DNA from: an uncultured virus (IMG/VR IMGVR_UViG_3300009128_000001) | Taxonomy: Duplodnaviria; Heunggongvirae; Uroviricota; Caudoviricetes | Strand: one strand, 5' to 3' | DNA length: 64,000 bases | IMG/VR virus record: IMGVR_UViG_3300009128_000001 | Shown here: in pieces, positions 1 to 64,000 of the stretch | Numbering within the stretch: the stretch's first letter is position 1 | Layout of the letters: the number at the start of each line of letters is the position of its first letter | The notes under the pieces: model-generated | Databases searched by the model: none | What the model was told of the DNA's origin: nothing | Seen by the model: only the letters and a program-made list of their open reading frames with translations | Made by a program: the position numbers and the translations under genes

Positions 1-70
1 TCTAATTTGTCCTGAGCATATACAACAGCACCCCTAGTTATTTCCTTAGGAATTGATGGATAGATTTTCA

Positions 71-400
71 TTAGAATCCCGATCTACACTTATAACAAAT
101 TAATGTTCCGTCTTCTTGATTGGGCTTGGCATATTCAAATATCATACCACATTTTTTACAACGTAGCGGCTCGTCTTCGTATGCCCAACCAACAATCTTC
201 CAAATTTCGTATATGAGTTTTCTTTCCACTACAGAAATCTCAATTGGTATGTCCATTCCATATAATATATTGTCAGGATCAGTAGCATAAAATACTACAT
301 CGTTCGGCTCTACCTTTACCATTTCATAAATATCATTATGCTCGTCGCGTATCTTTGTACCGACTTTTATTTGTTTCTTTATGTCGGCGAGGCGTTTCAT
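71..400 (-). CDS. Hypothetical protein, SH3/KOW-like N-terminus plus C-terminal Zn-ribbon tag
   Basis: IKVGTKIRD start; C-terminal CKKC..YAKPNQEDGTLICYKCR shared with three other ORFs. Confidence 0.7.
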   Translation of the reverse strand: MKRLADIKKQIKVGTKIRDEHNDIYEMVKVEPNDVVFYATDPDNILYGMDIPIEISVVERKLIYEIWKIVGWAYEDEPLRCKKCGMIFEYAKPNQEDGTLICYKCRSGF

Positions 401-561
401 TTGTCCTCTTGGATTTCCACTCCCTTATCACAAGAGCACTCTAACTCATAATGCTTGCCCTTGTATGTTACGCCACAACAAATGGCCCACACACATACAA
501 ATGCGATGATAAAAATTAGGCAGCCACCACAACCGCCACCACCAGAACTATCTTCACTCAT
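397..561 (-). CDS. Small membrane protein, paralog of 14286..14525
   Basis: Hydrophobic segment then GVTYKGKHYELECSCDKGVE; start moved to MSEDS. Confidence 0.6.
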   Translation of the reverse strand: MSEDSSGGGGCGGCLIFIIAFVCVWAICCGVTYKGKHYELECSCDKGVEIQEDK

Positions 562-1079
562 TGGTCTTCTTCTCCCTATCTTCCACATCACAGCGCAACT
601 GATCTAACTCTGCCATAGCCTCGCCAGCCAAATGATAAGCCTTAACCATGCGTTGCGTTTCTTCGTCCAAAAGTATAGAGTCAGTATCAATCATATGGTC
701 TAGTGCTTCAAACTGAACCCCATTCTTGATAAATTCCATTAAGTTATCATTTATAGTATTCCCAATACTAAGGAATAGTGTGTGAACGTCATCAAATAAA
801 TTATCAATATCATTTTTTGTGTAATACATAATTCACCTATCCACCCTTAATAACTCTACCACCTTCAAATACCAATGTGTCTATGGGAAGTTCTACGGCA
901 TGCATCATACAGCTTGCGTCCCAGCACCATGACGCATATCTTTCTCCGCCTACGTCTTCATGATTACCCTCGTCATCAAACCCATATTTCCACTTGGATA
1001 TTTTGCCACACGCACAACAAACAAATAGATTCCCTTTGTCAGCTTGCTTATTCATTTAGTATTACCCCATTAATTGGTA

Positions 1080-1400
1080 TTAAGATCCCACAGAGATGGT
1101 TACTTCTTTCTTTTTATGATCTATACGAATGTGCCCTAAGGTTAAGTCTTCCATGCAATGACCCCAGATTCCAAACTTCTCTTCATTGTCATAGATTTTC
1201 CGATAAAACTTAGCAATCTTAGAAATAATGCCAGCAGTATGTAGACCGTTCGCGCCAGTTTTAATTGGACATGTCGCAACAATAGAAAGCGGATAATCTA
1301 TTTTCAATTCATATGTTTGATTTGGAGGAATTGATATGTCCCTGGTTTTGGTATCCCACATACTTATATCTAAAAACGTAAATGTAGATTGTGTTTTCAT
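1080..1400 (-). CDS. Hypothetical protein, paralog of 37362..37679
   Basis: Shared PNxTYxLxIDYPLS and GIWGHCxxDL motifs. Confidence 0.75.
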   Translation of the reverse strand: MKTQSTFTFLDISMWDTKTRDISIPPNQTYELKIDYPLSIVATCPIKTGANGLHTAGIISKIAKFYRKIYDNEEKFGIWGHCMEDLTLGHIRIDHKKKEVTISVGS

Positions 1401-1441
1401 TTCTAATGCCTCGGGATTGTTTCGTTATATATAAATATACT

Positions 1442-2236
1442 ATGGTTAAAGTTTGTAATAAATGCGGACAATCAAAAACTGAAAATTCGGATAATTTTGA
1501 GTGGAGAAGTGATACTCAAAAGTATAGAGGACTCTGTCGTATATGTGTGCAAAAGCGGCGGGCAAAATATCGAGAAGAGAATAGAGATAAAATTCGTAAA
1601 GCAGATAAAGAACATTATAAAAATAATGCTGATAAAATTAAAAGGCGCACTAAAAAATATGCCAGTAATAATATTGAAAAAGTAAGAGAAACAAAACGAA
1701 AATATAGAAAGAAAAACGCTGATAAAATCAAAAAACGAGATCAGAAATATCGAGAAGAAAATAAAGAAAAAATTCAACAAACAATAAAGCGGTGGCGAAA
1801 AGAAAATAAAGAACAATTACGAATAAAAAAAGCCAAGTACCTCCGCAATAGAAGAAAAACAGATATCCAATTTAGATTAAAAGAAAGCGTCAGTAATATG
1901 ATGCGCATCTATCTCTATCGAAGAAATGCTTCTAAAGGAGGAAAAAGTATAAAACATATTTTACCATATACAATAGATGAATTAAAAACTCATTTAGAGT
2001 CACAATTTGAAAGCTGGATGTCTTGGGATAACTGGGGCATTTACAAACCAAGTGCGTGGGATGATAACGATTCGTCTACGTGGACATGGAATATTGACCA
2101 CCGCATTCCACAATCTAAATTTAAATATTCAAGTATAAATGACCACGAATTTTTAGAATGCTGGGCCCTTGATAATTTACGACCACTCAAGAGCAAAGAT
2201 AATATTATAAACGGGGCTAAAATTTCTCATGGTTAA
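1442..2236 (+). CDS. HNH-type homing endonuclease
   Basis: N-terminal CxxC..CxxC, K/R/E-rich repeats, C-terminal MSWDNWG..WNIDHRIP..WALDNLRPL..N; opposite strand to neighbours. Confidence 0.8.
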   Translation: MVKVCNKCGQSKTENSDNFEWRSDTQKYRGLCRICVQKRRAKYREENRDKIRKADKEHYKNNADKIKRRTKKYASNNIEKVRETKRKYRKKNADKIKKRDQKYREENKEKIQQTIKRWRKENKEQLRIKKAKYLRNRRKTDIQFRLKESVSNMMRIYLYRRNASKGGKSIKHILPYTIDELKTHLESQFESWMSWDNWGIYKPSAWDDNDSSTWTWNIDHRIPQSKFKYSSINDHEFLECWALDNLRPLKSKDNIINGAKISHG

Positions 2237-2943
2237 TGCTCTATTATTACGATACTTTTTCTTTTATCGTTCTTATTTACTTTTCCGTTGCACAAGTTAC
2301 ATTTTATACACTGAACATTATGTGTTATATGAGGACACATAATTTCATTATCGGTACAGTCATTTTGATTTGAAATTCTGAATGTGCGCCAACTTTTCTT
2401 CCAGGCAATTTTAGCATCCCCAACAGAAGACACAGATGCCATAGAATATTTTTTTATCCATTGTGCCCATTTTTGTTTCCACATATGAGTATAACACGTA
2501 TGACCATCTGCGATATGTACAAGTTTTTGAATAATTTCCTGAGGCATCATTGCCCCATCACCATACGCCCCAATTCGGATTGGCAGATTACTCAGCTTCA
2601 TGGCACACCATGATTTTTCTAATTCTACTTTTCTACCTATATTATATTGCCATACAGATCTTGGGGCTTGCCAAGCCCGGCGGCCAACATAGCAAGGTTT
2701 AAAATTGTTTGTTTTAGTGGTGGTCGGTCTTAACGGACAATCGCCACAAACACACTCATCCTCGCCAGTCTTAACAGCATCTTTTGGATTAATCTCTTTA
2801 GGAATAATCCACAGCTGAATCATTGGCCCGGTCTTAGGGTTGTTTGATGACCCGTCTGTTCCAGTAATAATGGAGGAGATAGGGGCGCTATTATATGGAG
2901 ATGCGCCCTCCCAAATCTTAAATGAAGTTTGTTTTATAGCCAT
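2233..2943 (-). CDS. Conserved phage Cys-rich protein (GP88-like, probable metal/Fe-S binding)
   Basis: NPKTGPMIQ, CGDCP..CY, RIGAYGD, YTHMW, CP..CxxCxLC motifs. Confidence 0.55.
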   Translation of the reverse strand: MAIKQTSFKIWEGASPYNSAPISSIITGTDGSSNNPKTGPMIQLWIIPKEINPKDAVKTGEDECVCGDCPLRPTTTKTNNFKPCYVGRRAWQAPRSVWQYNIGRKVELEKSWCAMKLSNLPIRIGAYGDGAMMPQEIIQKLVHIADGHTCYTHMWKQKWAQWIKKYSMASVSSVGDAKIAWKKSWRTFRISNQNDCTDNEIMCPHITHNVQCIKCNLCNGKVNKNDKRKSIVIIEH

Positions 2944-3502
2944 TGTTTTTCTTTCTTATTAAAGCACATATTGCTCCGTATATTTTGTGCCCTTTTATAA
3001 TCTCAAGCTCTAAATCTAAAACACCACAAAGACCTATAAGCTCTTGCTCAGAAATGCCATGTTGAAATGTTTTCCGGCTCTTACTAGTAATAAATCCATC
3101 ACAAAATAATGTCCAACCTTTTTTCTCGGCCAGTTTGTTTATTTCGGCAGCAGAACGAGCGGCAATAAATATCTCGCCACGTTCTGTTAGGTGAGTTGCC
3201 ATTTCTTCTAATAACCTTGCCCGAGCAGCTAAACGACCTTCCATAACATTAAGGACATACACGCATGTAATTAGATCATATTTTTCTGCCGGCTTATTGG
3301 TAAACCCGAACTTATCATTGCAATCATAACCATTAGCATTTAAACCACGCTCATTATAGAATTCAATATCCTTACCTCGACCGCAACCCCAGTCAAATAC
3401 ATTCCCGGGAGATAACTTGGGCACAATATTCTTAATAACATATTTAGCCGGAGCAGATGCAGTGCGCCGGCCAATAGCGGTTTTTTCAGGACAAGTCTTC
3501 AT
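2918..3502 (-). CDS. Class I SAM-dependent methyltransferase
   Basis: VFDWGCGRGKD motif I, YDLITCVYVLNV, N-terminal KTAIGR..SAP, C-terminal TFQ. Confidence 0.8.
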   Translation of the reverse strand: MKTCPEKTAIGRRTASAPAKYVIKNIVPKLSPGNVFDWGCGRGKDIEFYNERGLNANGYDCNDKFGFTNKPAEKYDLITCVYVLNVMEGRLAARARLLEEMATHLTERGEIFIAARSAAEINKLAEKKGWTLFCDGFITSKSRKTFQHGISEQELIGLCGVLDLELEIIKGHKIYGAICALIRKKNNGYKTNFI

Positions 3503-3514
3503 AAGAAATCTCAA

Positions 3515-3548
3515 AATTGCGGGGCCGGCTTTACTCGGCCCCGCAATT
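3515..3548 (-). terminator. Intrinsic terminator after rIIB
   Basis: 13-bp inverted repeat AATTGCGGGGCCG/CGGCCCCGCAATT with short U-run on minus strand. Confidence 0.7.
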
Positions 3549-3571
3549 ATATCACAATCAACAACAACGGC

Positions 3572-4558
3572 CTAGAATAATGAATGATAATCTGGAATAG
3601 TATCCCTGGACTCACACCGGCAATCACTTACAAGATGATGACAATAAGGACAATCATCGCCACAGAAACAATCATCTATACGCTCGTCACAATCAGGACA
3701 AATATCATCACAATAACAATCATCCTCATGTTCGCCGCAATCATCACAATAGCGTTCCTCTTCCTCTTCCTCTTCCTCTTCCTCTTCATCATCACGGAAC
3801 GGATCATATATACGATCCTTAAACTCGCCCTCTGACTCGCCAAGAACTTTATACTCACATACACGCATCTTAGCTCGGTTATAATCAACAGGAACAGCTA
3901 CAACATCGCGAGGATTAACCTCTACAAACACTGTAATCTCTCCGGCATATTCATCATGCGCATAACTATAAGTGGCCACATGTAAACCGTGAGAACAGGT
4001 GCGCTCAGGATCTTCATCTACTTGATTGCGAGGCATGCTGACAACTGTTCCAACCGAATTATCAAACTTACCAGTACGAACATCAGTAAAGTTTTTATTG
4101 ATACTCTTGTACGCAATGAAGTTTCCGTCTGTAGTAATGGTTAGATTTGTATTCTGAATGAAATCGAACAATTGCTGAACAGAACGATATGACGGATTAA
4201 GATTTAGCTTTTGCGCAAACTTAACCAATGAGTCAAAGTTTAGACCCTCGTCCATATAGTTTATGATAGTATCGTTCAAAGCAGATGATACGCTAAATTC
4301 CGAACCATCATCGCCTTTTACAAATACTTTTCCATGCTCTACGCGCATTTTAGAATCAGAAGCTTTGACTACAGCCTTTTCCCGATCCATTAGGTCAACA
4401 GCATCATGCCATCGCTCCTCTTGAACAGCCAGAAGAACCTCATCATATAGGGCGCTTTCTCTCTTTACTGTTTTAGATTCACCATTACTAACAACAGTAA
4501 TTGCTTGTTTAGTAACCAGGCTCGGGGGCGCATCAGAACCAAAATTCATAGTTTTCAT
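3572..4558 (-). CDS. rIIB: rIIB-like protein with acidic and Cys-rich tail
   Basis: NPS..QLFDF, ITTDGNFIAYK, MPRNQVDEDPERTCSHGLHV, VNPRDVVAVPVDYNRAKMRVCEYKV; follows rIIA. Confidence 0.9.
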   Translation of the reverse strand: MKTMNFGSDAPPSLVTKQAITVVSNGESKTVKRESALYDEVLLAVQEERWHDAVDLMDREKAVVKASDSKMRVEHGKVFVKGDDGSEFSVSSALNDTIINYMDEGLNFDSLVKFAQKLNLNPSYRSVQQLFDFIQNTNLTITTDGNFIAYKSINKNFTDVRTGKFDNSVGTVVSMPRNQVDEDPERTCSHGLHVATYSYAHDEYAGEITVFVEVNPRDVVAVPVDYNRAKMRVCEYKVLGESEGEFKDRIYDPFRDDEEEEEEEEEEERYCDDCGEHEDDCYCDDICPDCDERIDDCFCGDDCPYCHHLVSDCRCESRDTIPDYHSLF

Positions 4559-4568
4559 TTTTAATCTC

Positions 4569-6815
4569 CTATGCCGAAAGTTGCATATCCCAATCTTGTG
4601 TTAATGGAAATAAATTTGCGGCAGCATCATCTCCTTTTGAATCATCGCTTGCTGCCAAATTGTTGTCAATTAAATTAATATAATCAATAACAGCTTCTTG
4701 TCCGCCATCATCGATATAATAAGTGTCAATCTGTTTTAATAAAGGATATCTCTTAATAACATCTAGGTACATCGTTCTAAGCTCGGAATCATCTTTGCGA
4801 TTAGATTCTGTGCTATATCGATCAAAAGACCAGCGAGGCGGCCAGGCGATCTTTTCCATTTTTTGCAAGATACCAATATAGGTTTTATGTTTTTGTAATA
4901 GGTTAAAAACTTCTTCTGACCTTTTGTAATATTTAGCTAGAAGACCACCATTTGCGTTTAATTGGATTACTTTTCTACAAAGATCCGTATTAAATTTCAT
5001 ATGGGTTTTAAAGTACCAATTAGATTCCTTGCAAGCCTCGTTAAGATCTTTGACAGAAATAGTAGACTCTGTTTCCGCGATCTTATCTAATACAGCTTGC
5101 TTTAGAGTTTTCCATTTAGTTTTATCAAGCTTCTCCAGTTTTGCGTTAGAAAATCCATAAATAGTCTGGCCAATAAATTCAGAGAATGTTTCTATATGCC
5201 GACCGCTCACACGCATATTTTCGGTAACAAATAACTTACGTTTAAAATCCGCAAAGATATAAACACCACCGTCTTTATTTAGAACACTAATGGGCTCTCC
5301 ATGAATACGATTGCCAACAGGTGATAATTCATATCCGCGTAGAGATCCTTTACGCCTAGTTCCAACCGCAGCGCCCCTAACTTTGCGAGGCATTTGAACG
5401 TCTGCTAAGCTTCTAGCACCAATAAGATCTAAAAGGTCGTGCTTATATTCTACCTTGGGGGTTCTTCCGTAATCAACCTCGTGTCTATAATCTGCACAAG
5501 AAGGCTTTTGAGGGGTGGAAATGATTTGGATTTTTTCCAGATCCGGATTGGTGCTGAAAATATGTTCAACCAACCGCTTGTCTACACGCTCTTGAGTTCT
5601 ATCATTTTTAAAAATAAATAAATCGTCGCCAGCATCCATAAACTTAATCTTACTGCTCCGACGCGTCCTAGAAACAATGCGGCTATATTCTTTAGCATAA
5701 ACAGTTAGTCTAGCCCAATTACCAATATCCAAGATGGTTAGCTCTCGATATAGTTTGTGACCATTCCACTTCACGCTTTCATCAAGTGCGCCCTCTAATG
5801 ACCATCCCCTGATATTTTCTATAGTCTCATTATATAGTTTACAGGCCTCTACAAACGTAGTAGCACTTTTAATCTTTGCACTAATTGTGTCCGTAAGTTC
5901 ACATAGCGCCCGCCGAAATATATTAATAATTAGCTTTTGGGTTCCTGGCGAATATTGAATATTATCCCTGCTAGCAGCCAAATCTAATTCGCCGACACCG
6001 AAAGATAGAACAAAGCCGTTTCCACTTAAAGCGGAGCGCTCTTCTTTGGTTAGGCCGTCCAAAGACGAAGCATCCAGGTCATATCTAATGCCATCTACTA
6101 TAACCACCGGATCATTATTACAAGACCAGCCATAACGATCAGTACGGGCCTTTCGTAAAACCCAATCAGCTCCAGACGCAATATCTTCCTGCTCTTTAAA
6201 TTCAATCTCATCGCCAAAGAATTCTGGTCTTACATCCCAATATTCTACAGCAATCTTTGTGGCATTTTTAAATTTATATTCATCGCCACTAGTAACAGGT
6301 ATAATAATGGTAGTTCCATTAGGCTCATCTGTTGAGACAGATTCGGCCAAAGAAATCTTACCAACTTTAGTCTCATCAATAAATGCAATATACGTGCGCC
6401 TAGTTCCATCTACTACTGTAACAACGGTAAAGTTATCGCTATATGCAAAGGGAGTTTTACACCCCAAACCAAACCCACCAGTTTGAATATTGTCTTGGCG
6501 CTTTGTAGATGCAGCATACTTAGTAAATACATCTGCCATTCTAGTCGGAGAAATACCGGGGCCATAATCTTTGATCTTATAATTCAGATCAAATGCAGTG
6601 GGAAGATAAATCTCAATAGGACGATCAGGCGTTCCTACTTCCCTATGAGCATCGCGAGCATTAGATGCAATTTCGCGACAGATTGCTTTAATAGGATCTT
6701 TGTAAATCTTGGTGCGCAGGATATCAAAGATCATTCCAAGATCGCCCACGCCAAAAGCCTGCTCCATCAGCATGCCATTAGTTTCTGCGGAAATATTGCT
6801 TTCAGGTAGTAGCAT
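4569..6815 (-). CDS. rIIA: rIIA-like protein (N-terminal GHKL ATPase)
   Basis: REIASNARDAH, DYGPGIS, STK..GGFGLGCKTPFAYSD, NGT; adjacent to rIIB. Confidence 0.9.
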   Translation of the reverse strand: MLLPESNISAETNGMLMEQAFGVGDLGMIFDILRTKIYKDPIKAICREIASNARDAHREVGTPDRPIEIYLPTAFDLNYKIKDYGPGISPTRMADVFTKYAASTKRQDNIQTGGFGLGCKTPFAYSDNFTVVTVVDGTRRTYIAFIDETKVGKISLAESVSTDEPNGTTIIIPVTSGDEYKFKNATKIAVEYWDVRPEFFGDEIEFKEQEDIASGADWVLRKARTDRYGWSCNNDPVVIVDGIRYDLDASSLDGLTKEERSALSGNGFVLSFGVGELDLAASRDNIQYSPGTQKLIINIFRRALCELTDTISAKIKSATTFVEACKLYNETIENIRGWSLEGALDESVKWNGHKLYRELTILDIGNWARLTVYAKEYSRIVSRTRRSSKIKFMDAGDDLFIFKNDRTQERVDKRLVEHIFSTNPDLEKIQIISTPQKPSCADYRHEVDYGRTPKVEYKHDLLDLIGARSLADVQMPRKVRGAAVGTRRKGSLRGYELSPVGNRIHGEPISVLNKDGGVYIFADFKRKLFVTENMRVSGRHIETFSEFIGQTIYGFSNAKLEKLDKTKWKTLKQAVLDKIAETESTISVKDLNEACKESNWYFKTHMKFNTDLCRKVIQLNANGGLLAKYYKRSEEVFNLLQKHKTYIGILQKMEKIAWPPRWSFDRYSTESNRKDDSELRTMYLDVIKRYPLLKQIDTYYIDDGGQEAVIDYINLIDNNLAASDDSKGDDAAANLFPLTQDWDMQLSA

Positions 6816-6977
6816 TATTATTCTCCGTATCAATAATAGAGATTAGGTCGAAAAAATATTGTGTAATGTAATATGCTCGCGCTTCGTCACTGTCGCCAAA
6901 AAATAAAGTTGTTTGTTTTAAATGATAAAGAACAGTATTGTGTACTTCTTCAAAATCTAATTCGTTCAGTTTAATCG

Positions 6978-7370
6978 TCATCTTACAAATTCTTTTGCTA
7001 ATTTTATTCCCAATTTACAAACCTTGTCTGGAATTTTTGTTTTCTTTTTCGTTTTTTTATTTTCTATCTCAACCATTATCTGATTGCCAACGCTGAATCC
7101 TATATGGAACCTATAAATCCAAAATCCGTTTATGTCAAACTCTTTTAGCAGTGGCTTCCAATTATATGGCCATTCATTTTTGTGACCTACATATAAAAAC
7201 ATAGCCCCAACAGCATCACAGGCAGACGGTTTATTGCCAGAATGAATTGGCCAACCACCATTCGGATCTGGCTTTGTCCAATCAAAACAAGGGCCTCGCA
7301 CAATTTTAATACCCTTTGCTCTTGCCTGTTTTACCGCTTCTCTAATTTTTTCTTCGCGGGTCATATCCAA
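6978..7370 (-). CDS. Hypothetical protein
   Basis: ORF in co-oriented gene run. Confidence 0.65.
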   Translation of the reverse strand: MDMTREEKIREAVKQARAKGIKIVRGPCFDWTKPDPNGGWPIHSGNKPSACDAVGAMFLYVGHKNEWPYNWKPLLKEFDINGFWIYRFHIGFSVGNQIMVEIENKKTKKKTKIPDKVCKLGIKLAKEFVR

Positions 7371-7848
7371 GGTTCACTAGGGGAATTTTCTGCCTCCATA
7401 AAGGCTGCTATCTCTTCTTCTGTCGGAGGCTCATCCATCCAAGAATCATGAATCATATAACCCTCATCAATAAGCCAATCCATATTTTTGTTAACCAATA
7501 GCGTGTATTTTGACAGCTGTTCCGATGGCTCAGTATCGCAAAATATATCAATAAATTCTTGGACAAACTTCCTATAATTATCTACAGACGCTTCTAGCAT
7601 TTTAATTTGTTTTCTGCTCATTGTCAAGCTCCACCATACTCATTAGTCTGTCAGTTTCGTCTTCCTGATCTTGGCTTAAAACCTGGTTAATTGGCGCAAG
7701 ATCTTCTGCTACTGCTTGTCGAATAATGGTTAGATCTTCCCGGCCATCACGTGTACATTCGTCTTTATATAGTTTCAAAGATGCTAGGGCCGCATTAATA
7801 GCTTTCTTGTCTTCTGTTCCGGCCAAAACCACGAAGTCATTAGTTCCG

Positions 7849-8259
7849 TCAGTCCTCTCTAGTATCACCCACGATTTCTTCTGACTCATCGTTTTGTATT
7901 CTCGCTTGTTTAATATGAATAATTTTAGATGTTTCTTCAACAGCCGTCATTACAAATACAATATTTATTACTTTGGCCGCTTTCAATAATATAGGCTGCC
8001 CGGTTACTATTGCTTCATACAATTCTTTGCCGGCCGCCCATAACAAATCTTGACCAATTTCAAATGCCTCGTCCTTATCTTTTGCGCTGCTAAAATGAGT
8101 CACTGCGTCATCATTTGCTACAGATTGTGTCAAAACTGATTCAGTAGCATTTAACACCTTAATGTCAAATAATATTTTTAAGAACTTCTTGGCCGCAAAA
8201 AATATAACAAAGGCTATACCACCTAGAAGCACATAGGTGAGAATGTCGGATACTTCCAT
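7849..8259 (-). CDS. Hypothetical protein with N-terminal membrane anchor
   Basis: ILTYVLLGGIAFVIFFAA hydrophobic segment. Confidence 0.6.
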   Translation of the reverse strand: MEVSDILTYVLLGGIAFVIFFAAKKFLKILFDIKVLNATESVLTQSVANDDAVTHFSSAKDKDEAFEIGQDLLWAAGKELYEAIVTGQPILLKAAKVINIVFVMTAVEETSKIIHIKQARIQNDESEEIVGDTRED

Positions 8260-8305
8260 ACTCTAGTCTTTCAAATAAAAAATATCGGTCTGTCTGAATG
8301 TATAA

Positions 8306-8611
8306 TTATTTCTTTTTAATTAACCAAGGCCGCGTAGTTCTACAGCTATAACAGATTAAAGTTCCATCAGGTTGGTTTGGTTCTGCATAATCATAGAATT
8401 GTTTGCAGCCTGTACAAAACTCGCCGTCTCTATCATGTTTTGTTTTGCATTTACAGTCTTTGCATTCTCCATCACATGAACAATCATCACAGGAGTTAGA
8501 GCAGGAATTCTTTTTTGTTTTGCATCCTCCAGAACAGTTCTTATCGGAACTGCCACAGGGATTACATTTTTTAGATTTTTTACGTTTCCTGGATTTTAAT
8601 AGTCGCCCCAT
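8306..8611 (-). CDS. Cys/Lys-rich metallothionein-like protein with Zn-ribbon tag
   Basis: Many CxC/CxxC; C-terminal CTGC..YAEPNQPDGTLICYSCR. Confidence 0.65.
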   Translation of the reverse strand: MGRLLKSRKRKKSKKCNPCGSSDKNCSGGCKTKKNSCSNSCDDCSCDGECKDCKCKTKHDRDGEFCTGCKQFYDYAEPNQPDGTLICYSCRTTRPWLIKKK

Positions 8612-8677
8612 ATACACCACTTATAAAGAAAATTAATAGTTATATATATGGGGCTTTATTAGTACTGAGTCGACTTG

Positions 8678-9742
8678 CTAGTTAGTGGACGATTGCGCCA
8701 ACATACCATCAGCGCCATCCAAAGCCAGCTCCAGCGCGCGATCATTAAGTGCGGCGCCAAGACCAGAAATCATATTATCTAGCCGTGCATCAGAATTACG
8801 ACCACGAAGATGAGTAGTAAATTCTGTTACTGCATTATAAGCGGCCCACCAGGTTCCTTTTACACCTTTAATGGTTTGAGCCTCTTCATCAAACAGACGG
8901 AAAAGAACATGAAGCGGTCGTTTGCCATCGGCCCTAATTTCTTTATCAGGATCTTCTTTTTCTTTTAGAACCTTTTGGAAAAATGCTTTAAGCTCAGCTT
9001 CACTCTTTACATTAGCTGCGGCTAGCGCTTTAAATTTCTCAGCAGTTCCAAGAAATACTTCACGCATACTTTCAACATCTTCACGAATATCTTCCGCCTT
9101 CATATGTACAAGTCGAGAATGCCTAGCGCGATATTTCTTTGCCCATCTAGACTTCATCGCAATATTAACAGTATTGTTACATACTGCGCGCACATCGGTT
9201 GGAAAAGCTCTAAAGGAAACCTTACCATCATGCCCATTAAAGGCAAGTACGTATTGGTTAATCTCATCGCCGGACACAACTTCAATAGGGTCTCGATTCA
9301 ATTTAGCCAGAACCCAAAACCTAGCACCATTAAAAATAGCACCACCAGTTTCAATACTAGCCAGCCCAGCATCTACCCATGGCTTAAACCAATTGACCAC
9401 ATCCCTGTCTTGGATAATAGTATATTGAGGACCAACAATTCCAAGATGAGCGCCAAGAATATTATCATCCTTATCCTTAATTGGCTCTCCCATAGCATCA
9501 CAATGAGGACGCCAGGTTTCATTCACACCTTCAATTAGAAAGCCATCCTTATCATAAATAGGACGAGTAACAACATCCACATACGCTTCTAGATCATGAA
9601 GAACTGTAGGCAAATCTGGATCCTGCGTCCAAAACTTACATTTGGTCCAACTATCATGCCATGGCCTATCCGCTTCAGTGCGCTTACGATATGCCATTCT
9701 ATATTCACCAGTTGCGAATGATTGTGCAAGTTCATGACTCAT
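8678..9742 (-). CDS. DUF932/DUF945 family phage/plasmid protein
   Basis: LGIVGPQYTIIQ, ETGGAI, NGHDG, VRAVCNNT, GTWWAAYNAVTEFTTH. Confidence 0.85.
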   Translation of the reverse strand: MSHELAQSFATGEYRMAYRKRTEADRPWHDSWTKCKFWTQDPDLPTVLHDLEAYVDVVTRPIYDKDGFLIEGVNETWRPHCDAMGEPIKDKDDNILGAHLGIVGPQYTIIQDRDVVNWFKPWVDAGLASIETGGAIFNGARFWVLAKLNRDPIEVVSGDEINQYVLAFNGHDGKVSFRAFPTDVRAVCNNTVNIAMKSRWAKKYRARHSRLVHMKAEDIREDVESMREVFLGTAEKFKALAAANVKSEAELKAFFQKVLKEKEDPDKEIRADGKRPLHVLFRLFDEEAQTIKGVKGTWWAAYNAVTEFTTHLRGRNSDARLDNMISGLGAALNDRALELALDGADGMLAQSSTN

Positions 9743-9825
9743 TTTTAATTCTCCGAATACTTTCTTTCTTTATTGTTGCTTTTCGATCGTGATAGTTCGT
9801 ATGCCTTCTCGGCCATCCACTCTAC

Positions 9826-9854
9826 AATGTAAGTCGGCACACACGGTCTGTCAA
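9826..9854 (-). promoter_or_regulatory. sigma70-type promoter for DUF932 gene
   Basis: TTGACA-17bp-TACATT on minus strand. Confidence 0.65.
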
Positions 9855-9980
9855 GGGCCTCGCGTGCTTTTTTTGACAGATCGTGTAAGGCCCCGAAATA
9901 ACTCAGGTTCCGGGCATAGTCCTGGGCAAGCACGCGAGCTGTGATGCCGCTAGGGTCTGATGTGCGCATGTTTTAATTAT

Positions 9981-10478
9981 TCAAATAAAATGATCGTATG
10001 TTACCACTAGGTTATCTTCAACGACAATAGTTCCAATATCATCAAATTCTTCTCCGCGCCATTTAACCTTGCCATTTAATACATAGCCCCATGGTTTAAG
10101 AAAGTTACTAACAATATACTCTAGCCACTCAAAATAGTTGTAAAACTTTTCACCTTGGTCCCATTCAATTCCACGACCACATTTAGTTGGAACCCATTGA
10201 CACCACAAACCAGGCTGATTTGCTGGGGGACTGTTTTGATCTATAACTGATTTGTCGCAATCTTGTCCGCACATACCTTTGCCGCCAACAAAATATTCTC
10301 CATCTTCTCCAGGCCCTAATCCCACATCCTCTCTAACAGGATCTGGCATGCCTTCAACAATCTTAGGATCTCTGAGCATCCTTCTAGTATTAGAGAATTG
10401 TTCTAAATAATCAATATGCTCTTGTGTTAACGATCGATCTAGTTCAAATCGCCCCTCAAACTCGGTTGTATATCCCAT
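9981..10478 (-). CDS. Conserved phage hypothetical protein
   Basis: MGYTTEFEG, QPGLWCQW, EKFYNY.EWL, WRGEE motifs. Confidence 0.75.
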   Translation of the reverse strand: MGYTTEFEGRFELDRSLTQEHIDYLEQFSNTRRMLRDPKIVEGMPDPVREDVGLGPGEDGEYFVGGKGMCGQDCDKSVIDQNSPPANQPGLWCQWVPTKCGRGIEWDQGEKFYNYFEWLEYIVSNFLKPWGYVLNGKVKWRGEEFDDIGTIVVEDNLVVTYDHFI

Positions 10479-11166
10479 TATTCTTTCCTAAATTTTCTAT
10501 ATGAATGTAAAAATATTTCGCATTCGTCTTCTGAATGCCGTGATTGTAATTTGTGAGTAAATATAGCAATTAGCAATAATGAATTAATTTCTTCTAATCT
10601 ATAGAAAACAAAAGCCCTATCGCCATTCATCCATGACGCTATTAAATAATCTATCTCGTTTTCATTTATTATTTTAGTCATCTCGGGATCGCAATGCCCA
10701 AACTAAACTTCCTTTTTTGCCTTCAGGATAGAGATACGTTCCACTTCTTTCCATCTTAGGATTTTCATCTTTGAACCAATCGTAGATCTTATTTGTCGCT
10801 TGGTCTTTAGATTGTGCGAAAATATGTATACTTTTTCCTGTTGGGGCGTCGGTTTTTATATCAAACTCCTCAAAAAAATACATGCCTCCAAGAATATCCA
10901 TTTTTAATCCTTTCATTTGCGTGAGTTAAATGGGAAAACAATACAATCTCGTCTGTCCGGTGGCTCACATACAACGTAATCAATAAACTCTCCATCGCCG
11001 TCAAGGAATGCCTCATATGCTTGTTGAGAGTTTTCAGTCACAATCAATTTTACTTTTGCCTCGATACATTCGCCAGCATCGTTTAGTTTGGCAATTCCTT
11101 TCTCTATCTCTTCTGCTGTTGGCCAATCATAGTCATATAAAAAATACATCATTACTATTATCTCTC

Positions 11167-11517
11167 CTACAAATAAAGCACATCATATTCGTCATCATTG
11201 ATTGTGTAATATACTTTTTTTACTTTTTTGCTTTTAAGGGCTTTTTGACAATCTTTACACGGCTTGGCCATAGCAAATGTGCCATCCCCCACTCTTACCC
11301 TAGCAACATAAACAACCGCATCATAATCGAGCTTTTTGCATAATCTATACTCAGCATGAATCTCTCTGTTGGGTTGGTGGTCAGAGCCATTGAACGCCGT
11401 TACCATTGTGCCATCATTACGTATACCAATTGCTCCTACCAGATATCTGCGACAACCTCTATTCTTAGATGCGATTCTGGCCGCAATTTCAAAATAGTTA
11501 AAAATCCTGCGTAGCAT
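11167..11517 (-). CDS. Zn-dependent cytidine/dCMP deaminase-like protein
   Basis: HAE and AKPCKDC motifs, VYYT. Confidence 0.8.
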   Translation of the reverse strand: MLRRIFNYFEIAARIASKNRGCRRYLVGAIGIRNDGTMVTAFNGSDHQPNREIHAEYRLCKKLDYDAVVYVARVRVGDGTFAMAKPCKDCQKALKSKKVKKVYYTINDDEYDVLYL

Positions 11518-12368
11518 TATTCTGTCAACTTATTTTCTATATGCTGCATAAATAACTTAGTATCACCATTGCCTTTACCAGTTACACAGCGAAACCATAG
11601 CTCGGCATCTCTTCGGCCTGACATTTGGTATATTCCCATGACAGCTTCTTTTAGATCCCGGTAGGTTATTGCGCACACCATGTTAAAATTGTTTTCAAAC
11701 TTATCATGTTTGGTTGACATTTGTCCCTCAATTTTGACCCAAGTTACCCCACGGATCTTTTGGAGGAGTACCAGGAGGCGCACCCCCACCCATCATTTTA
11801 GTATAATATTCCATAGCTATTCGGCCGGTTTCTTGAGACCTTAACAAATCATAAATCGCTATGACTGTTTTGTTATCAACCTGGCCACCATTTAAGAATA
11901 AAGAGTGGGCAATTGATTTGGCCGCCTTTAGCGTCTTATAAACATATTTTACGTCTTCTTTTAATTCTTTGGTTGGCCCTTCTTCTAAATCTGCATCATC
12001 TAAATAGTCATTCATCCAAATATCTTGTGCCATTATTTCACTTCCTGTTAGTTAAGAGTGTTACTTTTTTTGGTATAAACGCTTGATAGTGTTTCTACTT
12101 TTACCTCCAAATCATTAAGGCGTTTTTCAAAAGCCTTAACCGCAATCAGGAGATTACTTACAGATACAACTAGTCCTTCCATACCTGTAACTAAATGTTT
12201 CAGACCGCTTTCTTCTGCTTCTGCGATTTTCTTTTCTATTTTCTTTTCGTCTGACATTGCTTTACCTTATAAAAACGTTATAGATAATTCCAATTATTAA
12301 CGCACCATAAAGGCCAATAATCGCTATATCAAAAATATAATCCACCGTAGTTCTTTTAAGATCATACA

Positions 12369-12770
12369 TTACCAGCCGCTCCTACAACTCCAACAAACAA
12401 AACTACCATCATCTTGATTGGCCTCTGCGTATGGATAATGGGTGTTGCATTTATGACATCTTAATCCGCCAGAAGCCTCCGTGGTTGTAACGGTATCAGA
12501 TAGGCTTTCTTGTTTGCTTGTATCTATGTCGGCAATTTCAAAATCATAAGCAACATATATATTCTGCCCAATAAACTTTGGATCTACACCGAAGTCATAT
12601 GCATCATGCGCGCCTAGTTGAGAGCCCCCATCATATAAACATATAGTAAGATCCTGGAACTTTCCAATTACTTCCAAGCTCACTTTTGCCATGGTGTTTC
12701 CAGATTTATCGGGCATATAACTCTCTGGAATTATTACAAAATCACCTATGTTTATTCTGTCAACATCCAT
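12369..12770 (-). CDS. SH3/KOW-like protein with Zn-ribbon tag
   Basis: INIGDFVII start; C-terminal CHKC..YAEANQDDGSFVCWSCRSGW. Confidence 0.7.
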   Translation of the reverse strand: MDVDRINIGDFVIIPESYMPDKSGNTMAKVSLEVIGKFQDLTICLYDGGSQLGAHDAYDFGVDPKFIGQNIYVAYDFEIADIDTSKQESLSDTVTTTEASGGLRCHKCNTHYPYAEANQDDGSFVCWSCRSGW

Positions 12771-12776
12771 AGTAAT

Positions 12777-13190
12777 TTACTCCGGACAAAGTACTTGGTG
12801 CAATTCGTAGTCAACACTTTCCAATTTTTCAAAATATCCCTCCCACGGATTGTAGCCATGTCTACTACGATAAGTGCCCTTATTAATTTTGTCAACTATT
12901 TTTTGTGCGTCATCGAGTTCTAGAGTTACTGCGGCAATACAACCATTACCAGTTGAATATCCAAAGGTATCTCCGGTTTGATACCGAGCGATTACAACAA
13001 ACACACATAACGGCGTTCGTTCACATTCTATTTCTACCTCTTCATGATATGGGGTAACATTTTTAGTAGTTACATTTGTTACCCAATATTCTATATAGGT
13101 TGGTTCATGGTCCGGCCAGGAATCTCCTTCTTGGCCTTCACATATGTCGCCGCCAGTACGAGTTTCTCTATAATTTACATAAAGCTTCAT
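12777..13190 (-). CDS. Hypothetical protein
   Basis: YQTGDTFG and WEGYFE motifs; co-oriented ORF. Confidence 0.65.
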   Translation of the reverse strand: MKLYVNYRETRTGGDICEGQEGDSWPDHEPTYIEYWVTNVTTKNVTPYHEEVEIECERTPLCVFVVIARYQTGDTFGYSTGNGCIAAVTLELDDAQKIVDKINKGTYRSRHGYNPWEGYFEKLESVDYELHQVLCPE

Positions 13191-13538
13191 CGCCTGAACA
13201 TCCTTTTTACATGTCTACGTCCTCGTTTTGATTTGGACCTTTTTAGACCGTTACGCAGTTTTGCCTTGCGCTGATTCCGTTTCTTGCGCTTTTTATCTTT
13301 TAGATCTTCTTGTTCCTTCTTTAGCTCCTCGATCATTTGGTCTACTGTCATCTCCGGTGCCGGTAGAATATTCTCGCCTGGATTCATTTACTGTCTCCTT
13401 TTTAATTAGTCCTTTAATAATGCTTTTGGAAATACAAATATATAAGTGGCTTGTATCAAGTATATTCCATGCTTGGGATGATATATTATTTAATATAAAC
13501 TTCGATTTCACCAAATCTCCATATTTAGACATAATCAC

Positions 13539-13898
13539 ATGAGCTATGATTCAATATATAAAGCCTGTGAAATATTTTATAAATATGCGCATGGATTAGA
13601 GAAACCATACTATATAGATAAATCACCAATTCATGGCGAAGGGGTATTTACTCAGCAATTTATCCCACGCGGCAGTAAAATTGGAGTAGTAATAACGTTT
13701 ACTCAGGACGGATTAGATGTTACCCCGTTAGGCAGTAAAATAAATCATCAGACAAATTGCAATTGTACATTACAAAAAGATAAGATTTATTATGCTGTAG
13801 CGCTAGAAGATCTTCTGCCGAATACAGAAATTACAATTGATTATAAAGATACTCCCTGGTTTATCTCACATGATACCGAAGGATTTGTTGAATTATAA
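13539..13898 (+). CDS. SET-domain protein (putative lysine methyltransferase)
   Basis: SPIHGEGVF, INHQTNCN, EITIDY. Confidence 0.85.
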   Translation: MSYDSIYKACEIFYKYAHGLEKPYYIDKSPIHGEGVFTQQFIPRGSKIGVVITFTQDGLDVTPLGSKINHQTNCNCTLQKDKIYYAVALEDLLPNTEITIDYKDTPWFISHDTEGFVEL

Positions 13899-14276
13899 TT
13901 GTGCTGCTAGGCGCTCTAATTCTTTCTTGATATCTTTTAGTGACTTATTTGATTTGAGACTGCCAGGTTGTGCAGTTATCATATCAAAAATATTACCTAC
14001 CTCACCCAATATTCCGCCCAGACTATTATCGTCCAAATCGCCGGCATGTCCCATATCAAAACCAAGCCACCAAAGGCCATCAGGCTTACAACCTGGAACA
14101 TGATCTTCGGCATAAGTAAGGCCGCCATGCACATTAATATTTTTTATTTTATGCGCCCTATCATAATCTTTGCCATATAACTTATGACCCTTCGGCAGGC
14201 CTATATAACCGCATGGAATATTACTTTCAGACATTTGCGCAATACACTCGAACCCATTTGATTGAAATTTTTTCAT
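13893..14276 (-). CDS. Conserved phage hypothetical protein
   Basis: CGYIGLPKGH, VHGGLTY, WWLGFDMGHAGD. Confidence 0.75.
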   Translation of the reverse strand: MKKFQSNGFECIAQMSESNIPCGYIGLPKGHKLYGKDYDRAHKIKNINVHGGLTYAEDHVPGCKPDGLWWLGFDMGHAGDLDDNSLGGILGEVGNIFDMITAQPGSLKSNKSLKDIKKELERLAAQL

Positions 14277-14285
14277 TTTAATTTC

Positions 14286-14525
14286 CTATAAATGTATTGA
14301 CTCATCGTTTAATTGATGGGTATATGTTGGGCTTGTTGTCGTTGATTTAGGTTTTGGAGGGATTATTGGTGGCTTCTTTTTATCTACCTCAACCCCTCGC
14401 TCAGGAGTACAGCGCAACTTATAATGGGAGCCTCCGCAAGTAATTCCAAATAGGGCTGCCCACACAATAACAATACCAATAATAATTGATACTATCCCAC
14501 ATGATTTTCCAGATGATGCCGCCAT
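14286..14525 (-). CDS. Small membrane protein, paralog of 397..561
   Basis: TM helix then GITCGGSHYKLRCTPERGVE. Confidence 0.65.
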   Translation of the reverse strand: MAASSGKSCGIVSIIIGIVIVWAALFGITCGGSHYKLRCTPERGVEVDKKKPPIIPPKPKSTTTSPTYTHQLNDESIHL

Positions 14526-15284
14526 GTTTCCTCTATATAATATTTTGTGCGTCTATCTTTTCTACAGAAACTCTAGTTTCAAATTGAGAATAAAACTCTA
14601 AATCATCTTTGTGAAAAAGGTGAAATCCCGTATGCTCTGTAAACGCAACAAGCCAATGATTTACAGACACCAAAAAGGCATAAGTAAAAAACATTGTAGA
14701 GCCATCTTGATGGACTATATGAACATACCTATTAAAACGTTTATCATCAGCTCGTAATTGGCGGTCATATTCTGCAGCCCAAGTTTGTACTGTTTTTTTA
14801 GGTGCCATTATCCAAGTGCCTCCGAAATAGCAGAATCTAATTGCATATAGATTTCGCTGTTCTCTTCATATGAATCGCCAAGATCAGCCGAGCAATCTAG
14901 AATTACCTCATACTCGGGATCCCAATAAGCATCCCCGGCCCAAGCATTATTCTTAAAAATGTTTACATGATTATTTCTAAAGATGATAGTATAATCCTCT
15001 CCAAAAATCTCAGCATAAATTGTTTTTTCCATTTTATTTTCTCACTAAAAATTAGGGTAGGTCACTTTTCACAGCCACAATAGACCGCCAGAACAAACCT
15101 AATCTTAACGTTTGGAGATACTACTCATGAACCAATACATGAATGTAATATTAAGATTTAATTTATTAGGATTGTGGTTCCCCTATGTGAATCTTAACAG
15201 AAAGGTCATCAACAATGCTAAACACTCAACGAACTAACGAGTACCAATATCAATATAATCCACGCAGAACCGCTTGTCAAGCTC

Positions 15285-15719
15285 TTATAGAAACTTGAAC
15301 GGAGAATCTTCTGGCGGATCATGTTCTGGAGCTTTAAAAAAGTCCATCGGATCCTTCTCCTTGGATTTGGCGCTGGGCTGCTTAGTGGTTTTAGTTCGAG
15401 CGGACTTTTCATATAACCGCTGAATCGAATCATACAGCTTATTCATTTTTGGAATGACAATATCACTTACGTTGCGCCCATAGTCACATTCCAGATTCTG
15501 TGCATAAAACAACGTTCCGTCACAAGGCAAGCCTGGTGTTCTTGGTAATTTTCCAAAATCTGTTTTAGGCATAATAATATAGTCGTGGTAATTTTGTACA
15601 GGAGATTCTACGGCAATGCAAGTGTATCTAATCACCACACCAACGCTTTCGGTCCACCACTGATAAGCTACTAGGCGCAATTTATCTCTGCTGCTCTGGC
15701 ATAACAAGCTAGTTGGCAT
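15285..15719 (-). CDS. Hypothetical protein with MDFF..FKFL C-terminal tag
   Basis: C-terminus resembles that of 45896..46282. Confidence 0.6.
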   Translation of the reverse strand: MPTSLLCQSSRDKLRLVAYQWWTESVGVVIRYTCIAVESPVQNYHDYIIMPKTDFGKLPRTPGLPCDGTLFYAQNLECDYGRNVSDIVIPKMNKLYDSIQRLYEKSARTKTTKQPSAKSKEKDPMDFFKAPEHDPPEDSPFKFL

Positions 15720-16017
15720 CTTTGTTTCCTATGTGTTTAATTTTAACTGGGTTGTCGTCATCATATTCGTAATCTATTTCTTTAAGAAAATCTAAATAAT
15801 CTTGAGACGGCGAGCCATCCAAAATATAAATAGAGCCAGAATATGTAGTTAACGCGCGTCCATCAGCTTTTACAACGGGAGATGTTTTTATCAACTTGCC
15901 ATCAGGAAATGCAGGATGATCATAAATTATACCAACCGCATGTAAATCGCATAATTCCGGCGGCGTAAATCCTATAGCATCTCCGTAAACAACTCCCCAT
16001 TCTTTTAATCTATACAT
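15709..16017 (-). CDS. Conserved phage hypothetical protein
   Basis: GIIYDHPAFPDGKLIKTS..TYSGSIYIL; start moved to MYRLK. Confidence 0.65.
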   Translation of the reverse strand: MYRLKEWGVVYGDAIGFTPPELCDLHAVGIIYDHPAFPDGKLIKTSPVVKADGRALTTYSGSIYILDGSPSQDYLDFLKEIDYEYDDDNPVKIKHIGNKDAN

Positions 16018-16158
16018 TTTAACACCTTCTTTTTTTTCGGTCATTAACTGTATTAGATATAAATGATATAATAACAACAATTCCGGCAATAATCCAAAAG
16101 CCGGGATCTGTCATTATTGAGTCAAGCTCTTCTGGTTGTATTGGTCCTGGAGGCATCA

Positions 16159-16491
16159 TTACCTCTTTGAGCCTCGACTCCTCATTAGTCTAATCATAGT
16201 AAGGTTCAGTGCGTTTTTGAATCTTTTTGGAACATCTGTACTCTCAATATATGAGCAGATATCACACAAAATATCATTGGGATGTCGCTCTTCATGCTCA
16301 CTAACGAAGATGTCCCCATGCTTTTCTAAACGACCACTGGCAATATTGCGGGCCAGCTTACGACTGAACTTGTCTCGCGGATGAAAAATAGAAAATCCAA
16401 AAACTGTCTCAACATTCTTTTCTCCCATTTGATAAGCCAAACAACCAACGGGAAACTTCTCTTCATCTCGAATATAAATAAACTTACACAT
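16159..16491 (-). CDS. Hypothetical protein
   Basis: HPRDKFSRKLARNIA.GR motif. Confidence 0.65.
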   Translation of the reverse strand: MCKFIYIRDEEKFPVGCLAYQMGEKNVETVFGFSIFHPRDKFSRKLARNIASGRLEKHGDIFVSEHEERHPNDILCDICSYIESTDVPKRFKNALNLTMIRLMRSRGSKR

Positions 16492-16960
16492 CTTTATTCT
16501 CCAATATTTTTAATGCCATATCAACATGGCCGGGCCTCAAACCATTACACTCCCAAGAAGTATGAACCAATTTATGTTTTAAATTAGTAATATCTTCCGC
16601 ATCATCGTCTAATATTACAAACGATACATCTTCTCCAAAATTATCTACAAAAGTCTGTATCTCTTCTCCGCGAGTAAACCCACGCATAACAGGGGTTTCA
16701 CCTATTACTTCTCCAACAAATCCTTTTGTTTCTAAAATTTCAGCCATCTCTTCGGGGCTATGTCCTAACCTCCAGGAAGAAGATATGACAACTTTCGCGC
16801 TCGATTTTTGTATTAATTCATTAAGAATTTTTACTGCGTCCGGATCGATCTGTGTAGACCAAAACTCTTGCTCAGGGAAAGTATTGTCGGAAAAGTCAAT
16901 ACTTTCCATAAATTCCTGACCATTTAATACGCCATCTATATCTAGGAATATAATTTTCAC
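16484..16960 (-). CDS. HAD-superfamily phosphatase (Swiss Army Knife RNA-repair type)
   Basis: IFLDIDGVLN, VISSSWR, RGEEI, VILDD. Confidence 0.85.
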   Translation of the reverse strand: MKIIFLDIDGVLNGQEFMESIDFSDNTFPEQEFWSTQIDPDAVKILNELIQKSSAKVVISSSWRLGHSPEEMAEILETKGFVGEVIGETPVMRGFTRGEEIQTFVDNFGEDVSFVILDDDAEDITNLKHKLVHTSWECNGLRPGHVDMALKILENKDV

Positions 16961-17217
16961 AGTTATTACCTGTATTTATTCTTCGGTATGACCAACTGCA
17001 ATTCATATACATAATCGTATTTGTCGATACAATAAATATAATACAGATTTCGATTATACTTATCTCTATAAGACGAATAGAAAAAGTTTGGTCTACACAT
17101 TTTTCTAGCCGCATTTCTTACATTCATCGACCTCTTCCAACAAGGATTAACAAAACAAATTAGAACAAACGCACCTAGGAGAATATGTTGAAGAATTACA
17201 TAATACTTCTTCATTTT

Positions 17218-18387
17218 CTAATCCAAATCAAAAATGGTGCAATATCGACAGCCATCTTTCATAGAACCTATTGATTCTTCTCTAAATTTCATTACGGCAT
17301 CAGAATACCAAACATCCGATACAAAATCATCCGCTTCCAATACGCTTACCTTATTCTGCCCGCACTCTTCTTCGGCAAAACTACAATGCCAATACTCACC
17401 CAGCGTATTGATATATGAGCTAAACAAAGATGATTCACAGCTCTCAGAATGTTGAATTAATCGTTTCTTATGCGCCTCCGGCAAATCCATATCCTTAACA
17501 GCCGCCTCAAACTTACCGGCAGAACATGAATCAAAACCCACCGCCAAATGATTAGCAAAGCAGAAATCAATCAGCTTACGATATTCTTTTGTAGAAATTG
17601 GCTCGTATCCATTTGCGGCGCGACCTTTGGGCTTGACACCCAAAAACACAATTGCATTCATGTCTTTTAGCCTATCATCATTCAAACGGTCTGTCAACAC
17701 CTCATACACAAATGGCAGCGTCTGTTTGCTAACCATTAAATGAATGTTGGTTTGTGTTACGCCTAAGTCAGTGAATCTCTTTACGGTATTGTAACAGGTA
17801 TCCTTGTCCTTTTGATAAGCACTAACCGCCAGAGCCCCAACAATACCAGCGCATTTTTCAGCTAACTCATCTGTCAAATCAATGCCGGACAAGGTAAAGT
17901 TAGGAACAATACCAATCTCACGACAATATTCCATCATAGGAATAAAATCTGGATTGGTTTGGATTCCAGTAATACCGAATGCCACCTGAGTCAATGTTTT
18001 CGGATACTTGTTGATAATGCCCTTAAAAGTATCCAGGCTCATATTGGTGGCTGGTTGGTTGGTATTAGATTTGTAGCAGAATGAACAAGCATTAGGACAT
18101 CCGTTGATACTAATTTCTATATCAGCAATTTCGGGACCTACAGGAGAGAATTCAGGATCCTCTTCATAGGTTTTTCCCCAACGAGTAAAATTACCATTAG
18201 TCTTGTCAAAAATATACTTATAACTTTCTGACGCGCAAATTTTAACCTTATCAGAATCCATTACCACATAAGGCTGGCCACTTACATCATAACGGAAATG
18301 CTCATTACTATCTGATAGGGATTCCAGTTGTGTTTGAGATAGTAATGGTAGAATTTGTTTGATATGCTTTTCGTAATTCATGACCAC
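17218..18387 (-). CDS. Radical SAM enzyme with C-terminal SPASM/twitch-like Cys cluster
   Basis: CPNACSFC (CxxxCxxC); CESSLFS.YI..G.YWHCSF and CRYC near C-terminus. Confidence 0.9.
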   Translation of the reverse strand: MVMNYEKHIKQILPLLSQTQLESLSDSNEHFRYDVSGQPYVVMDSDKVKICASESYKYIFDKTNGNFTRWGKTYEEDPEFSPVGPEIADIEISINGCPNACSFCYKSNTNQPATNMSLDTFKGIINKYPKTLTQVAFGITGIQTNPDFIPMMEYCREIGIVPNFTLSGIDLTDELAEKCAGIVGALAVSAYQKDKDTCYNTVKRFTDLGVTQTNIHLMVSKQTLPFVYEVLTDRLNDDRLKDMNAIVFLGVKPKGRAANGYEPISTKEYRKLIDFCFANHLAVGFDSCSAGKFEAAVKDMDLPEAHKKRLIQHSESCESSLFSSYINTLGEYWHCSFAEEECGQNKVSVLEADDFVSDVWYSDAVMKFREESIGSMKDGCRYCTIFDLD

Positions 18388-18833
18388 GCCTCTTCAATCG
18401 TCATACATTCTGGCTCATCAATAAAAACATTCGCAAGCGAACTTTTAATTCTTGCCATAAATTGTCGTCCGGTTTCATCCAGACCAATATTTCTCCACAT
18501 CTCGCCTATATATACTTTGTTTTCCGTACAATTTTTTACCGCACCCAAATCTGTTAGCACCCCTAAAACACCATAATGATCGAACATAGCGTGTCGCAGT
18601 TCTCTTTGTTCTGATTCACTTAACGAATCAAGTTCTCGCATAAACTTACCATACTTGGCTGTGCCGGGTAACATTTCGAAATTATGTACGGCCTTTTCGA
18701 AAACATCTGGAATGATCTCTCTTATCTTTTTCACTCCGTCAAGACTTATTTCATCTGGCGAGTTAATTACGCCGCCGTATATACAGAAGCTAGTTGTAGA
18801 ACTATTACTTACAAACCCTATGCGTGTCTTCAT
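18378..18833 (-). CDS. FVSNSS-motif protein 1
   Basis: MKTRIGFVSNSSTTSF; IGLDETGRQF. Confidence 0.85.
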   Translation of the reverse strand: MKTRIGFVSNSSTTSFCIYGGVINSPDEISLDGVKKIREIIPDVFEKAVHNFEMLPGTAKYGKFMRELDSLSESEQRELRHAMFDHYGVLGVLTDLGAVKNCTENKVYIGEMWRNIGLDETGRQFMARIKSSLANVFIDEPECMTIEEAWS

Positions 18834-18842
18834 TGCTAATCT

Positions 18843-19184
18843 CTATGTGGTATATTCGCTTTCAATGGTTCGGCACTCTGTTGTCTCTCCCATTACTTCG
18901 GCAATTTTTTTATTTACTTTGGCCATAAATTGATTGCCGGTTTCTTCGCCACCAATATTACACCAAGACAAACCAACGGCATAACAAGGCTGCTCATAAT
19001 CATAATAAAATTCTAGACCGGCCTTTACCGCTTTCCTTTGAATATCTTGTACTTCTTTAGATTTTCCATAATCATCGTAATCATCATCGTCTTCGTCTTC
19101 TTGATAATCTAAATATTTTTCAACACCAAAAATCGAAAAACTTGTGGAACTACTATTGCTTACAAATCCTATTCGAGTTTTCAT
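18843..19184 (-). CDS. FVSNSS-motif protein 2
   Basis: MKTRIGFVSNSSSTSF; IGGEETGNQF. Confidence 0.85.
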   Translation of the reverse strand: MKTRIGFVSNSSSTSFSIFGVEKYLDYQEDEDDDDYDDYGKSKEVQDIQRKAVKAGLEFYYDYEQPCYAVGLSWCNIGGEETGNQFMAKVNKKIAEVMGETTECRTIESEYTT

Positions 19185-19645
19185 TAGCTTGCGTACTCCC
19201 CTTCTTGGGTTCCAACTTTAACATCATCACCGAAGATGGCTTTTAGCGTCTTTTCAATCCTCTCTTTAAATTGGCGCCCAGTTTCATCATCACCAATTGA
19301 GGTCCAGCAATCACCTACAAACAGGTAACCACAGTCATAATCATAACGGGAATACATCTGAAGCATATCGCCAAGATCATAGCTAAACTCCTCCTCAAGA
19401 TCTTCGTTTAATTGTTCTTTTTGTTCCGAGGTTAGAGTGTCAAGATTTTTTAGCAGCTCATATCTTTCTTTTCGATAGTTGCTTTTGGCCAGACCCTCAA
19501 CATACTCGTCGAACTCTTTTGGACAAGCTCGCTTAATCTTATAGATATACTTTAGCGGCTTGCTTAGATCTATACTTAATGCCGCCCCATAAATACAGAA
19601 GCTGCTGGTACTACTATTGCTTACAAATCCTTGTCGCTCTTTCAT
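19184..19645 (-). CDS. FVSNSS-motif protein 3
   Basis: MKERQGFVSNSSTSSF; IGDDETGRQF. Confidence 0.85.
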   Translation of the reverse strand: MKERQGFVSNSSTSSFCIYGAALSIDLSKPLKYIYKIKRACPKEFDEYVEGLAKSNYRKERYELLKNLDTLTSEQKEQLNEDLEEEFSYDLGDMLQMYSRYDYDCGYLFVGDCWTSIGDDETGRQFKERIEKTLKAIFGDDVKVGTQEGEYAS

Positions 19646-19646
19646 T

Positions 19647-19961
19647 TTAATACTCGTATGTTTCAGTTATTGTTTCGCACTTCTTTTCGTTGCCAAGAAT
19701 TTTCGCTATTGTTGATTGAACTCTATTGCGGAATTCTTTACCAGTTTCATCGTCTCCAATTTCATCCCAGGAAAGGCCGATAACTGCCCATCCATCATAT
19801 CTATCCTGAATGAAATCTAAGTTACTATCATATGCTGCTCTAGAAATAATATTTAGATCATAATTTGTATCAAAGTCATCTGACGAGCTGCGGACATAAC
19901 ATCCATATACAGAAAAACTGGATGATGAACTGTTGCTTACAAATCCTAATCTACTTTTCAT
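19647..19961 (-). CDS. FVSNSS-motif protein 4
   Basis: MKSRLGFVSNSSSSSF (start corrected from track); IGDDETGKEF. Confidence 0.85.
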   Translation of the reverse strand: MKSRLGFVSNSSSSSFSVYGCYVRSSSDDFDTNYDLNIISRAAYDSNLDFIQDRYDGWAVIGLSWDEIGDDETGKEFRNRVQSTIAKILGNEKKCETITETYEY

Positions 19962-19965
19962 TTCT

Positions 19966-20412
19966 TTATTTCTCCGCAGTAGGCTTGGGTTGTTTCCAAG
20001 GACGATTTCGAGCCTCCAAGATGGGCAGGTTCGTCTCTGTTGGTATATAGATAACCTCACTTGTGCCATCTTGCAACCCCTGAATCCACAAATATCGCAA
20101 GTATGACTCGTTGCCCTTTAGTGATTCTCCAATGATCTTGTTAGCTTCGGCCACACCTTTTGCTCGCTCAACCTCAGCTTCTGCTAATTGTTTTGCGCTT
20201 ACTTTCTTTGCTTCAGCTTCTAGGATGGCAATTTTGCGGGATGACTCAGCCTCTCTTAGTCTGGCCTCTCCAGCCTTTTTAGAAGAGTATACATTGTAAT
20301 TTGGACAGCCCCAGCAACCGCCTACAATAGCTCCAACCAATAGAACAAGGGCGGCAACCACAAATACCGACGCCGCGCCTGCTGTCATTAGTTGATCATT
20401 ATTTTCACTCAT
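19966..20412 (-). CDS. Membrane-anchored SPFH/band-7-related coiled-coil protein
   Basis: TM helix, EAEA-rich coiled coil, YLRYLWIQGL, VIYIPTE.NLPILEA. Confidence 0.7.
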   Translation of the reverse strand: MSENNDQLMTAGAASVFVVAALVLLVGAIVGGCWGCPNYNVYSSKKAGEARLREAESSRKIAILEAEAKKVSAKQLAEAEVERAKGVAEANKIIGESLKGNESYLRYLWIQGLQDGTSEVIYIPTETNLPILEARNRPWKQPKPTAEK

Positions 20413-20428
20413 ATTATTTTCCTTAACT

Positions 20429-20716
20429 TTACTCTGCTTCCAAATTATTTTCAGGAACCAAAACGGCTCGATGTTCTTCTCCGTTATGTGTAATTGGGCT
20501 ATCTAGCAATATAATCAATAACCGAACCTCAACGGCATACATCCCTATCCCAACTACCTCTCCGACACATCCGCCCAATAATTCATTATCGTATAGCGTA
20601 ATACGTACTCTACGGCCCATAGGGATAGGTTTCTCACTACAGTCACACTCCCAATCATAACTACCACAAAAACTGCATGTGCTACTATTACTAACAAACC
20701 ATTTACGCAGCTTCAT
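20429..20716 (-). CDS. FVSNSS-motif protein 5 (divergent, SH3-like body)
   Basis: MKLRKWFVSNSSTCSFC followed by unrelated beta-rich domain. Confidence 0.75.
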   Translation of the reverse strand: MKLRKWFVSNSSTCSFCGSYDWECDCSEKPIPMGRRVRITLYDNELLGGCVGEVVGIGMYAVEVRLLIILLDSPITHNGEEHRAVLVPENNLEAE

Positions 20717-20718
20717 TT

Positions 20719-21177
20719 TTATCCATCCCTAAATGCTTCTTCATAAGATTCGCACTTAATATTATCACCAAAGAACTTCTTCATCTCTTTTTCTACACGA
20801 GCTTTGAATTGTCTGGGAGTTTCATCCTCACCAATAGAATTCCAAGACGTTCCTACGTATGTAACATCCCAAGGAGTCCAATGAACCTCAAATGATAGAC
20901 AATCTAACATCTCAATCATTTCTGGCCCAAGATCATCAATTAACTCTTGTAGTTCAGATTTTTGCTCTTTGGTTAAGCTGTCGATATTATTAAAATATTC
21001 TACAAAATCTGAATAGTATGTGTTCGCTTGTTTAACAATTCCCTCAAATGCTTTCGGCATATTTTGTTTAATTCGAACAAACAAATCGACATTTATATCA
21101 GCATCATCCATACTAATGCCGTAGATGGAAAAGCTGGTTGTACTACTATTACTCACAAAACCATGTCTCGTTTTCAT
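20719..21177 (-). CDS. FVSNSS-motif protein 6
   Basis: MKTRHGFVSNSSTTSF; IGEDETPRQF; EEAFRDG. Confidence 0.85.
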   Translation of the reverse strand: MKTRHGFVSNSSTTSFSIYGISMDDADINVDLFVRIKQNMPKAFEGIVKQANTYYSDFVEYFNNIDSLTKEQKSELQELIDDLGPEMIEMLDCLSFEVHWTPWDVTYVGTSWNSIGEDETPRQFKARVEKEMKKFFGDNIKCESYEEAFRDG

Positions 21178-21179
21178 TT

Positions 21180-21617
21180 CTAACTCCAATAGGTTTCTTC
21201 TATGTGGCCTACATCAATGTCGCCTCCGAAGATTCGCTTTAATGTACTCTCTATACGCTCACGAAATTGTTTCTTTGTTTCGTCGTCTCTCATATCATCA
21301 TAAGAAACACCAACGCAACATCGATTTGGGCTGTGCTGCTCAAACCCAATATCCTCCATATACTCGTACAATGAATCAGAAACAAGATCGGATAATTTTT
21401 CCTCTCCAAGTTCATTGAGATTGTCTAAATTTTTTAACAGTTCGGCCTCCATATGCCCATTCTCACCAAGATAGTCAATGGCATTTTTAAATTGTTCTGG
21501 AAAATCCTCGCGCAAAAGCTTAAAAAACTCTACGCCATTTGGCTCTCCAACGTATGCCCCATAGACACAGAAACTACTTGAGCTACTATTACTTACAAAT
21601 CCAAATCGTTCTTTCAT
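21180..21617 (-). CDS. FVSNSS-motif protein 7
   Basis: MKERFGFVSNSSSSSF; DDETKKQF. Confidence 0.85.
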   Translation of the reverse strand: MKERFGFVSNSSSSSFCVYGAYVGEPNGVEFFKLLREDFPEQFKNAIDYLGENGHMEAELLKNLDNLNELGEEKLSDLVSDSLYEYMEDIGFEQHSPNRCCVGVSYDDMRDDETKKQFRERIESTLKRIFGGDIDVGHIEETYWS

Positions 21618-21628
21618 TTTATTATCTC

Positions 21629-21940
21629 CTAACAAGCATAAATGCCAGCATGGAACCCAATCTTAATTTTTTTACCAAACAAGTCTTTTAGCTCTTTGGC
21701 AACCTCTTCTAGGTGATTCGGTCCACACCTTGTAATGGGGGTGAATGTATGTCCGTCAGAGTCATCGGCGTCACTGATTAGTTTTCCAACATAACAGTAA
21801 TCATCATCTTCAATTATATCGTATTTTTTACGAATCATTTCTCGGGCCTCATCGTCGAGAGAGTACCAATCTAATTCGGTGCCAAATATACAAAAACTAG
21901 AAGTTGAACTATTACTAACAAATCCGATTCTAGTTTTCAT
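21629..21940 (-). CDS. FVSNSS-motif protein 8
   Basis: MKTRIGFVSNSSTSSF. Confidence 0.85.
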   Translation of the reverse strand: MKTRIGFVSNSSTSSFCIFGTELDWYSLDDEAREMIRKKYDIIEDDDYCYVGKLISDADDSDGHTFTPITRCGPNHLEEVAKELKDLFGKKIKIGFHAGIYAC

Positions 21941-22410
21941 CAGCCATCCCTCCAAGCCTCTTCATGAAAATCGCAAACAATGTTGTCTCCAAATATCCTC
22001 TTCAGTATTTTTTCTACGCCGGCTTTAAATTCCCCCATTGTCTCATTATCTTTCATTATAGTTGGACAGCTACCAACATAAAGCTCGTAATCATCACATG
22101 GCCAATGAATCCCCATCCCATCAACACAGTCTTCAAAGGCATACGGATCATCGGCTAGCCTACCATTTAATTCAGATGTCTGCTCCTCATCTAATGAGTC
22201 TATATTTTTAAGAAGCTTGGCAGTCTCGCCGCTCTTATCTCTCCACGAATCTGTATAACAGTCCACTAGATTGTCATACCATTCTGGCTGTACTTTACGC
22301 ATTTTCTTTACTGTATCAATATTACACAGTTCTTCACGCTGAATACAAATGCCATAGATTAAAAAACTAGTCGAACTACTGTTGCTTACGAATCCTTCTC
22401 TCGTTTTCAT
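21940..22410 (-). CDS. FVSNSS-motif protein 9
   Basis: MKTREGFVSNSSSTSF; DNETMGEF; EEAWRDG. Confidence 0.85.
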   Translation of the reverse strand: MKTREGFVSNSSSTSFLIYGICIQREELCNIDTVKKMRKVQPEWYDNLVDCYTDSWRDKSGETAKLLKNIDSLDEEQTSELNGRLADDPYAFEDCVDGMGIHWPCDDYELYVGSCPTIMKDNETMGEFKAGVEKILKRIFGDNIVCDFHEEAWRDG

Positions 22411-23435
22411 TTTACCACCATGAACTTTCGTAATTTCTGTCATCTTGTTCAATAAGATTGGTTATATAATTTTCAATCTCTTGCATGTTTTGAAATAGAG
22501 GATCTTGAATGTAGCCGCTTCCATTTACAATCCAGTAGAATCCAGAACCAAGCCCGCGAATATATTCAATTGTAAATCCTTTAAATTGTATAGTGTTAGT
22601 GTCCATTTATACCTCTAATTTATTAAACTTTTTCTTACAAGATTCGGGCGGCTCTACTCTGTGCTCTATAAACCACTGGACAGCTTCGGATTTCTTCATT
22701 ATATAATAGCAGCCAGCAGACTCTCTTATCCATGTGCCTTTTTTGGTGCGATATAGATTTTTCCCACATGAACTGTTCCAGTTTTCGGTGGCATCTATAT
22801 CAAACCACTTTCCATTAATCGTCTTTTCGCGCCGCATAACTCACCTAATTCAATTTGCTAATATCTTTTGGGGGATAATTAGGATCCATTTTACTAATTG
22901 CTTTTAATGCTCGATCCCTATCAAAATCACAAGCTGCTAACATATTGAGAGCAAACATATCAATCGCGCTATTTTTATCATACAAATTTTCATGCCAAGT
23001 AAATATAGCCCTGTATGTTGTTCCAATAAAATCTAGCGGAGTCTCATCTTTCGGATGATCCTCTTGCCGCTTCTCAAATAATTCTAATAAGCCCCCGCAA
23101 ATAAATTTCCATAATGACATGATATTATTCCGATTTTTGATTATATCCAGCTATACGCAACCTAACACATTCGAACAGACCCTCTACCATCTCATCGTAT
23201 TCAAATAGGTCTAGCGGATTTTTATACCCTACTGACGCCAATGCAGCAAACATAACAGCATCTCTGATATTGCCATTGCATTTTTTATATAGCAATGCCG
23301 CGTCCATTAAGCCAACATCCCAATCGATTATCGGCTGTAATATTTTTAGCTCACTCTTGATACGATCTTCTTCCGGTTCAGTCCGTATAGAGTTGCCGTG
23401 CTTATCAAAGGCATATTGTTGTTCTAACATATCGA

Positions 23436-23915
23436 TCAGTCCTTTACCCGATAACCAAATGGTACTCTACCATCTACGATGCTTTGCCAATGCTTTTTTA
23501 CATTGTCAGAACCACCGCCCTTTTCCAGGTTCTTCTTAGCCTGTTCCTGAAGCCATTTCCATGTGCTCTCAGTAATCGTAGGATCAAAATGATGATCGTA
23601 TTGGGGATAAAGCATCTCACCAAATTTTACCAATCGCAATGGCTCCTCATAATGCATCCACTTAGCAATGAACGACCACATAATACAGCTAGCTTGGAAC
23701 CCCGTAATACCTCCCTGCTCTGTTTTATTCAAAGCCCACATAGTTCCAATTGCACCAGCTGCCAAAGCATGACAAATTGTTCCATAATCATGCTCGTAAT
23801 CTTCTGATAACTTGCGCAAAAACTCTGGCAATGTTTCGAGAGTAAGAGGTTTGGCTTCCTCGTACCAATCCTCATGAACCTTATCTTCCTCTTTAATCTT
23901 TTTTCGTTCCGTCAT
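23436..23915 (-). CDS. Conserved phage hypothetical protein
   Basis: HDYGTICHA, GGITGFQA, MLYPQY, HWQSIVDGRVPFG. Confidence 0.7.
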   Translation of the reverse strand: MTERKKIKEEDKVHEDWYEEAKPLTLETLPEFLRKLSEDYEHDYGTICHALAAGAIGTMWALNKTEQGGITGFQASCIMWSFIAKWMHYEEPLRLVKFGEMLYPQYDHHFDPTITESTWKWLQEQAKKNLEKGGGSDNVKKHWQSIVDGRVPFGYRVKD

Positions 23916-24375
23916 GTTTATCCTCATCTACAGTGGTAAGTATAAAAAGGCTGTCTCCACAATACTTAATCTGTCCACCTAAATCTAAATTTTGATTAAC
24001 CAAGTAAGCCAGCTCATTCCCGTCCAATCCGGATAGTCCGTCAATTAACAGCTCTAACATTTCATCGTAGGAAAAGTATGTTTCAGTTACTTCAGTCTCT
24101 ATTTCTCTAGCGCCAAGACACATTTCACACATATAGAAGCGCATCTCTCGACCGCCATCACACTGAGGACATTTAATTATCTTTTTCATTATATAGCCAT
24201 AATGAGTTTAATTATTAAAACTAGTAGAGCAATTGATAGTGAAAGGCCAACCAACACACTAACCACCCACAAGATACCGAAGTTACGAAAAGCAAAACCG
24301 GCAAATCTTTGATTGGCTTTTACCATATCATCATGTTGTTTTGACATTTTCTCAAACGCCTTATCAAAATCATCA

Positions 24376-24747
24376 TTAAACCCTTGCATCTAAAAATTCC
24401 TCGACCAACTCTGTTAATCTGTAATCTGGAAATGTAATATTTGTTTGGCGCACGTTTCTATTCGGACGCCTAACTAATGTAAAATATGATGTTCTTTTAA
24501 TTGGAAATCCTAAAAGGGCCAGCTCGTCACAAGTTATTTGTCTCATGCCCCAGTTGGGATTCGATGTAACAAACAACATATATGAGGCTCTCTTTTCTCG
24601 TTTTAGGATTATACCTACATGAATACCTCTTCCGTCCATATAGTTAATAATATCTCCGGGACTTAACGGTTGGTAGGTTATATGCTCGTCTTGTATATGC
24701 TCAACCTTTATGTATCCCGGGCGTTTTCTTTTCTTTTTCTTTCTCAT
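24376..24747 (-). CDS. Hypothetical protein
   Basis: ORF in co-oriented gene run. Confidence 0.6.
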   Translation of the reverse strand: MRKKKKRKRPGYIKVEHIQDEHITYQPLSPGDIINYMDGRGIHVGIILKREKRASYMLFVTSNPNWGMRQITCDELALLGFPIKRTSYFTLVRRPNRNVRQTNITFPDYRLTELVEEFLDARV

Positions 24748-27608
24748 TTTTAATTACAAGAAGAGTATAGGATTGCGTACATACTCAATACTATTAATGA
24801 AAATACAGCAATAGCATAAATAATAATAAATAAACCTCTATCCTCAATCAAATATTTGTAGAGCTTTTTTCGGTCCATATTATCGCTCCCAGTATATCCT
24901 ACTGACTTCACTTTTATCATCGACAAATAGAAGTCTCCAACCTTTTCCTTCCGGCGGAACAATTTTATAGCCATCTCTAACTTTTACATAGCTGTCTGCG
25001 AATTTTGTGATAAAATATTGCCGTTCCTTAGTTTGTTGGCGATAGATTTCTGATAAATATCCAACTTCTTTGTGCAACCCAGATAAGCTTTCGGCAATCT
25101 CCCTCAACAATGTTAGTAGTTTGCCAGATAGCATTATTCCTCCTCATATCCATAAGTTTTCTCACACCACTCTAGATAGAGATTATACCATTCATCACTA
25201 TTCATTGGTGGATAATTATGAGAATCCTTTTTCATCTCCGATTGTTTTTGACGCTTAAATGTTTCCAATCGTTTCTTCTCGCGGTGAACCCATTGATCAA
25301 TTCGGATCACCGCTTCTCTCCCCTAGAAAACAAATGCTTTTTATAATATTCCTTCTGGAAAGTTTTGGCGCAATCCTCAGAACAGAATGCTTTTACAACG
25401 CCATAACCCAAGGGATTTGTGCCATCTTCTTCCCGCTCACTCTCAATAGAAAATGTTGGAACAACCCAGTCCTTAGGAAATTCATCCAAATCTTCAATTG
25501 TTTTTCCGCAATATCCACAAATAACTTTCATGACTTTTCCTTTATTTAATGTTTAAAAGATTTTCTAGTGACTTTTGAACAAGCTTCTCTGCCACCTTAT
25601 CGAGTTTGTCGCTAAAGTCTTGTGCTTTAACTATCTTTTTTACACGCTTTGTTAGTTCTTCCTGTAGCTCATCTTCAACATTAAACAAATCGAATTCACA
25701 GGCGGTCTGGTCCAAAATGTCAACCACCTCTTGAAAAAACAAATCTTTAATAGCTTGAGCTGGCATGGCCTCGACAGCTGCTTTGGCCGCAGCTTTCTTT
25801 TTAGATTGTCTCATCTTATTCTCCCCACCCCATACCAACATAACCTGGCATGCGGGTGTTGTCATCTACCGCAATTAATTCATCTTCAAAAGCATCTTGA
25901 ATTTCGACATCTAAAATATCTTCATGCCTAAACTCGTAATCAGAGATAACTTCATCTAAATCTGCGTCCTCGTCTACTATTAACCTCACTGTTGCATAAA
26001 TTGTTTTTGCCATACTCCTTCCTTCCTATCTTTACCATCAATCTACTTTTTTTGTTTTCAATATATAGCCCTCAGCAGTTATACATACTGCGGACAATAT
26101 AGATTCTTTTGAAAGTTCATTTTTGTTTTCTTCACATGTCAGGACAATATTTGTACCGCACATCTGCTGGCAGGCCTCTCTGTTTTCACTTTTTCTCTGT
26201 GAAGCATATATTGCGCCAACTAATGCTAAAAGGATTAATATAATTACAATTATAACGATTACTACACTCGCCACATCTTCCCGATCGCACATATTAAATC
26301 TCCATTTCGTGCTCTTCTACACGAATAGAATCATAAATATTAAACAACTCATATAGACCGTTATTATCATCTATCTTAATCTCGTAATCATGAAGGTGTA
26401 TTTTTGCCTGGGCAATAGCAAATTCTTCAGCTCTAATTCTATCAGACAAAACACCTAACACAACTGTAGTCTTGGAAAAATCATACCCATTATCAAATAG
26501 GCCGCCAAGTAATACTACATAGACATTCATGACTTACCTCTCTATGCATTTTCTGTGATGTTTCTTGAATTGTTTCCACCAATACCAATATCTGTAACGT
26601 TTTTTAGTTACATCGTCAATAAAGAATACATATTGAGAAATACCACCACAACGAGAACAAGTGGCTGTATCATCTTCTCTTTTACACCAAGGGGGAGTCT
26701 TGGAGCCCATCATCTTCCTCTTGATAGGATAATTCTAAATCTTTAATCAGCTTAGTCGGCCGCTTTCCAGCATAAACCAGTCCGAGATAGTAAGGGTTAG
26801 CTGGAGCATTAAGCTCTTCTACTTTCAACTGTTGACCAAATAGCTGGCGCAAAAACCACTCGTAATCGTTAAACTCGTGATAGTCGCTAACTTCTAGTAC
26901 ATATGGCAGCTCGGCTTTAATGTTAATCTTCTTTGTTGAGACTTTCATATCCATCCTCAAGTTCTAATTCCCACTCATGCATCCAATGATTTCGGGCATC
27001 ATTTTTGCGGCGAGCCCTTTTATCACGCATATTGGTGTTTACACTGCCATAGCGTTTATCCATTGCAACCTTAATTGGGTTGCGCCGCTTTTGCTTCTTG
27101 GGTTTCATTTCTTGCTTCTTGTCTTAGTCTGTCGGGGCTTGTAAACTCCCCACTCTATTTTAAGAGTGTAGGCAGCACCATGGCTTGTCTCAAGAATACT
27201 ATATCCCAGACGCTTAGCAATGTCAAATAAAGTTGGTTTGTGGATCTCGCCGTTGTCAATTTTTATATGACATTCCTGCCGCCCTATTTCAGCATAATGA
27301 CGAATCTCAGGATCAATCTCAACCGCCCAAAACTGTTCGGCCACGCTAATTTTTTCTTGTGAGAAGTTATATGCTAACTTTTTAGCTTCATTGGCGCTCA
27401 TAAGTTTGTCTTTATTCATGTTTCCACTCCAAACCATTCCAATACCATCGCTCAACAAAATTATCAGACTCATGAATAGCCCAAACTTGACCCCGATATA
27501 GGGCAAACTCTATGCTATCATCGGCATTAACTTTGCCTTTGGAAAACTTTAACCAACCCTCTAGTGCCCTAGGATAACTAGAGCAAAACTTAAACAATGG
27601 TATCTTAT

Positions 27609-28160
27609 TCACATTACTATCCCATGTTTCTTGAATAGCCATGGCTTGGTTGTTCTGCAATTGTAGCATACGAAATGTCCGCTCCGAGTATTTGTGTCAG
27701 CCCAGCTATCATAAGTATTACAAATAGCACAGGTTGCTCCATCATAATTAACAGGTTTGGGCCGCTCTTTAACTACCGGGCCGTTAATATCGCCACCAGT
27801 TATCCATATGCACTCAGCCCTAGGATCTGTATTTGAATCAAAATCAAGCTTGTCAACATGTTTGTGTCGGCCGTATTCGTTAGTAAACCATACAACCTCA
27901 TCTTTGTCGCCAAGCTTCTTGTTAAAAGAGTTGATGTCTATTTTTACCAAATAATCTCTTAGATACTCTTTGTCCTCTTCATCTTTCTTTACAACAGCAA
28001 CTATCTTTCCAATAAATTCAACACCAATATTTTCTGCCGGTCTAAAAGCGGCATCTTTTAATTCAATATTAATTTTATCGCCAAGTTTATATTCTGGTTC
28101 TAATTCAACTGGGGGAAAACTAAAAATTATTGGCGGAGGGGGTAGTAATGTATTTGCCAT
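27609..28160 (-). CDS. SH3/KOW-like protein with Zn-ribbon tag
   Basis: YKLGDKINIE..IGKIVAV; C-terminal CAIC..WAD.N..GHFVCYNCRTTKPWL. Confidence 0.7.
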   Translation of the reverse strand: MANTLLPPPPIIFSFPPVELEPEYKLGDKINIELKDAAFRPAENIGVEFIGKIVAVVKKDEEDKEYLRDYLVKIDINSFNKKLGDKDEVVWFTNEYGRHKHVDKLDFDSNTDPRAECIWITGGDINGPVVKERPKPVNYDGATCAICNTYDSWADTNTRSGHFVCYNCRTTKPWLFKKHGIVM

Positions 28161-28185
28161 TTATATATCTCCTTTTTAACTTTAG

Positions 28186-28279
28186 TGAGCTGGGTAGGAT
28201 TCGAACCTACATCAGGCCAAGATTTTACCGCGGGATTTATATTTGGTCTTATCCAAAGCACCCTTTAAATTACCAGCTC
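28186..28279 (-). ncRNA. tRNA-like RNA without canonical D/anticodon arms
   Basis: Acceptor GAGCTGG/CCAGCTC+A, T-arm GTAGG-TTCGAAT-CCTAC; no 7-nt anticodon loop found. Confidence 0.6.
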
Positions 28280-28445
28280 TTAACGGCGCATTTATAGAAC
28301 GATTGCCTCACAGCCCCTTACAAACGCGCCCAAAATCTGAAGCTGCAATTGTTGGTTTGGCATATTGCTTAAAGATCAGAGCCAACACATCTAAAAGCAA
28401 TCATTTCTAGTCATGGAGCGCTCTCGTAGAAATGAAAACTTTATA

Positions 28446-29609
28446 CTAGTCAGGCTTTTCGATTTTTTGTTTTTTGTACCCCAATAGTCTCATTAATTTA
28501 TCCACATGCATTTTTATTAAATACTCCCTAATATCTCTCGCCTTTCCAGCCCGAACACTAAATAACGCTCCAGAACATTTTGTTTGTACTGCCTGTAATG
28601 CAAACTCTTTCTGCTCTGAAATGTTCTTTAATCTGTCATAATCCTTTCTTAATTCTGACAGCAATAAATCGAACCTCTCTTTTGCATCATTTACAAACGG
28701 TTCGAATTCAGGAAATGCCGTCAATACCTCGCTCGTTTCACCTCTACGAGCTATTTCTACAAATGCTCTTTGCGTTAGGCCGTCCTTAGCGTGATGTAAA
28801 GCGACATAACCAGGATTCTTTACCTTTATGCGATTAAAGTACTTATCAACCACGACATATCCCTCTTGTTCCAAGGGCGGCATGTCATTTAACGTATAAA
28901 GCAGGTCATCAAGATTGTCAAATGAAAACTCCTTAACAGCAGGAATTCCACAGTGAAACATCTGCTCCACTTCTTTTGCCGGTATTTCCTCTCCACTAAT
29001 TAATTCCCTTGCCCCTAGAATGGCCAACTTAGGCTGACGATGCGGGACCACAATCCTATTCAAAGGCCCCATTAACTCAAACATAAAACAAATACGCTTG
29101 GCCATAGGCACAAATGCATCACAATCGCTGTAAACATTATCAACAACCTGCCAAAAATACTCAGCAAATGTTTGGGGAAGTTTTAATTGTGTTCCATCAC
29201 AATCCCAAGTAAGATCTGAATCCAAGTCACATACCGGGCCGCTAGCACCAGGGCTACCACTCGTACCTACATGCCAATTATTATTATAAAAATAAAGCAT
29301 GATTAACGAGCCATCAACCTTCTCTTGTACTACCGCAGAATCCCAATCAATTTCTGCCGCATGTCCCTCCGCAGAGTTAAAGAACTTATTGAAAGGATGG
29401 CATATAACATCCCAATTATTATCGGAATCTAGAATTAAACCGCGGCATTCTTGTACAATTTGCTCGCCCATTGGAGAGTCTAGCATGTCATATTTGAAGC
29501 CAATTAAGTTTGGATAATCTGCATGCGGCTTAGAGTGAATATGAAACTCGTTTTCCAGATCCTCTGGTGTCTTTCCAGAGCGCAAATATGCTTGTACTTC
29601 TAACATCAT
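28446..29609 (-). CDS. T4 Rnl1-like ATP-dependent RNA ligase
   Basis: ECRGLI, PFNKFFN, EKVDGSL (motif I), FEL, EGYVV, RIKVKNPGY. Confidence 0.9.
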   Translation of the reverse strand: MMLEVQAYLRSGKTPEDLENEFHIHSKPHADYPNLIGFKYDMLDSPMGEQIVQECRGLILDSDNNWDVICHPFNKFFNSAEGHAAEIDWDSAVVQEKVDGSLIMLYFYNNNWHVGTSGSPGASGPVCDLDSDLTWDCDGTQLKLPQTFAEYFWQVVDNVYSDCDAFVPMAKRICFMFELMGPLNRIVVPHRQPKLAILGARELISGEEIPAKEVEQMFHCGIPAVKEFSFDNLDDLLYTLNDMPPLEQEGYVVVDKYFNRIKVKNPGYVALHHAKDGLTQRAFVEIARRGETSEVLTAFPEFEPFVNDAKERFDLLLSELRKDYDRLKNISEQKEFALQAVQTKCSGALFSVRAGKARDIREYLIKMHVDKLMRLLGYKKQKIEKPD

Positions 29610-29615
29610 AATACC

Positions 29616-29643
29616 ATTATAACTATTGCTCGACCATTGTCAA
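29616..29643 (-). promoter_or_regulatory. sigma70-type promoter for RNA ligase
   Basis: TTGACA-16bp-TATAAT. Confidence 0.75.
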
Positions 29644-29672
29644 CTAACAATCGACATGGCACAATCTTTGTA

Positions 29673-30185
29673 TCAGTCCAGCTTGAGTGCCGGCAATTGA
29701 CCACCCGTTGGAGATAACCAATTTCTAAGTGTCCCGTAAATACTTCGTGGTGTTATATCCAAATCGCAACAAGAACAATCATTGGTCGAATAAAGCATGA
29801 TACCAACCAAATCGGGTGAAGAATTAGAATAGAGAGAGTAAGAATAAAAATGAGACACTTGTTGGTATATATTCCTTAACGTTTTGCCAGAAGATACCAA
29901 ATCGTCCAGAATAACATATCTACTGGCAGATCCATATCCGCTAACATTATGACAATCCGCAGAATCATGGCAAGATTTACGAACCATGATTAAAGGGATG
30001 TCTAACTCATAAGAGATAACCGGGGCAACTAATGTTCCACTCATACCTGTAAAAGCAATTGCGTCAAAAGGATGTTTCTTCCTGAATTTTTTGATTCTTG
30101 GAGCCGCCCGCCTAATAAGTTTTTTCAGTTTCTTTTGATTTAAGGCAGCGCTCAACCAAGTGGCGTGTGTATATCTGTCAGACAT
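29673..30185 (-). CDS. Type I phosphoribosyltransferase
   Basis: AFTGMSG, VRK, YVILDDLVSSGKT PRPP-binding loop. Confidence 0.85.
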   Translation of the reverse strand: MSDRYTHATWLSAALNQKKLKKLIRRAAPRIKKFRKKHPFDAIAFTGMSGTLVAPVISYELDIPLIMVRKSCHDSADCHNVSGYGSASRYVILDDLVSSGKTLRNIYQQVSHFYSYSLYSNSSPDLVGIMLYSTNDCSCCDLDITPRSIYGTLRNWLSPTGGQLPALKLD

Positions 30186-30431
30186 TTCATCACCAGCCGT
30201 TTTTGTACAAAGAATGATCTGGTCCCAAATCTAATCCTGTTGACATTTTCTCCTCAAAAGACTCGTGAACATCATTTATTTTTTGAAGAGCCTCAATGAT
30301 TTTTTCTTGTTTCTCAACCATTTCTTCAAGCAGATCGTTTTGTTTTCGCAGAGTTTCATTTTCTATCTGTAATTTTCTACACATAAAAAACAGTTCATTA
30401 AGTTGTTTTCTTAACTCTTCCATTCTAAATT

Positions 30432-30878
30432 TTATTCCTCATCATCATGGTAACAATTCATACAAACTTTTTCATCATATTCAAATTTAATGTCACGACC
30501 CTTAATAGGAATCATTTTAGATCCGACATCACGAATCATATCTTCTGGTTTATTTTTTTCTCCGCAATAATCGCACTCTACACTCTCTGTCTTATAGCAA
30601 TCCTCACAGATTTCTATGTCTAGTTTTGTAGTAGCAAGCTGATCTTTGCCAAAATATTCACCACAATATTCGCAATAAAAACAACTATCGCAAACAAAAA
30701 TAGGATCGTTATCATATGATGGCTCAACCACCAAATTATCTGTTTCACCACCACAACAGGTACAGTCACCATACTCCAAACAATAGCAACCACCTTCTGA
30801 TTCATGGTACGTTTGCCCACAGTAACCACACTTCCTGTAGTAACAGCCCCAATCATCTGGTACATTTCCGTATGACAT
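30432..30878 (-). CDS. Multi-CxxC zinc-finger protein
   Basis: Repeated CxxC motifs. Confidence 0.65.
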   Translation of the reverse strand: MSYGNVPDDWGCYYRKCGYCGQTYHESEGGCYCLEYGDCTCCGGETDNLVVEPSYDNDPIFVCDSCFYCEYCGEYFGKDQLATTKLDIEICEDCYKTESVECDYCGEKNKPEDMIRDVGSKMIPIKGRDIKFEYDEKVCMNCYHDDEE

Positions 30879-31274
30879 TTTAATTACCTCGTTCGGAAAA
30901 GTCTGTGTGTATCATCAAGAAATATCACAACTCTTCCGTCTTGATTATGATGAAGCATAACTTCATAACCAGTATTATATAGATCTGTGATATCCTCTGG
31001 AGTTATTTCTACTTCCGGACATTCTTCGGCGCCCTTGAATTTGGCTGGAATCTCGTCATGCCTGCCCATCCAATGACGTACAGTAACCTTCATCATTTTG
31101 CGCCTTTCACCTAAATGATATTCAACCCACTTTACTCTTCCAGACTTAGGTATATCGTCATAATATTTAACAAGCCTGTCTCTTTTTTCTTCTGAGACCG
31201 CCACACCCATTAATTCCCAATCATTAGACCAGGGTGGCACTTGATATATGACATAAACCACATCTGGAATTTCT

Positions 31275-31589
31275 TTAAATGTTGCCACTCTTATCTCCAG
31301 GAAAATACCGATCAATCGTCTTAATCATATTTTCACGCCCAACCGGATTCATACTATGTACTTCCGGCTTTTTCTTAGGCCAATTTCCGGTCTCGCACAT
31401 CCACTTTACCAGATCGTAACCAGTCTCTTCGAGCTTGTCAAGGCCCACAGTAGCTTGCCAGTCCAAATCGTGGTCCAGGGATGCCTCTTCAACCTGACCG
31501 CTTTTAAGGTACCATTTAGCCTCTTCAGCGGTCTTTGCCCAAGTCCATCCAATAGGTGGCTCTCTTATATCATCTAGCCAAAGTTTCAT
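31275..31589 (-). CDS. Cyclic-phosphate-processing receiver-like domain protein
   Basis: KLWLDDIREPP, SLDHDL, TGYD, HSMNPVG. Confidence 0.8.
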   Translation of the reverse strand: MKLWLDDIREPPIGWTWAKTAEEAKWYLKSGQVEEASLDHDLDWQATVGLDKLEETGYDLVKWMCETGNWPKKKPEVHSMNPVGRENMIKTIDRYFPGDKSGNI

Positions 31590-31847
31590 AATCTCACCCC
31601 GGACCATATTTTTTGGAAAGTTCTGTTGGCCGCATCTCTACCTTAATAGTAACTTTCTTTTCTTTAGAGCCGCCAACGTAATACTTTCCGTCGTTTGTAC
31701 CGCTCCAATAATCAAAACTTGGAGACGGATAATAGTTCACATCGCAACAGTCCATAAACCCTTGCTCCCCACCACAATCACACATCCATCCAATAAACAT
31801 GGTTCTTGCGTCTTGAGTAGGAAATTCAAATGTAACTTTATAACTCA

Positions 31848-32324
31848 TTACTGACCCTTTACGTATCGAGTCTCAACCTTTTTGCCATCATAACAGAACA
31901 TTAGATAATCATCATTACTCAAGCTCTCATAATTAACACATTGGGCTGGAGCACATGATTCCGCACAATAGTCTAGGCTATTGCTGCGAGACCAACAAGA
32001 CAACCCAATAGCGCCAAACCAAATGACAACCAAAGATGCAATGATAATTTTGAATATACGATCTGTCCTTTTCACACTAGCCTGATAAGTTCGCTCATTT
32101 TCTTCCATGGCCCGGTCTATAACGACTTGCTTTTTATCACGAAAGCACTCAGCTGTCTCACTAACTTCGTTGCTGCATTGATTTATTAGTTCAATCCGAG
32201 TGCTATAATCATCCGTTCTAGCTTTTAAATTGTCATAATGATTACGAATTTCTTTTATAGCCTGTTGGCATTCCTCTTCAAGTTTATCAAGCTCAATTTC
32301 CCAGTCAGACTTACTCATCTTCAC
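31848..32324 (-). CDS. Coiled-coil membrane protein
   Basis: Coiled coil, TM helix, Cys-rich C-terminus. Confidence 0.6.
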   Translation of the reverse strand: MKMSKSDWEIELDKLEEECQQAIKEIRNHYDNLKARTDDYSTRIELINQCSNEVSETAECFRDKKQVVIDRAMEENERTYQASVKRTDRIFKIIIASLVVIWFGAIGLSCWSRSNSLDYCAESCAPAQCVNYESLSNDDYLMFCYDGKKVETRYVKGQ

Positions 32325-32624
32325 TTCTCCCGAGCATTTTAATGTTTAATGGAATTAACTCTGCCCTAGTAGTAACCCCGCTTCCCCCACAACAACTACA
32401 ACGCCCCCTATCAATTGGCCCTGTAGATGGTAAACCCGATCCATCACAGCTGGAACAAATTGGCGGAAATTGATCTGCGCAATCGTCACATAGATAATAA
32501 TATTCGTCCTCATCATCTACATAGGAGGTTGCAATCTTTCCACACTCACAATAATCCATACACTCGTCACAACGTGGTTCATTGTTTACTAGTGCGATGG
32601 CTTTATATCCGCAATATTTACATT

Positions 32625-32861
32625 TCATTCGTACACCGTTTCAAATCTGTCAGGAGGAGTACATAACATCAATCGACTACCACAATCCCAATCTACTGAA
32701 ATTTGATAACAACGATTATATTCCTCGTATTTAACGTTAGTAATTGTGCCCATTTCTCCGGAGGCAATAGGAGAAGGATCGTTTTTCATACTAATCATAC
32801 GAATCCTTGTGCCCATCTTATACGGACACATCTGCTGCATTATATCACTCGTCAGACTCAT
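32625..32861 (-). CDS. DUF4314-like SH3-fold protein
   Basis: GTRIRMISMKND..I..GEMGTI..V.WDCGSRLML..DRF. Confidence 0.7.
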   Translation of the reverse strand: MSLTSDIMQQMCPYKMGTRIRMISMKNDPSPIASGEMGTITNVKYEEYNRCYQISVDWDCGSRLMLCTPPDRFETVYE

Positions 32862-33788
32862 TATCATTCTCCGTCTTAAATTTAGCCTCACAAGACTTGA
32901 CCACATATTTATCTTCAGAAATATTGCCGGCGAAATATCCACCCTTGATAGCTTGGTTCATGATAAATTGAGTATCTCCAACAACAAGCCTGTGCAATTC
33001 ATCCTTATCCTCTACCGTCGCATCATCATAATAAAGATCTATTTCAACTGTTACTTTCATTGTCGATCCACCTAAATGCGTATTCTAGCTCGCTTTCTGC
33101 CGTACAATCCGGTGTCCAATACGAATCCCAAAGCTCAGCAGCCTTAGCGTAAATCATCTTTTTAGTTTTATTATCCAAAAATTCATGTTCAATAAAAACT
33201 TGATCCATCCGCATATCATGATAACAAACATCCCAATACCACATATCCCTTATCCCGCCAGTAAGGTTCGGATTCCTATAGAATGTAATATGGACATACT
33301 CGGGGTAGTTGTCAAGCTTAATCGAGAACTTTTGCAAAACTTCCATGATAACTCACCTGAAGGACTTGAAAGCCTCATCCCATTTTTTAAGACTTTCACT
33401 CATCTCTTCCAACCCCTGAACATAAGCGAGCATCTGTTTGACTTGCGGACTTTCTGATTTTACATCTAGGTATCCAAATCTCCTAAGAAAATAGGCAAAC
33501 TTATCCAAAGCCACGGATGACTTGATAAAAAGTCCTGGCTCTTCTTTTGACGATTTCACTTTTATAATTCCATTAGTCTTTAATTGGCGATTCTTTCCCA
33601 ATCATGTAGGAGAAAAAAGTCTTTCCTTGTTTATTGGCGATGAATTCAATTACCGCATGTACCGCTACAGATTTGGCGCTAGAAAATCCGCCATGAGCAT
33701 CAACCCACGATCTGGCTTGGTTTAATATTTTTTTGCGCTCATCTTCGTCTATCAATGTTAGTCTCATGGTCTTGTCCTTATTTAATAG

Positions 33789-33864
33789 TGGGACACCAGG
33801 GGATTGCACCCTGCTAAAGAACCTTATAAGGATTCCGCCTTGCCACTAGCCGAGCCTGTGTCCC
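33789..33864 (-). tRNA. tRNA-Ile (anticodon UAU), atypical T-loop
   Basis: GGGACAC/GTGTCCC acceptor; GAATC-CTTATAA-GGTTC; CAGGG-TGCAATC-CCCTG. Confidence 0.7.
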
Positions 33865-34268
33865 AATTAAATGGCGGGCCTAACTTAATTGTTTAATGTC
33901 CATTGTTCCCGACCCACCCAAACAACAATAGACTGTGGATTTCGTATTAGCTTGTTTTTCCTTGTTACCAAACCCACACAATCTAAGGAAAACAGAGGTT
34001 GGTTTGCATACGACCTATAGCCAGATCCAACTACACTATAAAACGGAGCGTTTCTTTTAAAAACCACCTAACCCTTATTACAACGCACAATATTTCAAGA
34101 TTAGGTTACTAGATTAGGCCTTAAATCCCCGCATAACCAGAGCTAGCAAATTATGCAGTTACATATCTTTCATCAACAATTCCCTCCACTCTCTATATTC
34201 AATCACTAGGACCGTAAAGCCCTTCAGGAATATAAGTCTGCTTCTACGGAAATCTCCAAAAGAAACGG

Positions 34269-34351
34269 TGCTCACTCCGGGACTCGAACCCGGACTCCTT
34301 TTGGGAAAGAGTTTTTAAGACTCTCGTGGCTACCTGTTACACCAAGTGAGC
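34269..34351 (-). tRNA. tRNA-Leu (UAA)
   Basis: GCTCACT/AGTGAGC; AGAGT-CTTAAAA-ACTCT; long variable arm; CCGGG-TTCGAGT-CCCGG. Confidence 0.9.
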
Positions 34352-34392
34352 AATTTTATTTACTATTTAAGGTAATAACTAGACATATAGAT

Positions 34393-35085
34393 ATGACACA
34401 TAAAAAAGTATACCAAGTTTCAGACGAAGAGTTTATTAAAGCCGCACAAGAATGTGATAATATTAGGCAGGCATTATTATTATTAGGTTTGAAAGCAGTT
34501 GGTGGTAATTATGATGTTTTTAAAAGGCGCTGTATTAAGCTTGGCATAAAAGTTCCAAATACTAACGTTCAAAAAAGAGATCAACAAATCATAAGACAAA
34601 GTATTATAAACAATGATATAGTGACTGCTTGTCAATTGTTATACAGTAGGGCGGCTGTGTTAAAAAAACTTAACCTTAAACATACAATAAATTCTAACAT
34701 TAAATGGATTGACAAAAAAATTGTTGAATTAAAAATAAACACAACCCATTGGACCGGACAGGCTCATCTAAGAGGAAAGACTCATAATTGGAGCAAAAAG
34801 ACTCCATTAAAAGAAATTATGATTAAGAACAGTCAATATACGAATACTCATAATTTAAAACGCAGGCTAATTAAAAAAGGGCTGCTTAAGAACATTTGCG
34901 CCGAGTGTGGAATAAATATGTGGAAAAATAAACCGCTATCATTGCATCTTGATCATATGAACGGAGAACGAACAGACAATAGATTGAAAAATTTACGATT
35001 ACTATGTCCTAATTGTCATTCTCAAACAGAAACATATTGCGGTAAAAATAAAGGAAAACAAAATATTTCTCAGGAAGATGGATAA
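34393..35085 (+). CDS. HNH endonuclease
   Basis: CAECG..LHLDHMNGERTDNRLKNLRLLCPNCHSQT; divergent from tRNA-Leu. Confidence 0.9.
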   Translation: MTHKKVYQVSDEEFIKAAQECDNIRQALLLLGLKAVGGNYDVFKRRCIKLGIKVPNTNVQKRDQQIIRQSIINNDIVTACQLLYSRAAVLKKLNLKHTINSNIKWIDKKIVELKINTTHWTGQAHLRGKTHNWSKKTPLKEIMIKNSQYTNTHNLKRRLIKKGLLKNICAECGINMWKNKPLSLHLDHMNGERTDNRLKNLRLLCPNCHSQTETYCGKNKGKQNISQEDG

Positions 35086-35546
35086 GTTATATAAAGATTT
35101 GCATGAGCCAACGTTCTAGCTAGAGCGGCAGTTTCAGTAAGAATATCAACAGCCCGACATTTATTTTCATCAAACTTAATAGTCGGCGGCTCAATAGCAA
35201 AAGGATGCTTTACACTTCGATGGTAAATTGAATTAGATAACTTGGCTATTGCATATTCGTCTTTGAAATCATACATTCTAGGAGGAATGTCTATGCGAGA
35301 TTCCATCAATTTAAAAGCGCCGGCAAGCCAAACAAGGGCGCTTTTTTTCGGATCATCAAGATTTTCTACTAGGGAGTGAGCTGTAGTATCTGGCGCCTTC
35401 CAATCAGGGAGCCAACGTGTAAATTCTTTGTGCCACCATAAGCCCCAAACTTCTTCTTTCCATTGAACTAAAGACGAGTCCGTTTCTTCGTATAAGCCAA
35501 ACTCGCGGCAATCACTATAAAACATTTCGATGATATAATCAAGCAT
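35070..35546 (-). CDS. Hypothetical protein
   Basis: ORF in co-oriented gene run. Confidence 0.6.
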   Translation of the reverse strand: MLDYIIEMFYSDCREFGLYEETDSSLVQWKEEVWGLWWHKEFTRWLPDWKAPDTTAHSLVENLDDPKKSALVWLAGAFKLMESRIDIPPRMYDFKDEYAIAKLSNSIYHRSVKHPFAIEPPTIKFDENKCRAVDILTETAALARTLAHANLYITYPSS

Positions 35547-35607
35547 ATTAAGCACGACCAATTCTCCACTATTTATTCCACCACATGCCCATACATTGTA
35601 CTACCAA

Positions 35608-35919
35608 TTATAAAAACTCAAATACCCTTTTTCTCTTCAAAAGATCTTCAAAAAAGAAATGACAATTGTAGGACCGATAATCTTCATCGTATTCTATATG
35701 GTCTATAATATTAAGGAGCGTATCAACATAACCCAGTAAGTTGTCCCCACGTTCATCAAAAAAAGTTACAAGATAGTAACGCAAGCTTTCTGCGCAATAT
35801 CGGCCTACTATCATTCCTTTAGCCCTTTTGTACTCCCCTCCATCTACAATAATTCTCTCCCCCAATTTATATTTATATGGAGGAATTATATCTTCTTTAT
35901 TTTTGTCTATGATATTCAT
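35608..35919 (-). CDS. SH3/KOW-like protein ending FEFL
   Basis: YKYKLGERIIVD..GMIVGR..YLVTF. Confidence 0.65.
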   Translation of the reverse strand: MNIIDKNKEDIIPPYKYKLGERIIVDGGEYKRAKGMIVGRYCAESLRYYLVTFFDERGDNLLGYVDTLLNIIDHIEYDEDYRSYNCHFFFEDLLKRKRVFEFL

Positions 35920-35957
35920 TTTATTACTATTATGATATATATCTAACGAGGTATATT

Positions 35958-36344
35958 ATGAATAAAATTATAAAGCTAGCTAATAAATTTGAAAAGATAT
36001 TATCTAAATCCGCCCAACCAGAAGAGGTTGATCAGTCTTGGGAAAAAGACAAGCGAGAGTTAGAACGCCAATTAGCTAATATGGCCGCCAAAATAAATAC
36101 TGATGTAGGGGCCAATGTAATTGAATATGCAGTGCAGAAAGTACCTTCTAATTTACCTCCAGGTGATGCCAAGTATTGGAAATTTATTGTTTGGGTTGGA
36201 GCTACACCAGAGGTAAAAGATCCTCGTGATGAAAAATGGCAAGAAGCTAGCAAGCGCGCTATGTATGAAGCCAAACAAATGATACCACAATGGAAAGAAT
36301 ACTTCAATAGAATTATAGAGGTTGTGTTAGGATACGCAGCGTAA
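35958..36344 (+). CDS. Hypothetical protein (plus strand, possibly late)
   Basis: GAGG RBS; N-terminal KIIKLANKFEKILSKSAQ helix. Confidence 0.7.
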   Translation: MNKIIKLANKFEKILSKSAQPEEVDQSWEKDKRELERQLANMAAKINTDVGANVIEYAVQKVPSNLPPGDAKYWKFIVWVGATPEVKDPRDEKWQEASKRAMYEAKQMIPQWKEYFNRIIEVVLGYAA

Positions 36345-36518
36345 TTAGCATACTATATTTTATTCCGGTATGCCAGCGGAAATGAAAATTGCCTATGGAT
36401 AAAACACTGCAAAAAAGGCCATAGACAATCTAATATTTAACATTTGCGTCCCATTTTTATTTCCTCCAATTGTTTATTGAATTGTAGAAATACGAGATTA
36501 AAAATTAAATATTACAAT

Positions 36519-36947
36519 TTAAAGAAGCTCCCACTTATAAGGAGCCCATTTAAGACCGTTCTTTTTATATAGAAACTCCCCGGAAGTATCCTCATCCCAT
36601 TCCGCTATAAGTTGCCTATTATTCTGCCGCGCATATTCCAATGCCTTTTGAGTAAGCATAGAACCAACTCCACGCCTACGATATTTTACATGAACATATA
36701 CGCCAACCTGCAAATGATAATCGTAACCCTCTGTTACGAATGCCCAGCCGATAATTTTATTACCCTTCCAAGCCAAAAACATTCTACCATCTCGCCTCAC
36801 ATTTAAGTCCCTAAACATTGCGCTGTCATACCAGCCATCACCAATATGACCTGTCAGCTTTAACAACCTGCTAACCATTCTTTTTCGCTTGTAAACATTT
36901 TTGGGCTTATAATCTCGAATGCGGATTTGCCAATTATATTTAGACAT
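36519..36947 (-). CDS. GNAT acetyltransferase
   Basis: IIGWAF, VYVHVKYRRRGVGS acetyl-CoA motif, LYKKNGL. Confidence 0.85.
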   Translation of the reverse strand: MSKYNWQIRIRDYKPKNVYKRKRMVSRLLKLTGHIGDGWYDSAMFRDLNVRRDGRMFLAWKGNKIIGWAFVTEGYDYHLQVGVYVHVKYRRRGVGSMLTQKALEYARQNNRQLIAEWDEDTSGEFLYKKNGLKWAPYKWELL

Positions 36948-37361
36948 AACAGTTATAGGTGTTCAGAGCAGTCTTTTGCTAAATCGTTTGCAGCACTTTG
37001 AAACTTTTCTAAAACTTCTAAGTAATCTTCCTTGCCATCACTATGCTCATTAATCATACCGCCAGCAAACATAAGCGTGTCCAGAATTAGAGCGGCCTTA
37101 GTAGCATGAAACGCAGCTGACTCAAACAACTTCTCATCACGCAGCCGTCTAGCCAGCATAAGTTCATCATAAGCCATGGTAAATGATTTGTCAAGCTCTT
37201 CTGTGGTGCTCATGTTCAGTTCCATTTTTACATCTCCTCTTCGATCCATGCCGTCCAACCATCATTCAAATAACGCCGCAACTCAACAGCAGCCTTAGTA
37301 TAGTTTTTAGTGGTGTATCCTACATGCCGCTCTCGTATGTACATATATATTACTCGAAATA

Positions 37362-37679
37362 TCATGAGCCTACCCATAGCTCAATTGTCTTTTTGGCATG
37401 ATCCACAATAATATGCTCCAAACGCAAATCGCCAAGACAATGACCCCATATACCATATTTCTCTTCATCCTTGTAAATTTTATAATAACGATCTACAATC
37501 TTGTTAATCAGATTGCTAAGGTCTACACCGCTTTTGCCGGATTTTATTTTAAACTCAGCAGGGCGAGATAAAGGATAATCGATAACAAGAGTATATGTAG
37601 TGTTAGGTTTTAGGGATGCGGTGCCTTTTTTACGCCAAGTTTCTATATGAATATCACATTCAGCTACTTGTCTGTTCAT
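37362..37679 (-). CDS. Hypothetical protein, paralog of 1080..1400
   Basis: PNTTYTLVIDYPLS, GIWGHCLGDL. Confidence 0.75.
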   Translation of the reverse strand: MNRQVAECDIHIETWRKKGTASLKPNTTYTLVIDYPLSRPAEFKIKSGKSGVDLSNLINKIVDRYYKIYKDEEKYGIWGHCLGDLRLEHIIVDHAKKTIELWVGS

Positions 37680-38212
37680 TTTTCAACATCCTTTAGCGCG
37701 GCATGAAAGCCTTTGATAAAAAATGAAATCTTTGCCAAATCGCCAGTTTCTTCTAATTGTTTTTCTAATGAGCCATCAGTATATTTTGCGCCACCATTTC
37801 TACGTATATATTCTTCATCGTTATAGCAAGAAATATTTTGAACAACTAAAAGCTCATAATCTCCCCGACGGTCCTTATCCACATAATAACGAGGTAGTAA
37901 TGAATACCAGTGAAACTGATTTTCTTGCCTAAATGCTGTTAACAAAGCTCCCATTTGTTCCACGGTAAATTTGGGAATAGTATAGCCTTGCCAACCAAGC
38001 CGATAATAATCTAAACTGGGATCTTTTCGGTCGTTCATTCATCAATCTCCAGCCTTGTGCCGTCTTTATCTGTCATCCACTCTGGTTCTGGCTTTTCTTC
38101 AGGCCAATCCCACCACATATACCAATGCTTCTCACACCAATATCCAGGTGCAATATAATCTACATCACCATCACAACCAGGAGCCTCACAGTGTTCAGGG
38201 GTTTTTTCTTCA

Positions 38213-38515
38213 TTATTCATAGCGCGGCCTATATTTTGGTTCTTCTTCAGCAATATGATCTTGAATAATTATCGCAAGCTCACTTCCACCACGAACAGAA
38301 TAGATATCTCCATACTCATATTCGCTTAGTGTTTCTCGCAAATAGTCACACTGCACATCAAATTGCAACTGATCCTTTGGCGTAATTATCCCCTGATCAT
38401 CCTCTTCCGCCTCAATAGGAATACTAGCCAATGGTTCCAAATGATTATACCACCAACCGCCTTCTTCTGGACCACCATAATGACGGGTTTCTGAATATGC
38501 GTTGATATAAAACAT
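38213..38515 (-). CDS. Conserved phage hypothetical protein
   Basis: RHYGGPEEGGWWY, RPRYE. Confidence 0.7.
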   Translation of the reverse strand: MFYINAYSETRHYGGPEEGGWWYNHLEPLASIPIEAEEDDQGIITPKDQLQFDVQCDYLRETLSEYEYGDIYSVRGGSELAIIIQDHIAEEEPKYRPRYE

Positions 38516-38757
38516 ATTTACGGATCCAGTCTATCGTTAATTTTTTCAGCTATTTTCTCTTTTAAGAAATCCAAAATTCCCAGCATCTTGGATTTAGGTA
38601 TTACTACGCGATTTTGTTTTTTAGCCTCGCCTGAAGAATCTATGAATTCTATTAGTATTTTTGCCTCAGTTTCATCATCAATTTTTTCTGACGATGTATA
38701 TACAATTAATTGTGGATCATAATATCTAATTATATGCGAGTACATAATTATTACTCA

Positions 38758-39225
38758 CTATTCTGAATGTGTTGTGGCGCCAGCCCATTCGATATATGGT
38801 TGTGCTTCTTGTATTAAACGCTCTTTTAACATCTTAAGATACTGTAAAGCAGCGTCATCGCCCCGATCTGTCCCGCCCCAATAACCATTCCAATTTAAAT
38901 AAGGAAGCCTATTAAGACTTATATGTGCTATTAGTTTAAATATTGTCGGTTCTACAATCCATTTTTCTTCCGTAACATCACTATCCGGAATATTATATGG
39001 TTTTCTTAATTCTGTTTTATCTTTTGTTCTGTATACAAATAACCTTGTATCTGGCGGTATACATCCGCACAGAGCTAATAAACAACCTTGAATAGATGGG
39101 CACACACATATTCTCGCTACTTCCGGCTCAAAATCTGCCCGATGAAATCCCCTTTTCCTCGGACGCAATAAAACAATTTTGTCCCAGGAAGAAAACTCCG
39201 TAATATGATACCCATATTCTTTCAT
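38758..39225 (-). CDS. Hypothetical protein, possible ADP-ribosyltransferase-like fold
   Basis: YH..PR..E...RICVCPSIQGCLLA..DSDVTEEKW; functional call tentative. Confidence 0.5.
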   Translation of the reverse strand: MKEYGYHITEFSSWDKIVLLRPRKRGFHRADFEPEVARICVCPSIQGCLLALCGCIPPDTRLFVYRTKDKTELRKPYNIPDSDVTEEKWIVEPTIFKLIAHISLNRLPYLNWNGYWGGTDRGDDAALQYLKMLKERLIQEAQPYIEWAGATTHSE

Positions 39226-40002
39226 TTTTACTCACTATTTTGAATTCGAGCTTCTTCCCACTTATCGGGCAAGAAACCACCACCCACTATCCAATTGTTT
39301 AGAGCAATGGTTAGCTCGGATAGTCTTTCAGCGTCATCTACATCAATTGGTTGGTTATTATCCAATTTGAATAGAATGTTTGCGGATAGCGATAGTATTT
39401 CATCTAGTGTTGCGTTAGGATCCATTTTTATCTCTCTGCTTTTGCTAATAAATTATTTTTCCCACGAGACAATGATTCGGTTATAATAATCATCAAGATA
39501 CTGAACGTGGAAACCCAGCTCTTTAGCAATATATTTTCTTATATTAGAAACTGTTACCGGCTCTCTAAGATCTTGTCCGCCGCATAATGGTAGTTTAATA
39601 GTACAGCGAAAATAACCCATTTTAGCCTGCTCTAAAACAGTAGGAACAACTTCATTATTCCAGAACTTTAAAACGGCCTTTTCTATAATGTTATTTTCGC
39701 AATTTTCAGACAACTTTCTTGCATTGTTTGCTGTAAATTGTTCAACCATTATTTATTTCCTTTGGATTGTACGCTCGCTCTCCAGTGCCATCACAATGTC
39801 TACATATTCCAACAAATGTGCGTCTATAGCCACGACATTCAGGACAAGTAATCTTTTGTGCCGCCTCTATTATTCGTTCCAACGTTTGCATGTCAGACTC
39901 ATGCACAAACCTAACCAAACCTAATTTGCCTGATACATTTCGGCCAAATTTAGCCCTATGTAAAATAGATTCGAAAATGTCAATACTATCATCCATGGTA
40001 TA

Positions 40003-40470
40003 TTAATCCCAAATAGCGCTTACTGGTAATTTTTCCCATGCCCATTTATAACTAGCAAATGCAATCTTATGCTTGTCATAAAGTTTTTTACCATTAGTAT
40101 CCGGCTCAAAATCTGCTACCAATCTCTTGCCTTTTTTCTTGGCATACTTTTTGGCTCTCAATATCAGCTCGTTCCCAATGCCATAACATCTGAATAATTC
40201 GTGCACAAATACCCCAACCTGCAAACGGTCTTCACCATATTTACCGACAAAAGCCCAGCCAACTACACGGCCTTTCTGATGAGCTATAAATACTCGGCCC
40301 TTAACTTTCCAAACCAAATCAAAATATAAAGCACTGATCGGCCAATCTTCCGTTACATATCCGGTAAGATTTTTTAACATCACTACCAGCTCTTTGTCAG
40401 TATATAATTTTTTAGAAGAACATTCCTGGATTGTTATTGGTATTTTACAAATTATTTCGGTAAACTTCAT
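40003..40470 (-). CDS. GNAT acetyltransferase, paralog of 36519..36947
   Basis: VVGWAFV, LQVGVFVHELFRCYGIGN. Confidence 0.8.
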   Translation of the reverse strand: MKFTEIICKIPITIQECSSKKLYTDKELVVMLKNLTGYVTEDWPISALYFDLVWKVKGRVFIAHQKGRVVGWAFVGKYGEDRLQVGVFVHELFRCYGIGNELILRAKKYAKKKGKRLVADFEPDTNGKKLYDKHKIAFASYKWAWEKLPVSAIWD

Positions 40471-40479
40471 GTTTAGCCT

Positions 40480-41112
40480 CTACAGAAATTCTAAACCAGA
40501 ATTCCCTCGTTTGTGATTGCTCTGCCTATACTCGTCAATACCGGATAAAAACCTTCCCTGATCAGATATGTCTTGTAAGTATTTCGGTTTAACTATTTGA
40601 TTTTGTTGGCTCTCTATTTTTATAATATGACTAAGCCCTTTTCGTATTGCATATTTATTCTCATCTGTTGCTGGTAGTTTCAACTCAACAGTCTGCTCAT
40701 CTCTAATACGACAGGCTCCTGACACATCTCTATTCGCCTCTAAAATCAATCCAGTATAACCACGCATATTTTCAGTGTGCATCCCTAATAGTGGCCATGT
40801 CTCATCACAAGTATCTGCGTCATTGCGAATAGTTATTAGATCTCCACGTTTTGGCCGGGGAAACATCTTGATAATATTCTTCTGTTTAAGAGTCCATATT
40901 TTTCTACCAGTATATAACCAAGATAAATAACCGTCTAGGTTAAATATATTAGCTTCTTTTTCTGTTAGCGTCATGATAGAATCGACCACATCAGATACTG
41001 TTATTATTATGTATTTAGGAACCACACAAACAATTGGGAAAGCGGATCCAATATGACCCTCAGGAATATTATCAGCAGATACAACCGCTATACCACCAAC
41101 TTCAAAATCCAT
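40480..41112 (-). CDS. Hypothetical protein with SDQGR..GLEFL C-terminal tag
   Basis: C-terminal ~30 aa closely similar to those of 45289..45888. Confidence 0.7.
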   Translation of the reverse strand: MDFEVGGIAVVSADNIPEGHIGSAFPIVCVVPKYIIITVSDVVDSIMTLTEKEANIFNLDGYLSWLYTGRKIWTLKQKNIIKMFPRPKRGDLITIRNDADTCDETWPLLGMHTENMRGYTGLILEANRDVSGACRIRDEQTVELKLPATDENKYAIRKGLSHIIKIESQQNQIVKPKYLQDISDQGRFLSGIDEYRQSNHKRGNSGLEFL

Positions 41113-41457
41113 ATTAATTTCTCCAATAAAAATGCCGGTTTTTAGAATGTTTTTATGACAAACGAGGATTACCGGAAACCCTTAACTTTTCTTACTTATT
41201 ATTGTTCTAATTATGTTTATTTGGATGTGGCCTGATAATTACTATATCTGATGCTTTTACACCAAACGGCCGCCATTGATTCAATCCTCCAACCTAATTA
41301 TCAATAAAAAACATTCAACTTCAACTCACTCAACAATCAATACTCTTACTTAATGTTAGTCTTATTTAGGCGGATCTTTATTTCGCATATTCAATTCCAG
41401 ATATAAGGATACACCCAAGCCAAGGCCCAGGTGTATCGGTTATCCTTTCTGGCTTAA

Positions 41458-43530
41458 TTATGCCAAGAACTCAGCACTAATTTTGTCAATGTCGAATGGT
41501 GTAATGCCCTCATCAATAGAGAATACAGTATCAGCCTCTTCTTTGCTTTCAACTAATTCCCCACGAGCATGAGCATGAGCCTCAAACAGTTGATATAGAT
41601 TGGGCTTATTACCCAGGTTTACAATTGATTTTAGCGTATCTTGAATGCTGGCGCGATTGTTTTCTACATTATTCCCATAACGGTTCCAACGACCAGGCGC
41701 AACAGTTTCCCAAGGAGCATTACGCTTAGTAACCAAATCACACCAAATTCCCTTGCGCTCTTTCAAATCAAACACAACAGGAATTGCATTGCGCGAAGCG
41801 GCCCGCAAATCAATCTTCTGTTCAACTGTCTTAGGATCAAAAGTAGCATTTTTTGCCGGCTTATCACGAGTCATCCAGCCAGCATAACAAATCTCATGGT
41901 CAGCAAAATTAGGACCACAATAAACCAATACATTCATTACAATGTATCGAGCGTGTTCCATTGCTTGGTCCATGTTAATGTCAATAAACTCAGCAGCACC
42001 ATTGGGAGCCTGAACAATATCACCACTATGAAATGCTTGGTACTTAGAGCTGCGCAGATTAGTGTACGCAATTCTTTCTACCATATTGAAATTTTCGTCA
42101 TGCAAAGATGCCGACAAGTCAATATCTTGCCCCTTCCAATAGATGAATAGGCGCAACACGTCCTTTTCAGTGATAGGTAGTCTGGTACCCCTAGCAACCT
42201 GAATAAGCCCCTCAGAAGCGCTTCTCTGCTGCATAGGGATAGGACAATTAGCAAGTGCTGGATCAATCCAAACCTTACCCAACTCGTCCAACTCACTAAA
42301 CCTATCAATCAAGGTCTTTTGCAAACCAGAACGAACGCGAGTAATAGTTGGCTTGGTCAATAGCGGCAACTTATCCTTCAGAATAATTGCAGAAGTCATT
42401 GATCCCTTGGGGAAAACAACTCGTTCACGACTTTCTTCATCGCGATTATTGAAGTGACCCATCAATTGGCAAAGAACTCGGGTACTTACCTTATCAGCAA
42501 CCTTATTAAATGAGGTTACAACAGTCCTAGGATCGCCAATCCTTAGCAAATGATCCAATCGACGAGCAAAATCACCCGGCCTATGCGATAGTAAAATGGC
42601 AGCATCCTTAGACTTACCATTAGAAATGCAGCCCTCTACCATAGAATTAAAAGTTTCCAACTTATCATTGCGGGCCTTAAAAGCAAGCTCACATGTCTTT
42701 GGACACGCTTTGACAAAATCACCAATATGGAGATTATGAAATGCCTTTACCCACTTATTCTTATGACGCGCGATGTCATCTTCATTAATTACGCCTTCCA
42801 AAGCATAAGCTAGCTTTCGCCTCTTGCTCTTAGGCAAAGACTTGAATTTAGTATTCGCGGCCAAAGAAATATCACCACCAGACAAATGCGCCATAACACG
42901 CAATACATCAGTAGCATTAGAGACACAGCCTTGAATTGATTTGCCACTCTCAATTAAATGAGAAGCAACCAAACATAGGTTCTCTTTAAAAGGAATGGCT
43001 TTGGGATATTCCAACTTCATATTGGAATTCAAAAACCACTCAACCATCTGGCGATCCTCTTTAGATAAAGAGGTATTGGCAGACAGAAGCGTAGTAAATA
43101 CCTTCCCTACGTCAGACTCAGTACAGGCATCGATTTGAATAAACTTTACATCTTCAAAACCGATTTCTTTTTGAACTTCCTCATACTCAGGAAGCCAAGT
43201 TCCCTCTGACCAATAATGAACAATAGCGTTTAGGAATAGTTCCAAATCACTTGCTTCCATTACCTGTTGTGGGAAATTAGGATACATTGGGCGATACTTC
43301 ACGTCATCACCCTTCATCTTTTTAAGAACAGGGATAACCTCTTCATAAATGCTGACGATTTGCTCTCTATTGTAGGTAGAGATGATCTCATGTAGGTTCT
43401 TGGTCATTACAAAACCAAGGCGCATCATTTCGGCATTAAAAGAGGCAACAATATTTTCATTCCCACTTACTGGACAGCCGCGATGGGCAACAATAGAATG
43501 AAGCTTTTTAACTGTGATTAGAGTTTTCAT
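41458..43530 (-). CDS. Large alpha-helical protein with C-terminal TerD-like domain (candidate Rot/TROVE-TerD)
   Basis: PMYPNFPQQV, NATDVLR, RPGDFARRLDHLLR; TerD-type DIDLSA, HSGDIVQAPNGAAEFIDI. Confidence 0.8.
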   Translation of the reverse strand: MKTLITVKKLHSIVAHRGCPVSGNENIVASFNAEMMRLGFVMTKNLHEIISTYNREQIVSIYEEVIPVLKKMKGDDVKYRPMYPNFPQQVMEASDLELFLNAIVHYWSEGTWLPEYEEVQKEIGFEDVKFIQIDACTESDVGKVFTTLLSANTSLSKEDRQMVEWFLNSNMKLEYPKAIPFKENLCLVASHLIESGKSIQGCVSNATDVLRVMAHLSGGDISLAANTKFKSLPKSKRRKLAYALEGVINEDDIARHKNKWVKAFHNLHIGDFVKACPKTCELAFKARNDKLETFNSMVEGCISNGKSKDAAILLSHRPGDFARRLDHLLRIGDPRTVVTSFNKVADKVSTRVLCQLMGHFNNRDEESRERVVFPKGSMTSAIILKDKLPLLTKPTITRVRSGLQKTLIDRFSELDELGKVWIDPALANCPIPMQQRSASEGLIQVARGTRLPITEKDVLRLFIYWKGQDIDLSASLHDENFNMVERIAYTNLRSSKYQAFHSGDIVQAPNGAAEFIDINMDQAMEHARYIVMNVLVYCGPNFADHEICYAGWMTRDKPAKNATFDPKTVEQKIDLRAASRNAIPVVFDLKERKGIWCDLVTKRNAPWETVAPGRWNRYGNNVENNRASIQDTLKSIVNLGNKPNLYQLFEAHAHARGELVESKEEADTVFSIDEGITPFDIDKISAEFLA

Positions 43531-43551
43531 TTTGTATCCTTAATAAAAAAT

Positions 43552-43615
43552 GGGGAAATTATTAGAGCTGATAACTAATAAATGGTGTTTGAGAAGGAAG
43601 CTCTAATATGGCCCC
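43552..43615 (-). ncRNA. UCCUUCU structured RNA unit A
   Basis: GGGG-CCAT-ATTAGAGCT-TCCTTCT-loop-AGCTCTAAT-AATTT-CCCC. Confidence 0.75.
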
Positions 43616-43624
43616 GCTAAAAAC

Positions 43625-43720
43625 TGGGAAATTACTGAAACTATTTTTTGCTGGTGAATCCAAGATATCCCGAAGGATACCCAGGGTTCGATAAATAGAA
43701 GGAAGCCTCAGTATAGCCCA
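43625..43720 (-). ncRNA. UCCUUCU structured RNA unit B
   Basis: TGGG-CTAT-ACTGAGGCT-TCCTTCT-loop-AGTTTCAGT-AATTT-CCCA. Confidence 0.75.
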
Positions 43721-43753
43721 AAAAGTCTATGTTATAAATCTATCTAAAAAACA

Positions 43754-43819
43754 AGGGGAAAGCACTGGCACTGATTAATTTTATCCAGAAATTGAGAAGG
43801 AAGTACCAATATAGCCCCT
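43754..43819 (-). ncRNA. UCCUUCU structured RNA unit C
   Basis: AGGGG-CTAT-ATTGGTACT-TCCTTCT-loop-AGTGCCAGT-GCTTT-CCCCT. Confidence 0.75.
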
Positions 43820-43825
43820 CAAACC

Positions 43826-43916
43826 TTGTAGTAATTGTTGGCGCTGTTTAAATTGCATATTGAAGCAATTTCCGCTTACGCGGAAATTATAGAAGGAAGC
43901 CCCAACATAGCTACAA
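43826..43916 (-). ncRNA. UCCUUCU structured RNA unit D
   Basis: TTGTAG-CTAT-GTTGGGGCT-TCCTTCT-loop-AGCGCCAAC-AATTA-CTACAA. Confidence 0.75.
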
Positions 43917-43934
43917 TGTAATCTTCATGTACGT

Positions 43935-43963
43935 ACTATAACCCAAAATTAGTAGGTTGTCAA
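43935..43963 (-). promoter_or_regulatory. sigma70-type promoter for RNA array and TerD-domain gene
   Basis: TTGACA-17bp-TATAGT with AT-rich upstream element. Confidence 0.8.
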
Positions 43964-45046
43964 TTATTTTACGCTTTTTTATTTAATCTCTGTACCTTGG
44001 CGACACTTTGGGCGGCTCGACAAAATACTCAGAATATTTTTCACCTACCTCATTTTCAGCTTCGCGCAACTTTTGGTCAGCCCGATAAATCTTAACAGCC
44101 TTCCACAACCTGTCCTGTTCATTTTTAGACAAGCGGACAAAAGTACACTCTCCATTAGCTTGTTTTATCGCCTCGTAAATCTCCAGCTTTCCATCTTTAG
44201 TCTTGCTGGTTGAAAGAGACAGATACTCTTTAATAACCTCTGCGCTGCTAATAAAGGAGTGCCATTTCCTTACCTTACAAGACAAACAGTTCATGTGCTT
44301 TTCAGGACATGTTTCATTGATTACTTCGTATTTCATTATTTTCTCTCTTCCGGATGGCCACAATAAAGACAGACATCATTGCACGGATCTTCTGAGCTAT
44401 TATAAACACACATTCCAGTGGGAGATTTTTCGCAATCCCATGACCACCCAAGATCAATATCGTCGGAAGATATATTTAGATCTAATGATAATAGACCACA
44501 AATCGTTTGCTGTGCCTCAAACATCTCGTGCTCAAGCTCACTAATATGACGATGAAATCCCTCTATTGCACTAACAAGCTGCCTAATTTCTTCTTTATCT
44601 TCTTTATCCATCGTATACCCATTTTTTCGGCCGGGGGACACTTAGTTGCGGTTCACCGTCGGGTGGGTTTTGGCGCACTATGTATTCTTTTATCCTACAC
44701 CACTATAACTATTTAATATTACTAACTATTTGGCGTCTCAACTAATTCTACATCCAAAGAATATTCATCAACAATTTCTTCCCCAGACGGACTTAACATT
44801 CCATCACCAATACAACGGAACATCTCTTTCTCCAGAAAATAATCATGATTGTCAGATAAGGTTGCCTCATCATAATGAACAACCATAGTAATCTTATATA
44901 CTTGAGCCATCATTTATCTCCAACACTTCTATAACCAACCCTCTTCCTACTAACCGAACGAATCTGTTGAGCTTTCCTTTTATTCCGCAGTGACTCCAAC
45001 ATCATACTAATCATAAGCAGGAATACAAATGCACCAATTACATACA

Positions 45047-45292
45047 TCATTTTATCAATTCCAACTTTTCTTTTTTGGATAGCTTCTTAATAACGCACTC
45101 TCTCTTCTGCGCTAAAGACCTAGTTTCAACCTCTTCAACATATACATATTCCCATGGCCTTCCCGCTCTAGTTGCCTTTGCCCCGCCAGGAATCAATCCA
45201 TTATGTTGATTCAATCTTCGCTCAAGGTTTATAGTAACTCCAGAGTATAAACGATCCAATTTAGAGCGGATTATATAAATGTACCAGCTCAC
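45047..45292 (-). CDS. Small GIY-YIG nuclease (UPF0213-like)
   Basis: WYIYII..LYSGVT.NLERRLNQHN..GGAKATR..RPW..E. Confidence 0.85.
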   Translation of the reverse strand: MSWYIYIIRSKLDRLYSGVTINLERRLNQHNGLIPGGAKATRAGRPWEYVYVEEVETRSLAQKRECVIKKLSKKEKLELIK

Positions 45293-45888
45293 AGAAATTC
45301 TAACCCAGATGGACCACCTTTATAATTGCCCTGACGGTACTCATCAATATTGGTGATCCACCGCCCTTGATCTGATACTCCCTCTAAAGGTCCAAGATCA
45401 ATAGGTTTTTTTGTTACAATATCAAGCACATACGTAGGCTCAAGCCCAGCTACATATTGAACGCCGGAAGGAATTGTAAATCCCCATGAATGTTTTGCCA
45501 TATCAGCAGAAAATCCAAAGCCTAAATCTGTCGTATCAATAATGAGCACATCTCCTCTTTTACCCAATATTGTCCGGACTGTTCCCCTCACTTCTTCGCG
45601 CAAATTAATGGTATTTTCTATTTCAATCTCATCACCAACATTAATCTCATTTATGGTGTAAGCCCTTCTTTCAATTTCATGCTCGGGATACCACCTACAT
45701 AGTGTATCATCATCTTCATTGGCGGACCAGGAAATATATGAATAACTGCCATATTCATATTTATGCTCAGAAAAAGTCTCCCCACCATCGTCGGTAATTA
45801 GATACTCCTCTTCTTCAGTATCAATAGCAACAATTTCACCAATATCGCCATTATCAAGCTTTACTGTATCACCAATTTCGAACCACAT
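45289..45888 (-). CDS. Tandem SH3/KOW-like protein with SDQGR..GLEFL tag
   Basis: FEIGDTVKL..GEIVAID and INVGDEIEI repeats. Confidence 0.7.
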   Translation of the reverse strand: MWFEIGDTVKLDNGDIGEIVAIDTEEEEYLITDDGGETFSEHKYEYGSYSYISWSANEDDDTLCRWYPEHEIERRAYTINEINVGDEIEIENTINLREEVRGTVRTILGKRGDVLIIDTTDLGFGFSADMAKHSWGFTIPSGVQYVAGLEPTYVLDIVTKKPIDLGPLEGVSDQGRWITNIDEYRQGNYKGGPSGLEFL

Positions 45889-45895
45889 AATAGCC

Positions 45896-46282
45896 TCACA
45901 AAAGCAATCCCTTATAACCCTTTACATCAGAAGAAAAGAAATCCATCTGTTTTTCTCCCTCAGTTTTCTTTTTATTAGACTTGGGAGTTGGTGCTGGACT
46001 TCGCTCTGTATCTGGCGTGCGATCATTTACAGCTAATATGCGTGACTGACCAATCCAAGAACACAATAGTTTAGACTCCACCCCAAGCAGCCAATCAATA
46101 GTTTCTTCACTTTCATTCTTCCAATATTGATTCTCAAAGGTACAGGACGCATCGGCTTCCATATCCTCTACCAATACATCTCCGCTATCAATATCTATAG
46201 CCAAAGCCATACCATAAATATTGGCATCATTATAGTTGCGAAAATAAATCTCGTCCTTCAATTTTACGTTATGTATGTTCAT
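45896..46282 (-). CDS. SH3/KOW-like protein with MDFF tag
   Basis: VKLKDEIYF..GMALAID; C-terminal EKQMDFF. Confidence 0.65.
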   Translation of the reverse strand: MNIHNVKLKDEIYFRNYNDANIYGMALAIDIDSGDVLVEDMEADASCTFENQYWKNESEETIDWLLGVESKLLCSWIGQSRILAVNDRTPDTERSPAPTPKSNKKKTEGEKQMDFFSSDVKGYKGLLL

Positions 46283-46355
46283 TATATTGGGTTGCCTTAT
46301 AATAAAATGACATTAGGATGAAAGTACCAATCAACCCGATCTCTAAGGAGTTAAC

Positions 46356-46463
46356 ATGAAAAAGTATTTTGAAAAAGCTAAGGCATTCTGCGTAAAATAC
46401 AAGTATTATATTGCTGCTGGCGCTGCTGGTGTAGTAGTTCTAGTCTGTGCCGTAACCTGCTAA
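46356..46463 (+). CDS. 35-aa membrane peptide (not in ORF track)
   Basis: AAGGAG RBS; MKKYFEKAKAFCVKYKYYIAAGAAGVVVLVCAVTC; followed by terminator. Confidence 0.7.
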   Translation: MKKYFEKAKAFCVKYKYYIAAGAAGVVVLVCAVTC

Positions 46464-46482
46464 ATATAATAAGTAAAGTTTC

Positions 46483-46512
46483 AAAAGCCGCCTTTTATTT
46501 GGCGGCTTTTTT
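46483..46512. terminator. Bidirectional intrinsic terminator
   Basis: AAAAGCCGCC-loop-GGCGGCTTTTTT between convergent genes. Confidence 0.8.
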
Positions 46513-46515
46513 GTT

Positions 46516-46902
46516 TTAGCAACCCATCCTTCGCTCAGATTCTTGCTCCATCCGGCAATAATAATCAAACTCGGCCGCAGCAGCTTGACAATCACACCAT
46601 TCATCATAAAGCTTTTTTTGCTCATCGTCCAAAAGATACTCATTTACTACTACAATTAGCCGCTTACCATTACATTCGGGACATACGACATCATAAAGAC
46701 CGTTCATATAGTTTTCGCGGTCCTCATAATCCCAATCTTCTTCCCATTCAGACGCAGTAATGCCATCTGAAAAAGCAGGATGATCTACTTTCCCATGACC
46801 TTCACATTCCGGGCAAACTTCAAATTTAGCCGGCAAAGATAAACAAACCTCAATTTCCTCGCCATTGTCATCTTCACGGTAAAATGTAATTTCTTTTTCC
46901 AT
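46516..46902 (-). CDS. Phage protein with DnaJ-type CxxCxGxG zinc motifs
   Basis: VCPECEGHG, YDVVCPECNGK, ERRMGC. Confidence 0.7.
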   Translation of the reverse strand: MEKEITFYREDDNGEEIEVCLSLPAKFEVCPECEGHGKVDHPAFSDGITASEWEEDWDYEDRENYMNGLYDVVCPECNGKRLIVVVNEYLLDDEQKKLYDEWCDCQAAAAEFDYYCRMEQESERRMGC

Positions 46903-46948
46903 TTTTAATTTCCTCGGTTAATGTGTGGAATTGTGCCCGCGTCCCTCT

Positions 46949-47012
46949 AATATACGCACGATCCGACCAGTGTCAACCCCTCCCACCAACTTTCCTGGCA
47001 CGAACCTTGCAT
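46949..47012. promoter_or_regulatory. sigma70-type promoter (minus) back-to-back with sigma54 site (plus)
   Basis: TTGACA-16-TATATT minus; TGGCACGAACCTTGCAT plus at 46996. Confidence 0.75.
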
Positions 47013-47016
47013 GCAG

Positions 47017-47223
47017 TCACCCACCAATTAGTTCGGATAATTTCCAAATCAAATAGTTTACTTCCATATCCCCATGAAAATCATCCAATTCATTTATCGC
47101 GCACTCAATAGTTGCTCGGTCTCCAGCTCCAGCATTAAATAAGGCATATGAATAAGAATTGCGCCCGAAATGATAGTAATAATAAGAAAGAATTCTAACT
47201 GTTTCGTTGTCTAGCTTGTACAT
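47017..47223 (-). CDS. Hypothetical protein, paralog of 59458..59664
   Basis: LDNETV..H.G..S..Y.L..G.G.R.TIE.A..EL..NYL.WKL. Confidence 0.7.
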   Translation of the reverse strand: MYKLDNETVRILSYYYYHFGRNSYSYALFNAGAGDRATIECAINELDDFHGDMEVNYLIWKLSELIGG

Positions 47224-48011
47224 ATTAACTACTCAATAATGATTCACTAATTACACTTTGCGGCCTTTATGTATCACTTTTGACCTTTCTTTTTCTTCGG
47301 TTTATGTCTTGGAAAAGCATAAGCCACAAATCCGTTCTCATCTTCTTCTTCGGTTGGCAATAGTCTTCGGCCACATTCAGGACATCGGACCTTTTTTCTT
47401 TTCATTAGTCCGGTAATCCATTCATATGATCCTGGACAAGCCTCCCAATCGTGTTCGTGGGCCTTTTTACATCGTTCATTCATGATCTATTTACCTGAGC
47501 GCTTCGGGATGTTCTCCTTGTATAATCCTAAAACAAGATTCGGGAACATTCCACAAATCAATACCTCCGGGCAAGTAAATATCACATACTGGCTCGTTAA
47601 ACTCTTCACAGCCAGGACCATCAGGATTTAGATTGCAAAATGTTACATCGCCTTTATTGTATAATAGTTTTACCGTACCATTATGTAAATCTGACCATTC
47701 AACTGGGTAATCCTCGGTAAACTCAATTATATGTGTGGCTCGCATTATACCTCCGGCTTCTAAGAATGAGGACCAATATCCGTTTCCTCATACATCTCTA
47801 TTTTATCCTCATCCTCTGACGGATATATTACAGTACCATTCTCGTCAAATATTAAGGTTAAACCAACGTAATCTTGATCAGCCAATCCACGAACAATACT
47901 TTTAGCAGCATTTTTACTTTGAGTAATGGCTATCAATTCTAAACCAGTACAGGCCGATGTGCCAGTATAACAGCGAAACTCTTTAGTTCCAACAATATAA
48001 TACTTCATTGT

Positions 48012-48632
48012 TTAATTTCCCTTGGCTTTAGATACAATCCGGAAATAATCCTTAATTATTCCGGATTCTGGGCCATAAGCTTTTTTCAATTGCGCCCCAG
48101 TATCCAAAGCCATCTCTTCAAAACGATCCCATTCAGATCGAGACATCTTTTCTTTCTTGGGCTGCAACAAACAAATTGATAGTTTATCCTTAATGGCTTT
48201 TGTGGCAATGTTTACTTCTTCCCAACACCATAGATTAGGAGTAGCTACACATACTCGAAGCATTCCCTGGTGTACTTCCAAATGCATACCATTGCCAGCA
48301 TAACTATTCATCCCAAGCTTATCTTTCAAAACCTGGTCACAATAATTAGCGAACTTCCAATATCCCCCGGTCTTTTGGAAACATTTACGATTTCCCCAAT
48401 GACCAAAAAAGTAAACTACACGAGCAGCTACAGCCAAAATCTCAGCGGGAATCTCATAAAAAGCATTCCGCAATTCTTCACTAGGCCATTTCACATCCAA
48501 ATCATCATTCTGAATTTGATTTTCGGATTCTCTAACTGTTCGAATTACCAATTGCCTAACATTTCGAGGCAATGCACGATAACTAGGAACTGCCCAAGCT
48601 GCCCACGCATACTTATAATCAAAACTAGACAT
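48012..48632 (-). CDS. Hypothetical protein
   Basis: Long co-oriented ORF; start moved to MSSFD. Confidence 0.65.
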   Translation of the reverse strand: MSSFDYKYAWAAWAVPSYRALPRNVRQLVIRTVRESENQIQNDDLDVKWPSEELRNAFYEIPAEILAVAARVVYFFGHWGNRKCFQKTGGYWKFANYCDQVLKDKLGMNSYAGNGMHLEVHQGMLRVCVATPNLWCWEEVNIATKAIKDKLSICLLQPKKEKMSRSEWDRFEEMALDTGAQLKKAYGPESGIIKDYFRIVSKAKGN

Positions 48633-49900
48633 TACAAGCCTCTCGAAATCGCTCCCTATCAAAACGAGGATTATCTCCGGCAAACAAATCAGCCAAAAAC
48701 TCAAACAATTTCTTGCGAATTGCCGGTTTCTCTTGACTTACTTTTTCAGCCGCCGCAATGTAATCTTTCCTAGTCATTGTTTTTTCCCTTATAACGATAT
48801 GGTCCAACCAATTCCGCAAACTTAGGATTAGAGTTTTGCCATTCTTTATATGCTTGTGCTAGTTTCTTGGTAGGAAAACACCAACAATATCGGTGACTTC
48901 CACTATGACCATTATCCTTGTCATATAAAACCCAAAGAGTCTTAAATGGGAATGTCCACTTGTCGGCCACTTCTACCTCAATTCTCTGGGCGAATAATAC
49001 AACCATTCATCTTCAAAGTTAGGATCCTTGTACTTGCCAATAAGAGGATCAACTAACACATCAATGAATAGCCCTTCCACCCCCTCTTCTTCACTAGCCA
49101 ATACAGTAATTCCCATACTAGAAACGTATGTTAGCTCTGAATTTGTTTCAAGCGTTTTAATGGCATGATCGATAAAGCTATATATCTTTATCCAAGAGGT
49201 ATGCGGATTTCTTTCTAATATAAAATCAATTGCCGATCTTAATTGTCTACGCTGAATGATTGTTTTCATGGTTTAGTTTCCCGTTTCTAGCATCCTTAAA
49301 ACATTCCCAACCTTCTTCTGCTTCTCGGCTAATAGGTCTTTCTCCCCACCCACACTTATTCATATCAGCTGCGAAATTGTATCCAGCACGCTCTGAATCA
49401 GTAGTACAATAATCTAGATTATAAAGCTTACACCACAATTTCCAACCATGAATCCATTCTTGCTTATTGACTACCATAATGTACCGCCCCTTAACTTGTC
49501 CGCGAGAGAATGATGTAGGACAATCCACTAATTATCCCCGCAGCAATTGAACTCAAACCAAAAACTACAGCTATGGCAACTCCAAATGCAATTGCTCCCA
49601 CAACCATTATTATAGTTTTCACCGCTAAACCTCTATATCATACATTTCCACCAAGTATTCACGCGCTTGTTTCTCTGTAGGAAAAACAACCCAATCTGTG
49701 CAATCTAAGTAACCTGGTGCACTTAATCTAGCTCCCCACCCTTCTACCTCAATGATATAATCCAGCTCCCCAATGGTAAAGTTATCGGTGATTTGTTTGC
49801 GAGTAAATAAATCGGCAGGAAGCCAATTAGTCCCTTCATAAGTCTCGTATTCCCACCACCGACCAAACTCTACCTGGGGCTGCATGAATGAAGACATAAT

Positions 49901-50281
49901 CTATGCCTTGGATAATGCCTTTTCTTGACAGTTAAGAGCCTTTTTTAGAACATCATAGGCTTTCGTATGATCAATGTTGTTTAGCAATAGTTGAATATGT
50001 CTGCCGGTAAGGTTGTAATCCTGAACACCATAAACACGGGTAGGAGTCTCTTCTTTTGGTCGCCGTTTAAGCTGTTTATATGGCCTAATAGAAGCAATAA
50101 CCATAGCACCAGGTTTTTGATCCGGAATGGTCCAATCAAATCCATGTGCATTTTGGATTGTAATTCCGTCATCAATAAATCGATCTCCTTCCATTTGAGC
50201 ATTAGGAAAATTCTTCCTAATATAATTTACCAGGTTTAACTTGTCCATTAATTCGCGTCGTGAAGTCTCTATTAGTTTCAT
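49901..50281 (-). CDS. Hypothetical protein, paralog of 59069..59437
   Basis: PNA..FIDD..NA.GF.W..YKQLKRR..RVYG..Y.LT..HI.LLLN.ID. Confidence 0.75.
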   Translation of the reverse strand: MKLIETSRRELMDKLNLVNYIRKNFPNAQMEGDRFIDDGITIQNAHGFDWTIPDQKPGAMVIASIRPYKQLKRRPKEETPTRVYGVQDYNLTGRHIQLLLNNIDHTKAYDVLKKALNCQEKALSKA

Positions 50282-50308
50282 TTTTATCTCCAAAACTTTT
50301 CGTCTAAA

Positions 50309-50932
50309 TTAGTCCTCGTCCATATAATCAGGATCAATTAGCTTTTTATGACCCAAGCCAATCAATGCCTGCATAATCTCTTTTCGCTCTGGATAACCAC
50401 CATTATAATCGCTAGCTGCAATTGCGCTTTGATTGTTATCCCAAAGCCATCCAAATACTTCCCCCTCCCAACCATCAGGACTATCTTCCAAAAACAGAAT
50501 TGATCCCTCGCTGGAAATATTCTCTAAGGTTGCCTCATATTCTCGCTCACTATAATCAGATTCATTAGCTACCGGATAATCACTCAAGGCATTAAACCAT
50601 TCCGTGATTACTCGGAAAATTCGGCTAGGCTCACCATTGCCATCCAATACCTTGAATGATAAATGATCGCACCAACCAACCGCCCAATGATTACAAGAGG
50701 TTATCTCCCAATCATTTTCTAAAGTCTCGTCTTCATTTAGATGCTTTTCAAGAGCATCCGCATTAGACTCTTCCAAAAGGCCAGAATCCCTATGTCGAAT
50801 TACCGGGCCCAAAGACCAAGTATAGAACATTTCATCATAATGTTCATGATTAGGCGACAAACCAAAATCACCAGGACGGTTCAATGCGTCTTTAATGTCT
50901 TGTTCAGTAATGTCTGGATTTGCGTCTAACAT
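50309..50932 (-). CDS. Conserved phage hypothetical protein
   Basis: RDSGLLEESN, HWAVGW, LSDYPVANESDYSERE. Confidence 0.7.
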   Translation of the reverse strand: MLDANPDITEQDIKDALNRPGDFGLSPNHEHYDEMFYTWSLGPVIRHRDSGLLEESNADALEKHLNEDETLENDWEITSCNHWAVGWCDHLSFKVLDGNGEPSRIFRVITEWFNALSDYPVANESDYSEREYEATLENISSEGSILFLEDSPDGWEGEVFGWLWDNNQSAIAASDYNGGYPERKEIMQALIGLGHKKLIDPDYMDED

Positions 50933-51699
50933 AATTATCTCCCCAGCAATCCGCGCTACAATATATTTCTAGCCAATTTCAGGGTTGTCTTCTCTCGAAA
51001 ATCCCGGAAAGGCAAAATTATATTTAAGATGTAGCTTCCAATTAGTGGTCAATACCTTCCCCGCCAAATCATTAATGCGAGCAATATCTCCATCCAAAAA
51101 ATCCTCTACTAATGCCCGATAAAATGTTCTCTGATCAGTAGAGTCAGGCATTACTACATCATCACCCAAAATAAAACAATGATGCAATTTGCGGTCGAAA
51201 TTAGTAAATGGGATTTTGCTAGGCTTTACATACCGCAAATTAGTCCCCAATAGCTCATAAGGGGTCTCTACAAGTAGATATGCCTTACGATTGGCAAAAT
51301 GTGTGTCTAAGATCTTGGTTGCGTATTTATTGATTACTTGAGACTTCTTGCTCATTTCAAATGTTTCCTAAATATTTTAATTACTTAATTATATATAAGT
51401 TCCAATTCTATATTCTTCCCCATCATTGGATAGTTCAATTACCACCCCGGAAAAGAATGAATCGGAATAATAACCGGACCAGCCCAGCTCTAATAGCTCG
51501 CCGGAAGAACGCAGAAAATCACTAACATGATAATAATGGCCTTTATAATTGATCCATCCGTAGATTTTATCTTCTTCGTCTAACCAATCATATTCATCCA
51601 TAATATCTTGCGGAATAGAATCGCAATACAAAAAAGATCGCCATTTATGATCAGTCTTTATATTTAGCTCGCCCATGGCTCCTCCCGCGCGTCCCCCTT

Positions 51700-51763
51700 A
51701 ACATAATCACTCAGCCTCCCGTGTCAACCCCTTAGCTGAAAATAGTTGGCACAGGACTTGCAT
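51700..51763. promoter_or_regulatory. sigma70-type promoter (minus) back-to-back with sigma54 site (plus)
   Basis: TTGACA-16-TATGTT minus; TGGCACAGGACTTGCAT plus at 51747. Confidence 0.75.
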
Positions 51764-52391
51764 ACAACCGTTATACCGCTATCAGTTTGAAGATGTTGAA
51801 ATCTTTATCCATTACTTCCTCTGCAAATGGATTTATTTCCTCATCAGTTATGTCCCAGAACTCTAACGGTCTCGAATATGTTTCCTTTAACCATTCCACA
51901 AGACTTTTCGATCTTTTGCGCTCACGATAATGCCTTACTTCCATACAAAAATGAGTAATAAAAATCTTAAAGCCATTTGCTCTATGAGTTTTGGTGTCGT
52001 CAATACTATTATATGGCGCTTCCACTACTACGCCCAGTTCTTCATCATAACCAATACAACCAATATATAAGTTATAACGACTGCACAAGGTATGATATTC
52101 TTGTAAAAAGCGCTCGCAATCACGATCTGTATTACTATGTTTTTCGCAAGATCGTTCCCAAATCTCTTTTACTATTGACTCTTTCATTTAAATCCTATCA
52201 CCTTTGCGCTTGAATAATATGCGATACGAATTCATTTTATCCTCTCTACAATTCGCATCTATTTCAACTACTGTGGTCGTCTCAATTATTGCGCAAATCT
52301 CCCACCCCTTTTGGCCATACTGCTGCAAAGACCACATAAAATCTTCATCATCATCTACCCATTCTGCTCTATAATCGAAAGCACGCATACC

Positions 52392-52877
52392 CTACTCCGC
52401 ATAATCGTAGAAAACCCACTTACCCTTTTTATTCTTTCCTACTTGACAACAATCCAATCGCTCCGCCCATTTAGGGAATTTGCAGTAGTCGCTATCCCAC
52501 CAACTCTCAAATTTGATTTCTTTAAGACGCTCCATCACTATTACCCGGCCCTTAATCAAATTGCACCAGGCTATTCTCTTTTTCCACTTCTCCCTTTTCC
52601 CAATGCTCCCCTCTTTAACACCTTTCCACCAACGAAACTCACGCTTATTAGCTCTAACGCCTGCCATACCAATCGGAAACTTATATACTTTTGTCCCACA
52701 TGGCGCTAGGAATGTTGCCCTATGCCTTCCACTATTGATATATGTAAATCCAAGCTTGTTTAGTTTTAAAATAAAAGCTCTGGGCGGAGCTTCCTTATAA
52801 TAATATTCCGGAACTGTATAATTCCAAATGTGTCTGTTGTTTACACTTCCGACATATCGATACTTGTTGGGTATCAC
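52392..52877 (-). CDS. Small protein-kinase-like fold protein
   Basis: NSGRHRATF, VYKFP..N.RE, VMERL, VFYDYA. Confidence 0.5.
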   Translation of the reverse strand: MIPNKYRYVGSVNNRHIWNYTVPEYYYKEAPPRAFILKLNKLGFTYINSGRHRATFLAPCGTKVYKFPIGMAGVRANKREFRWWKGVKEGSIGKREKWKKRIAWCNLIKGRVIVMERLKEIKFESWWDSDYCKFPKWAERLDCCQVGKNKKGKWVFYDYAE

Positions 52878-53071
52878 TCGCGCGCAACCCTTATACAGCT
52901 TCTCCCTTGAAATACTTGTCCAATAGTTTGCTTTTAGTAGATTGGGAGAGCTTTATTCTTTCCCCGCCCATTCCAACTAAATCGGAGCGAGTATATTCCC
53001 GCCCATATCTTTTCATTACTCTGCAAATATGAGCAATATATTTCTTGCTATTGCTGCACTGTGTCATTTTT

Positions 53072-53662
53072 CTATCCCGCCATTACCTTGTCGGACCAAT
53101 ACTTAAATGATTTCCGCAACCTACCAATAAAGTCTTTATCTGATAGATTTGTTTTAGTACCACCACTCATCTCAAAGTGATTATACATTAGAGTATCGGG
53201 ATGAATTGGTACCTCATCCTCACTTGGACTTGCATTGATTGAGACAATTTCCCAATCGCAATCTGTTTCATTCTCGCCATTCTCTACCAATACATCATGA
53301 CGATATAATATAATCTCTACTTTCTTGGCGGGCACTTTTGCTCCGGCTCCAGTAACTTGTTTCCTAGGCTCTTCCCCCTCTTTTCTTGGATGAAACAATC
53401 CCCACAATTCCGCCCCATCCCTTAATTGAATGATCCCGGAATAAAAACCCTCTACAGGTACAGGAATCAATACAACACCATCCCTATATCCAGGCTTAGC
53501 ATTATCAAAGCTCTCTTTTACCAGTGAAAGTAATTCTTTTTCAGTTCCAGTATAATGTGACCGCTGGCTAGGTGTATGCCGGCTCCTAGCAAATTCTGTC
53601 ATTGCAATTGTAGGCATGATTTTAATTCCTAACTCGTTGATATGACTAAACGGTTTTGACAT
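53072..53662 (-). CDS. DUF3228-like protein
   Basis: GYRDGV, R.EGEEP, ILYRHDVL.E, WEIVSINA, P..PDT. Confidence 0.65.
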   Translation of the reverse strand: MSKPFSHINELGIKIMPTIAMTEFARSRHTPSQRSHYTGTEKELLSLVKESFDNAKPGYRDGVVLIPVPVEGFYSGIIQLRDGAELWGLFHPRKEGEEPRKQVTGAGAKVPAKKVEIILYRHDVLVENGENETDCDWEIVSINASPSEDEVPIHPDTLMYNHFEMSGGTKTNLSDKDFIGRLRKSFKYWSDKVMAG

Positions 53663-54026
53663 TGGCGCTGATTACCTCAACTCCTTTACCCCAATTCCAT
53701 TCCAACTTAAATCCGGATACATTTATGATATAGCCTTCCGAACCACAACAATCACAACAGATCAGTGGTTCAACACTTCCGCCCCATTTTTCTTATCTAT
53801 TCGTGCCTTACACATCATCATCGCTACTTCATCTATAATTACATGATATATTTCCCTAGACGGGTACCCTTTGTCTATATAGAATAGTTCAATAAATGGC
53901 TGAAGTTGTTTGCTTACCAAACTAGCTAGATAATTAGCATCAGCAGTGTAAGTTTCATACTTACCCTCAAATAGTGATTTCTTATCCATTTCTCAATCTT
54001 TCTTCAATTGCTTTTTGTCCTAAATC

Positions 54027-54371
54027 TTATTCCTCACAGAAATCTAGCTTTTTGGTCTCTCCCAAATCTGGCCCCACACATATAACTACTAATACACAAT
54101 CAGAACCAACGCTACCCTGTCTCTTTTCTACAAGATGATGCGGATCACACATTTTTTGACCCTGAATTAAACGAATCTCTTCTGTTCGGCTTTTATGCTT
54201 AAACCCATAAACAAGTAGCGCTATAATTCCAGCCACACCACAGATAATAAGTAGAGCCTTTAGACTATCTAACCAATGCTCACTAAACCAATTCTTAAAT
54301 CTATACCACATTGTAGGTTTCTTAGGTTCTAAATCTGGTAGAACCTCTCCCTTTTTCCTATAAAAGCTCAT
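54027..54371 (-). CDS. Membrane protein
   Basis: Single TM helix and Cys-containing C-terminal domain. Confidence 0.6.
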   Translation of the reverse strand: MSFYRKKGEVLPDLEPKKPTMWYRFKNWFSEHWLDSLKALLIICGVAGIIALLVYGFKHKSRTEEIRLIQGQKMCDPHHLVEKRQGSVGSDCVLVVICVGPDLGETKKLDFCEE

Positions 54372-54741
54372 GGTATATAATGAGCCTCAAACAATTCCCT
54401 CACACTCGCATCCCTATATTCCCCACTATCATCGGGAATAAACTTGTGAGACTTTTTTTCAGGATCTACATCTGAAATATAAATAGAATGAATAAGCTTA
54501 GAACTTTCAAACCTTTCTTTTAGCTCTTTATCCAGCTCTTTTTTATCCAAATCTGTCCTAATCCAGTAATATAATGATCCGTCAGGCCAAGAATATGAAT
54601 GCATCAATTGGAAATCTTTAAGCTTTTCCGCAAACTCCTTCTCGACTTTCCAATTAGCCTCTTGAGCTTTTATGCTTTTTGGCGTATCATCTGGCCAACC
54701 ATCCGTAGGACCAAGATAACTTATATCCAATAGAAAGTAAT

Positions 54742-54945
54742 TCATACTGCAAACCCATATCTGCGGAGGCGTGCTATAAAATCGCGCCAACTACAATCGG
54801 ATCCTGGTGTTTTAGATCCAACAATCAATTCTCCAGCTTCTGTATAAACTTTCAAATGACCACTTCCACCTACAACAATAGTTCCTCCCTGTTTTTTTAT
54901 CTTTCTTAGAGTTTTCTTAATTAGACTCTTCTCTACTTTAGCCAT
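54742..54945 (-). CDS. HicA-like small protein
   Basis: GGSGHLKV..SKTPG..LRRYGF pattern. Confidence 0.5.
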   Translation of the reverse strand: MAKVEKSLIKKTLRKIKKQGGTIVVGGSGHLKVYTEAGELIVGSKTPGSDCSWRDFIARLRRYGFAV

Positions 54946-54970
54946 TTTTCTTTATCTCCGGTTTAATTAG

Positions 54971-55042
54971 TGGGCCTACTCAGATTCGAACTGAGACTCA
55001 ACTGGTTAAAAGCCAGCTGCATTACCATTATGCTATAGACCC
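54971..55042 (-). tRNA. tRNA-Lys (UUU)
   Basis: Full cloverleaf; GCTGG-CTTTTAA-CCAGT; CTCAG-TTCGAAT-CTGAG. Confidence 0.92.
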
Positions 55043-55217
55043 AGATTGGATAGTTATACTTAGGAGTCTACGAAACTTAATTCTCGGCCCAGAGGTATTA
55101 ACGTAGCTATCCGTCTACGGCTGATTACCACAGCTTCGAGCTTTTTTCCTGTGATTAGCAGGTTGTTCATAGGGAATTCGCTACCCCTACTAGCTAATAA
55201 TCAATTAGCGCCTCTAG

Positions 55218-55293
55218 GGTATCCGACCAGACTTGAACTGGCATCATCTAGGGCCACAACCTAGTGCATTATTCCTGTTATGCTACGGATACC
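55218..55293 (-). tRNA. tRNA-His (GUG) with G-1:C73
   Basis: CTAGG-TTGTGGC-CCTAG; GCCAG-TTCAAGT-CTGGT. Confidence 0.9.
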
Positions 55294-56038
55294 AAGCGCC
55301 AGTTTTTTAACCAGCTACACATTAAGAGCAGCGGAGAGAAACTGGCCAAAAACTCATAAGTCCTATTTCAGATCTGCCATTCCAAAGGAACAATATGGCT
55401 CGTCTGTTCCACTATATAGATCGGAAATGTCTATAGAATTCCCACTATTATCTTCCCAATCTACCTCATCGCCAGCAATAAACTCTTGATGAATACATTG
55501 GTTCGTCTCAGTATCAAACTCCTGAATAACAAATCCAATTGTAATCTTTTTGATGATCATTGCTTATTACCACCTATCTATTGACTTGTAATCCTCAGTT
55601 ACTTTTTGCCACTCATCCCTTACTACAGGGTGCCAACAAGGATTAGGTTCTTTATTAGGCTCCCAATTGTCCCGTGCCCATTGTCGGAACTTACTTTCTT
55701 CTTCTAGATCTAAATCCCTAAAAAATGAATTAGGTATGCTCATAACTACAATTACCTACCTTCTACCTTTTGCTTTTTGCATTGAGCGCAAGAAAACTAC
55801 CATTGTAATCAACGCTCCGCAAAAAGCTACTGTAATTGGATAACCATTGACCGGAAAAAGCGTATATCGGCATACTTCAAACATAGAGGCCATCCACCAA
55901 ACCGATAGGAATACACATACCGCAAAAAAGATCTTCAACATTATCTTGCTCTCCGCTTGAATTGGAGTGTTGGTAATTAAATTGGTTAGTTTTTTATTCG
56001 GGAAACTAACCCAAAACCCTAGCACCCAGCGCCAAGTC

Positions 56039-56443
56039 TTAAAGCCTGCCTCGTTCCTTTGCCGCTCCCATTACCTGAAAAAGATCCAGCCCCAACCTAT
56101 CCACTAGATCCAGGACAATATCATAATCATCCTTTGGCTTCGGTTGAGCTTTCTTTACTGGCGCCTTTGCTTTCTTAACCGGAATATTCTGGGTTGCTTC
56201 TGCCTTTTCTCCCGTGTATTGATATGTGTCCCGTCCAATGCGAGCACAACCATCTACAATCTTTCCGCTCTTAAAAGCGCGCGTAATGTAATAATCACGC
56301 TTCTCTACCGGCAAATTAGAATCGCTCATGTCTACCAGATCAGACTTGCTAAAAACCTGATTAGACTTTTTCTTCATTGCCTTAGTGATTACGGCTAGAT
56401 AATCCTTGCCGTCCGGGTTAATCTTACGTCCACGACTTGCCAT
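56039..56443 (-). CDS. Basic putative DNA-binding protein
   Basis: Possible winged-helix N-terminus, KKAKAPVKKA linker. Confidence 0.55.
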   Translation of the reverse strand: MASRGRKINPDGKDYLAVITKAMKKKSNQVFSKSDLVDMSDSNLPVEKRDYYITRAFKSGKIVDGCARIGRDTYQYTGEKAEATQNIPVKKAKAPVKKAQPKPKDDYDIVLDLVDRLGLDLFQVMGAAKERGRL

Positions 56444-56500
56444 GATATCCTTTTCCCTTTTTCTTTTGCTGATTATTGGTTGTTGAGTGTATTAAAACAC

Positions 56501-56580
56501 TGGCGCTCTAATATAGGAGTCGAACCTACTTCTCCAGACAATTCATTAGCCTGGCGTTTTACCACAAAACTAATTAGAGC
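56501..56580 (-). ncRNA. Aberrant tRNA: 8-bp acceptor stem, enlarged anticodon loop, encoded CCA
   Basis: GCTCTAAT/ATTAGAGC-GCCA; D-arm GTTT/AAAC; CCAGGC-TAATGAATT-GTCTGG; GTAGG-TTCGACT-CCTAT. Confidence 0.7.
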
Positions 56581-57187
56581 ACATAGAAGTTTTTTCATAA
56601 TATACGAATCTACATCTACAGCCTACTAAAACTTCTATCATAAAACTCGGCTGCGATTATAGATAAGTGAGGTTTTTATAATATTCCCGCACACCTAACT
56701 AATCAGGTAACCCTAGATTACGTCTAAACTAGAGAAGATTGGGTTGACTAGTATCCCCTCTCTTTACCTCCAACCCTCATAGTTAGAACTTATATGTGCG
56801 TTCTATAACACTATAAAGTCTTTGATAAGTCGCAGTGTCTCTATAGCACCTAGTTTTTTTATAACAACTCCACTACTAAAACTAGGAAAACTTGCGAATG
56901 GTGGATAAGATAACTACCACATTATCCTACCCCAATAGTTTTTATAAGGTCAAACCATTAAACCATATTAGATTGTTGCTCGCTTGGTGTTTTTGGGCTC
57001 TTGGTTAAACAGGGCTTTTTCTGCTACTTTAGGATCCCCATTGATATTAAACCACTTGGCGCAACAATGAGAGAAAAAGGTTGCTGTATTAGTATCGGCC
57101 CAGCAATTCCCCACTTTACCATTATCACTCGACCAATGAATACAGTTTTTGCAATTATCCACAATAACTCTCCCGCGTTCGTTTATT

Positions 57188-57252
57188 AACCTAATCACGA
57201 TTCGAGCGGTGTCAAGGGCTGTACGTCACTTTTTTTGGCACAGCCCTTGCAT
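57188..57252. promoter_or_regulatory. sigma70-type promoter (minus) back-to-back with sigma54 site (plus)
   Basis: TTGACA-16-TAGGTT minus; TGGCACAGCCCTTGCAT plus at 57236. Confidence 0.75.
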
Positions 57253-57341
57253 ACACCGATTCAGCTAAAGAAACAAGACCACTATATATCCGCCAATTAT
57301 ATATCCGAAGATAAAACCATGGCGGAATTCAATTGAGCCTA

Positions 57342-57662
57342 TCATGCCGAAACTCGAATAGTTGGATCCTTGTCTTTGACTTTCTTTTGCGGGATCTTAT
57401 AACCCTTCTCAACCAACAATGCCTTAGCAGCATCATTATCATCTGTATATCTGCCCCTAGTTCCCTTTACATAAGATACCTTGCCTTTTTCTCGGACTAC
57501 TGGCACCTTATGATCAATCTGGGAAACAATATTCGGCCGCAATTGACTCTTCTTTTGCTTGATCTTTTCCAATTGTCGCTTGAGATCTTTTTCTTCTAGC
57601 TGTAGATCAATGTATTCGTCAACCAACATCTCAAAACTAATATCATATGCAGCTTCAGTCAT
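57342..57662 (-). CDS. Hypothetical coiled-coil protein
   Basis: Co-oriented ORF with GGAG RBS. Confidence 0.65.
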   Translation of the reverse strand: MTEAAYDISFEMLVDEYIDLQLEEKDLKRQLEKIKQKKSQLRPNIVSQIDHKVPVVREKGKVSYVKGTRGRYTDDNDAAKALLVEKGYKIPQKKVKDKDPTIRVSA

Positions 57663-57856
57663 GATTATAGATCTCCTAGTTTTTCGCCGGTTACCATATC
57701 AAACCAGCTTAGGTGCGTATAGTTTTCTCCAGGTTCAGTCCAGGCCCAGAGAATGGCTTTCTTGCCATTGTAATAATCCAGGCTAACATAATGTCCGCTC
57801 GGTAGTTTTTCGAGAATATCTGTGGGTACCATGTTTCTTCTCTCGTCTGTTCTTAT

Positions 57857-57922
57857 AACCTAATCACGATCCTGCCCGTGTCAAGCCCCCCTCTGTCACT
57901 TTTCTTGGCACGGCTCTTGCAT
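57857..57922. promoter_or_regulatory. sigma70-type promoter (minus) back-to-back with sigma54 site (plus)
   Basis: TTGACA-16-TAGGTT minus; TGGCACGGCTCTTGCAT plus at 57906. Confidence 0.75.
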
Positions 57923-57934
57923 ACGGTTTTTATA

Positions 57935-58321
57935 TTAACGCAAAGATTCCCAACGGTTTTTCATTCTATCAATTGCTTCGGGCGGAACATCATGAACATT
58001 ACCAAAATCATTCTGACATTCAATTACACTCACACTGTAACCATACTTTTCCGCCAATTCAAAGTAAACCTTAGCTTCCCACTTCTGACTAAAAGTATTA
58101 TGTACAGCAATCTTTTGAATAGATTCCACCATACATTTCTCTACATTAGTTTGACATTGGCCGTGTGCTTGTTTTAGTTTAGACGGATCGAAGTTATATC
58201 CGCCATCTTTTTCGAAGTAATCATCAGCAGCAAAGAGAGCGCCAGTCCAACCTACCAGATCCTTTGCTACAGTTGTTTTTCCACTTCCAGGCAATCCACG
58301 AACGATGTATAGAATATTCAT
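57935..58321 (-). CDS. P-loop kinase (AAA_33, polynucleotide-kinase-like)
   Basis: RGLPGSGKTT, ADDYF, AHGQCQ, VHNTF, NVHDVP..IDRM..RWE; start corrected. Confidence 0.85.
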   Translation of the reverse strand: MNILYIVRGLPGSGKTTVAKDLVGWTGALFAADDYFEKDGGYNFDPSKLKQAHGQCQTNVEKCMVESIQKIAVHNTFSQKWEAKVYFELAEKYGYSVSVIECQNDFGNVHDVPPEAIDRMKNRWESLR

Positions 58322-59068
58322 GTTTTTATTCCTATAGATAGAGATTAACCAGGTATTCGGCAGCCTCACGAGAAGAATTAAAAGTAATTGTTTCTCCGGG
58401 TAATTCAAGTCTCCAAGTGTTTCCTCGCCGATTAGAAAACATTGTAAAGTCATCGTGGTGAATAGTTTCGTCTTCTATTCGGTATTGGGTTAGCTCTATT
58501 GCCGTGTTAATTGCGAATGGTGAGTGCATTGTTTTATCCCTATCCGTGTGAAAAAGTTACCCTCGTTTGCTTTGCCCTCATTCTCCACTTACCATCTCCC
58601 CCGCCTGTCCGCTTACATACTGGCCCTTTATATCTTACTATTGGGTCGGATGTGGGGGCAGGTAATGAATTAAGCGCTTCTTTTTTATTCCAACATTCTC
58701 CAGTTTCTTCACACATAACTTTAACTGGCGAACTTTGGACGTTATAACCTTCTTCTTTTCTTAGGAAGTTTAGGAGTAGATGTTTAGCTATACGCCAGCG
58801 GTTTTTTTCTTGATTGAATTGCGCGCGGTTAACTTCTTTTATTACCTCGAATGTATCCCCGCTTGCAAACCACATCTTCCACAATACTTTTATGAACTTA
58901 GGCTTTTTTTCTCTCTTTTTTCTCTCCCCTTTTTTACCTGAACTTCTCGCCGCTAATGCTTGAGCTTTTTCGAATACCTCTTTTCCTACCTGCCAGTCTT
59001 CTGCTTTTATTGGTGGATTATCTGTACCATCACATATCCAAAAGGACATTGGCAAACCTCTTTTAGCT

Positions 59069-59437
59069 TTAGCGTGCGTTTTCTTGGCACATAAAAGGAC
59101 GTTCGAGGATACTAAAAACCTTTGATTGATCAATGGTGTTTAGCAATAATTCAATGTGTTGCGGTGTTAGATGGTATTCTTTAGTGCCATATACCCTTAT
59201 TGGTTTGCGCCCCCTTCGTTTCAATTGCTTATATGCTCTAACACCTATCAATACCTGAGCAGTAGCGTTTTTTAGGATGTTCCACTCAAAACCATCGGCA
59301 TTATTACACCTTACACTATCATCTATAAACTGCTCATATTCATCATCTTGTTTTGCATTAGGACAGTTTTTAATGATATAATCAACCGTTTTTAGTTGAT
59401 CTGCTAGTTTTTGGCGCGCTTCTTTTAATACTGACAT
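59069..59437 (-). CDS. Hypothetical protein, paralog of 49901..50281
   Basis: Shared motifs; GGAG RBS before MSVLKE. Confidence 0.75.
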   Translation of the reverse strand: MSVLKEARQKLADQLKTVDYIIKNCPNAKQDDEYEQFIDDSVRCNNADGFEWNILKNATAQVLIGVRAYKQLKRRGRKPIRVYGTKEYHLTPQHIELLLNTIDQSKVFSILERPFMCQENAR

Positions 59438-59457
59438 GGCGTAGTCTCCTGTAGGCT

Positions 59458-59664
59458 TTAATTGGCCTTTAGTACACTTTCCAGTTTCCAAGTTAGATAA
59501 TTCGCCTCGTCATTCTGAAAAGCATGAGGCGTTAACTCGTCCAAAGCCCTTTCTATTGTTTCCCTCGTACCTTTGCCTACAGACATCAAAGAGTAAGTAG
59601 CAGAATATTGTCCGCCATGCCAATAATGAAGTAGAGTCACAGTTTCATTATCAAGTCCAAACAT
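59458..59664 (-). CDS. Hypothetical protein, paralog of 47017..47223
   Basis: WHGGQYSATYSL. Confidence 0.7.
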   Translation of the reverse strand: MFGLDNETVTLLHYWHGGQYSATYSLMSVGKGTRETIERALDELTPHAFQNDEANYLTWKLESVLKAN

Positions 59665-59685
59665 GGTTCCCTCCGCTCTAGTTAT

Positions 59686-59750
59686 AACCTAATCACGTTT
59701 AGGGGGTTGTCAATGGGTCATACCAGATAAAACTGGTATGACCTTTGCAT
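59686..59750. promoter_or_regulatory. sigma70-type promoter (minus) back-to-back with sigma54-like site (plus) in a palindrome
   Basis: TTGACA-16-TAGGTT; TGGTATGACCTTTGCAT; GGTCATACCAG/CTGGTATGACC inverted repeat. Confidence 0.7.
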
Positions 59751-59756
59751 GTAGGT

Positions 59757-60590
59757 CTAGTCGTCTGTTTTATCTTGAATATAATCGGCCGCCTTTTGAG
59801 CTTGTGCCGCAGCCAATACCAACCAATCTTTATTGTTTTGCAGTTTCTTTAGCCAGCTTTCAAGATAACCAGCATGATTCTTTTCGGTTTCACGGTTATT
59901 GATCCCAGTAACACCACACAACATTGCCGCTGTAAACTCTGCAATTAGTTCTTCTTTTGAGTAATTGTGTGAACCAAAGTGTACGGTATTAGTTACTCCT
60001 TCACGCTCTAGTCTATCCGCGTGGCCCGTACTATGGCCTAATTCGTGGAATAGAGTAGCATAATAAGCCTCGGCACTCTCGAATATGTCCTCTTTTGGCA
60101 TATTAACTACATCTTTGGCCGGAACATAATAGGGATTAGGATCTTTATGCTCAATATCGGGACAGTCTTTATAACCATCCACCAATTGTTCGCAGGCTTC
60201 TATTGGTTCAAACTCTCTTTTTTCTTGCTCGGGTACTTCTAAACCCTCGCATTGATCGGTATTAAAAACCGTATAATACCGCAGAATGAAAAAGGACTTG
60301 TCTTTGCCGTTCTCTTCTTTATCAATCTTTTTCCAGAAGATAATAGGTCGGCCCTTTTCTCCCTTTTTAACCGATCCGCCCTTTGCCTTTGCTTGCTTGT
60401 ATGTAACCCACCAGCGAGAAGAAAAACCCGCCAACCCTAGGGTCATAATATTAAACCCTCTATATTCTTTTTTACTTACTAGGTTGGCTGCACTCCCACT
60501 AGCCCAAGTCTTACGCCAAGGATTCTCTCCCTTTTCCAACAGGTCAAAGATCGGTTTGGTGATAACGTCGTATACTTTAGATCTGCTCAT
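59757..60590 (-). CDS. ardC: ArdC-family antirestriction ssDNA-binding/zincin-like protein
   Basis: PWRKTW, YRGFN, WVTYKQA..GGSVKKGEKG, YTVFN, TLFHELGHSTGH..RL.R, YSKEELIAE. Confidence 0.9.
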   Translation of the reverse strand: MSRSKVYDVITKPIFDLLEKGENPWRKTWASGSAANLVSKKEYRGFNIMTLGLAGFSSRWWVTYKQAKAKGGSVKKGEKGRPIIFWKKIDKEENGKDKSFFILRYYTVFNTDQCEGLEVPEQEKREFEPIEACEQLVDGYKDCPDIEHKDPNPYYVPAKDVVNMPKEDIFESAEAYYATLFHELGHSTGHADRLEREGVTNTVHFGSHNYSKEELIAEFTAAMLCGVTGINNRETEKNHAGYLESWLKKLQNNKDWLVLAAAQAQKAADYIQDKTDD

Positions 60591-60613
60591 GATTGCGTGC
60601 CTTTCTAATATAT

Positions 60614-60641
60614 AGCCTAATCACTGCTAGGCTGTTGTCAA
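60614..60641 (-). promoter_or_regulatory. Early sigma70-type promoter for ardC
   Basis: TTGACA-N10-AGTGAT-TAGGCT. Confidence 0.75.
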
Positions 60642-60974
60642 GGTTTCGCATGTTCTTTTTTGCGCTTTTCTAACACTCCCCTATAATCTCAAGATCATTA
60701 AGGAAAACATCACACGGCACCATCTCGCCTTGATTGATCTCGCGCAAACCAAACACTTTCTTATTCTCGCGTGAATAAACTTGTTCAATGTCTAGCCAAG
60801 CGAATATTGTTGATCCATCCTTGTGTTTGCATTCTACGAAGATCTGGCGCATTGGATTGACTCCTAATGATGGGTTGAGGTAAAAAACCGTTCACACCCG
60901 AGTAAGTAGAGCATAATTAGAATTGAATGGTTTCCTTTTGCGTGTTGGCTCTACTTGGCCGGATATGTAGGTTT

Positions 60975-61024
60975 TGGCGGAACATGTAGGAATCGAACCT
61001 ACATAATTATATCCCAGATGTTCC
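60975..61024 (-). ncRNA. 50-nt tRNA minihelix-like RNA with encoded CCA
   Basis: GGAACAT-15nt-GTAGG-TTCGATT-CCTAC-ATGTTCC-GCCA. Confidence 0.65.
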
Positions 61025-61290
61025 AGATAGGTATAGTCAGAACCACGACCAAACTATACCTTAGCTTTTTATATCGGCGCCGTTCTCGTGTACGCCAGTA
61101 GTAGGAAAAGCCCACCTAGTAGTTTTAAGGCTATAACTACCAAACCTTACACGGCCCGGCCTATATTAGCGATAGGCCCTACGTCTTTGGGAATATTAGG
61201 GCGCCTTTTTATCAGCGCCCCCTTGGTTGTGGTTGAATAGGTAGTTTGCCAGACTATCCTATCCTTCCGCTAACACTTGCTTTCGCCCAC

Positions 61291-61536
61291 TTACTGGGAA
61301 AGCTCGGTCAACACTCGATAAGCCGTCATAGCGTCACAGAAACTGTTGCCGCTAACGTTGTCCAAACCCTTTACAGGCTCAAGACCACTAGGCCCATCCA
61401 GGTTAACTACAGTGCATCGGGAATCGTTGCTAACCATTAGCTGAATGCTATCAGGAAAACAGCCAAGCTCGCGAGCCTGACGGAATGCCTCTTTGCACTC
61501 ACTAACAGTCTTAGCAGTACGACCACGGTTTGCCAT
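61291..61536 (-). CDS. Small early protein, tandem paralog of 61676..61951
   Basis: MANRGRTAKTVSECK..GLEPVKGLDN.SGNSFCD; AGGAG RBS. Confidence 0.8.
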   Translation of the reverse strand: MANRGRTAKTVSECKEAFRQARELGCFPDSIQLMVSNDSRCTVVNLDGPSGLEPVKGLDNVSGNSFCDAMTAYRVLTELSQ

Positions 61537-61602
61537 GTAGGTACTCCTAGCTGGAAGGTTATGGTTTGACGCGACTTGCACTATTACTCGCCGCCAAGGA
61601 AT

Positions 61603-61630
61603 AAAGTAATCACGTTTTTGGGGCTGTCAA
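61603..61630 (-). promoter_or_regulatory. Early sigma70-type promoter
   Basis: TTGACA-N10-CGTGAT-TACTTT. Confidence 0.7.
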
Positions 61631-61675
61631 TGGGTAGGAGTAACTTTTTTGCTACCCCTACCCAACCCCACCGAT

Positions 61676-61951
61676 CTATTCAGACCGGGGAAGGGATCCG
61701 TTGATAAGCGTTTGAAGCTTCATCAACTCCAGGAAAACCCCCATACTATCGCAAAACGAATTCCCTGAAAGATTGTCCAAGCCCTTTACAGGCTCAAGTC
61801 CGTTTGCCCCTTCAAGGTCCACCACTGTACACCGGCCATCACTGGTTACCATTAGCTGGCAACTAACCGGGAATCCTCCCTTATTCCTAGCTTCACGCCA
61901 GGCTTGCTTGCACTCGTCAACAGTCTTGCTTGTTCGTCCGCGTTGTGCCAT
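61676..61951 (-). CDS. Small early protein, tandem paralog of 61291..61536
   Basis: MAQRGRTSKTVDECK..; AGGAG RBS. Confidence 0.8.
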   Translation of the reverse strand: MAQRGRTSKTVDECKQAWREARNKGGFPVSCQLMVTSDGRCTVVDLEGANGLEPVKGLDNLSGNSFCDSMGVFLELMKLQTLINGSLPRSE

Positions 61952-62010
61952 GATTAACTCCTGTTGTTTCCTAACTTGTTGTCGGTTCGTTTTCCGTGTC
62001 TGCCTTTATG

Positions 62011-62035
62011 TTCCGTATCGGTCGGGTTGGGGACA
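62011..62035. repeat. 25-bp direct repeat copy 1
   Basis: TTCCGTATCGGTCGGGTTGGGGACA, identical at 63189..63213. Confidence 0.85.
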
Positions 62036-62087
62036 CTTTTTTCAAACTTTTCGACCCATGATTAGCTGCTCTTTTGGTTTGGGTTAT

Positions 62088-62154
62088 TGGTGGGAAGTGT
62101 AGGACTCGAACCTACTCCAAACACCCGTAAGTGTTTGGCGCCCTATACCATCCC
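62088..62154 (-). ncRNA. D-armless tRNA-like RNA with encoded CCA
   Basis: GGGA(T)GGT/ACTTCCC-ACCA; CCAAACAC/GTGTTTGG hairpin; GTAGG-TTCGAGT-CCTAC. Confidence 0.6.
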
Positions 62155-62450
62155 GCGCTACCATGTAAGGCGCGCAGATTCACAACGATGGCTCTCCTCA
62201 ATTGCCAGATCAATGTGGTAGTGTACCAAAGTGTCATGTGGAAAACGATCAAGAGCTTTTTTGATCGAGGTAGCTACTAGAGCGTACCTATTCCCCCGCC
62301 TTTCCGTTTCAGACAATAGATCCCTTAGTATGTTTTGGGCTAGCCCCTTGTCTTGGCTCATGTGGGTTAGAGCCTTGAATAGTTCGGATCGTATATTGAT
62401 CGGCTTAAACATTATCCGCCCCTTGTTTGGGTTATCGGGCTATGTGTGGG

Positions 62451-62478
62451 AAGTTAATCACGCTAGGGGCATTGTCAA
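62451..62478 (-). promoter_or_regulatory. Early sigma70-type promoter
   Basis: TTGACA-N10-CGTGAT-TAACTT. Confidence 0.7.
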
Positions 62479-62500
62479 CCCCTAGCGCGATCTTTTCTGA

Positions 62501-63052
62501 CTATTGAATTAGAAACTGACCTTTGGGGCCTTCTGCCACTAGTCCCTTGTAATGGGTTTGGAGCAATTGCCAGAGCGCTTTTTCTGCTCTGGCTGGTACG
62601 CTGTTCTTTTGGCTCCTACGATGCCAGAACCTACCCCGGATCCCTTTCCAGGCATTAAGGGACGACTTGCGATAGGGCGTCTTGATCTTAATGCGCCAAC
62701 CATATTGGCTATGATAACGCTCGATAAAGATCACTGGCTTTTGGGCCGCGCGTTCTGCCTTATCTCCTAGGCGTTTTTCGATCCGATCCGCTAGGGCATC
62801 AAAACCTAGGGAGCGGAGCCTTTGAACCTTGGGCGGAATAGTAGGGCCAACTTGATCCCGTGCTATCTGGTAGATTAGCACATTAGCCTCTTTATTCTGT
62901 GCCTCGCTGATATGGCTTGTTGACTTGCCATACATCTTTCGACACTTTGGGCCCATCATAACCTGGGCTGACTTTGCGTTGACTAGGGAATACCCACAAG
63001 CCGCGCACCTAATGTCCAAGAGTTTAGTTGCTTTGGCGTTTTCGTGATCCAT
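62501..63052 (-). CDS. Zn-finger (DUF6011-like) plus HARP-like domain protein
   Basis: RCAACGYSL..S..MGPKC; IKTPY..KGIRGRFW..SVP. Confidence 0.6.
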   Translation of the reverse strand: MDHENAKATKLLDIRCAACGYSLVNAKSAQVMMGPKCRKMYGKSTSHISEAQNKEANVLIYQIARDQVGPTIPPKVQRLRSLGFDALADRIEKRLGDKAERAAQKPVIFIERYHSQYGWRIKIKTPYRKSSLNAWKGIRGRFWHRRSQKNSVPARAEKALWQLLQTHYKGLVAEGPKGQFLIQ

Positions 63053-63089
63053 TGTGCCCTCACTTGGTTAGTGTTTCGAGCATACAAGC

Positions 63090-63117
63090 AAACTAAGCAC
63101 GCTTTGGTTGTTGTCAA
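63090..63117 (-). promoter_or_regulatory. Early sigma70-type promoter
   Basis: TTGACA-N10-CGTGCT-TAGTTT. Confidence 0.7.
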
Positions 63118-63188
63118 GTGCCTAGGTTGCTTTTTTCCGATCTTTCCCCGCTGCCCCTTTCGTTTGCTGTTTTCGGTTCGCCCTTACT

Positions 63189-63213
63189 TTCCGTATCGGT
63201 CGGGTTGGGGACA
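63189..63213. repeat. 25-bp direct repeat copy 2
   Basis: Identical to 62011..62035. Confidence 0.85.
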
Positions 63214-63245
63214 GCTTGCGGGCCAATGATAAGAAGGAATCGCAT

Positions 63246-63312
63246 AACAAGAATCGTGCCAACCCTCCGACCCCCCAACTAATAAAAGGATCGCGTAGCA
63301 GAAACCATGCCA
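63246..63312 (-). promoter_or_regulatory. Two tandem sigma54-like sites
   Basis: TGGCACGATTCTTGTT (63246..63261) and TGGCATGGTTTCTGCT (63297..63312) on minus strand. Confidence 0.55.
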
Positions 63313-64000
63313 ACAATCTATGATCCATGGCTTATGTAACCACCTAATATTGCTGGTAATCTAGGTGGTAGCTTACCCTGGCATTTCGTGATCCACCCTC
63401 CTGGTCTTTTCATTAACCACTGGATCATTTTTTTTCAGTGAATAAAAAATCATGGTAAAAAATGATCCAGTTTTAATAATTTCAATAACTTACAATGGAT
63501 CGTTCGGGATCCAAAACTGTAAAACTGGGGTGGCAGTTTACCATGGATCATCGGACGCCCACCTCCCCCGAGAGGGTTTATGGCTCAGAATGCTACTTAA
63601 ATACATCCCAAATCACCCCAATACATCCCCATTCACCCCACTACTTGCCACTATTTACCACCATACTCCACTAATTGTGTTAAAAACCTGCAATCCAAAA
63701 TAAAAACAGATAAATAATTAACTCAACAATAATTACATTATTACAAATGATCTAGAAATCATAAGGAATCCAAGATAAGTACCGATATATAATGTAATAA
63801 GTCGAGTGTGAGTCATAGGGAACATAGGAATAGGGATGGAACAGGGAAAGAAGCGAATATTCCGAATAAAATGTGATGGATGCAAAGAGCCAACGATAGT
63901 AAACAAACTAATAAGCTGTGAGGATTGTTATAGGCTGTTATGTTACCGGTGTTATTGGGAGCATACACCAGCGAGCAGAAACAAATCAGGGAAGTTATAT

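What the first reader, a model, noticed from the sequence alone, without database searches (positions are those of the whole stretch)
41458..43963. Promoter, four covarying structured RNAs and a helical+TerD protein: candidate Ro60/Y-RNA-like RNP system
Seen: a TTGACA-17-TATAGT promoter (43935..43963) is followed on the minus strand by four units (43826..43916, 43754..43819, 43625..43720, 43552..43615) and then, about 20 nt later, the 690-aa gene. Each unit reads stem1, CYAU, a 9-bp stem2 ending CU, invariant UCCUUCU, a variable 22-54 nt insert, AG-stem2', a 5-nt AAUUU-like bulge, stem1'. Stem2 differs in every unit but keeps pairing (ATTAGAGCT/AGCTCTAAT, ACTGAGGCT/AGTTTCAGT, ATTGGTACT/AGTGCCAGT, GTTGGGGCT/AGCGCCAAC, the last with one G-G mismatch). 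The G-U pairs work only on the gene's strand, which points to selection at RNA level. Knowledge: Ro60/TROVE ring proteins bind the bulged terminal stem of Y RNAs, which carry pyrimidine-rich loops, and as I recall Rot domains fused to TerD occur in RNA-repair neighbourhoods. Inference: these are processed small RNAs with a fixed protein-binding stem and a swappable cargo loop, partnering the downstream protein. The alternative is a four-fold autoregulatory or riboswitch leader.
Basis: partly seen in the sequence, partly recalled or inferred. Interest (0 to 1): 0.9.

Follow-up and report, generated by a model that had tools for sequence, protein, structure and literature searches.

The report
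Ro60-like phage protein with partner RNAs
Four small structured RNAs sit in a row in front of a phage gene for a ring-plus-TerD protein, and the same RNA-protein pair recurs in hundreds of phages and bacteria, which points to an undescribed RNA-protein particle that resembles the Ro60/Y RNA quality-control particle.

Summary
Window 43551..43915 (-) holds four tandem units of one RNA motif. Each has a 5-bp stem, CUAU, a 9-bp covarying stem ending CU, invariant UCCUUCU(A), a variable insert, AG plus the return strand, a 5-nt bulge and CC plus the return strand. They lie behind a TTGACA-17-TATAGT promoter and end 20 nt before a 690-aa gene. A covariance model built from relatives finds exactly these four sites in the 64 kb. 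It also finds 298 more next to homologous genes, in 133 of 144 fetched loci and always on the gene's strand. In 151 Planctomycetota genomes the RNA occurs in 8, and all 8 carry the protein. RING-fused relatives (NCBIfam NF041916) have the RNA too. Fifteen of 194 unique units carry a circularly permuted tRNA-like module, as bacterial YrlA Y RNAs do. The protein has a TerD-fold C-terminal domain. Its helical N-terminal domain finds Ro60 structures as the two best of 48,161 chains (Z 8.9 and 8.3), but no sequence homology to TROVE is detectable. No Rfam family matches, and I found no paper describing the pair. My best reading is an undescribed, widespread Ro60/Y-RNA-like particle. Binding and RNA processing are untested.

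The parts
43935..43963 (-). Sigma-70-like promoter TTGACA-17-TATAGT, upstream of the RNA array
   Evidence: It matches 11 of 12 consensus positions and is the best site in 41200..44400. The total number of such sites there is not above chance.
43827..43915 (-). RNA unit 1 (89 nt). Stem1 is UGUAG/CUACA and stem2 is GUUGGGGCU/AGCGCCAAC with one G-G mismatch. The insert holds a 9-bp hairpin.
   Evidence: R1 scores 44.8 bits, E 5.4e-11; this unit was not in the model's training set. MFE is -29.5 kcal/mol, z -4.55.
43754..43819 (-). RNA unit 2 (66 nt). Stem2 is AUUGGUACU/AGUGCCAGU and the bulge is GCUUU.
   Evidence: R1 scores 66.8 bits, E 1.1e-17; this unit was in the training set. Fold z is -2.59.
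43624..43721 (-). RNA unit 3 (98 nt). Stem2 is ACUGAGGCU/AGUUUCAGU, with two G-U pairs. The insert holds a UUCG-capped hairpin.
   Evidence: R1 scores 46.7 bits, E 1.4e-11; this unit was not in the training set. MFE is -31 kcal/mol, z -3.74.
43551..43616 (-). RNA unit 4 (66 nt). The linker is CCAU, stem2 is AUUAGAGCU/AGCUCUAAU and the bulge is AAUUU.
   Evidence: R1 scores 56.1 bits, E 2e-14; this unit was in the training set. Fold z is -4.86.
43537..43541 (-). AAGGA, a Shine-Dalgarno-like site between unit 4 and the start codon
   Evidence: Read directly from the sequence.
41458..43530 (-). Gene for a 690-aa protein with a helical N-terminal domain and a TerD-fold domain. It belongs to PHROG 33734 and is a RING-less relative of NCBIfam NF041916.
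   Evidence: ORF. PHROG 33734 at 5.7e-79. NF041916 at E 1.6e-113, 380.6 bits, below the 600-bit cut-off. 3124 proteins with E<=0.001 among 8000 scored candidates. AF2 model with pLDDT 86.9, pTM 0.84.
42211..43530 (-). Residues 1-440: a small alpha/beta N-terminal part, then helical repeats with a Ro60/TROVE-like arrangement
   Evidence: Model pLDDT 87.5. VIA-align rank 1 is 9l5y_B, a Thermus phage Ro60 (Z 8.9, rmsd 4.2, 226 aligned). Rank 2 is 2nvo_A, Deinococcus Rsr (Z 8.3, rmsd 6.5, 261 aligned), out of 48,161 chains. In BFVD the best non-family hit is a TROVE protein, E 0.025. Foldseek against PDB found nothing and hhalign gave probability 0.2%.
41632..42168 (-). Residues 455-633: a TerD-fold beta-sandwich
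   Evidence: Foldseek finds 2kxt at E 7.2e-6 and 3ibz at 1.1e-5. VIA-align gives 2qz7_B Z 13.3 (rmsd 2.4, 148 aligned) and 2kxt Z 12.7. Pfam TerD is not matched by sequence.
41408..41437 (-). Terminator-like hairpin after the stop codon, with a 13-bp stem
   Evidence: The T-run after it is weak.

Best explanation
The four units are genes for small structured non-coding RNAs that work together with the protein encoded just downstream. They probably form an RNA-protein particle built on the same plan as Ro60 with its Y RNAs.

Proposed mechanism:
1. The array and the gene are transcribed from the promoter at 43963..43935.
2. The units, which in related loci are mostly 2-20 nt apart, are cut out of this transcript.
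3. Each unit keeps an invariant scaffold: the GG/CC-closed stem1, the CUA / RMUYU internal loop, the CU/AG top of stem2 and the UCCUUCUA strand. The protein's helical ring-like domain recognises this scaffold.
4. The variable insert is the working module. It is a simple hairpin in the window's four units and a circularly permuted tRNA mimic in some relatives. As in Ro60/Y RNA particles, it would tether or gate other RNA enzymes or RNA targets.
5. The TerD-fold domain sits where Ro60 has its vWA domain. TerD is known as a Ca2+-binding fold.

The setting points to a role in tRNA/RNA surveillance, repair or control of host ribonucleases during infection. That setting is a T4-like phage early region, tRNA gene clusters, and CCA-adding and RNA-repair genes in a minority of loci.

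Shown: the RNA structure, its covariation, and its near-exclusive linkage to the gene family. Supported but not proven: the Ro60-like fold. Inferred: binding, processing and the cellular role.
For: RNA-gene linkage:
- R1 finds 118 matches in 63 of 72 bacterial loci and 180 in 70 of 72 viral loci. All 298 are on the gene's strand. With filters off, L132 gains one as well.
- Distant homologues (24-31% identity) in the cultured phages XacN1, Weasels2, RcXuper and LpeD also have units beside the gene.
- 21 of 22 loci of RING-fused NF041916 relatives have a unit upstream. The 22nd has no upstream flank.

Specificity:
- In 5 whole genomes, all 10 matches lie at the gene's locus.
- In 151 Planctomycetota genomes, 8 have the RNA, and those same 8 are among the 9 with a protein match. 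The ninth is a TerD-only ORF.
- There is no unit next to canonical Ro60 genes.

Structure and covariation:
-.

Y-RNA-like plan:
- The 5' and 3' ends form the conserved stem, and the inner module varies.
- 15 of 194 unique units have T-arm and D-arm signatures, with T before D in all 15. The fold of L073:2181-2320 shows the inner cloverleaf.
- This is the order reported for YrlA (bioRxiv 10.1101/312249, passages).

Protein:
- TerD fold.
- Ro60 chains are ranks 1 and 2 of 48,161 for the N-terminal domain, and ranks 3, 7 and 23 for the whole model, with 295-315 aligned residues.
- The best non-family BFVD hit is a TROVE protein.

Positions that argue against a pure leader:
- Units lie downstream of the gene in many viral loci, and in G112 and G130.
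- One pair lies on another contig (G102).

Context:
- 33 of 60 phage loci scanned hold tRNA or tmRNA genes, all on the same strand as the gene.
- CCA-adding-type nucleotidyltransferases occur in 5 of 33 viral loci, and HAD_SAK_2, RNA ligase and HD genes in a few.
- RNA ligase, RlaP, Thg1, kinase, PTH2 or nucleotidyltransferase genes occur in 6 of 30 bacterial loci.

Precedent:
- A phage Ro60 binds two phage-encoded Y-like RNAs and host PNPase (PMC12135203, abstract).
Against: Homology and fold:
- No sequence homology to TROVE was detectable. Pfam gave nothing at E<=1, a profile search of PDB sequences gave nothing, and hhalign against 69 Ro60 sequences gave probability 0.1-0.2%.
- Foldseek against PDB gives nothing better than E 0.05 for the N-terminal domain.
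- The VIA-align Z scores of 8-9 are below the roughly 13 that the tool's own note gives as a caution level for helical repeats.
- The ESM Atlas lists only the protein's own superfamily.

Differences from Ro60/Y RNA:
- The reported Ro60-binding motifs, GNCGAAN0-1G and GGUCCGA (PMC4201824, passages), are absent from the consensus.
- A TerD fold replaces vWA.
- None of the window's four units has a tRNA-like module.

Room for a cis role:
- In most bacterial loci and in the window, the last unit ends 16-60 nt before the start codon, which also fits a cis-acting leader.

Context and data limits:
- RNA-repair neighbours are a minority: 24 of 30 bacterial loci have unrelated neighbours.
- L030 and L041 have full upstream flanks but no unit.
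- There are no expression data.
- Alignment A2 was picked for perfect pairing, so its 99.8% paired figure is by construction.
- The genome-wide RNA searches scored only 34-150 first-look candidates per genome, so extra copies may have been missed.
Confidence: 0.6

Rival explanations
1. The units are a cis-acting leader. They would be operator sites on the mRNA through which the protein, or a small ligand, controls translation or termination of its own gene. No separate small RNA would be made.
For: - Units are on the gene's strand in 298 of 298 matches.
- In the window, in most bacterial loci and in RING-fused relatives, the last unit ends 16-60 nt before the start codon, just ahead of the ribosome-binding site.
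- Tandem aptamers are known in riboswitches (general knowledge).
Against: - Many units lie after the stop codon (for example L077, L078-L080, L086, L095, L100, L106, L144).
- Some are separated from the gene by an ORF (L015: units at 2027-2084 and 2829-2885 with an ORF at 2123-2764).
- One pair lies on another contig (G102).
- Up to 5 R1 matches occur in one locus (L075, L076, L119, L133). Inserts vary from 10 to 100 nt and include whole tRNA-like modules. A ligand-binding aptamer would keep its core constant.
- A secondary autoregulatory role for the unit nearest the gene is not excluded.
Confidence: 0.15
2. The units are tRNA-related substrates or decoys rather than partners. They could be precursors processed with the neighbouring tRNAs, or mimics that draw off host enzymes acting on tRNA, such as anticodon nucleases or modification enzymes. 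The protein would act as their chaperone or processing factor.
For: - They are embedded in tRNA gene clusters in 33 of 60 phage loci.
- Permuted tRNA-like modules occur.
- L011:2743-2881 scores as a tRNA (49.2 bits) with a 78-nt insertion that holds the motif's 5' half.
- CCA-adding enzyme genes lie nearby.
- The invariant CUUCUA(A) has the form of a C32-U33-UCU-A37-A38 anticodon loop. This is my reading from general tRNA knowledge and is untested.
Against: - Only 15 of 194 unique units carry T-arm and D-arm signatures.
- The conserved strand is not presented in a closed 7-nt loop.
- The near-exclusive linkage is to the protein gene, not to tRNA genes. Bacterial loci mostly lack tRNA genes nearby.
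Confidence: 0.12
3. The units are guide-like RNAs. A fixed scaffold would load into the protein, and the variable insert would pair with a nucleic-acid target, in a defence or counter-defence system.
For: The layout is a fixed scaffold plus a variable part, in tandem arrays with short spacers. The pair occurs in both phages and bacteria.
Against: The variable parts are largely self-paired: stem2 and the hairpins in the inserts. No nuclease domain was found in the protein. I did not search for targets.
Confidence: 0.05

Closest known systems
Bacterial Ro60 (Rsr) with YrlA/YrlB Y RNAs
   Same: - One or more ncRNA genes lie beside the protein gene.
- The RNA's 5' and 3' ends form a long conserved stem and the inner module varies.
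- A subset of RNAs carries a circularly permuted tRNA mimic in the order T arm, closed acceptor hairpin, D arm.
- The helical N-terminal domain finds Ro60 structures as its best matches.
- Some loci have RNA-repair neighbours.
   Different: - There is no detectable sequence homology to TROVE.
- The C-terminal domain has a TerD fold, not vWA.
- The conserved RNA elements are CUAU, UCCUUCUA and RMUYU, not GNCGAAN0-1G.
- Units form tight arrays (up to 5 R1 matches in one locus).
- 4 of 5 genomes with this protein lack a TROVE gene, and the RNA is absent next to canonical Ro60 genes.
Thermus phage phiLo Ro60 with Yrl1/Yrl2 (PMC12135203, abstract read; PDB 9l5y)
   Same: It is a phage-encoded ring protein with phage-encoded partner RNAs. 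9l5y_B is the best structural match to the N-terminal domain (Z 8.9, rmsd 4.2, 226 aligned).
   Different: phiLo Ro60 keeps the canonical HEAT ring plus vWA and is recognisable as Ro60. The protein here is not recognisable by sequence and carries a TerD fold.
NCBIfam NF041916, MXAN_6230/SCO0854 family RING domain-containing protein
   Same: The two share the helical plus TerD core: residues 284-667 match profile positions 379-764 at E 1.6e-113, and the Atlas gives TM 0.87 over 430 residues. True members carry the same RNA just upstream: L164 at 925.9 bits and L153 at 799.4 bits.
   Different: The window's protein has no RING domain and scores 380.6 bits, below the 600-bit cut-off. I found no described function for NF041916 in the papers searched.
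TerD (tellurite-resistance Ter system proteins; PDB 2kxt, 3ibz, 2qz7)
   Same: Residues 455-633 have the TerD beta-sandwich fold. NCBI names some homologues 'TerD family protein'.
   Different: TerD proteins are single-domain proteins of about 190 aa, found in ter operons. Here the fold is the tail of a 690-aa protein with an RNA partner, and no ter genes lie nearby.
SPFH/Band-7 modules with a tRNA-like RNA in RNA-repair systems (Burroughs and Aravind 2016; recalled from its abstract, paper not held)
   Same: It is a scaffold protein with a cognate tRNA-like ncRNA in RNA-repair contexts.
   Different: The protein fold is different. I could not read the paper, so I could not compare the RNAs.

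Membership tests
Ro60/TROVE protein family | TROVE domain recognisable by sequence (Pfam PF05731) | tested here: not met
   There is no Pfam hit at E<=1. A profile search of PDB sequences finds no Ro60. hhalign of A3 or A1 against 69 Ro60 sequences gives probability 0.2% and 0.1%.
Ro60/TROVE protein family | Ring of HEAT-like helical repeats | tested here: inconclusive
   For: VIA-align ranks 1 and 2 of 48,161 chains are Ro60 proteins (Z 8.9, rmsd 4.2, 226 aligned; Z 8.3, rmsd 6.5, 261 aligned), and Xenopus Ro is at rank 42 (Z 6.0). The best non-family hit in BFVD is a TROVE protein (E 0.025, prob 1.00, 382 columns). Against: Foldseek against PDB gives nothing, and the Z scores are under the tool's caution level for helical repeats.
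Ro60/TROVE protein family | C-terminal vWA domain with a MIDAS site | tested here: not met
   The C-terminal domain has the TerD fold.
Y RNA / YrlA | ncRNA gene adjacent to the protein gene, with a long stem formed by the 5' and 3' ends and a second, variable module | tested here: met
Y RNA / YrlA | Ro60-binding sequence in the 5' strand (GNCGAAN0-1G in bacteria, GGUCCGA in vertebrates; PMC4201824 passages) | tested here: not met
   The consensus of 44 units is NNNGG-CUAU-N7CU-UCCUUCUA... and contains no such motif.
Y RNA / YrlA | Circularly permuted tRNA-like module (T arm, closed acceptor hairpin, D arm) | tested here: met
   It is met in a subset only: 15 of 194 unique units, with T before D in all 15. 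The fold of L073:2181-2320 shows it. None of the window's four units has it.
Y RNA / YrlA | Match to a curated Rfam model | tested here: not met
   No family matches the array at the gathering score. At E up to 10 there are only chance-level rows. In 12 related loci only tRNA matches appear.
Y RNA / YrlA | Physical binding of the RNA by the protein | not testable with these tools
   No tool here predicts RNA-protein complexes, and no RNA sequencing run holds this sequence.
NCBIfam NF041916 (RING_SCO0854) | Score at or above the curated cut-off (600 bits), full-length match | tested here: not met
   The score is 380.6 bits, and only residues 284-667 match profile positions 379-764.
NCBIfam NF041916 (RING_SCO0854) | N-terminal prokaryotic RING domain | tested here: not met
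   The window's protein has no RING family in Pfam. It is present in relative L153 (Prok-RING_4, 2e-15).
TerD family | TerD domain | tested here: met
   It is met by fold: Foldseek E 7.2e-6 and VIA-align Z 13.3. It is not detected by Pfam sequence search.
PHROG 33734 (phage proteins of unknown function) | Full-length profile match | tested here: met
   E 5.7e-79; residues 25-673 match profile positions 32-740 of 764.
Riboswitch or cis-regulatory leader | Always 5' of the regulated gene, with a constant ligand- or protein-binding core | tested here: not met
   Units also lie 3' of the gene and on another contig, and the inner part varies from 10 to 100 nt.

The most novel reading that the evidence does not exclude
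This is a previously undescribed and very widespread class of RNA-protein particle, either a second lineage of Ro-like particles or one diverged beyond sequence recognition. A ring-plus-TerD protein, fused to a RING E3-like domain in some bacteria, is served by tandem arrays of small RNAs. These RNAs share one docking scaffold but carry exchangeable working modules, from plain hairpins to permuted tRNA mimics. One protein could then be aimed at several RNA targets or enzymes. Large phages would carry their own copy to manage tRNA/RNA damage or host ribonucleases during infection.
Probability: 0.45. Interest if true: 0.9.

Novelty: new variant of a known kind. Interest (0 to 1): 0.85.

Why it matters
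Ro60/Y RNA particles are the only known family of this kind. They link RNA quality control, RNA repair and, in humans, autoimmunity, and bacterial Ro60 is patchily distributed. Here a protein family with thousands of members has no assigned function: 3124 hits among 8000 scored candidates. It is annotated only as 'TerD family' or 'RING domain-containing'. This work gives it a specific, testable partner, an RNA family that no Rfam model matches. It occurs across Gammaproteobacteria, Planctomycetota, Melainabacteria, Armatimonadota, Myxococcota, Oxalobacteraceae, a Bacillaceae member and many large phages.

If the RNAs bind the protein, three things follow. The function of NF041916 and PHROG 33734 opens up. 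[quoted passage not shown] And there is a natural system in which one scaffold presents swappable RNA modules. It would also change how 'TerD' genes in large phages are read: as RNA-linked rather than as part of tellurite or Ter stress systems.

Tried and rejected
Searches that found nothing:
- Rfam gave no family for the array, either at gathering thresholds or at E up to 10.
- Megablast of the region against 50,697 phage records gave no match.
- The search for related loci with the single protein in viral contigs gave none. The alignment-based scans worked.
- No whole genome is held for the window, so I could not search for further copies in the same phage.
- Sequencing runs: no RNA holder is listed, only 5 DNA runs from marine or seawater metagenomes. 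I did not lay reads.

Tests for homology to Ro60 that were negative:
- Sequence links were negative in Pfam, in a profile search of PDB sequences and in hhalign.
- The two best hhalign local alignments run in the same order as the structural alignment, but they are not significant.
- Foldseek against PDB found nothing for the N-terminal domain.
- The ESM Atlas listed only the protein's own superfamily and no TROVE cluster.

Literature:
- The searches turned up no description of this RNA or of a TerD-linked Y-like RNA.
- Burroughs and Aravind 2016 and the 2020 Ro60 review are not held.
- The catalogue of 10,006 viral structured-RNA candidates (PMC10690425) may contain this motif unnamed. Six supplementary files were searched without a hit; files 1, 2 and 4 were not searched.

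Other points:
- My first pattern fitted only the variant with a 10-nt stem2, so it undercounted at 23 of 144 loci.
- I rejected a chance or mobile-repeat origin, because of strand-specific covariation and near-exclusive linkage to one gene family.
- I did not use complex prediction, because the claim concerns RNA, not a protein partner.

Full report
**What is in the window**

On the minus strand, a TTGACA-17-TATAGT promoter (43963..43935) matches 11 of 12 consensus positions and is the best promoter-like site in the region. Four tandem units follow, at 43827..43915, 43754..43819, 43624..43721 and 43551..43616. Twenty nucleotides later, after an AAGGA, comes the start codon of a 690-aa ORF, 41458..43530.

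Each unit reads, 5' to 3':
- a 5-nt strand ending GG;
- CUAU (CCAU in unit 4);
- a 9-nt strand ending CU;
- UCCUUCU;
- an insert of 22-54 nt;
- AG plus the return strand;
- a 5-nt bulge (AAUUA, GCUUU, AAUUU, AAUUU);
- the return strand of stem1.

CTTCCTTCT occurs only at these four places in the 64 kb; shuffles average 0.77 and 1 of 100 reached 4. Each unit folds better than its shuffles, with z -2.6 to -4.9.

**The motif is a large RNA family tied to this gene family**

The protein has many relatives: 3124 with E<=0.001 among 8000 scored candidates. I fetched 72 bacterial and 72 viral loci around homologues. A script then found the same scaffold beside most of them.

I aligned 44 short units (A2). 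Two were the window's own and 42 came from other loci. From this alignment I built covariance model R1.

| Searched with R1 | Result |
|---|---|
| The 64-kb window, both strands | Exactly the four units (44.8-66.8 bits), including the two not used for training |
| 72 bacterial loci | 118 matches in 63 loci, all on the gene's strand |
| 72 viral loci | 180 matches in 70 loci, all on the gene's strand |
| L132, filters off | One match at 2919-2977, 20.5 bits |

Of the 11 loci without a match at E<=0.001:
- eight have little or no upstream flank (L003, L031, L049, L052, L055, L062, L072, L093);
- L132 gains its match with filters off;
- L030 and L041 have full flanks and no unit.

Several loci are near-duplicates of one another (for example L015-L021 and L095-L097), so the counts are not all independent.

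**Covariation**

A2 was chosen for perfect pairing, so its 99.8% paired figure is by construction. Even so, 11 of 14 pairs change on both sides, in 228 cells. That compares with 34-69 cells when the partners are slid by 1-3 columns.

For a test free of that bias, I picked 215 non-identical 5' halves by sequence alone. Of these, 178 find a partner with at least 13 of 14 pairs downstream and 105 pair perfectly. With swapped downstream sequence the means are 11.1 and 1.6. The set contains 163 different stem2 sequences.

The nearly invariant positions, among 188 unique units with a 5-nt bulge, are:
- GG/CC at the inner end of stem1;
- C-U-A-U in the linker;
- CU/AG at the top of stem2;
- A after UCCUUCU (79%);
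- U at bulge position 3 (98%).

The UCCUUCU itself and the A of the linker were fixed by my search pattern. Neighbouring units are mostly 2-20 nt apart.

**Specificity**

- In five whole bacterial genomes of 4.6-9.3 Mb, all 10 R1 matches lie at the locus of the gene.
- In 151 Planctomycetota genomes, R1 matches 8. The protein profile matches 9, namely those same 8 plus one genome with only a 219-aa TerD-like ORF.
- Exceptions to adjacency exist. One genome (G102) has two further units on another contig, between unrelated ORFs. In G083 the RNA and the gene lie on two short contigs.
- These searches scored only 34-150 first-look candidates per genome, so extra copies may have been missed.
- No unit lies next to canonical Ro60 genes.

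**Reach of the association**

Distant homologues (24-31% identity) in cultured phages also have units beside the gene, some with UACUUCU in place of UCCUUCU. These phages are Xanthomonas phage XacN1, Rhodococcus phage Weasels2, Rhodobacter phage RcXuper and Lactobacillus phage LpeD.

The RING-fused relatives carry the RNA too. L153 scores 799.4 bits against NCBIfam NF041916, and Massilia L164 scores 925.9 bits (cut-off 600). The RNA is present in 21 of 22 such loci, and the 22nd has no upstream flank. In L164 the unit ends 16 nt before the start codon.

**tRNA-like modules**

Among 194 unique units from my script, 15 (in 13 loci) have both a T-arm and a D-arm signature in the insert. The T arm always comes first. 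The minimum-free-energy fold of L073:2181-2320 shows stem1 and stem2 enclosing an anticodon-like stem, a T arm, a closed acceptor-like hairpin and a D arm.

The window's four units have plain hairpin inserts.

**The protein**

- Pfam finds nothing. PHROG 33734, of unknown function, matches over the full length.
- NF041916 matches residues 284-667 but below its cut-off, and there is no RING domain.
- The AF2 model is confident, with pLDDT 86.9 and pTM 0.84.
- Residues 455-633 have the TerD fold: Foldseek E 7.2e-6 and VIA-align Z 13.3 and 12.7.

I folded residues 1-440 alone (pLDDT 87.5) and compared the model with 48,161 PDB representatives:

| Rank | Chain | Z | rmsd | Aligned residues |
|---|---|---|---|---|
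| 1 | 9l5y_B, Thermus phage Ro60 | 8.9 | 4.2 | 226 |
| 2 | 2nvo_A, Deinococcus Rsr | 8.3 | 6.5 | 261 |
| 42 | 1yvp_A, Xenopus Ro | 6.0 | 9.3 | 273 |

Most of the other listed rows cover only about 70-105 residues of the stretch 292-414; five (ranks 17, 18, 35, 39 and 42) align 143-273 residues. In BFVD, the first hit outside the family is a phage 'TROVE domain-containing protein' (E 0.025, prob 1.00, 382 columns).

Against this:
- Foldseek against PDB gives nothing.
- Profile-profile comparison with 69 Ro60 sequences gives probability 0.1-0.2%.
- Z values of 8-9 are below the tool's own caution level for helical repeats.

I therefore call the domain Ro60-like in arrangement but not a shown member of TROVE. 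Four of five genomes with this protein have no TROVE gene.

**Setting**

The window is the early region of a T4-like phage from a marine metagenome. It holds rIIA, rIIB, an Rnl1-type RNA ligase, a polynucleotide-kinase-like ATPase, HNH endonucleases and tRNA genes.

- I scanned 60 of the 76 phage loci for tRNA genes, leaving out near-duplicates and L150. Of the 60, 33 have tRNA or tmRNA genes within the roughly 8-kb locus, all on the gene's strand.
- I passed 110 viral ORFs from 33 loci to Pfam. They came from the first 150 of the 215 listed, with almost all opposite-strand ORFs left out. CCA-adding-type nucleotidyltransferases occur in 5 loci. HAD_SAK_2, RNA ligase, HD and metallophosphatase genes occur in a few.
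- Of 30 bacterial loci, 6 have RNA ligase, RlaP, Thg1, AAA_33 kinase, PTH2 or nucleotidyltransferase genes nearby, and 24 have unrelated neighbours.

**Reading**

The data show a structured RNA family that is functionally coupled to this protein superfamily. The most economical mechanism is a particle on the Ro60/Y RNA plan: a constant docking scaffold and an exchangeable module. The RNAs would be cut from a common transcript.

A phage precedent exists. phiLo Ro60 binds two phage-encoded Y-like RNAs and host PNPase (PMC12135203, abstract read).

A cis-regulatory role for the unit next to the start codon remains possible. It cannot explain the downstream units, the orphan units or the units carrying tRNA mimics.

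Binding, processing, the role of the TerD domain and the cellular function are inferences.

**Novelty**

No Rfam 15 family matches. Six literature searches found no description. Two key papers were not available. A large catalogue of viral RNA candidates could be searched only in part, so an unnamed earlier listing cannot be excluded.

Noticed in passing
window 28186..28279 (-) and 34267..34351 (-): Rfam calls a 94-nt tRNA at 28186..28279 (36.4 bits) that ARAGORN does not report. ARAGORN calls a tRNA-Leu(taa) at 34267..34351 that Rfam does not list at its gathering score. One may carry an insertion or a long arm.
   Followed up: no
window 56501..56580 (-): ARAGORN reports a tRNA-Ile with anticodon AAT, which is an unusual anticodon for a bacterial-type tRNA.
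   Followed up: no
window 3572..6833, 28446..29609, 57935..58453, 59757..60590 (all -): The window carries T4-like early-region genes: rIIB and rIIA, an Rnl1-type RNA ligase, a polynucleotide-kinase-like ATPase and an anti-restriction protein. Of 94 non-overlapping ORFs of at least 90 aa, 85 are on the minus strand.
   Followed up: partly
L011:2743-2881: A tRNA in normal order (Rfam tRNA, 49.2 bits) has a 78-nt insertion in its anticodon arm. The insertion holds the motif's 5' half (GGCUAU...CUUCCUUCUA) and is followed by a U-run. A standard unit lies just downstream at 2897-2966.
   Followed up: partly
L154:3849-3913 and 3917-3991 (G102, contig 8): Two units lie far from the protein gene, which is on contig 14. 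They sit between a PEP-CTERM ORF and ORFs without a Pfam family.
   Followed up: partly
L131:363-719, L139:5487-5846, L151:1817-2239: tmRNA genes lie in three phage loci, close to the gene and its RNA units.
   Followed up: no
L079:6214-6290, L083:2193-2271 and 5849-5923, L126:2276-2351: Several of these phage loci hold tRNAs with anticodon CTA, which would read the amber stop codon. ARAGORN labels them tRNA-Pyl. This may indicate stop-codon suppression or recoding.
   Followed up: no
all units, e.g. window 43592..43600 (-): The invariant CUUCUA(A) has the form of a 7-nt anticodon loop, C32-U33-UCU-A37-A38, as in tRNA-Arg(UCU). This is my reading from general tRNA knowledge. Distant phage homologues keep CUUCUA while changing the bases before it. 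I cannot tell whether this is mimicry or coincidence.
   Followed up: no
L002:2881-2963, L010:2776-2837, L038:2908-2973, L014:2882-2965: A sub-type of the unit has 10 nt instead of 9 between CUAU and UCCUUCU. It scores lower with R1 and was the only form that my first pattern could find.
   Followed up: partly
window 43743..43753, 43617..43623, 43541..43550 (-): In the window, units 2, 3 and 4 are each followed by a run of 5-6 U. This is not conserved in other loci. It may be AT-rich spacer or weak termination specific to this phage.
   Followed up: no

Follow-up and report, generated by a model that had tools for sequence, protein, structure and literature searches.

Known sigma-54 promoters and related control regions

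Enhancer-dependent sigma-54 promoters, such as glnAp2 (NtrC), nifH (NifA) and pspA (PspF), share with the phage sites described here a core with GG and GC ten bases apart, and their preferences at minor positions are the same as those of the viral motif. The phage sites differ in that they lie antisense, at a fixed distance from a sigma-70 promoter on the opposite strand, and in that no downstream gene, enhancer-like element or phage activator was found for them.

In E. coli, RNAP:sigma-54 was reported to be transcriptionally inactive at most of 135 mapped sites (Bonocora et al. 2015, PMC4591121). As described there, the inactive sites are of promoter quality and hold a silent holoenzyme, and many are antisense or far from gene starts; the phage sites, known here from sequence, can be likened to them. 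The E. coli sites are scattered over the chromosome and mostly intragenic, with no fixed relation to sigma-70 promoters reported, whereas the phage sites are intergenic, repeated at unit boundaries and phased with a -35 box. The same study, and references 27 and 31 cited there, describe the sigma-54 holoenzyme as repressive where its site overlaps another promoter; in these cases, and at glmY/glmZ (PMC3045617), two holoenzymes compete for one control region. In these cases the promoters themselves overlap, whereas in the phage they stand back-to-back and overlap is confined to an A-rich upstream spacer. At glmY/glmZ, the sigma-70 and sigma-54 promoters reportedly run in the same direction from a common start region.

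Class I activators provide a further comparison. CRP binds at -61.5, -72.5 and so on, and strong phage early promoters carry UP elements. As in these systems, the phage has an upstream element set off from the -35 box by whole helical turns, and the spacer separating the two is A/T-rich. Unlike class I sites, however, the viral motif occurs in both orientations, each with its own preferred gaps, and its sequence matches no class I activator known to us.

Sigma-54-type sites in the early region

The window, a stretch of 64,000 nucleotides, comes from an uncultured marine phage and is its early region, with rIIA/rIIB, an RNA ligase, an ArdC-like protein and tRNAs; a search for close relatives of the phage found none. 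The initial annotation had placed plus-strand -24/-12 sites back-to-back with minus-strand TTGACA promoters, and this was confirmed, with four exact sites and gaps of 19–21 bp to the -35 box. A fifth proposed site, at 59734, has the position and gap described for it, but its sequence is degenerate (TGGTAT...TTGCAT) and its -24 half lies in a hairpin. Another, at 29657, has the 13-bp gap claimed but is weak (TTGT for TTGC), off-phase and a doubtful member. Two tandem minus-strand sites had been missed, as had four promoters of the same class that lack a site. Sites in the window number seven in all.

46996..47012, plus strand: sigma-54-type site TGGCACGAACCTTGCAT, 24.8 bits; 19 bp from the -35 box of P46976; ends 4 nt past the stop codon of gene 47017-47223(-)
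46949..46976, minus strand: sigma-70-type promoter P46976, TTGACA-N16-TATATT; drives 46516-46902(-), after which comes the bidirectional terminator 46483-46510
51747..51763, plus strand: sigma-54-type site TGGCACAGGACTTGCAT, 25.0 bits; gap 19 bp; ends 7 nt past the stop codon of 51771-52187(-)
51700..51727, minus strand: promoter P51727, TTGACA-N16-TATGTT; drives 51389-51676(-) and the genes downstream
57236..57252, plus strand: sigma-54-type site TGGCACAGCCCTTGCAT, 22.7 bits; gap 20 bp; its N5 and -24 half double as the left arm of a 9-bp hairpin (z -2.22)
57188..57215, minus strand: promoter P57215, TTGACA-N16-TAGGTT; A-tract (AAAAAAAG) 13 nt upstream of the -35 box; its gene likely starts at a GTG near 57162, after GGGAGAG
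57906..57922, plus strand: best-scoring sigma-54-type site TGGCACGGCTCTTGCAT, 26.6 bits; gap 21 bp; ends 12 nt past the stop codon of the ATPase/kinase-like gene 57935-58453(-)
57857..57884, minus strand: promoter P57884, TTGACA-N16-TAGGTT; drives 57665-57832(-) and 57342-57662(-)
59734..59750, plus strand: degenerate site TGGTATGACCTTTGCAT, 16.0 bits; gap 20 bp; ends 6 nt past the stop codon of the ArdC-like gene; an 11-bp hairpin (z -4.87) uses the -24 half (TGGTAT, similar to the -24 element of Klebsiella nifH) as one arm
59686..59713, minus strand: promoter P59713, TTGACA-N16-TAGGTT; drives 59458-59664(-) through 57935-58453(-)
29657..29673, plus strand: weak look-alike TGGCACAATCTTTGTAT, GT for the -12 GC, 12.9 bits; 13 bp from the -35 box of the RNA-ligase promoter, outside the preferred phases
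63244..63314, minus strand: tandem sigma-54-like sites TTGGCATGGTTTCTGCT and TTGGCACGATTCTTGTT, 16.1 and 17.3 bits, 51-bp period
60613..63117, minus strand: four promoters of the same class without a site, at 63117, 62478, 61630 and 60641, TTGACA-N16-TAnnnT

The exact pattern TGGCAC-N5-TTGC matched the window four times, always on the plus strand (46996, 51747, 57236 and 57906), and all four matches extend to TGGCAC-N5-TTGCAT. When one mismatch was allowed, 11 matches were found, compared with a mean of 3.17 and a maximum of 7 in 100 dinucleotide shuffles, none of which reached 11. A position weight matrix scan, which the initial annotation had suggested along with a test of spacing and orientation, gave seven matches scoring over 13 bits, where 10 shuffles averaged 0.9, and the geometry was as described.

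Read on the gene strand, each cassette runs from the stop codon of the previous gene through the reverse sigma-54 site and a short, A-rich, UP-like spacer to TTGACA-N16-TAnnTT and a conserved leader. The -35/-10 spacer is 16 bp in all five cassettes. All five sites are oriented antisense, into the upstream gene, and the motif ends 4–12 nt past the stop codon of that gene in four of them, and 89 nt past it at 57236. Such placement would suit a roadblock or insulator, in which a parked holoenzyme facing the incoming polymerase halts read-through and replaces missing intrinsic terminators; between 44.5 and 64 kb, the terminator at 46483-46510 was the single convincing one. Helical phasing with the next promoter would not be required for this role, however, and other phages have the co-directional orientation just as often. 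At 85 intragenic sites in E. coli, RNAP:sigma-54 caused no drop in expression of the overlapping genes, and the authors considered a roadblock unlikely (PMC4591121). Given those data, we regard this role as very improbable, and as the least likely of the four mechanisms that had been put forward from the sequence.

The five cassettes are paralogous, with the leader and a GTGAT-TAnGTT -10 region in common, and two sites overlap hairpins (59734 and 57236). On these grounds the motif might lack any function related to sigma-54 and be left over from promoter duplication, belong to an RNA hairpin or terminator, or match by chance. Across the four exact cassettes, however, the 12 specified bases were 100% identical, compared with 43% for the N5, 47% for the gap and 33% for the downstream flank. 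Conservation is limited to the sigma-54 positions, and therefore exceeds what shared cassette ancestry explains. Three of the four exact sites were no more stable when folded than shuffled sequence was (z +0.44, +1.56 and +1.21), and a hairpin is present at P61630, where there is no site. The number of matches in the window was not reached by any of the 100 shuffles, five named phages with rIIA relatives had 1 site in 1,117,911 bases, and the composite was found again in unrelated phages. The explanation without sigma-54-related function is thus largely refuted.

Recurrence and phasing in other viruses

Arrays of the motif, with 3–18 sites each, were found at no fewer than 122 viral loci in IMG/VR. 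Over 501 unique viral instances, the positions left free in the search matched the extended consensus YTGGCACGrNNNTTGCW: the base before TGG was T in 65% and C in 18%, the base after CAC was G in 67% and A in 30%, and the next was a purine in 73%. Excerpts of the published literature contain the same string. Motif-bearing contigs ranged from 33 to 65% G+C and had no genes in common, which is a better fit to a conserved host factor than to a private phage operator.

The complete IMG/VR collection was scanned for a reverse site, a gap and TTGACA-N16-18-TAnnnT, with 31 gap lengths. This gave 67 loci in 52 distinct contexts, de-duplicated by exact context only, with families judged by eye. Nine of the 31 gaps, at 10–11 bp (10 contexts), 19–22 bp (13) and 30–32 bp (15), accounted for 38 of the 52 contexts, a helically phased pattern whose middle peak includes the window gaps of 19–21 bp. 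A composition-matched control, the motif read backwards, gave 4 loci, so that the composite was about 16 times more frequent, though the control contains two CpG, which may depress its count. The extended consensus supports the proposal that the sites are of sigma-54 type, and the recurrence of the composite supports their physical coupling to early sigma-70 promoters. Site and sigma-70 promoter were co-directional at 66 loci, with broader preferred gaps. Since this orientation is equally common, back-to-back is not the sole arrangement.

Whole-turn phasing would be expected of a factor contacting RNA polymerase always from one face, and motif centres near -53, -63 and -74 are presumably comparable with class I CRP positions. 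The motif could accordingly be bound by another phage or host protein whose specificity coincides with that of sigma-54, either an activator of class I type or a repressor acting 1–3 helical turns upstream of the -35 box. The tight packing of arrays would suit a small protein. One group of phages, with about 33 loci, has its array next to the large terminase and a 130-aa AT-hook protein, where it could serve in packaging or replication, and two DnaA boxes occur inside the array of another phage (L026). Against this, no protein family was common to the window and most array-bearing loci; there were only scattered single matches (ArdC, an ATPase, DUF3228, DUF932, an endonuclease-like protein and two unnamed ORFs). 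Private operators usually diverge, yet the motif is identical across this range of G+C and unrelated gene sets. Its minor positions match the known preferences of sigma-54, and a sigma-54 DNA-binding domain was found in none of 36 viral records. On balance, another binding protein seems unlikely, though it deserves serious consideration.

Multiplying with the replicating genome, the sites might instead act as decoys that soak up scarce host sigma-54 or its holoenzyme and shut off sigma-54-dependent responses. The arrays themselves are in keeping with this, as their orientations are not all compatible with promoters and no activator is encoded. The tandem pattern is also far rarer per base in bacterial genomes, at 45 loci in 596 Gb, several of them plain tandem duplications. 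The window has merely seven sites, however, and a single genome early in infection cannot titrate anything. Neither the fixed distance nor the helical phase to sigma-70 promoters would be needed by a decoy, and to our knowledge the sigma-54 regulon has no conserved role in defence against phages. Titration is quite improbable as the main role.

Are the sites active promoters?

The initial annotation saw no credible plus-strand gene at the sites, and we agree: ORFs downstream on that strand are short (43–99 aa) and overlapped by longer minus-strand ORFs, and none looks like a gene. The plus-strand sequences downstream contained no shared sequence, terminator or Rfam family. Between 45 and 200 bp upstream of the five sites there was no shared enhancer-like element: no 7–9-mer was common to them, and a single 6-bp palindrome was present. 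None of the 42 window proteins scanned matched PF00158. The 36 viral records with arrays that were scanned, of which 13 have a completeness of 90% or more, contained no sigma-54 activator, sigma-54 DNA-binding domain or T7-type polymerase (PF00158, PF04552 and PF00940).

These results weigh against firing sigma-54 promoters, which would be opened by a host enhancer-binding protein, possibly from solution, or by an unrecognised phage activator, and would give antisense transcripts of the upstream early unit at its 3′ end. Orientation relative to genes is also mixed in other phages (59 antisense, 43 sense, 149 in divergent regions, 30 convergent and 101 at locus edges), and where array sites converge at a distance of 2–8 bp, no more than one of the two can be productive. 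The sites nevertheless match the promoter consensus perfectly, and antisense placement at unit boundaries is seen again in other large viral contigs. Groups of 1–4 sites in L073 and L062, mostly tandem sets of 2–3, are aimed against co-directional genes; in L073 the tandem groups recur every ~1.9 kb, near a conserved 15-bp palindrome that may be an enhancer. In divergent regions, for example those of L014 and L030, the site is directed at a gene 70–130 bp away. Antisense sigma-54 transcripts are discussed as possible regulators in the E. coli study (PMC4591121). If the sites did fire, the upstream unit would be shut down or coupled to the nitrogen or stress state of the host. We consider firing improbable, but well within the range of plausible outcomes.

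A proposed docking site for host sigma-54 holoenzyme

We favour, with a probability of roughly 0.4, the view that host sigma-54 holoenzyme docks at these sites, and that the phage has them built in upstream of its delayed-early sigma-70 promoters, which they tune. The holoenzyme would be parked as a closed complex, always on one face of the helix and some two turns upstream of the -35 box, and would remain silent, given that neither a phage activator nor an enhancer-like element was found. There it may cover the A-tract otherwise used by the alpha subunits of the sigma-70 polymerase and so tune the neighbouring promoter, most likely by damping, although whether it damps or helps is a guess. 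Expression of the internal early units would then be set by the amount of host sigma-54 holoenzyme. The sequences show the motif and its geometry, show that it recurs with phasing in other phages, and reveal no phage activator; the identity of the binder, its silent state and the sign of its effect are inferred.

Several observations are at odds with docking. Sites in arrays elsewhere lie 21–28 bp apart, or face each other 2–8 bp apart, which is too tight for every site to hold a holoenzyme and more in keeping with a smaller binder. Judged from holoenzyme footprints, a complex in the 10–11 bp gap class would abut or overlap the -35 box. The co-directional arrangement is equally common, and the four promoters of the same class in the window work without a site. 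That the arrangement recurs in many other uncultured phages points to a link between phage early gene expression and the host that is apparently undescribed.

The four promoters provide an internal contrast, with a sigma-54-like site at none of them (0/4). In each, an A-tract precedes the -35 box by 13 nt, and they are the nearest promoters to the non-coding region upstream of P63117, the first early promoter. The two tandem sites lie in that region on the gene strand, at 63295-63314 and 63244-63263. P61630, one of the four, has a hairpin of its own.

Sigma-54-type sites in the window

Searching the window with TGGCAC-N5-TTGC identified four exact matches, all on the plus strand. The literal pattern with N6 spacing had no match in the window, the actual spacing being N5. 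When up to one mismatch was allowed, 11 matches were found against 3.17 expected, a count reached in none of 100 shuffles. The sites are listed below by position, together with a degenerate site, a weak site and a tandem pair recovered by PWM scan; gaps are counted in bp from the motif to the -35 box of the promoter.

46996, plus strand: exact site, back-to-back with promoter P46976 (minus strand)
51747, plus strand: exact site, back-to-back with promoter P51727 (minus strand)
57236, plus strand: exact site, back-to-back with promoter P57215 (minus strand)
57906, plus strand: exact site, back-to-back with promoter P57884 (minus strand)
59734, plus strand: degenerate site, back-to-back with promoter P59713 (minus strand); GG and GC retained, but reads TGGTAT; also one arm of an 11-bp hairpin
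29657, plus strand: weak site; GT replaces GC
63244-63314, minus (gene) strand: two tandem sites, 51 bp apart

The extended sigma-54 consensus is YTGGCACGrNNNTTGCW. The four exact sites all present the GG and GC dinucleotides at the canonical spacing of a sigma-54 promoter, and all have TTGCAT on the -12 side. The base preceding TGG is T, T, C and T, and that following CAC is G or A; agreement with the extended consensus at such minor positions was found both in the window and in 501 viral instances. A PWM scan with a check of spacing and orientation had been proposed in the initial annotation. The spacing held, whereas the inventory proved incomplete: the gene-strand tandem pair, located in a 0.9-kb stretch of non-coding DNA ahead of the first early promoter, had been missed.

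Coupling to early sigma-70 promoters

The pattern TTGAC[AT]-N15-18-TAnnnT matched 20 times on the minus strand and once on the plus strand. Nine of the promoters, from 46976 to 63117, form one class with TTGACA, a 16-bp spacer and TAnnnT. Their spacers end in (c/a)GTG(a/c)(t/g), with GTGAT in 7/9, and most carry an A-tract 13-15 nt upstream of the -35 box. The plus-strand motif is present at five of the nine, with gaps of 19, 19, 20, 21 and 20 bp, confirming the arrangement first described, in which a sigma-54 consensus lies beside minus-strand TTGACA promoters at a fixed spacing of 19-21 bp. No sigma-54-like site was found at the four promoters nearest the non-coding stretch (63117, 62478, 61630 and 60641).

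In four of the five cassettes (site, spacer, promoter and leader), the motif begins 4-12 nt past the stop codon of the preceding gene. The plus-strand ORFs in the vicinity of the sites are short, and longer ORFs overlap them on the minus strand, in line with the earlier statement that no credible plus-strand gene exists there. The 12 specified bases do not vary between the four exact copies, while the N5, gap and flank are 33-47% identical in pairwise comparison. This indicates that more than a shared origin of the cassettes has kept the motif. The -24 half of the window sites abuts the A-tract upstream of the sigma-70 promoter, and this tract looks like a distal UP subsite.

Hairpin, terminator and other readings of the sites

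Folding of three of the four exact sites was no better than that of shuffled sequence (z +0.44 to +1.56), and on these values an intrinsic terminator or RNA hairpin was rejected for those three. No U-run follows any of the exact sites. Among hairpins of this kind, the strongest is that of P61630, a promoter without a site (z -5.22). It is a 13-bp hairpin lying upstream of the promoter (61631-61665), with the A-tract as its loop. At P62478, also without a site, a 9-bp inverted repeat, GCGCTAGGGG ... CCCCTAGCG, encloses the -35 box (62455-62490) and could be an operator. Only one convincing intrinsic terminator was found in 44.5-64 kb, at 46483-46510. This bidirectional element (AAAAGCCGCC ... 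GGCGGCTTTT) comes after the single-gene unit of P46976.

A MotA-box reading of TTGCAT was dropped, as no -10 box occurs at a consistent distance. Rfam returned only tRNAs over the window and no family downstream of the sites, where the plus strand also held no terminator and no common sequence. Judged from sequence, the sites thus appear to lead into neither the downstream gene nor the defined RNA of a sigma-54 promoter.

Recurrence in other viruses

Two tandem copies of TGGCAC-N5-TTGCA were found at at least 122 loci in IMG/VR. For 22 specified bases fewer than one locus would be expected by chance, an estimate for which the collection size was assumed. These arrays mostly hold 2-11 sites and up to 18, at loci of 33-65% G+C, and are laid out either directly, with a period of ~26-28 bp, or in alternating orientation (21/26 bp). 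Examples in intergenic control regions, among loci L036-L157 of the scan, are as follows.

L039:3440-3625, array
L040:1-130, array
L052:3250-4150, array
L083:4001-4180, array

Many arrays lie within 60 nt of a contig end, and one 36.5-kb contig has arrays at both ends (L071, L080). Over 501 distinct viral instances, the base before TGG was T in 65% and C in 18%, CAC was followed by G in 67% or A in 30% and then by a purine in 73%, and A was preferred five bases upstream. The positions left free by the search pattern therefore agree with the extended sigma-54 consensus.

Bacterial and archaeal genomes, 596 Gb in all, had the same tandem pattern at 45 loci, so that arrays are far denser in viral DNA. 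By taxon label these 45 were mostly MAGs, and several were plain tandem duplications. One of the bacterial loci, on a Nostoc chromosome (L594), consists of a 21-bp unit, TGGCACCTTTGTTGCATGGAC, repeated head to tail in at least six copies; it was set aside as an accidental pattern match, since C follows CAC, unlike in sigma-54 sites. A single site was found in 1,117,911 bases from five named phage records that have rIIA relatives, four of cultured phages and one an uncultured assembly, and a BLAST search of one array against named phages gave only two matches, at chance level.

About 33 of the IMG/VR loci belong to one related phage group (e.g. L072:3295-3687, L109:1525-2784 and L039:4263-4616), the main array-bearing group, whose large terminase has no close cultured relative. 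Here the array fills a divergent region that is flanked on one side by a 130-aa AT-hook protein and the large terminase, and on the other by an M15 endolysin and a GP88-like gene; a TTGACA without a -10 box follows the last site after 3 nt. The array in this group could serve packaging. In another phage, two DnaA boxes (TGTGGATAA) within an 11-site array (L026:1960-1985) hint at a replication origin. A packaging or replication role of the arrays is thus possible in particular phages.

Spacing and phasing across IMG/VR

The complete IMG/VR collection was scanned for a reverse site at a gap of 5-35 bp from TTGACA-N16-18-TAnnnT. This back-to-back scan returned 67 loci and the co-directional scan 66, while a control of the same composition, the motif read backwards, which contains CpG, returned 4. 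With only exact duplicates removed and families judged by eye, the two scans gave 52 and 51 distinct contexts, respectively. Back-to-back gaps clustered at 10-11 bp (10 contexts), 19-22 bp (13) and 30-32 bp (15), with 14 contexts across the other 22 gaps. The window gaps of 19-21 bp fall inside the middle cluster; the 29657 site, with its gap of 13 bp, lies outside it and was rightly described at the outset as a weaker case. Co-directional gaps were broader and shifted, at 12-16 (11), 23-29 (15) and 30-35 bp (22), gaps of 5-11 bp holding 2 contexts and those of 17-22 bp only 1. Many matches had textbook promoters (TTGACA-17-TATAAT) and A/T-rich spacers.

Relative to the backwards control, viral contigs are ~16-fold enriched in sigma-54-type sites ahead of consensus sigma-70 promoters. 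This holds for either orientation, and the preferred site-promoter distances repeat with the helical turn. This phasing says that two partners are sensitive to each other's face; help and hindrance are both compatible with it. Earlier scans without the -10 box are indicative only: among the matches listed, the back-to-back scan peaked at gaps 19, 21, 30 and 31, and the co-directional scan was flat except at gap 29, a peak for which 16/17 of the contexts listed came from one phage family. Array sites showed no preferred distance to TTGACA.

Candidate binder and proposed role

A conserved host factor, namely sigma-54, would be the most economical binder, given that the motif is identical in unrelated phages and agrees with the minor preferences of sigma-54. 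The tight packing of array sites is the main argument for a smaller protein; no protein family was common to the window and most array loci. The cognate enhancer of a sigma-54 promoter lies ~80-150 bp upstream. No element was common to the five window sites next to promoters at 45-200 bp upstream, and the sigma-54 activator domain (PF00158) was found in none of 42 window proteins and in none of 36 array-bearing viral records, 13 of them at least 90% complete. The sigma-54 DNA-binding domain and psbA were each absent from the same 36, as was T7-type RNA polymerase (PF00940), the last a weak result since no control genome matched either.

With no enhancer-like element and no target gene, these five window sites were read as docking sites rather than working promoters; they appear to combine a promoter-quality motif with no transcription unit. 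Silent sites of this kind are described in E. coli, where most of 135 mapped sigma-54 sites carry a silent holoenzyme (PMC4591121); the window sites resemble the intragenic and antisense ones among them in having a promoter-quality motif without a transcription unit. In the same study sigma-54 is reported as a repressor where its site overlaps another promoter. The study also makes a roadblock by parked sigma-54 polymerase, one of the roles suggested in the initial annotation, unlikely, with 3/85 genes down-regulated (p 0.47).

Taken together, the E. coli silent sites, the repression by overlap and the abutment of the -24 half on the A-tract favour a mechanism in which a silent sigma-54 holoenzyme and the sigma-70 polymerase would share the upstream A-rich spacer. 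The docked holoenzyme would tune the sigma-70 promoter, probably downward; the early units concerned would be the internal ones, the first four being exempt. The sharing of the spacer assumes the usual footprint sizes of the two polymerases.

A live alternative is that a host activator, itself in solution, makes the sites fire as antisense promoters. Antisense tandem sites are also found in two other large viral contigs, L073 and L062, where they lie between co-directional genes and, in L073, near a palindrome; over all array loci the orientation of sites relative to genes is mixed. The sites in these two contigs (L073:3850-7950, L062:3900-7560) come one to four at a time, mostly as tandem sets of 2-3, and run against the genes, each preceded by a conserved GAGTTATGTAAAGAAGTTT-like box. 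The L073 groups recur about every 1.9 kb, and its 15-bp palindrome, TGAGAATGATTCTCA, could be an enhancer or operator.

Extended from the window to the collection, the docking-site reading is that many uncultured phages, mostly apparently aquatic, carry modular host sigma-54 docking sites in early control regions, either as singletons 1-3 helical turns upstream of sigma-70 consensus promoters, in either orientation, or as arrays of up to 18. We give this tentative proposal roughly one chance in three. If true, phages would have in sigma-54 holoenzyme a silent partner for sigma-70 transcription, poised and architectural in its role, or else a captured polymerase, a use of sigma-54 without a bacterial counterpart.

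Relation to known systems and significance

The element is of a known type, a sigma-54 site; what is new is the phage context, the missing activator and the phased coupling to sigma-70 promoters. In the window the sites take the form of antisense singletons coupled to promoters, and the phasing extends across the collection. To our knowledge, no bacterial sigma factor other than sigma-54 keeps polymerase on DNA in a silent state. In open-access papers and preprints, no account of sigma-54 sites in the early regions of phages was found. For a Pectobacterium phage protein, only weak HHpred likeness to sigma-54 is reported (PMC7693777), and the phage resistance of rpoN mutants is attributed elsewhere to glutamine and RpoS (PMC8744999).

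Why genomes retain many promoter-quality, non-transcribing sigma-54 sites is posed as an open question in the E. coli study (PMC4591121). The cassette of ~95 bp is a small unit in which the function of silent complexes could be tested with reporters. Selection strongly favours compact control regions in phages, so sites repeated at a fixed, phased distance from early promoters, in the window and in dozens of unrelated phages, would be good evidence that silent sigma-54 complexes have a function. If confirmed, the module would feed the state of the host, through sigma-54 availability, nitrogen or stress signalling, into the early development of marine phages, and would mark phages whose hosts must possess rpoN.

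Identity and other features of the window

From its gene content, absent DNA matches, closest rIIA match and marine sequencing runs, the window was identified as early-region DNA of a large marine phage that is uncultured. Its genes include rIIA, rIIB, a T4-type RNA ligase, an ArdC-like anti-restriction protein, a DUF932 protein, a radical-SAM protein, an HNH endonuclease and four to five tRNAs; the minus strand carries nearly all ORFs. Neither megablast nor blastn found a DNA match in 50,697 records of named phages, and the closest rIIA match (40% identity) comes from an uncultured 462-kb phage. Five public DNA runs contain the window, all marine or seawater metagenomes, and no RNA run is listed as containing it; contigs from four of them are identical to 46000-64000 wherever covered, with zero variants. 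Relatives of the ArdC-like protein were found at one IMG/VR locus (40% identity) and at 12 loci in metagenome contigs (40-58%), none of these 12 having a sigma-54-like site.

G+C is 36-46% per 2-kb window and ~39% across most of the sequence, rising to 45% at 60-64 kb, and GC skew is negative throughout. The non-coding stretch (~0.7-0.9 kb, 63320-64000) is rich in repeats that contain GATC (TGATCCA / TGGATCA), has a run of short GGTG/GGGG-rich repeats, and may be an origin or terminal region. Further features are listed below; six consecutive paralogous genes occupy 18378-22452, one with a weak DUF6745 match, and the last two entries are a pair of 68-aa paralogues.

28186-28279: fifth tRNA, by Rfam (36.4 bits), not in the ARAGORN list
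34267-34351: tRNA-Leu called by ARAGORN, missing from the Rfam table
34393-35085, plus strand: HNH endonuclease gene, adjoining tRNA-Leu
18378-18833, minus strand: paralogous gene
18843-19184, minus strand: paralogous gene
19184-19645, minus strand: paralogous gene
20719-21189, minus strand: paralogous gene
21180-21635, minus strand: paralogous gene
21940-22452, minus strand: paralogous gene
47017-47223: 68-aa paralogue, ending just before site 46996
59458-59664: 68-aa paralogue, first gene behind P59713
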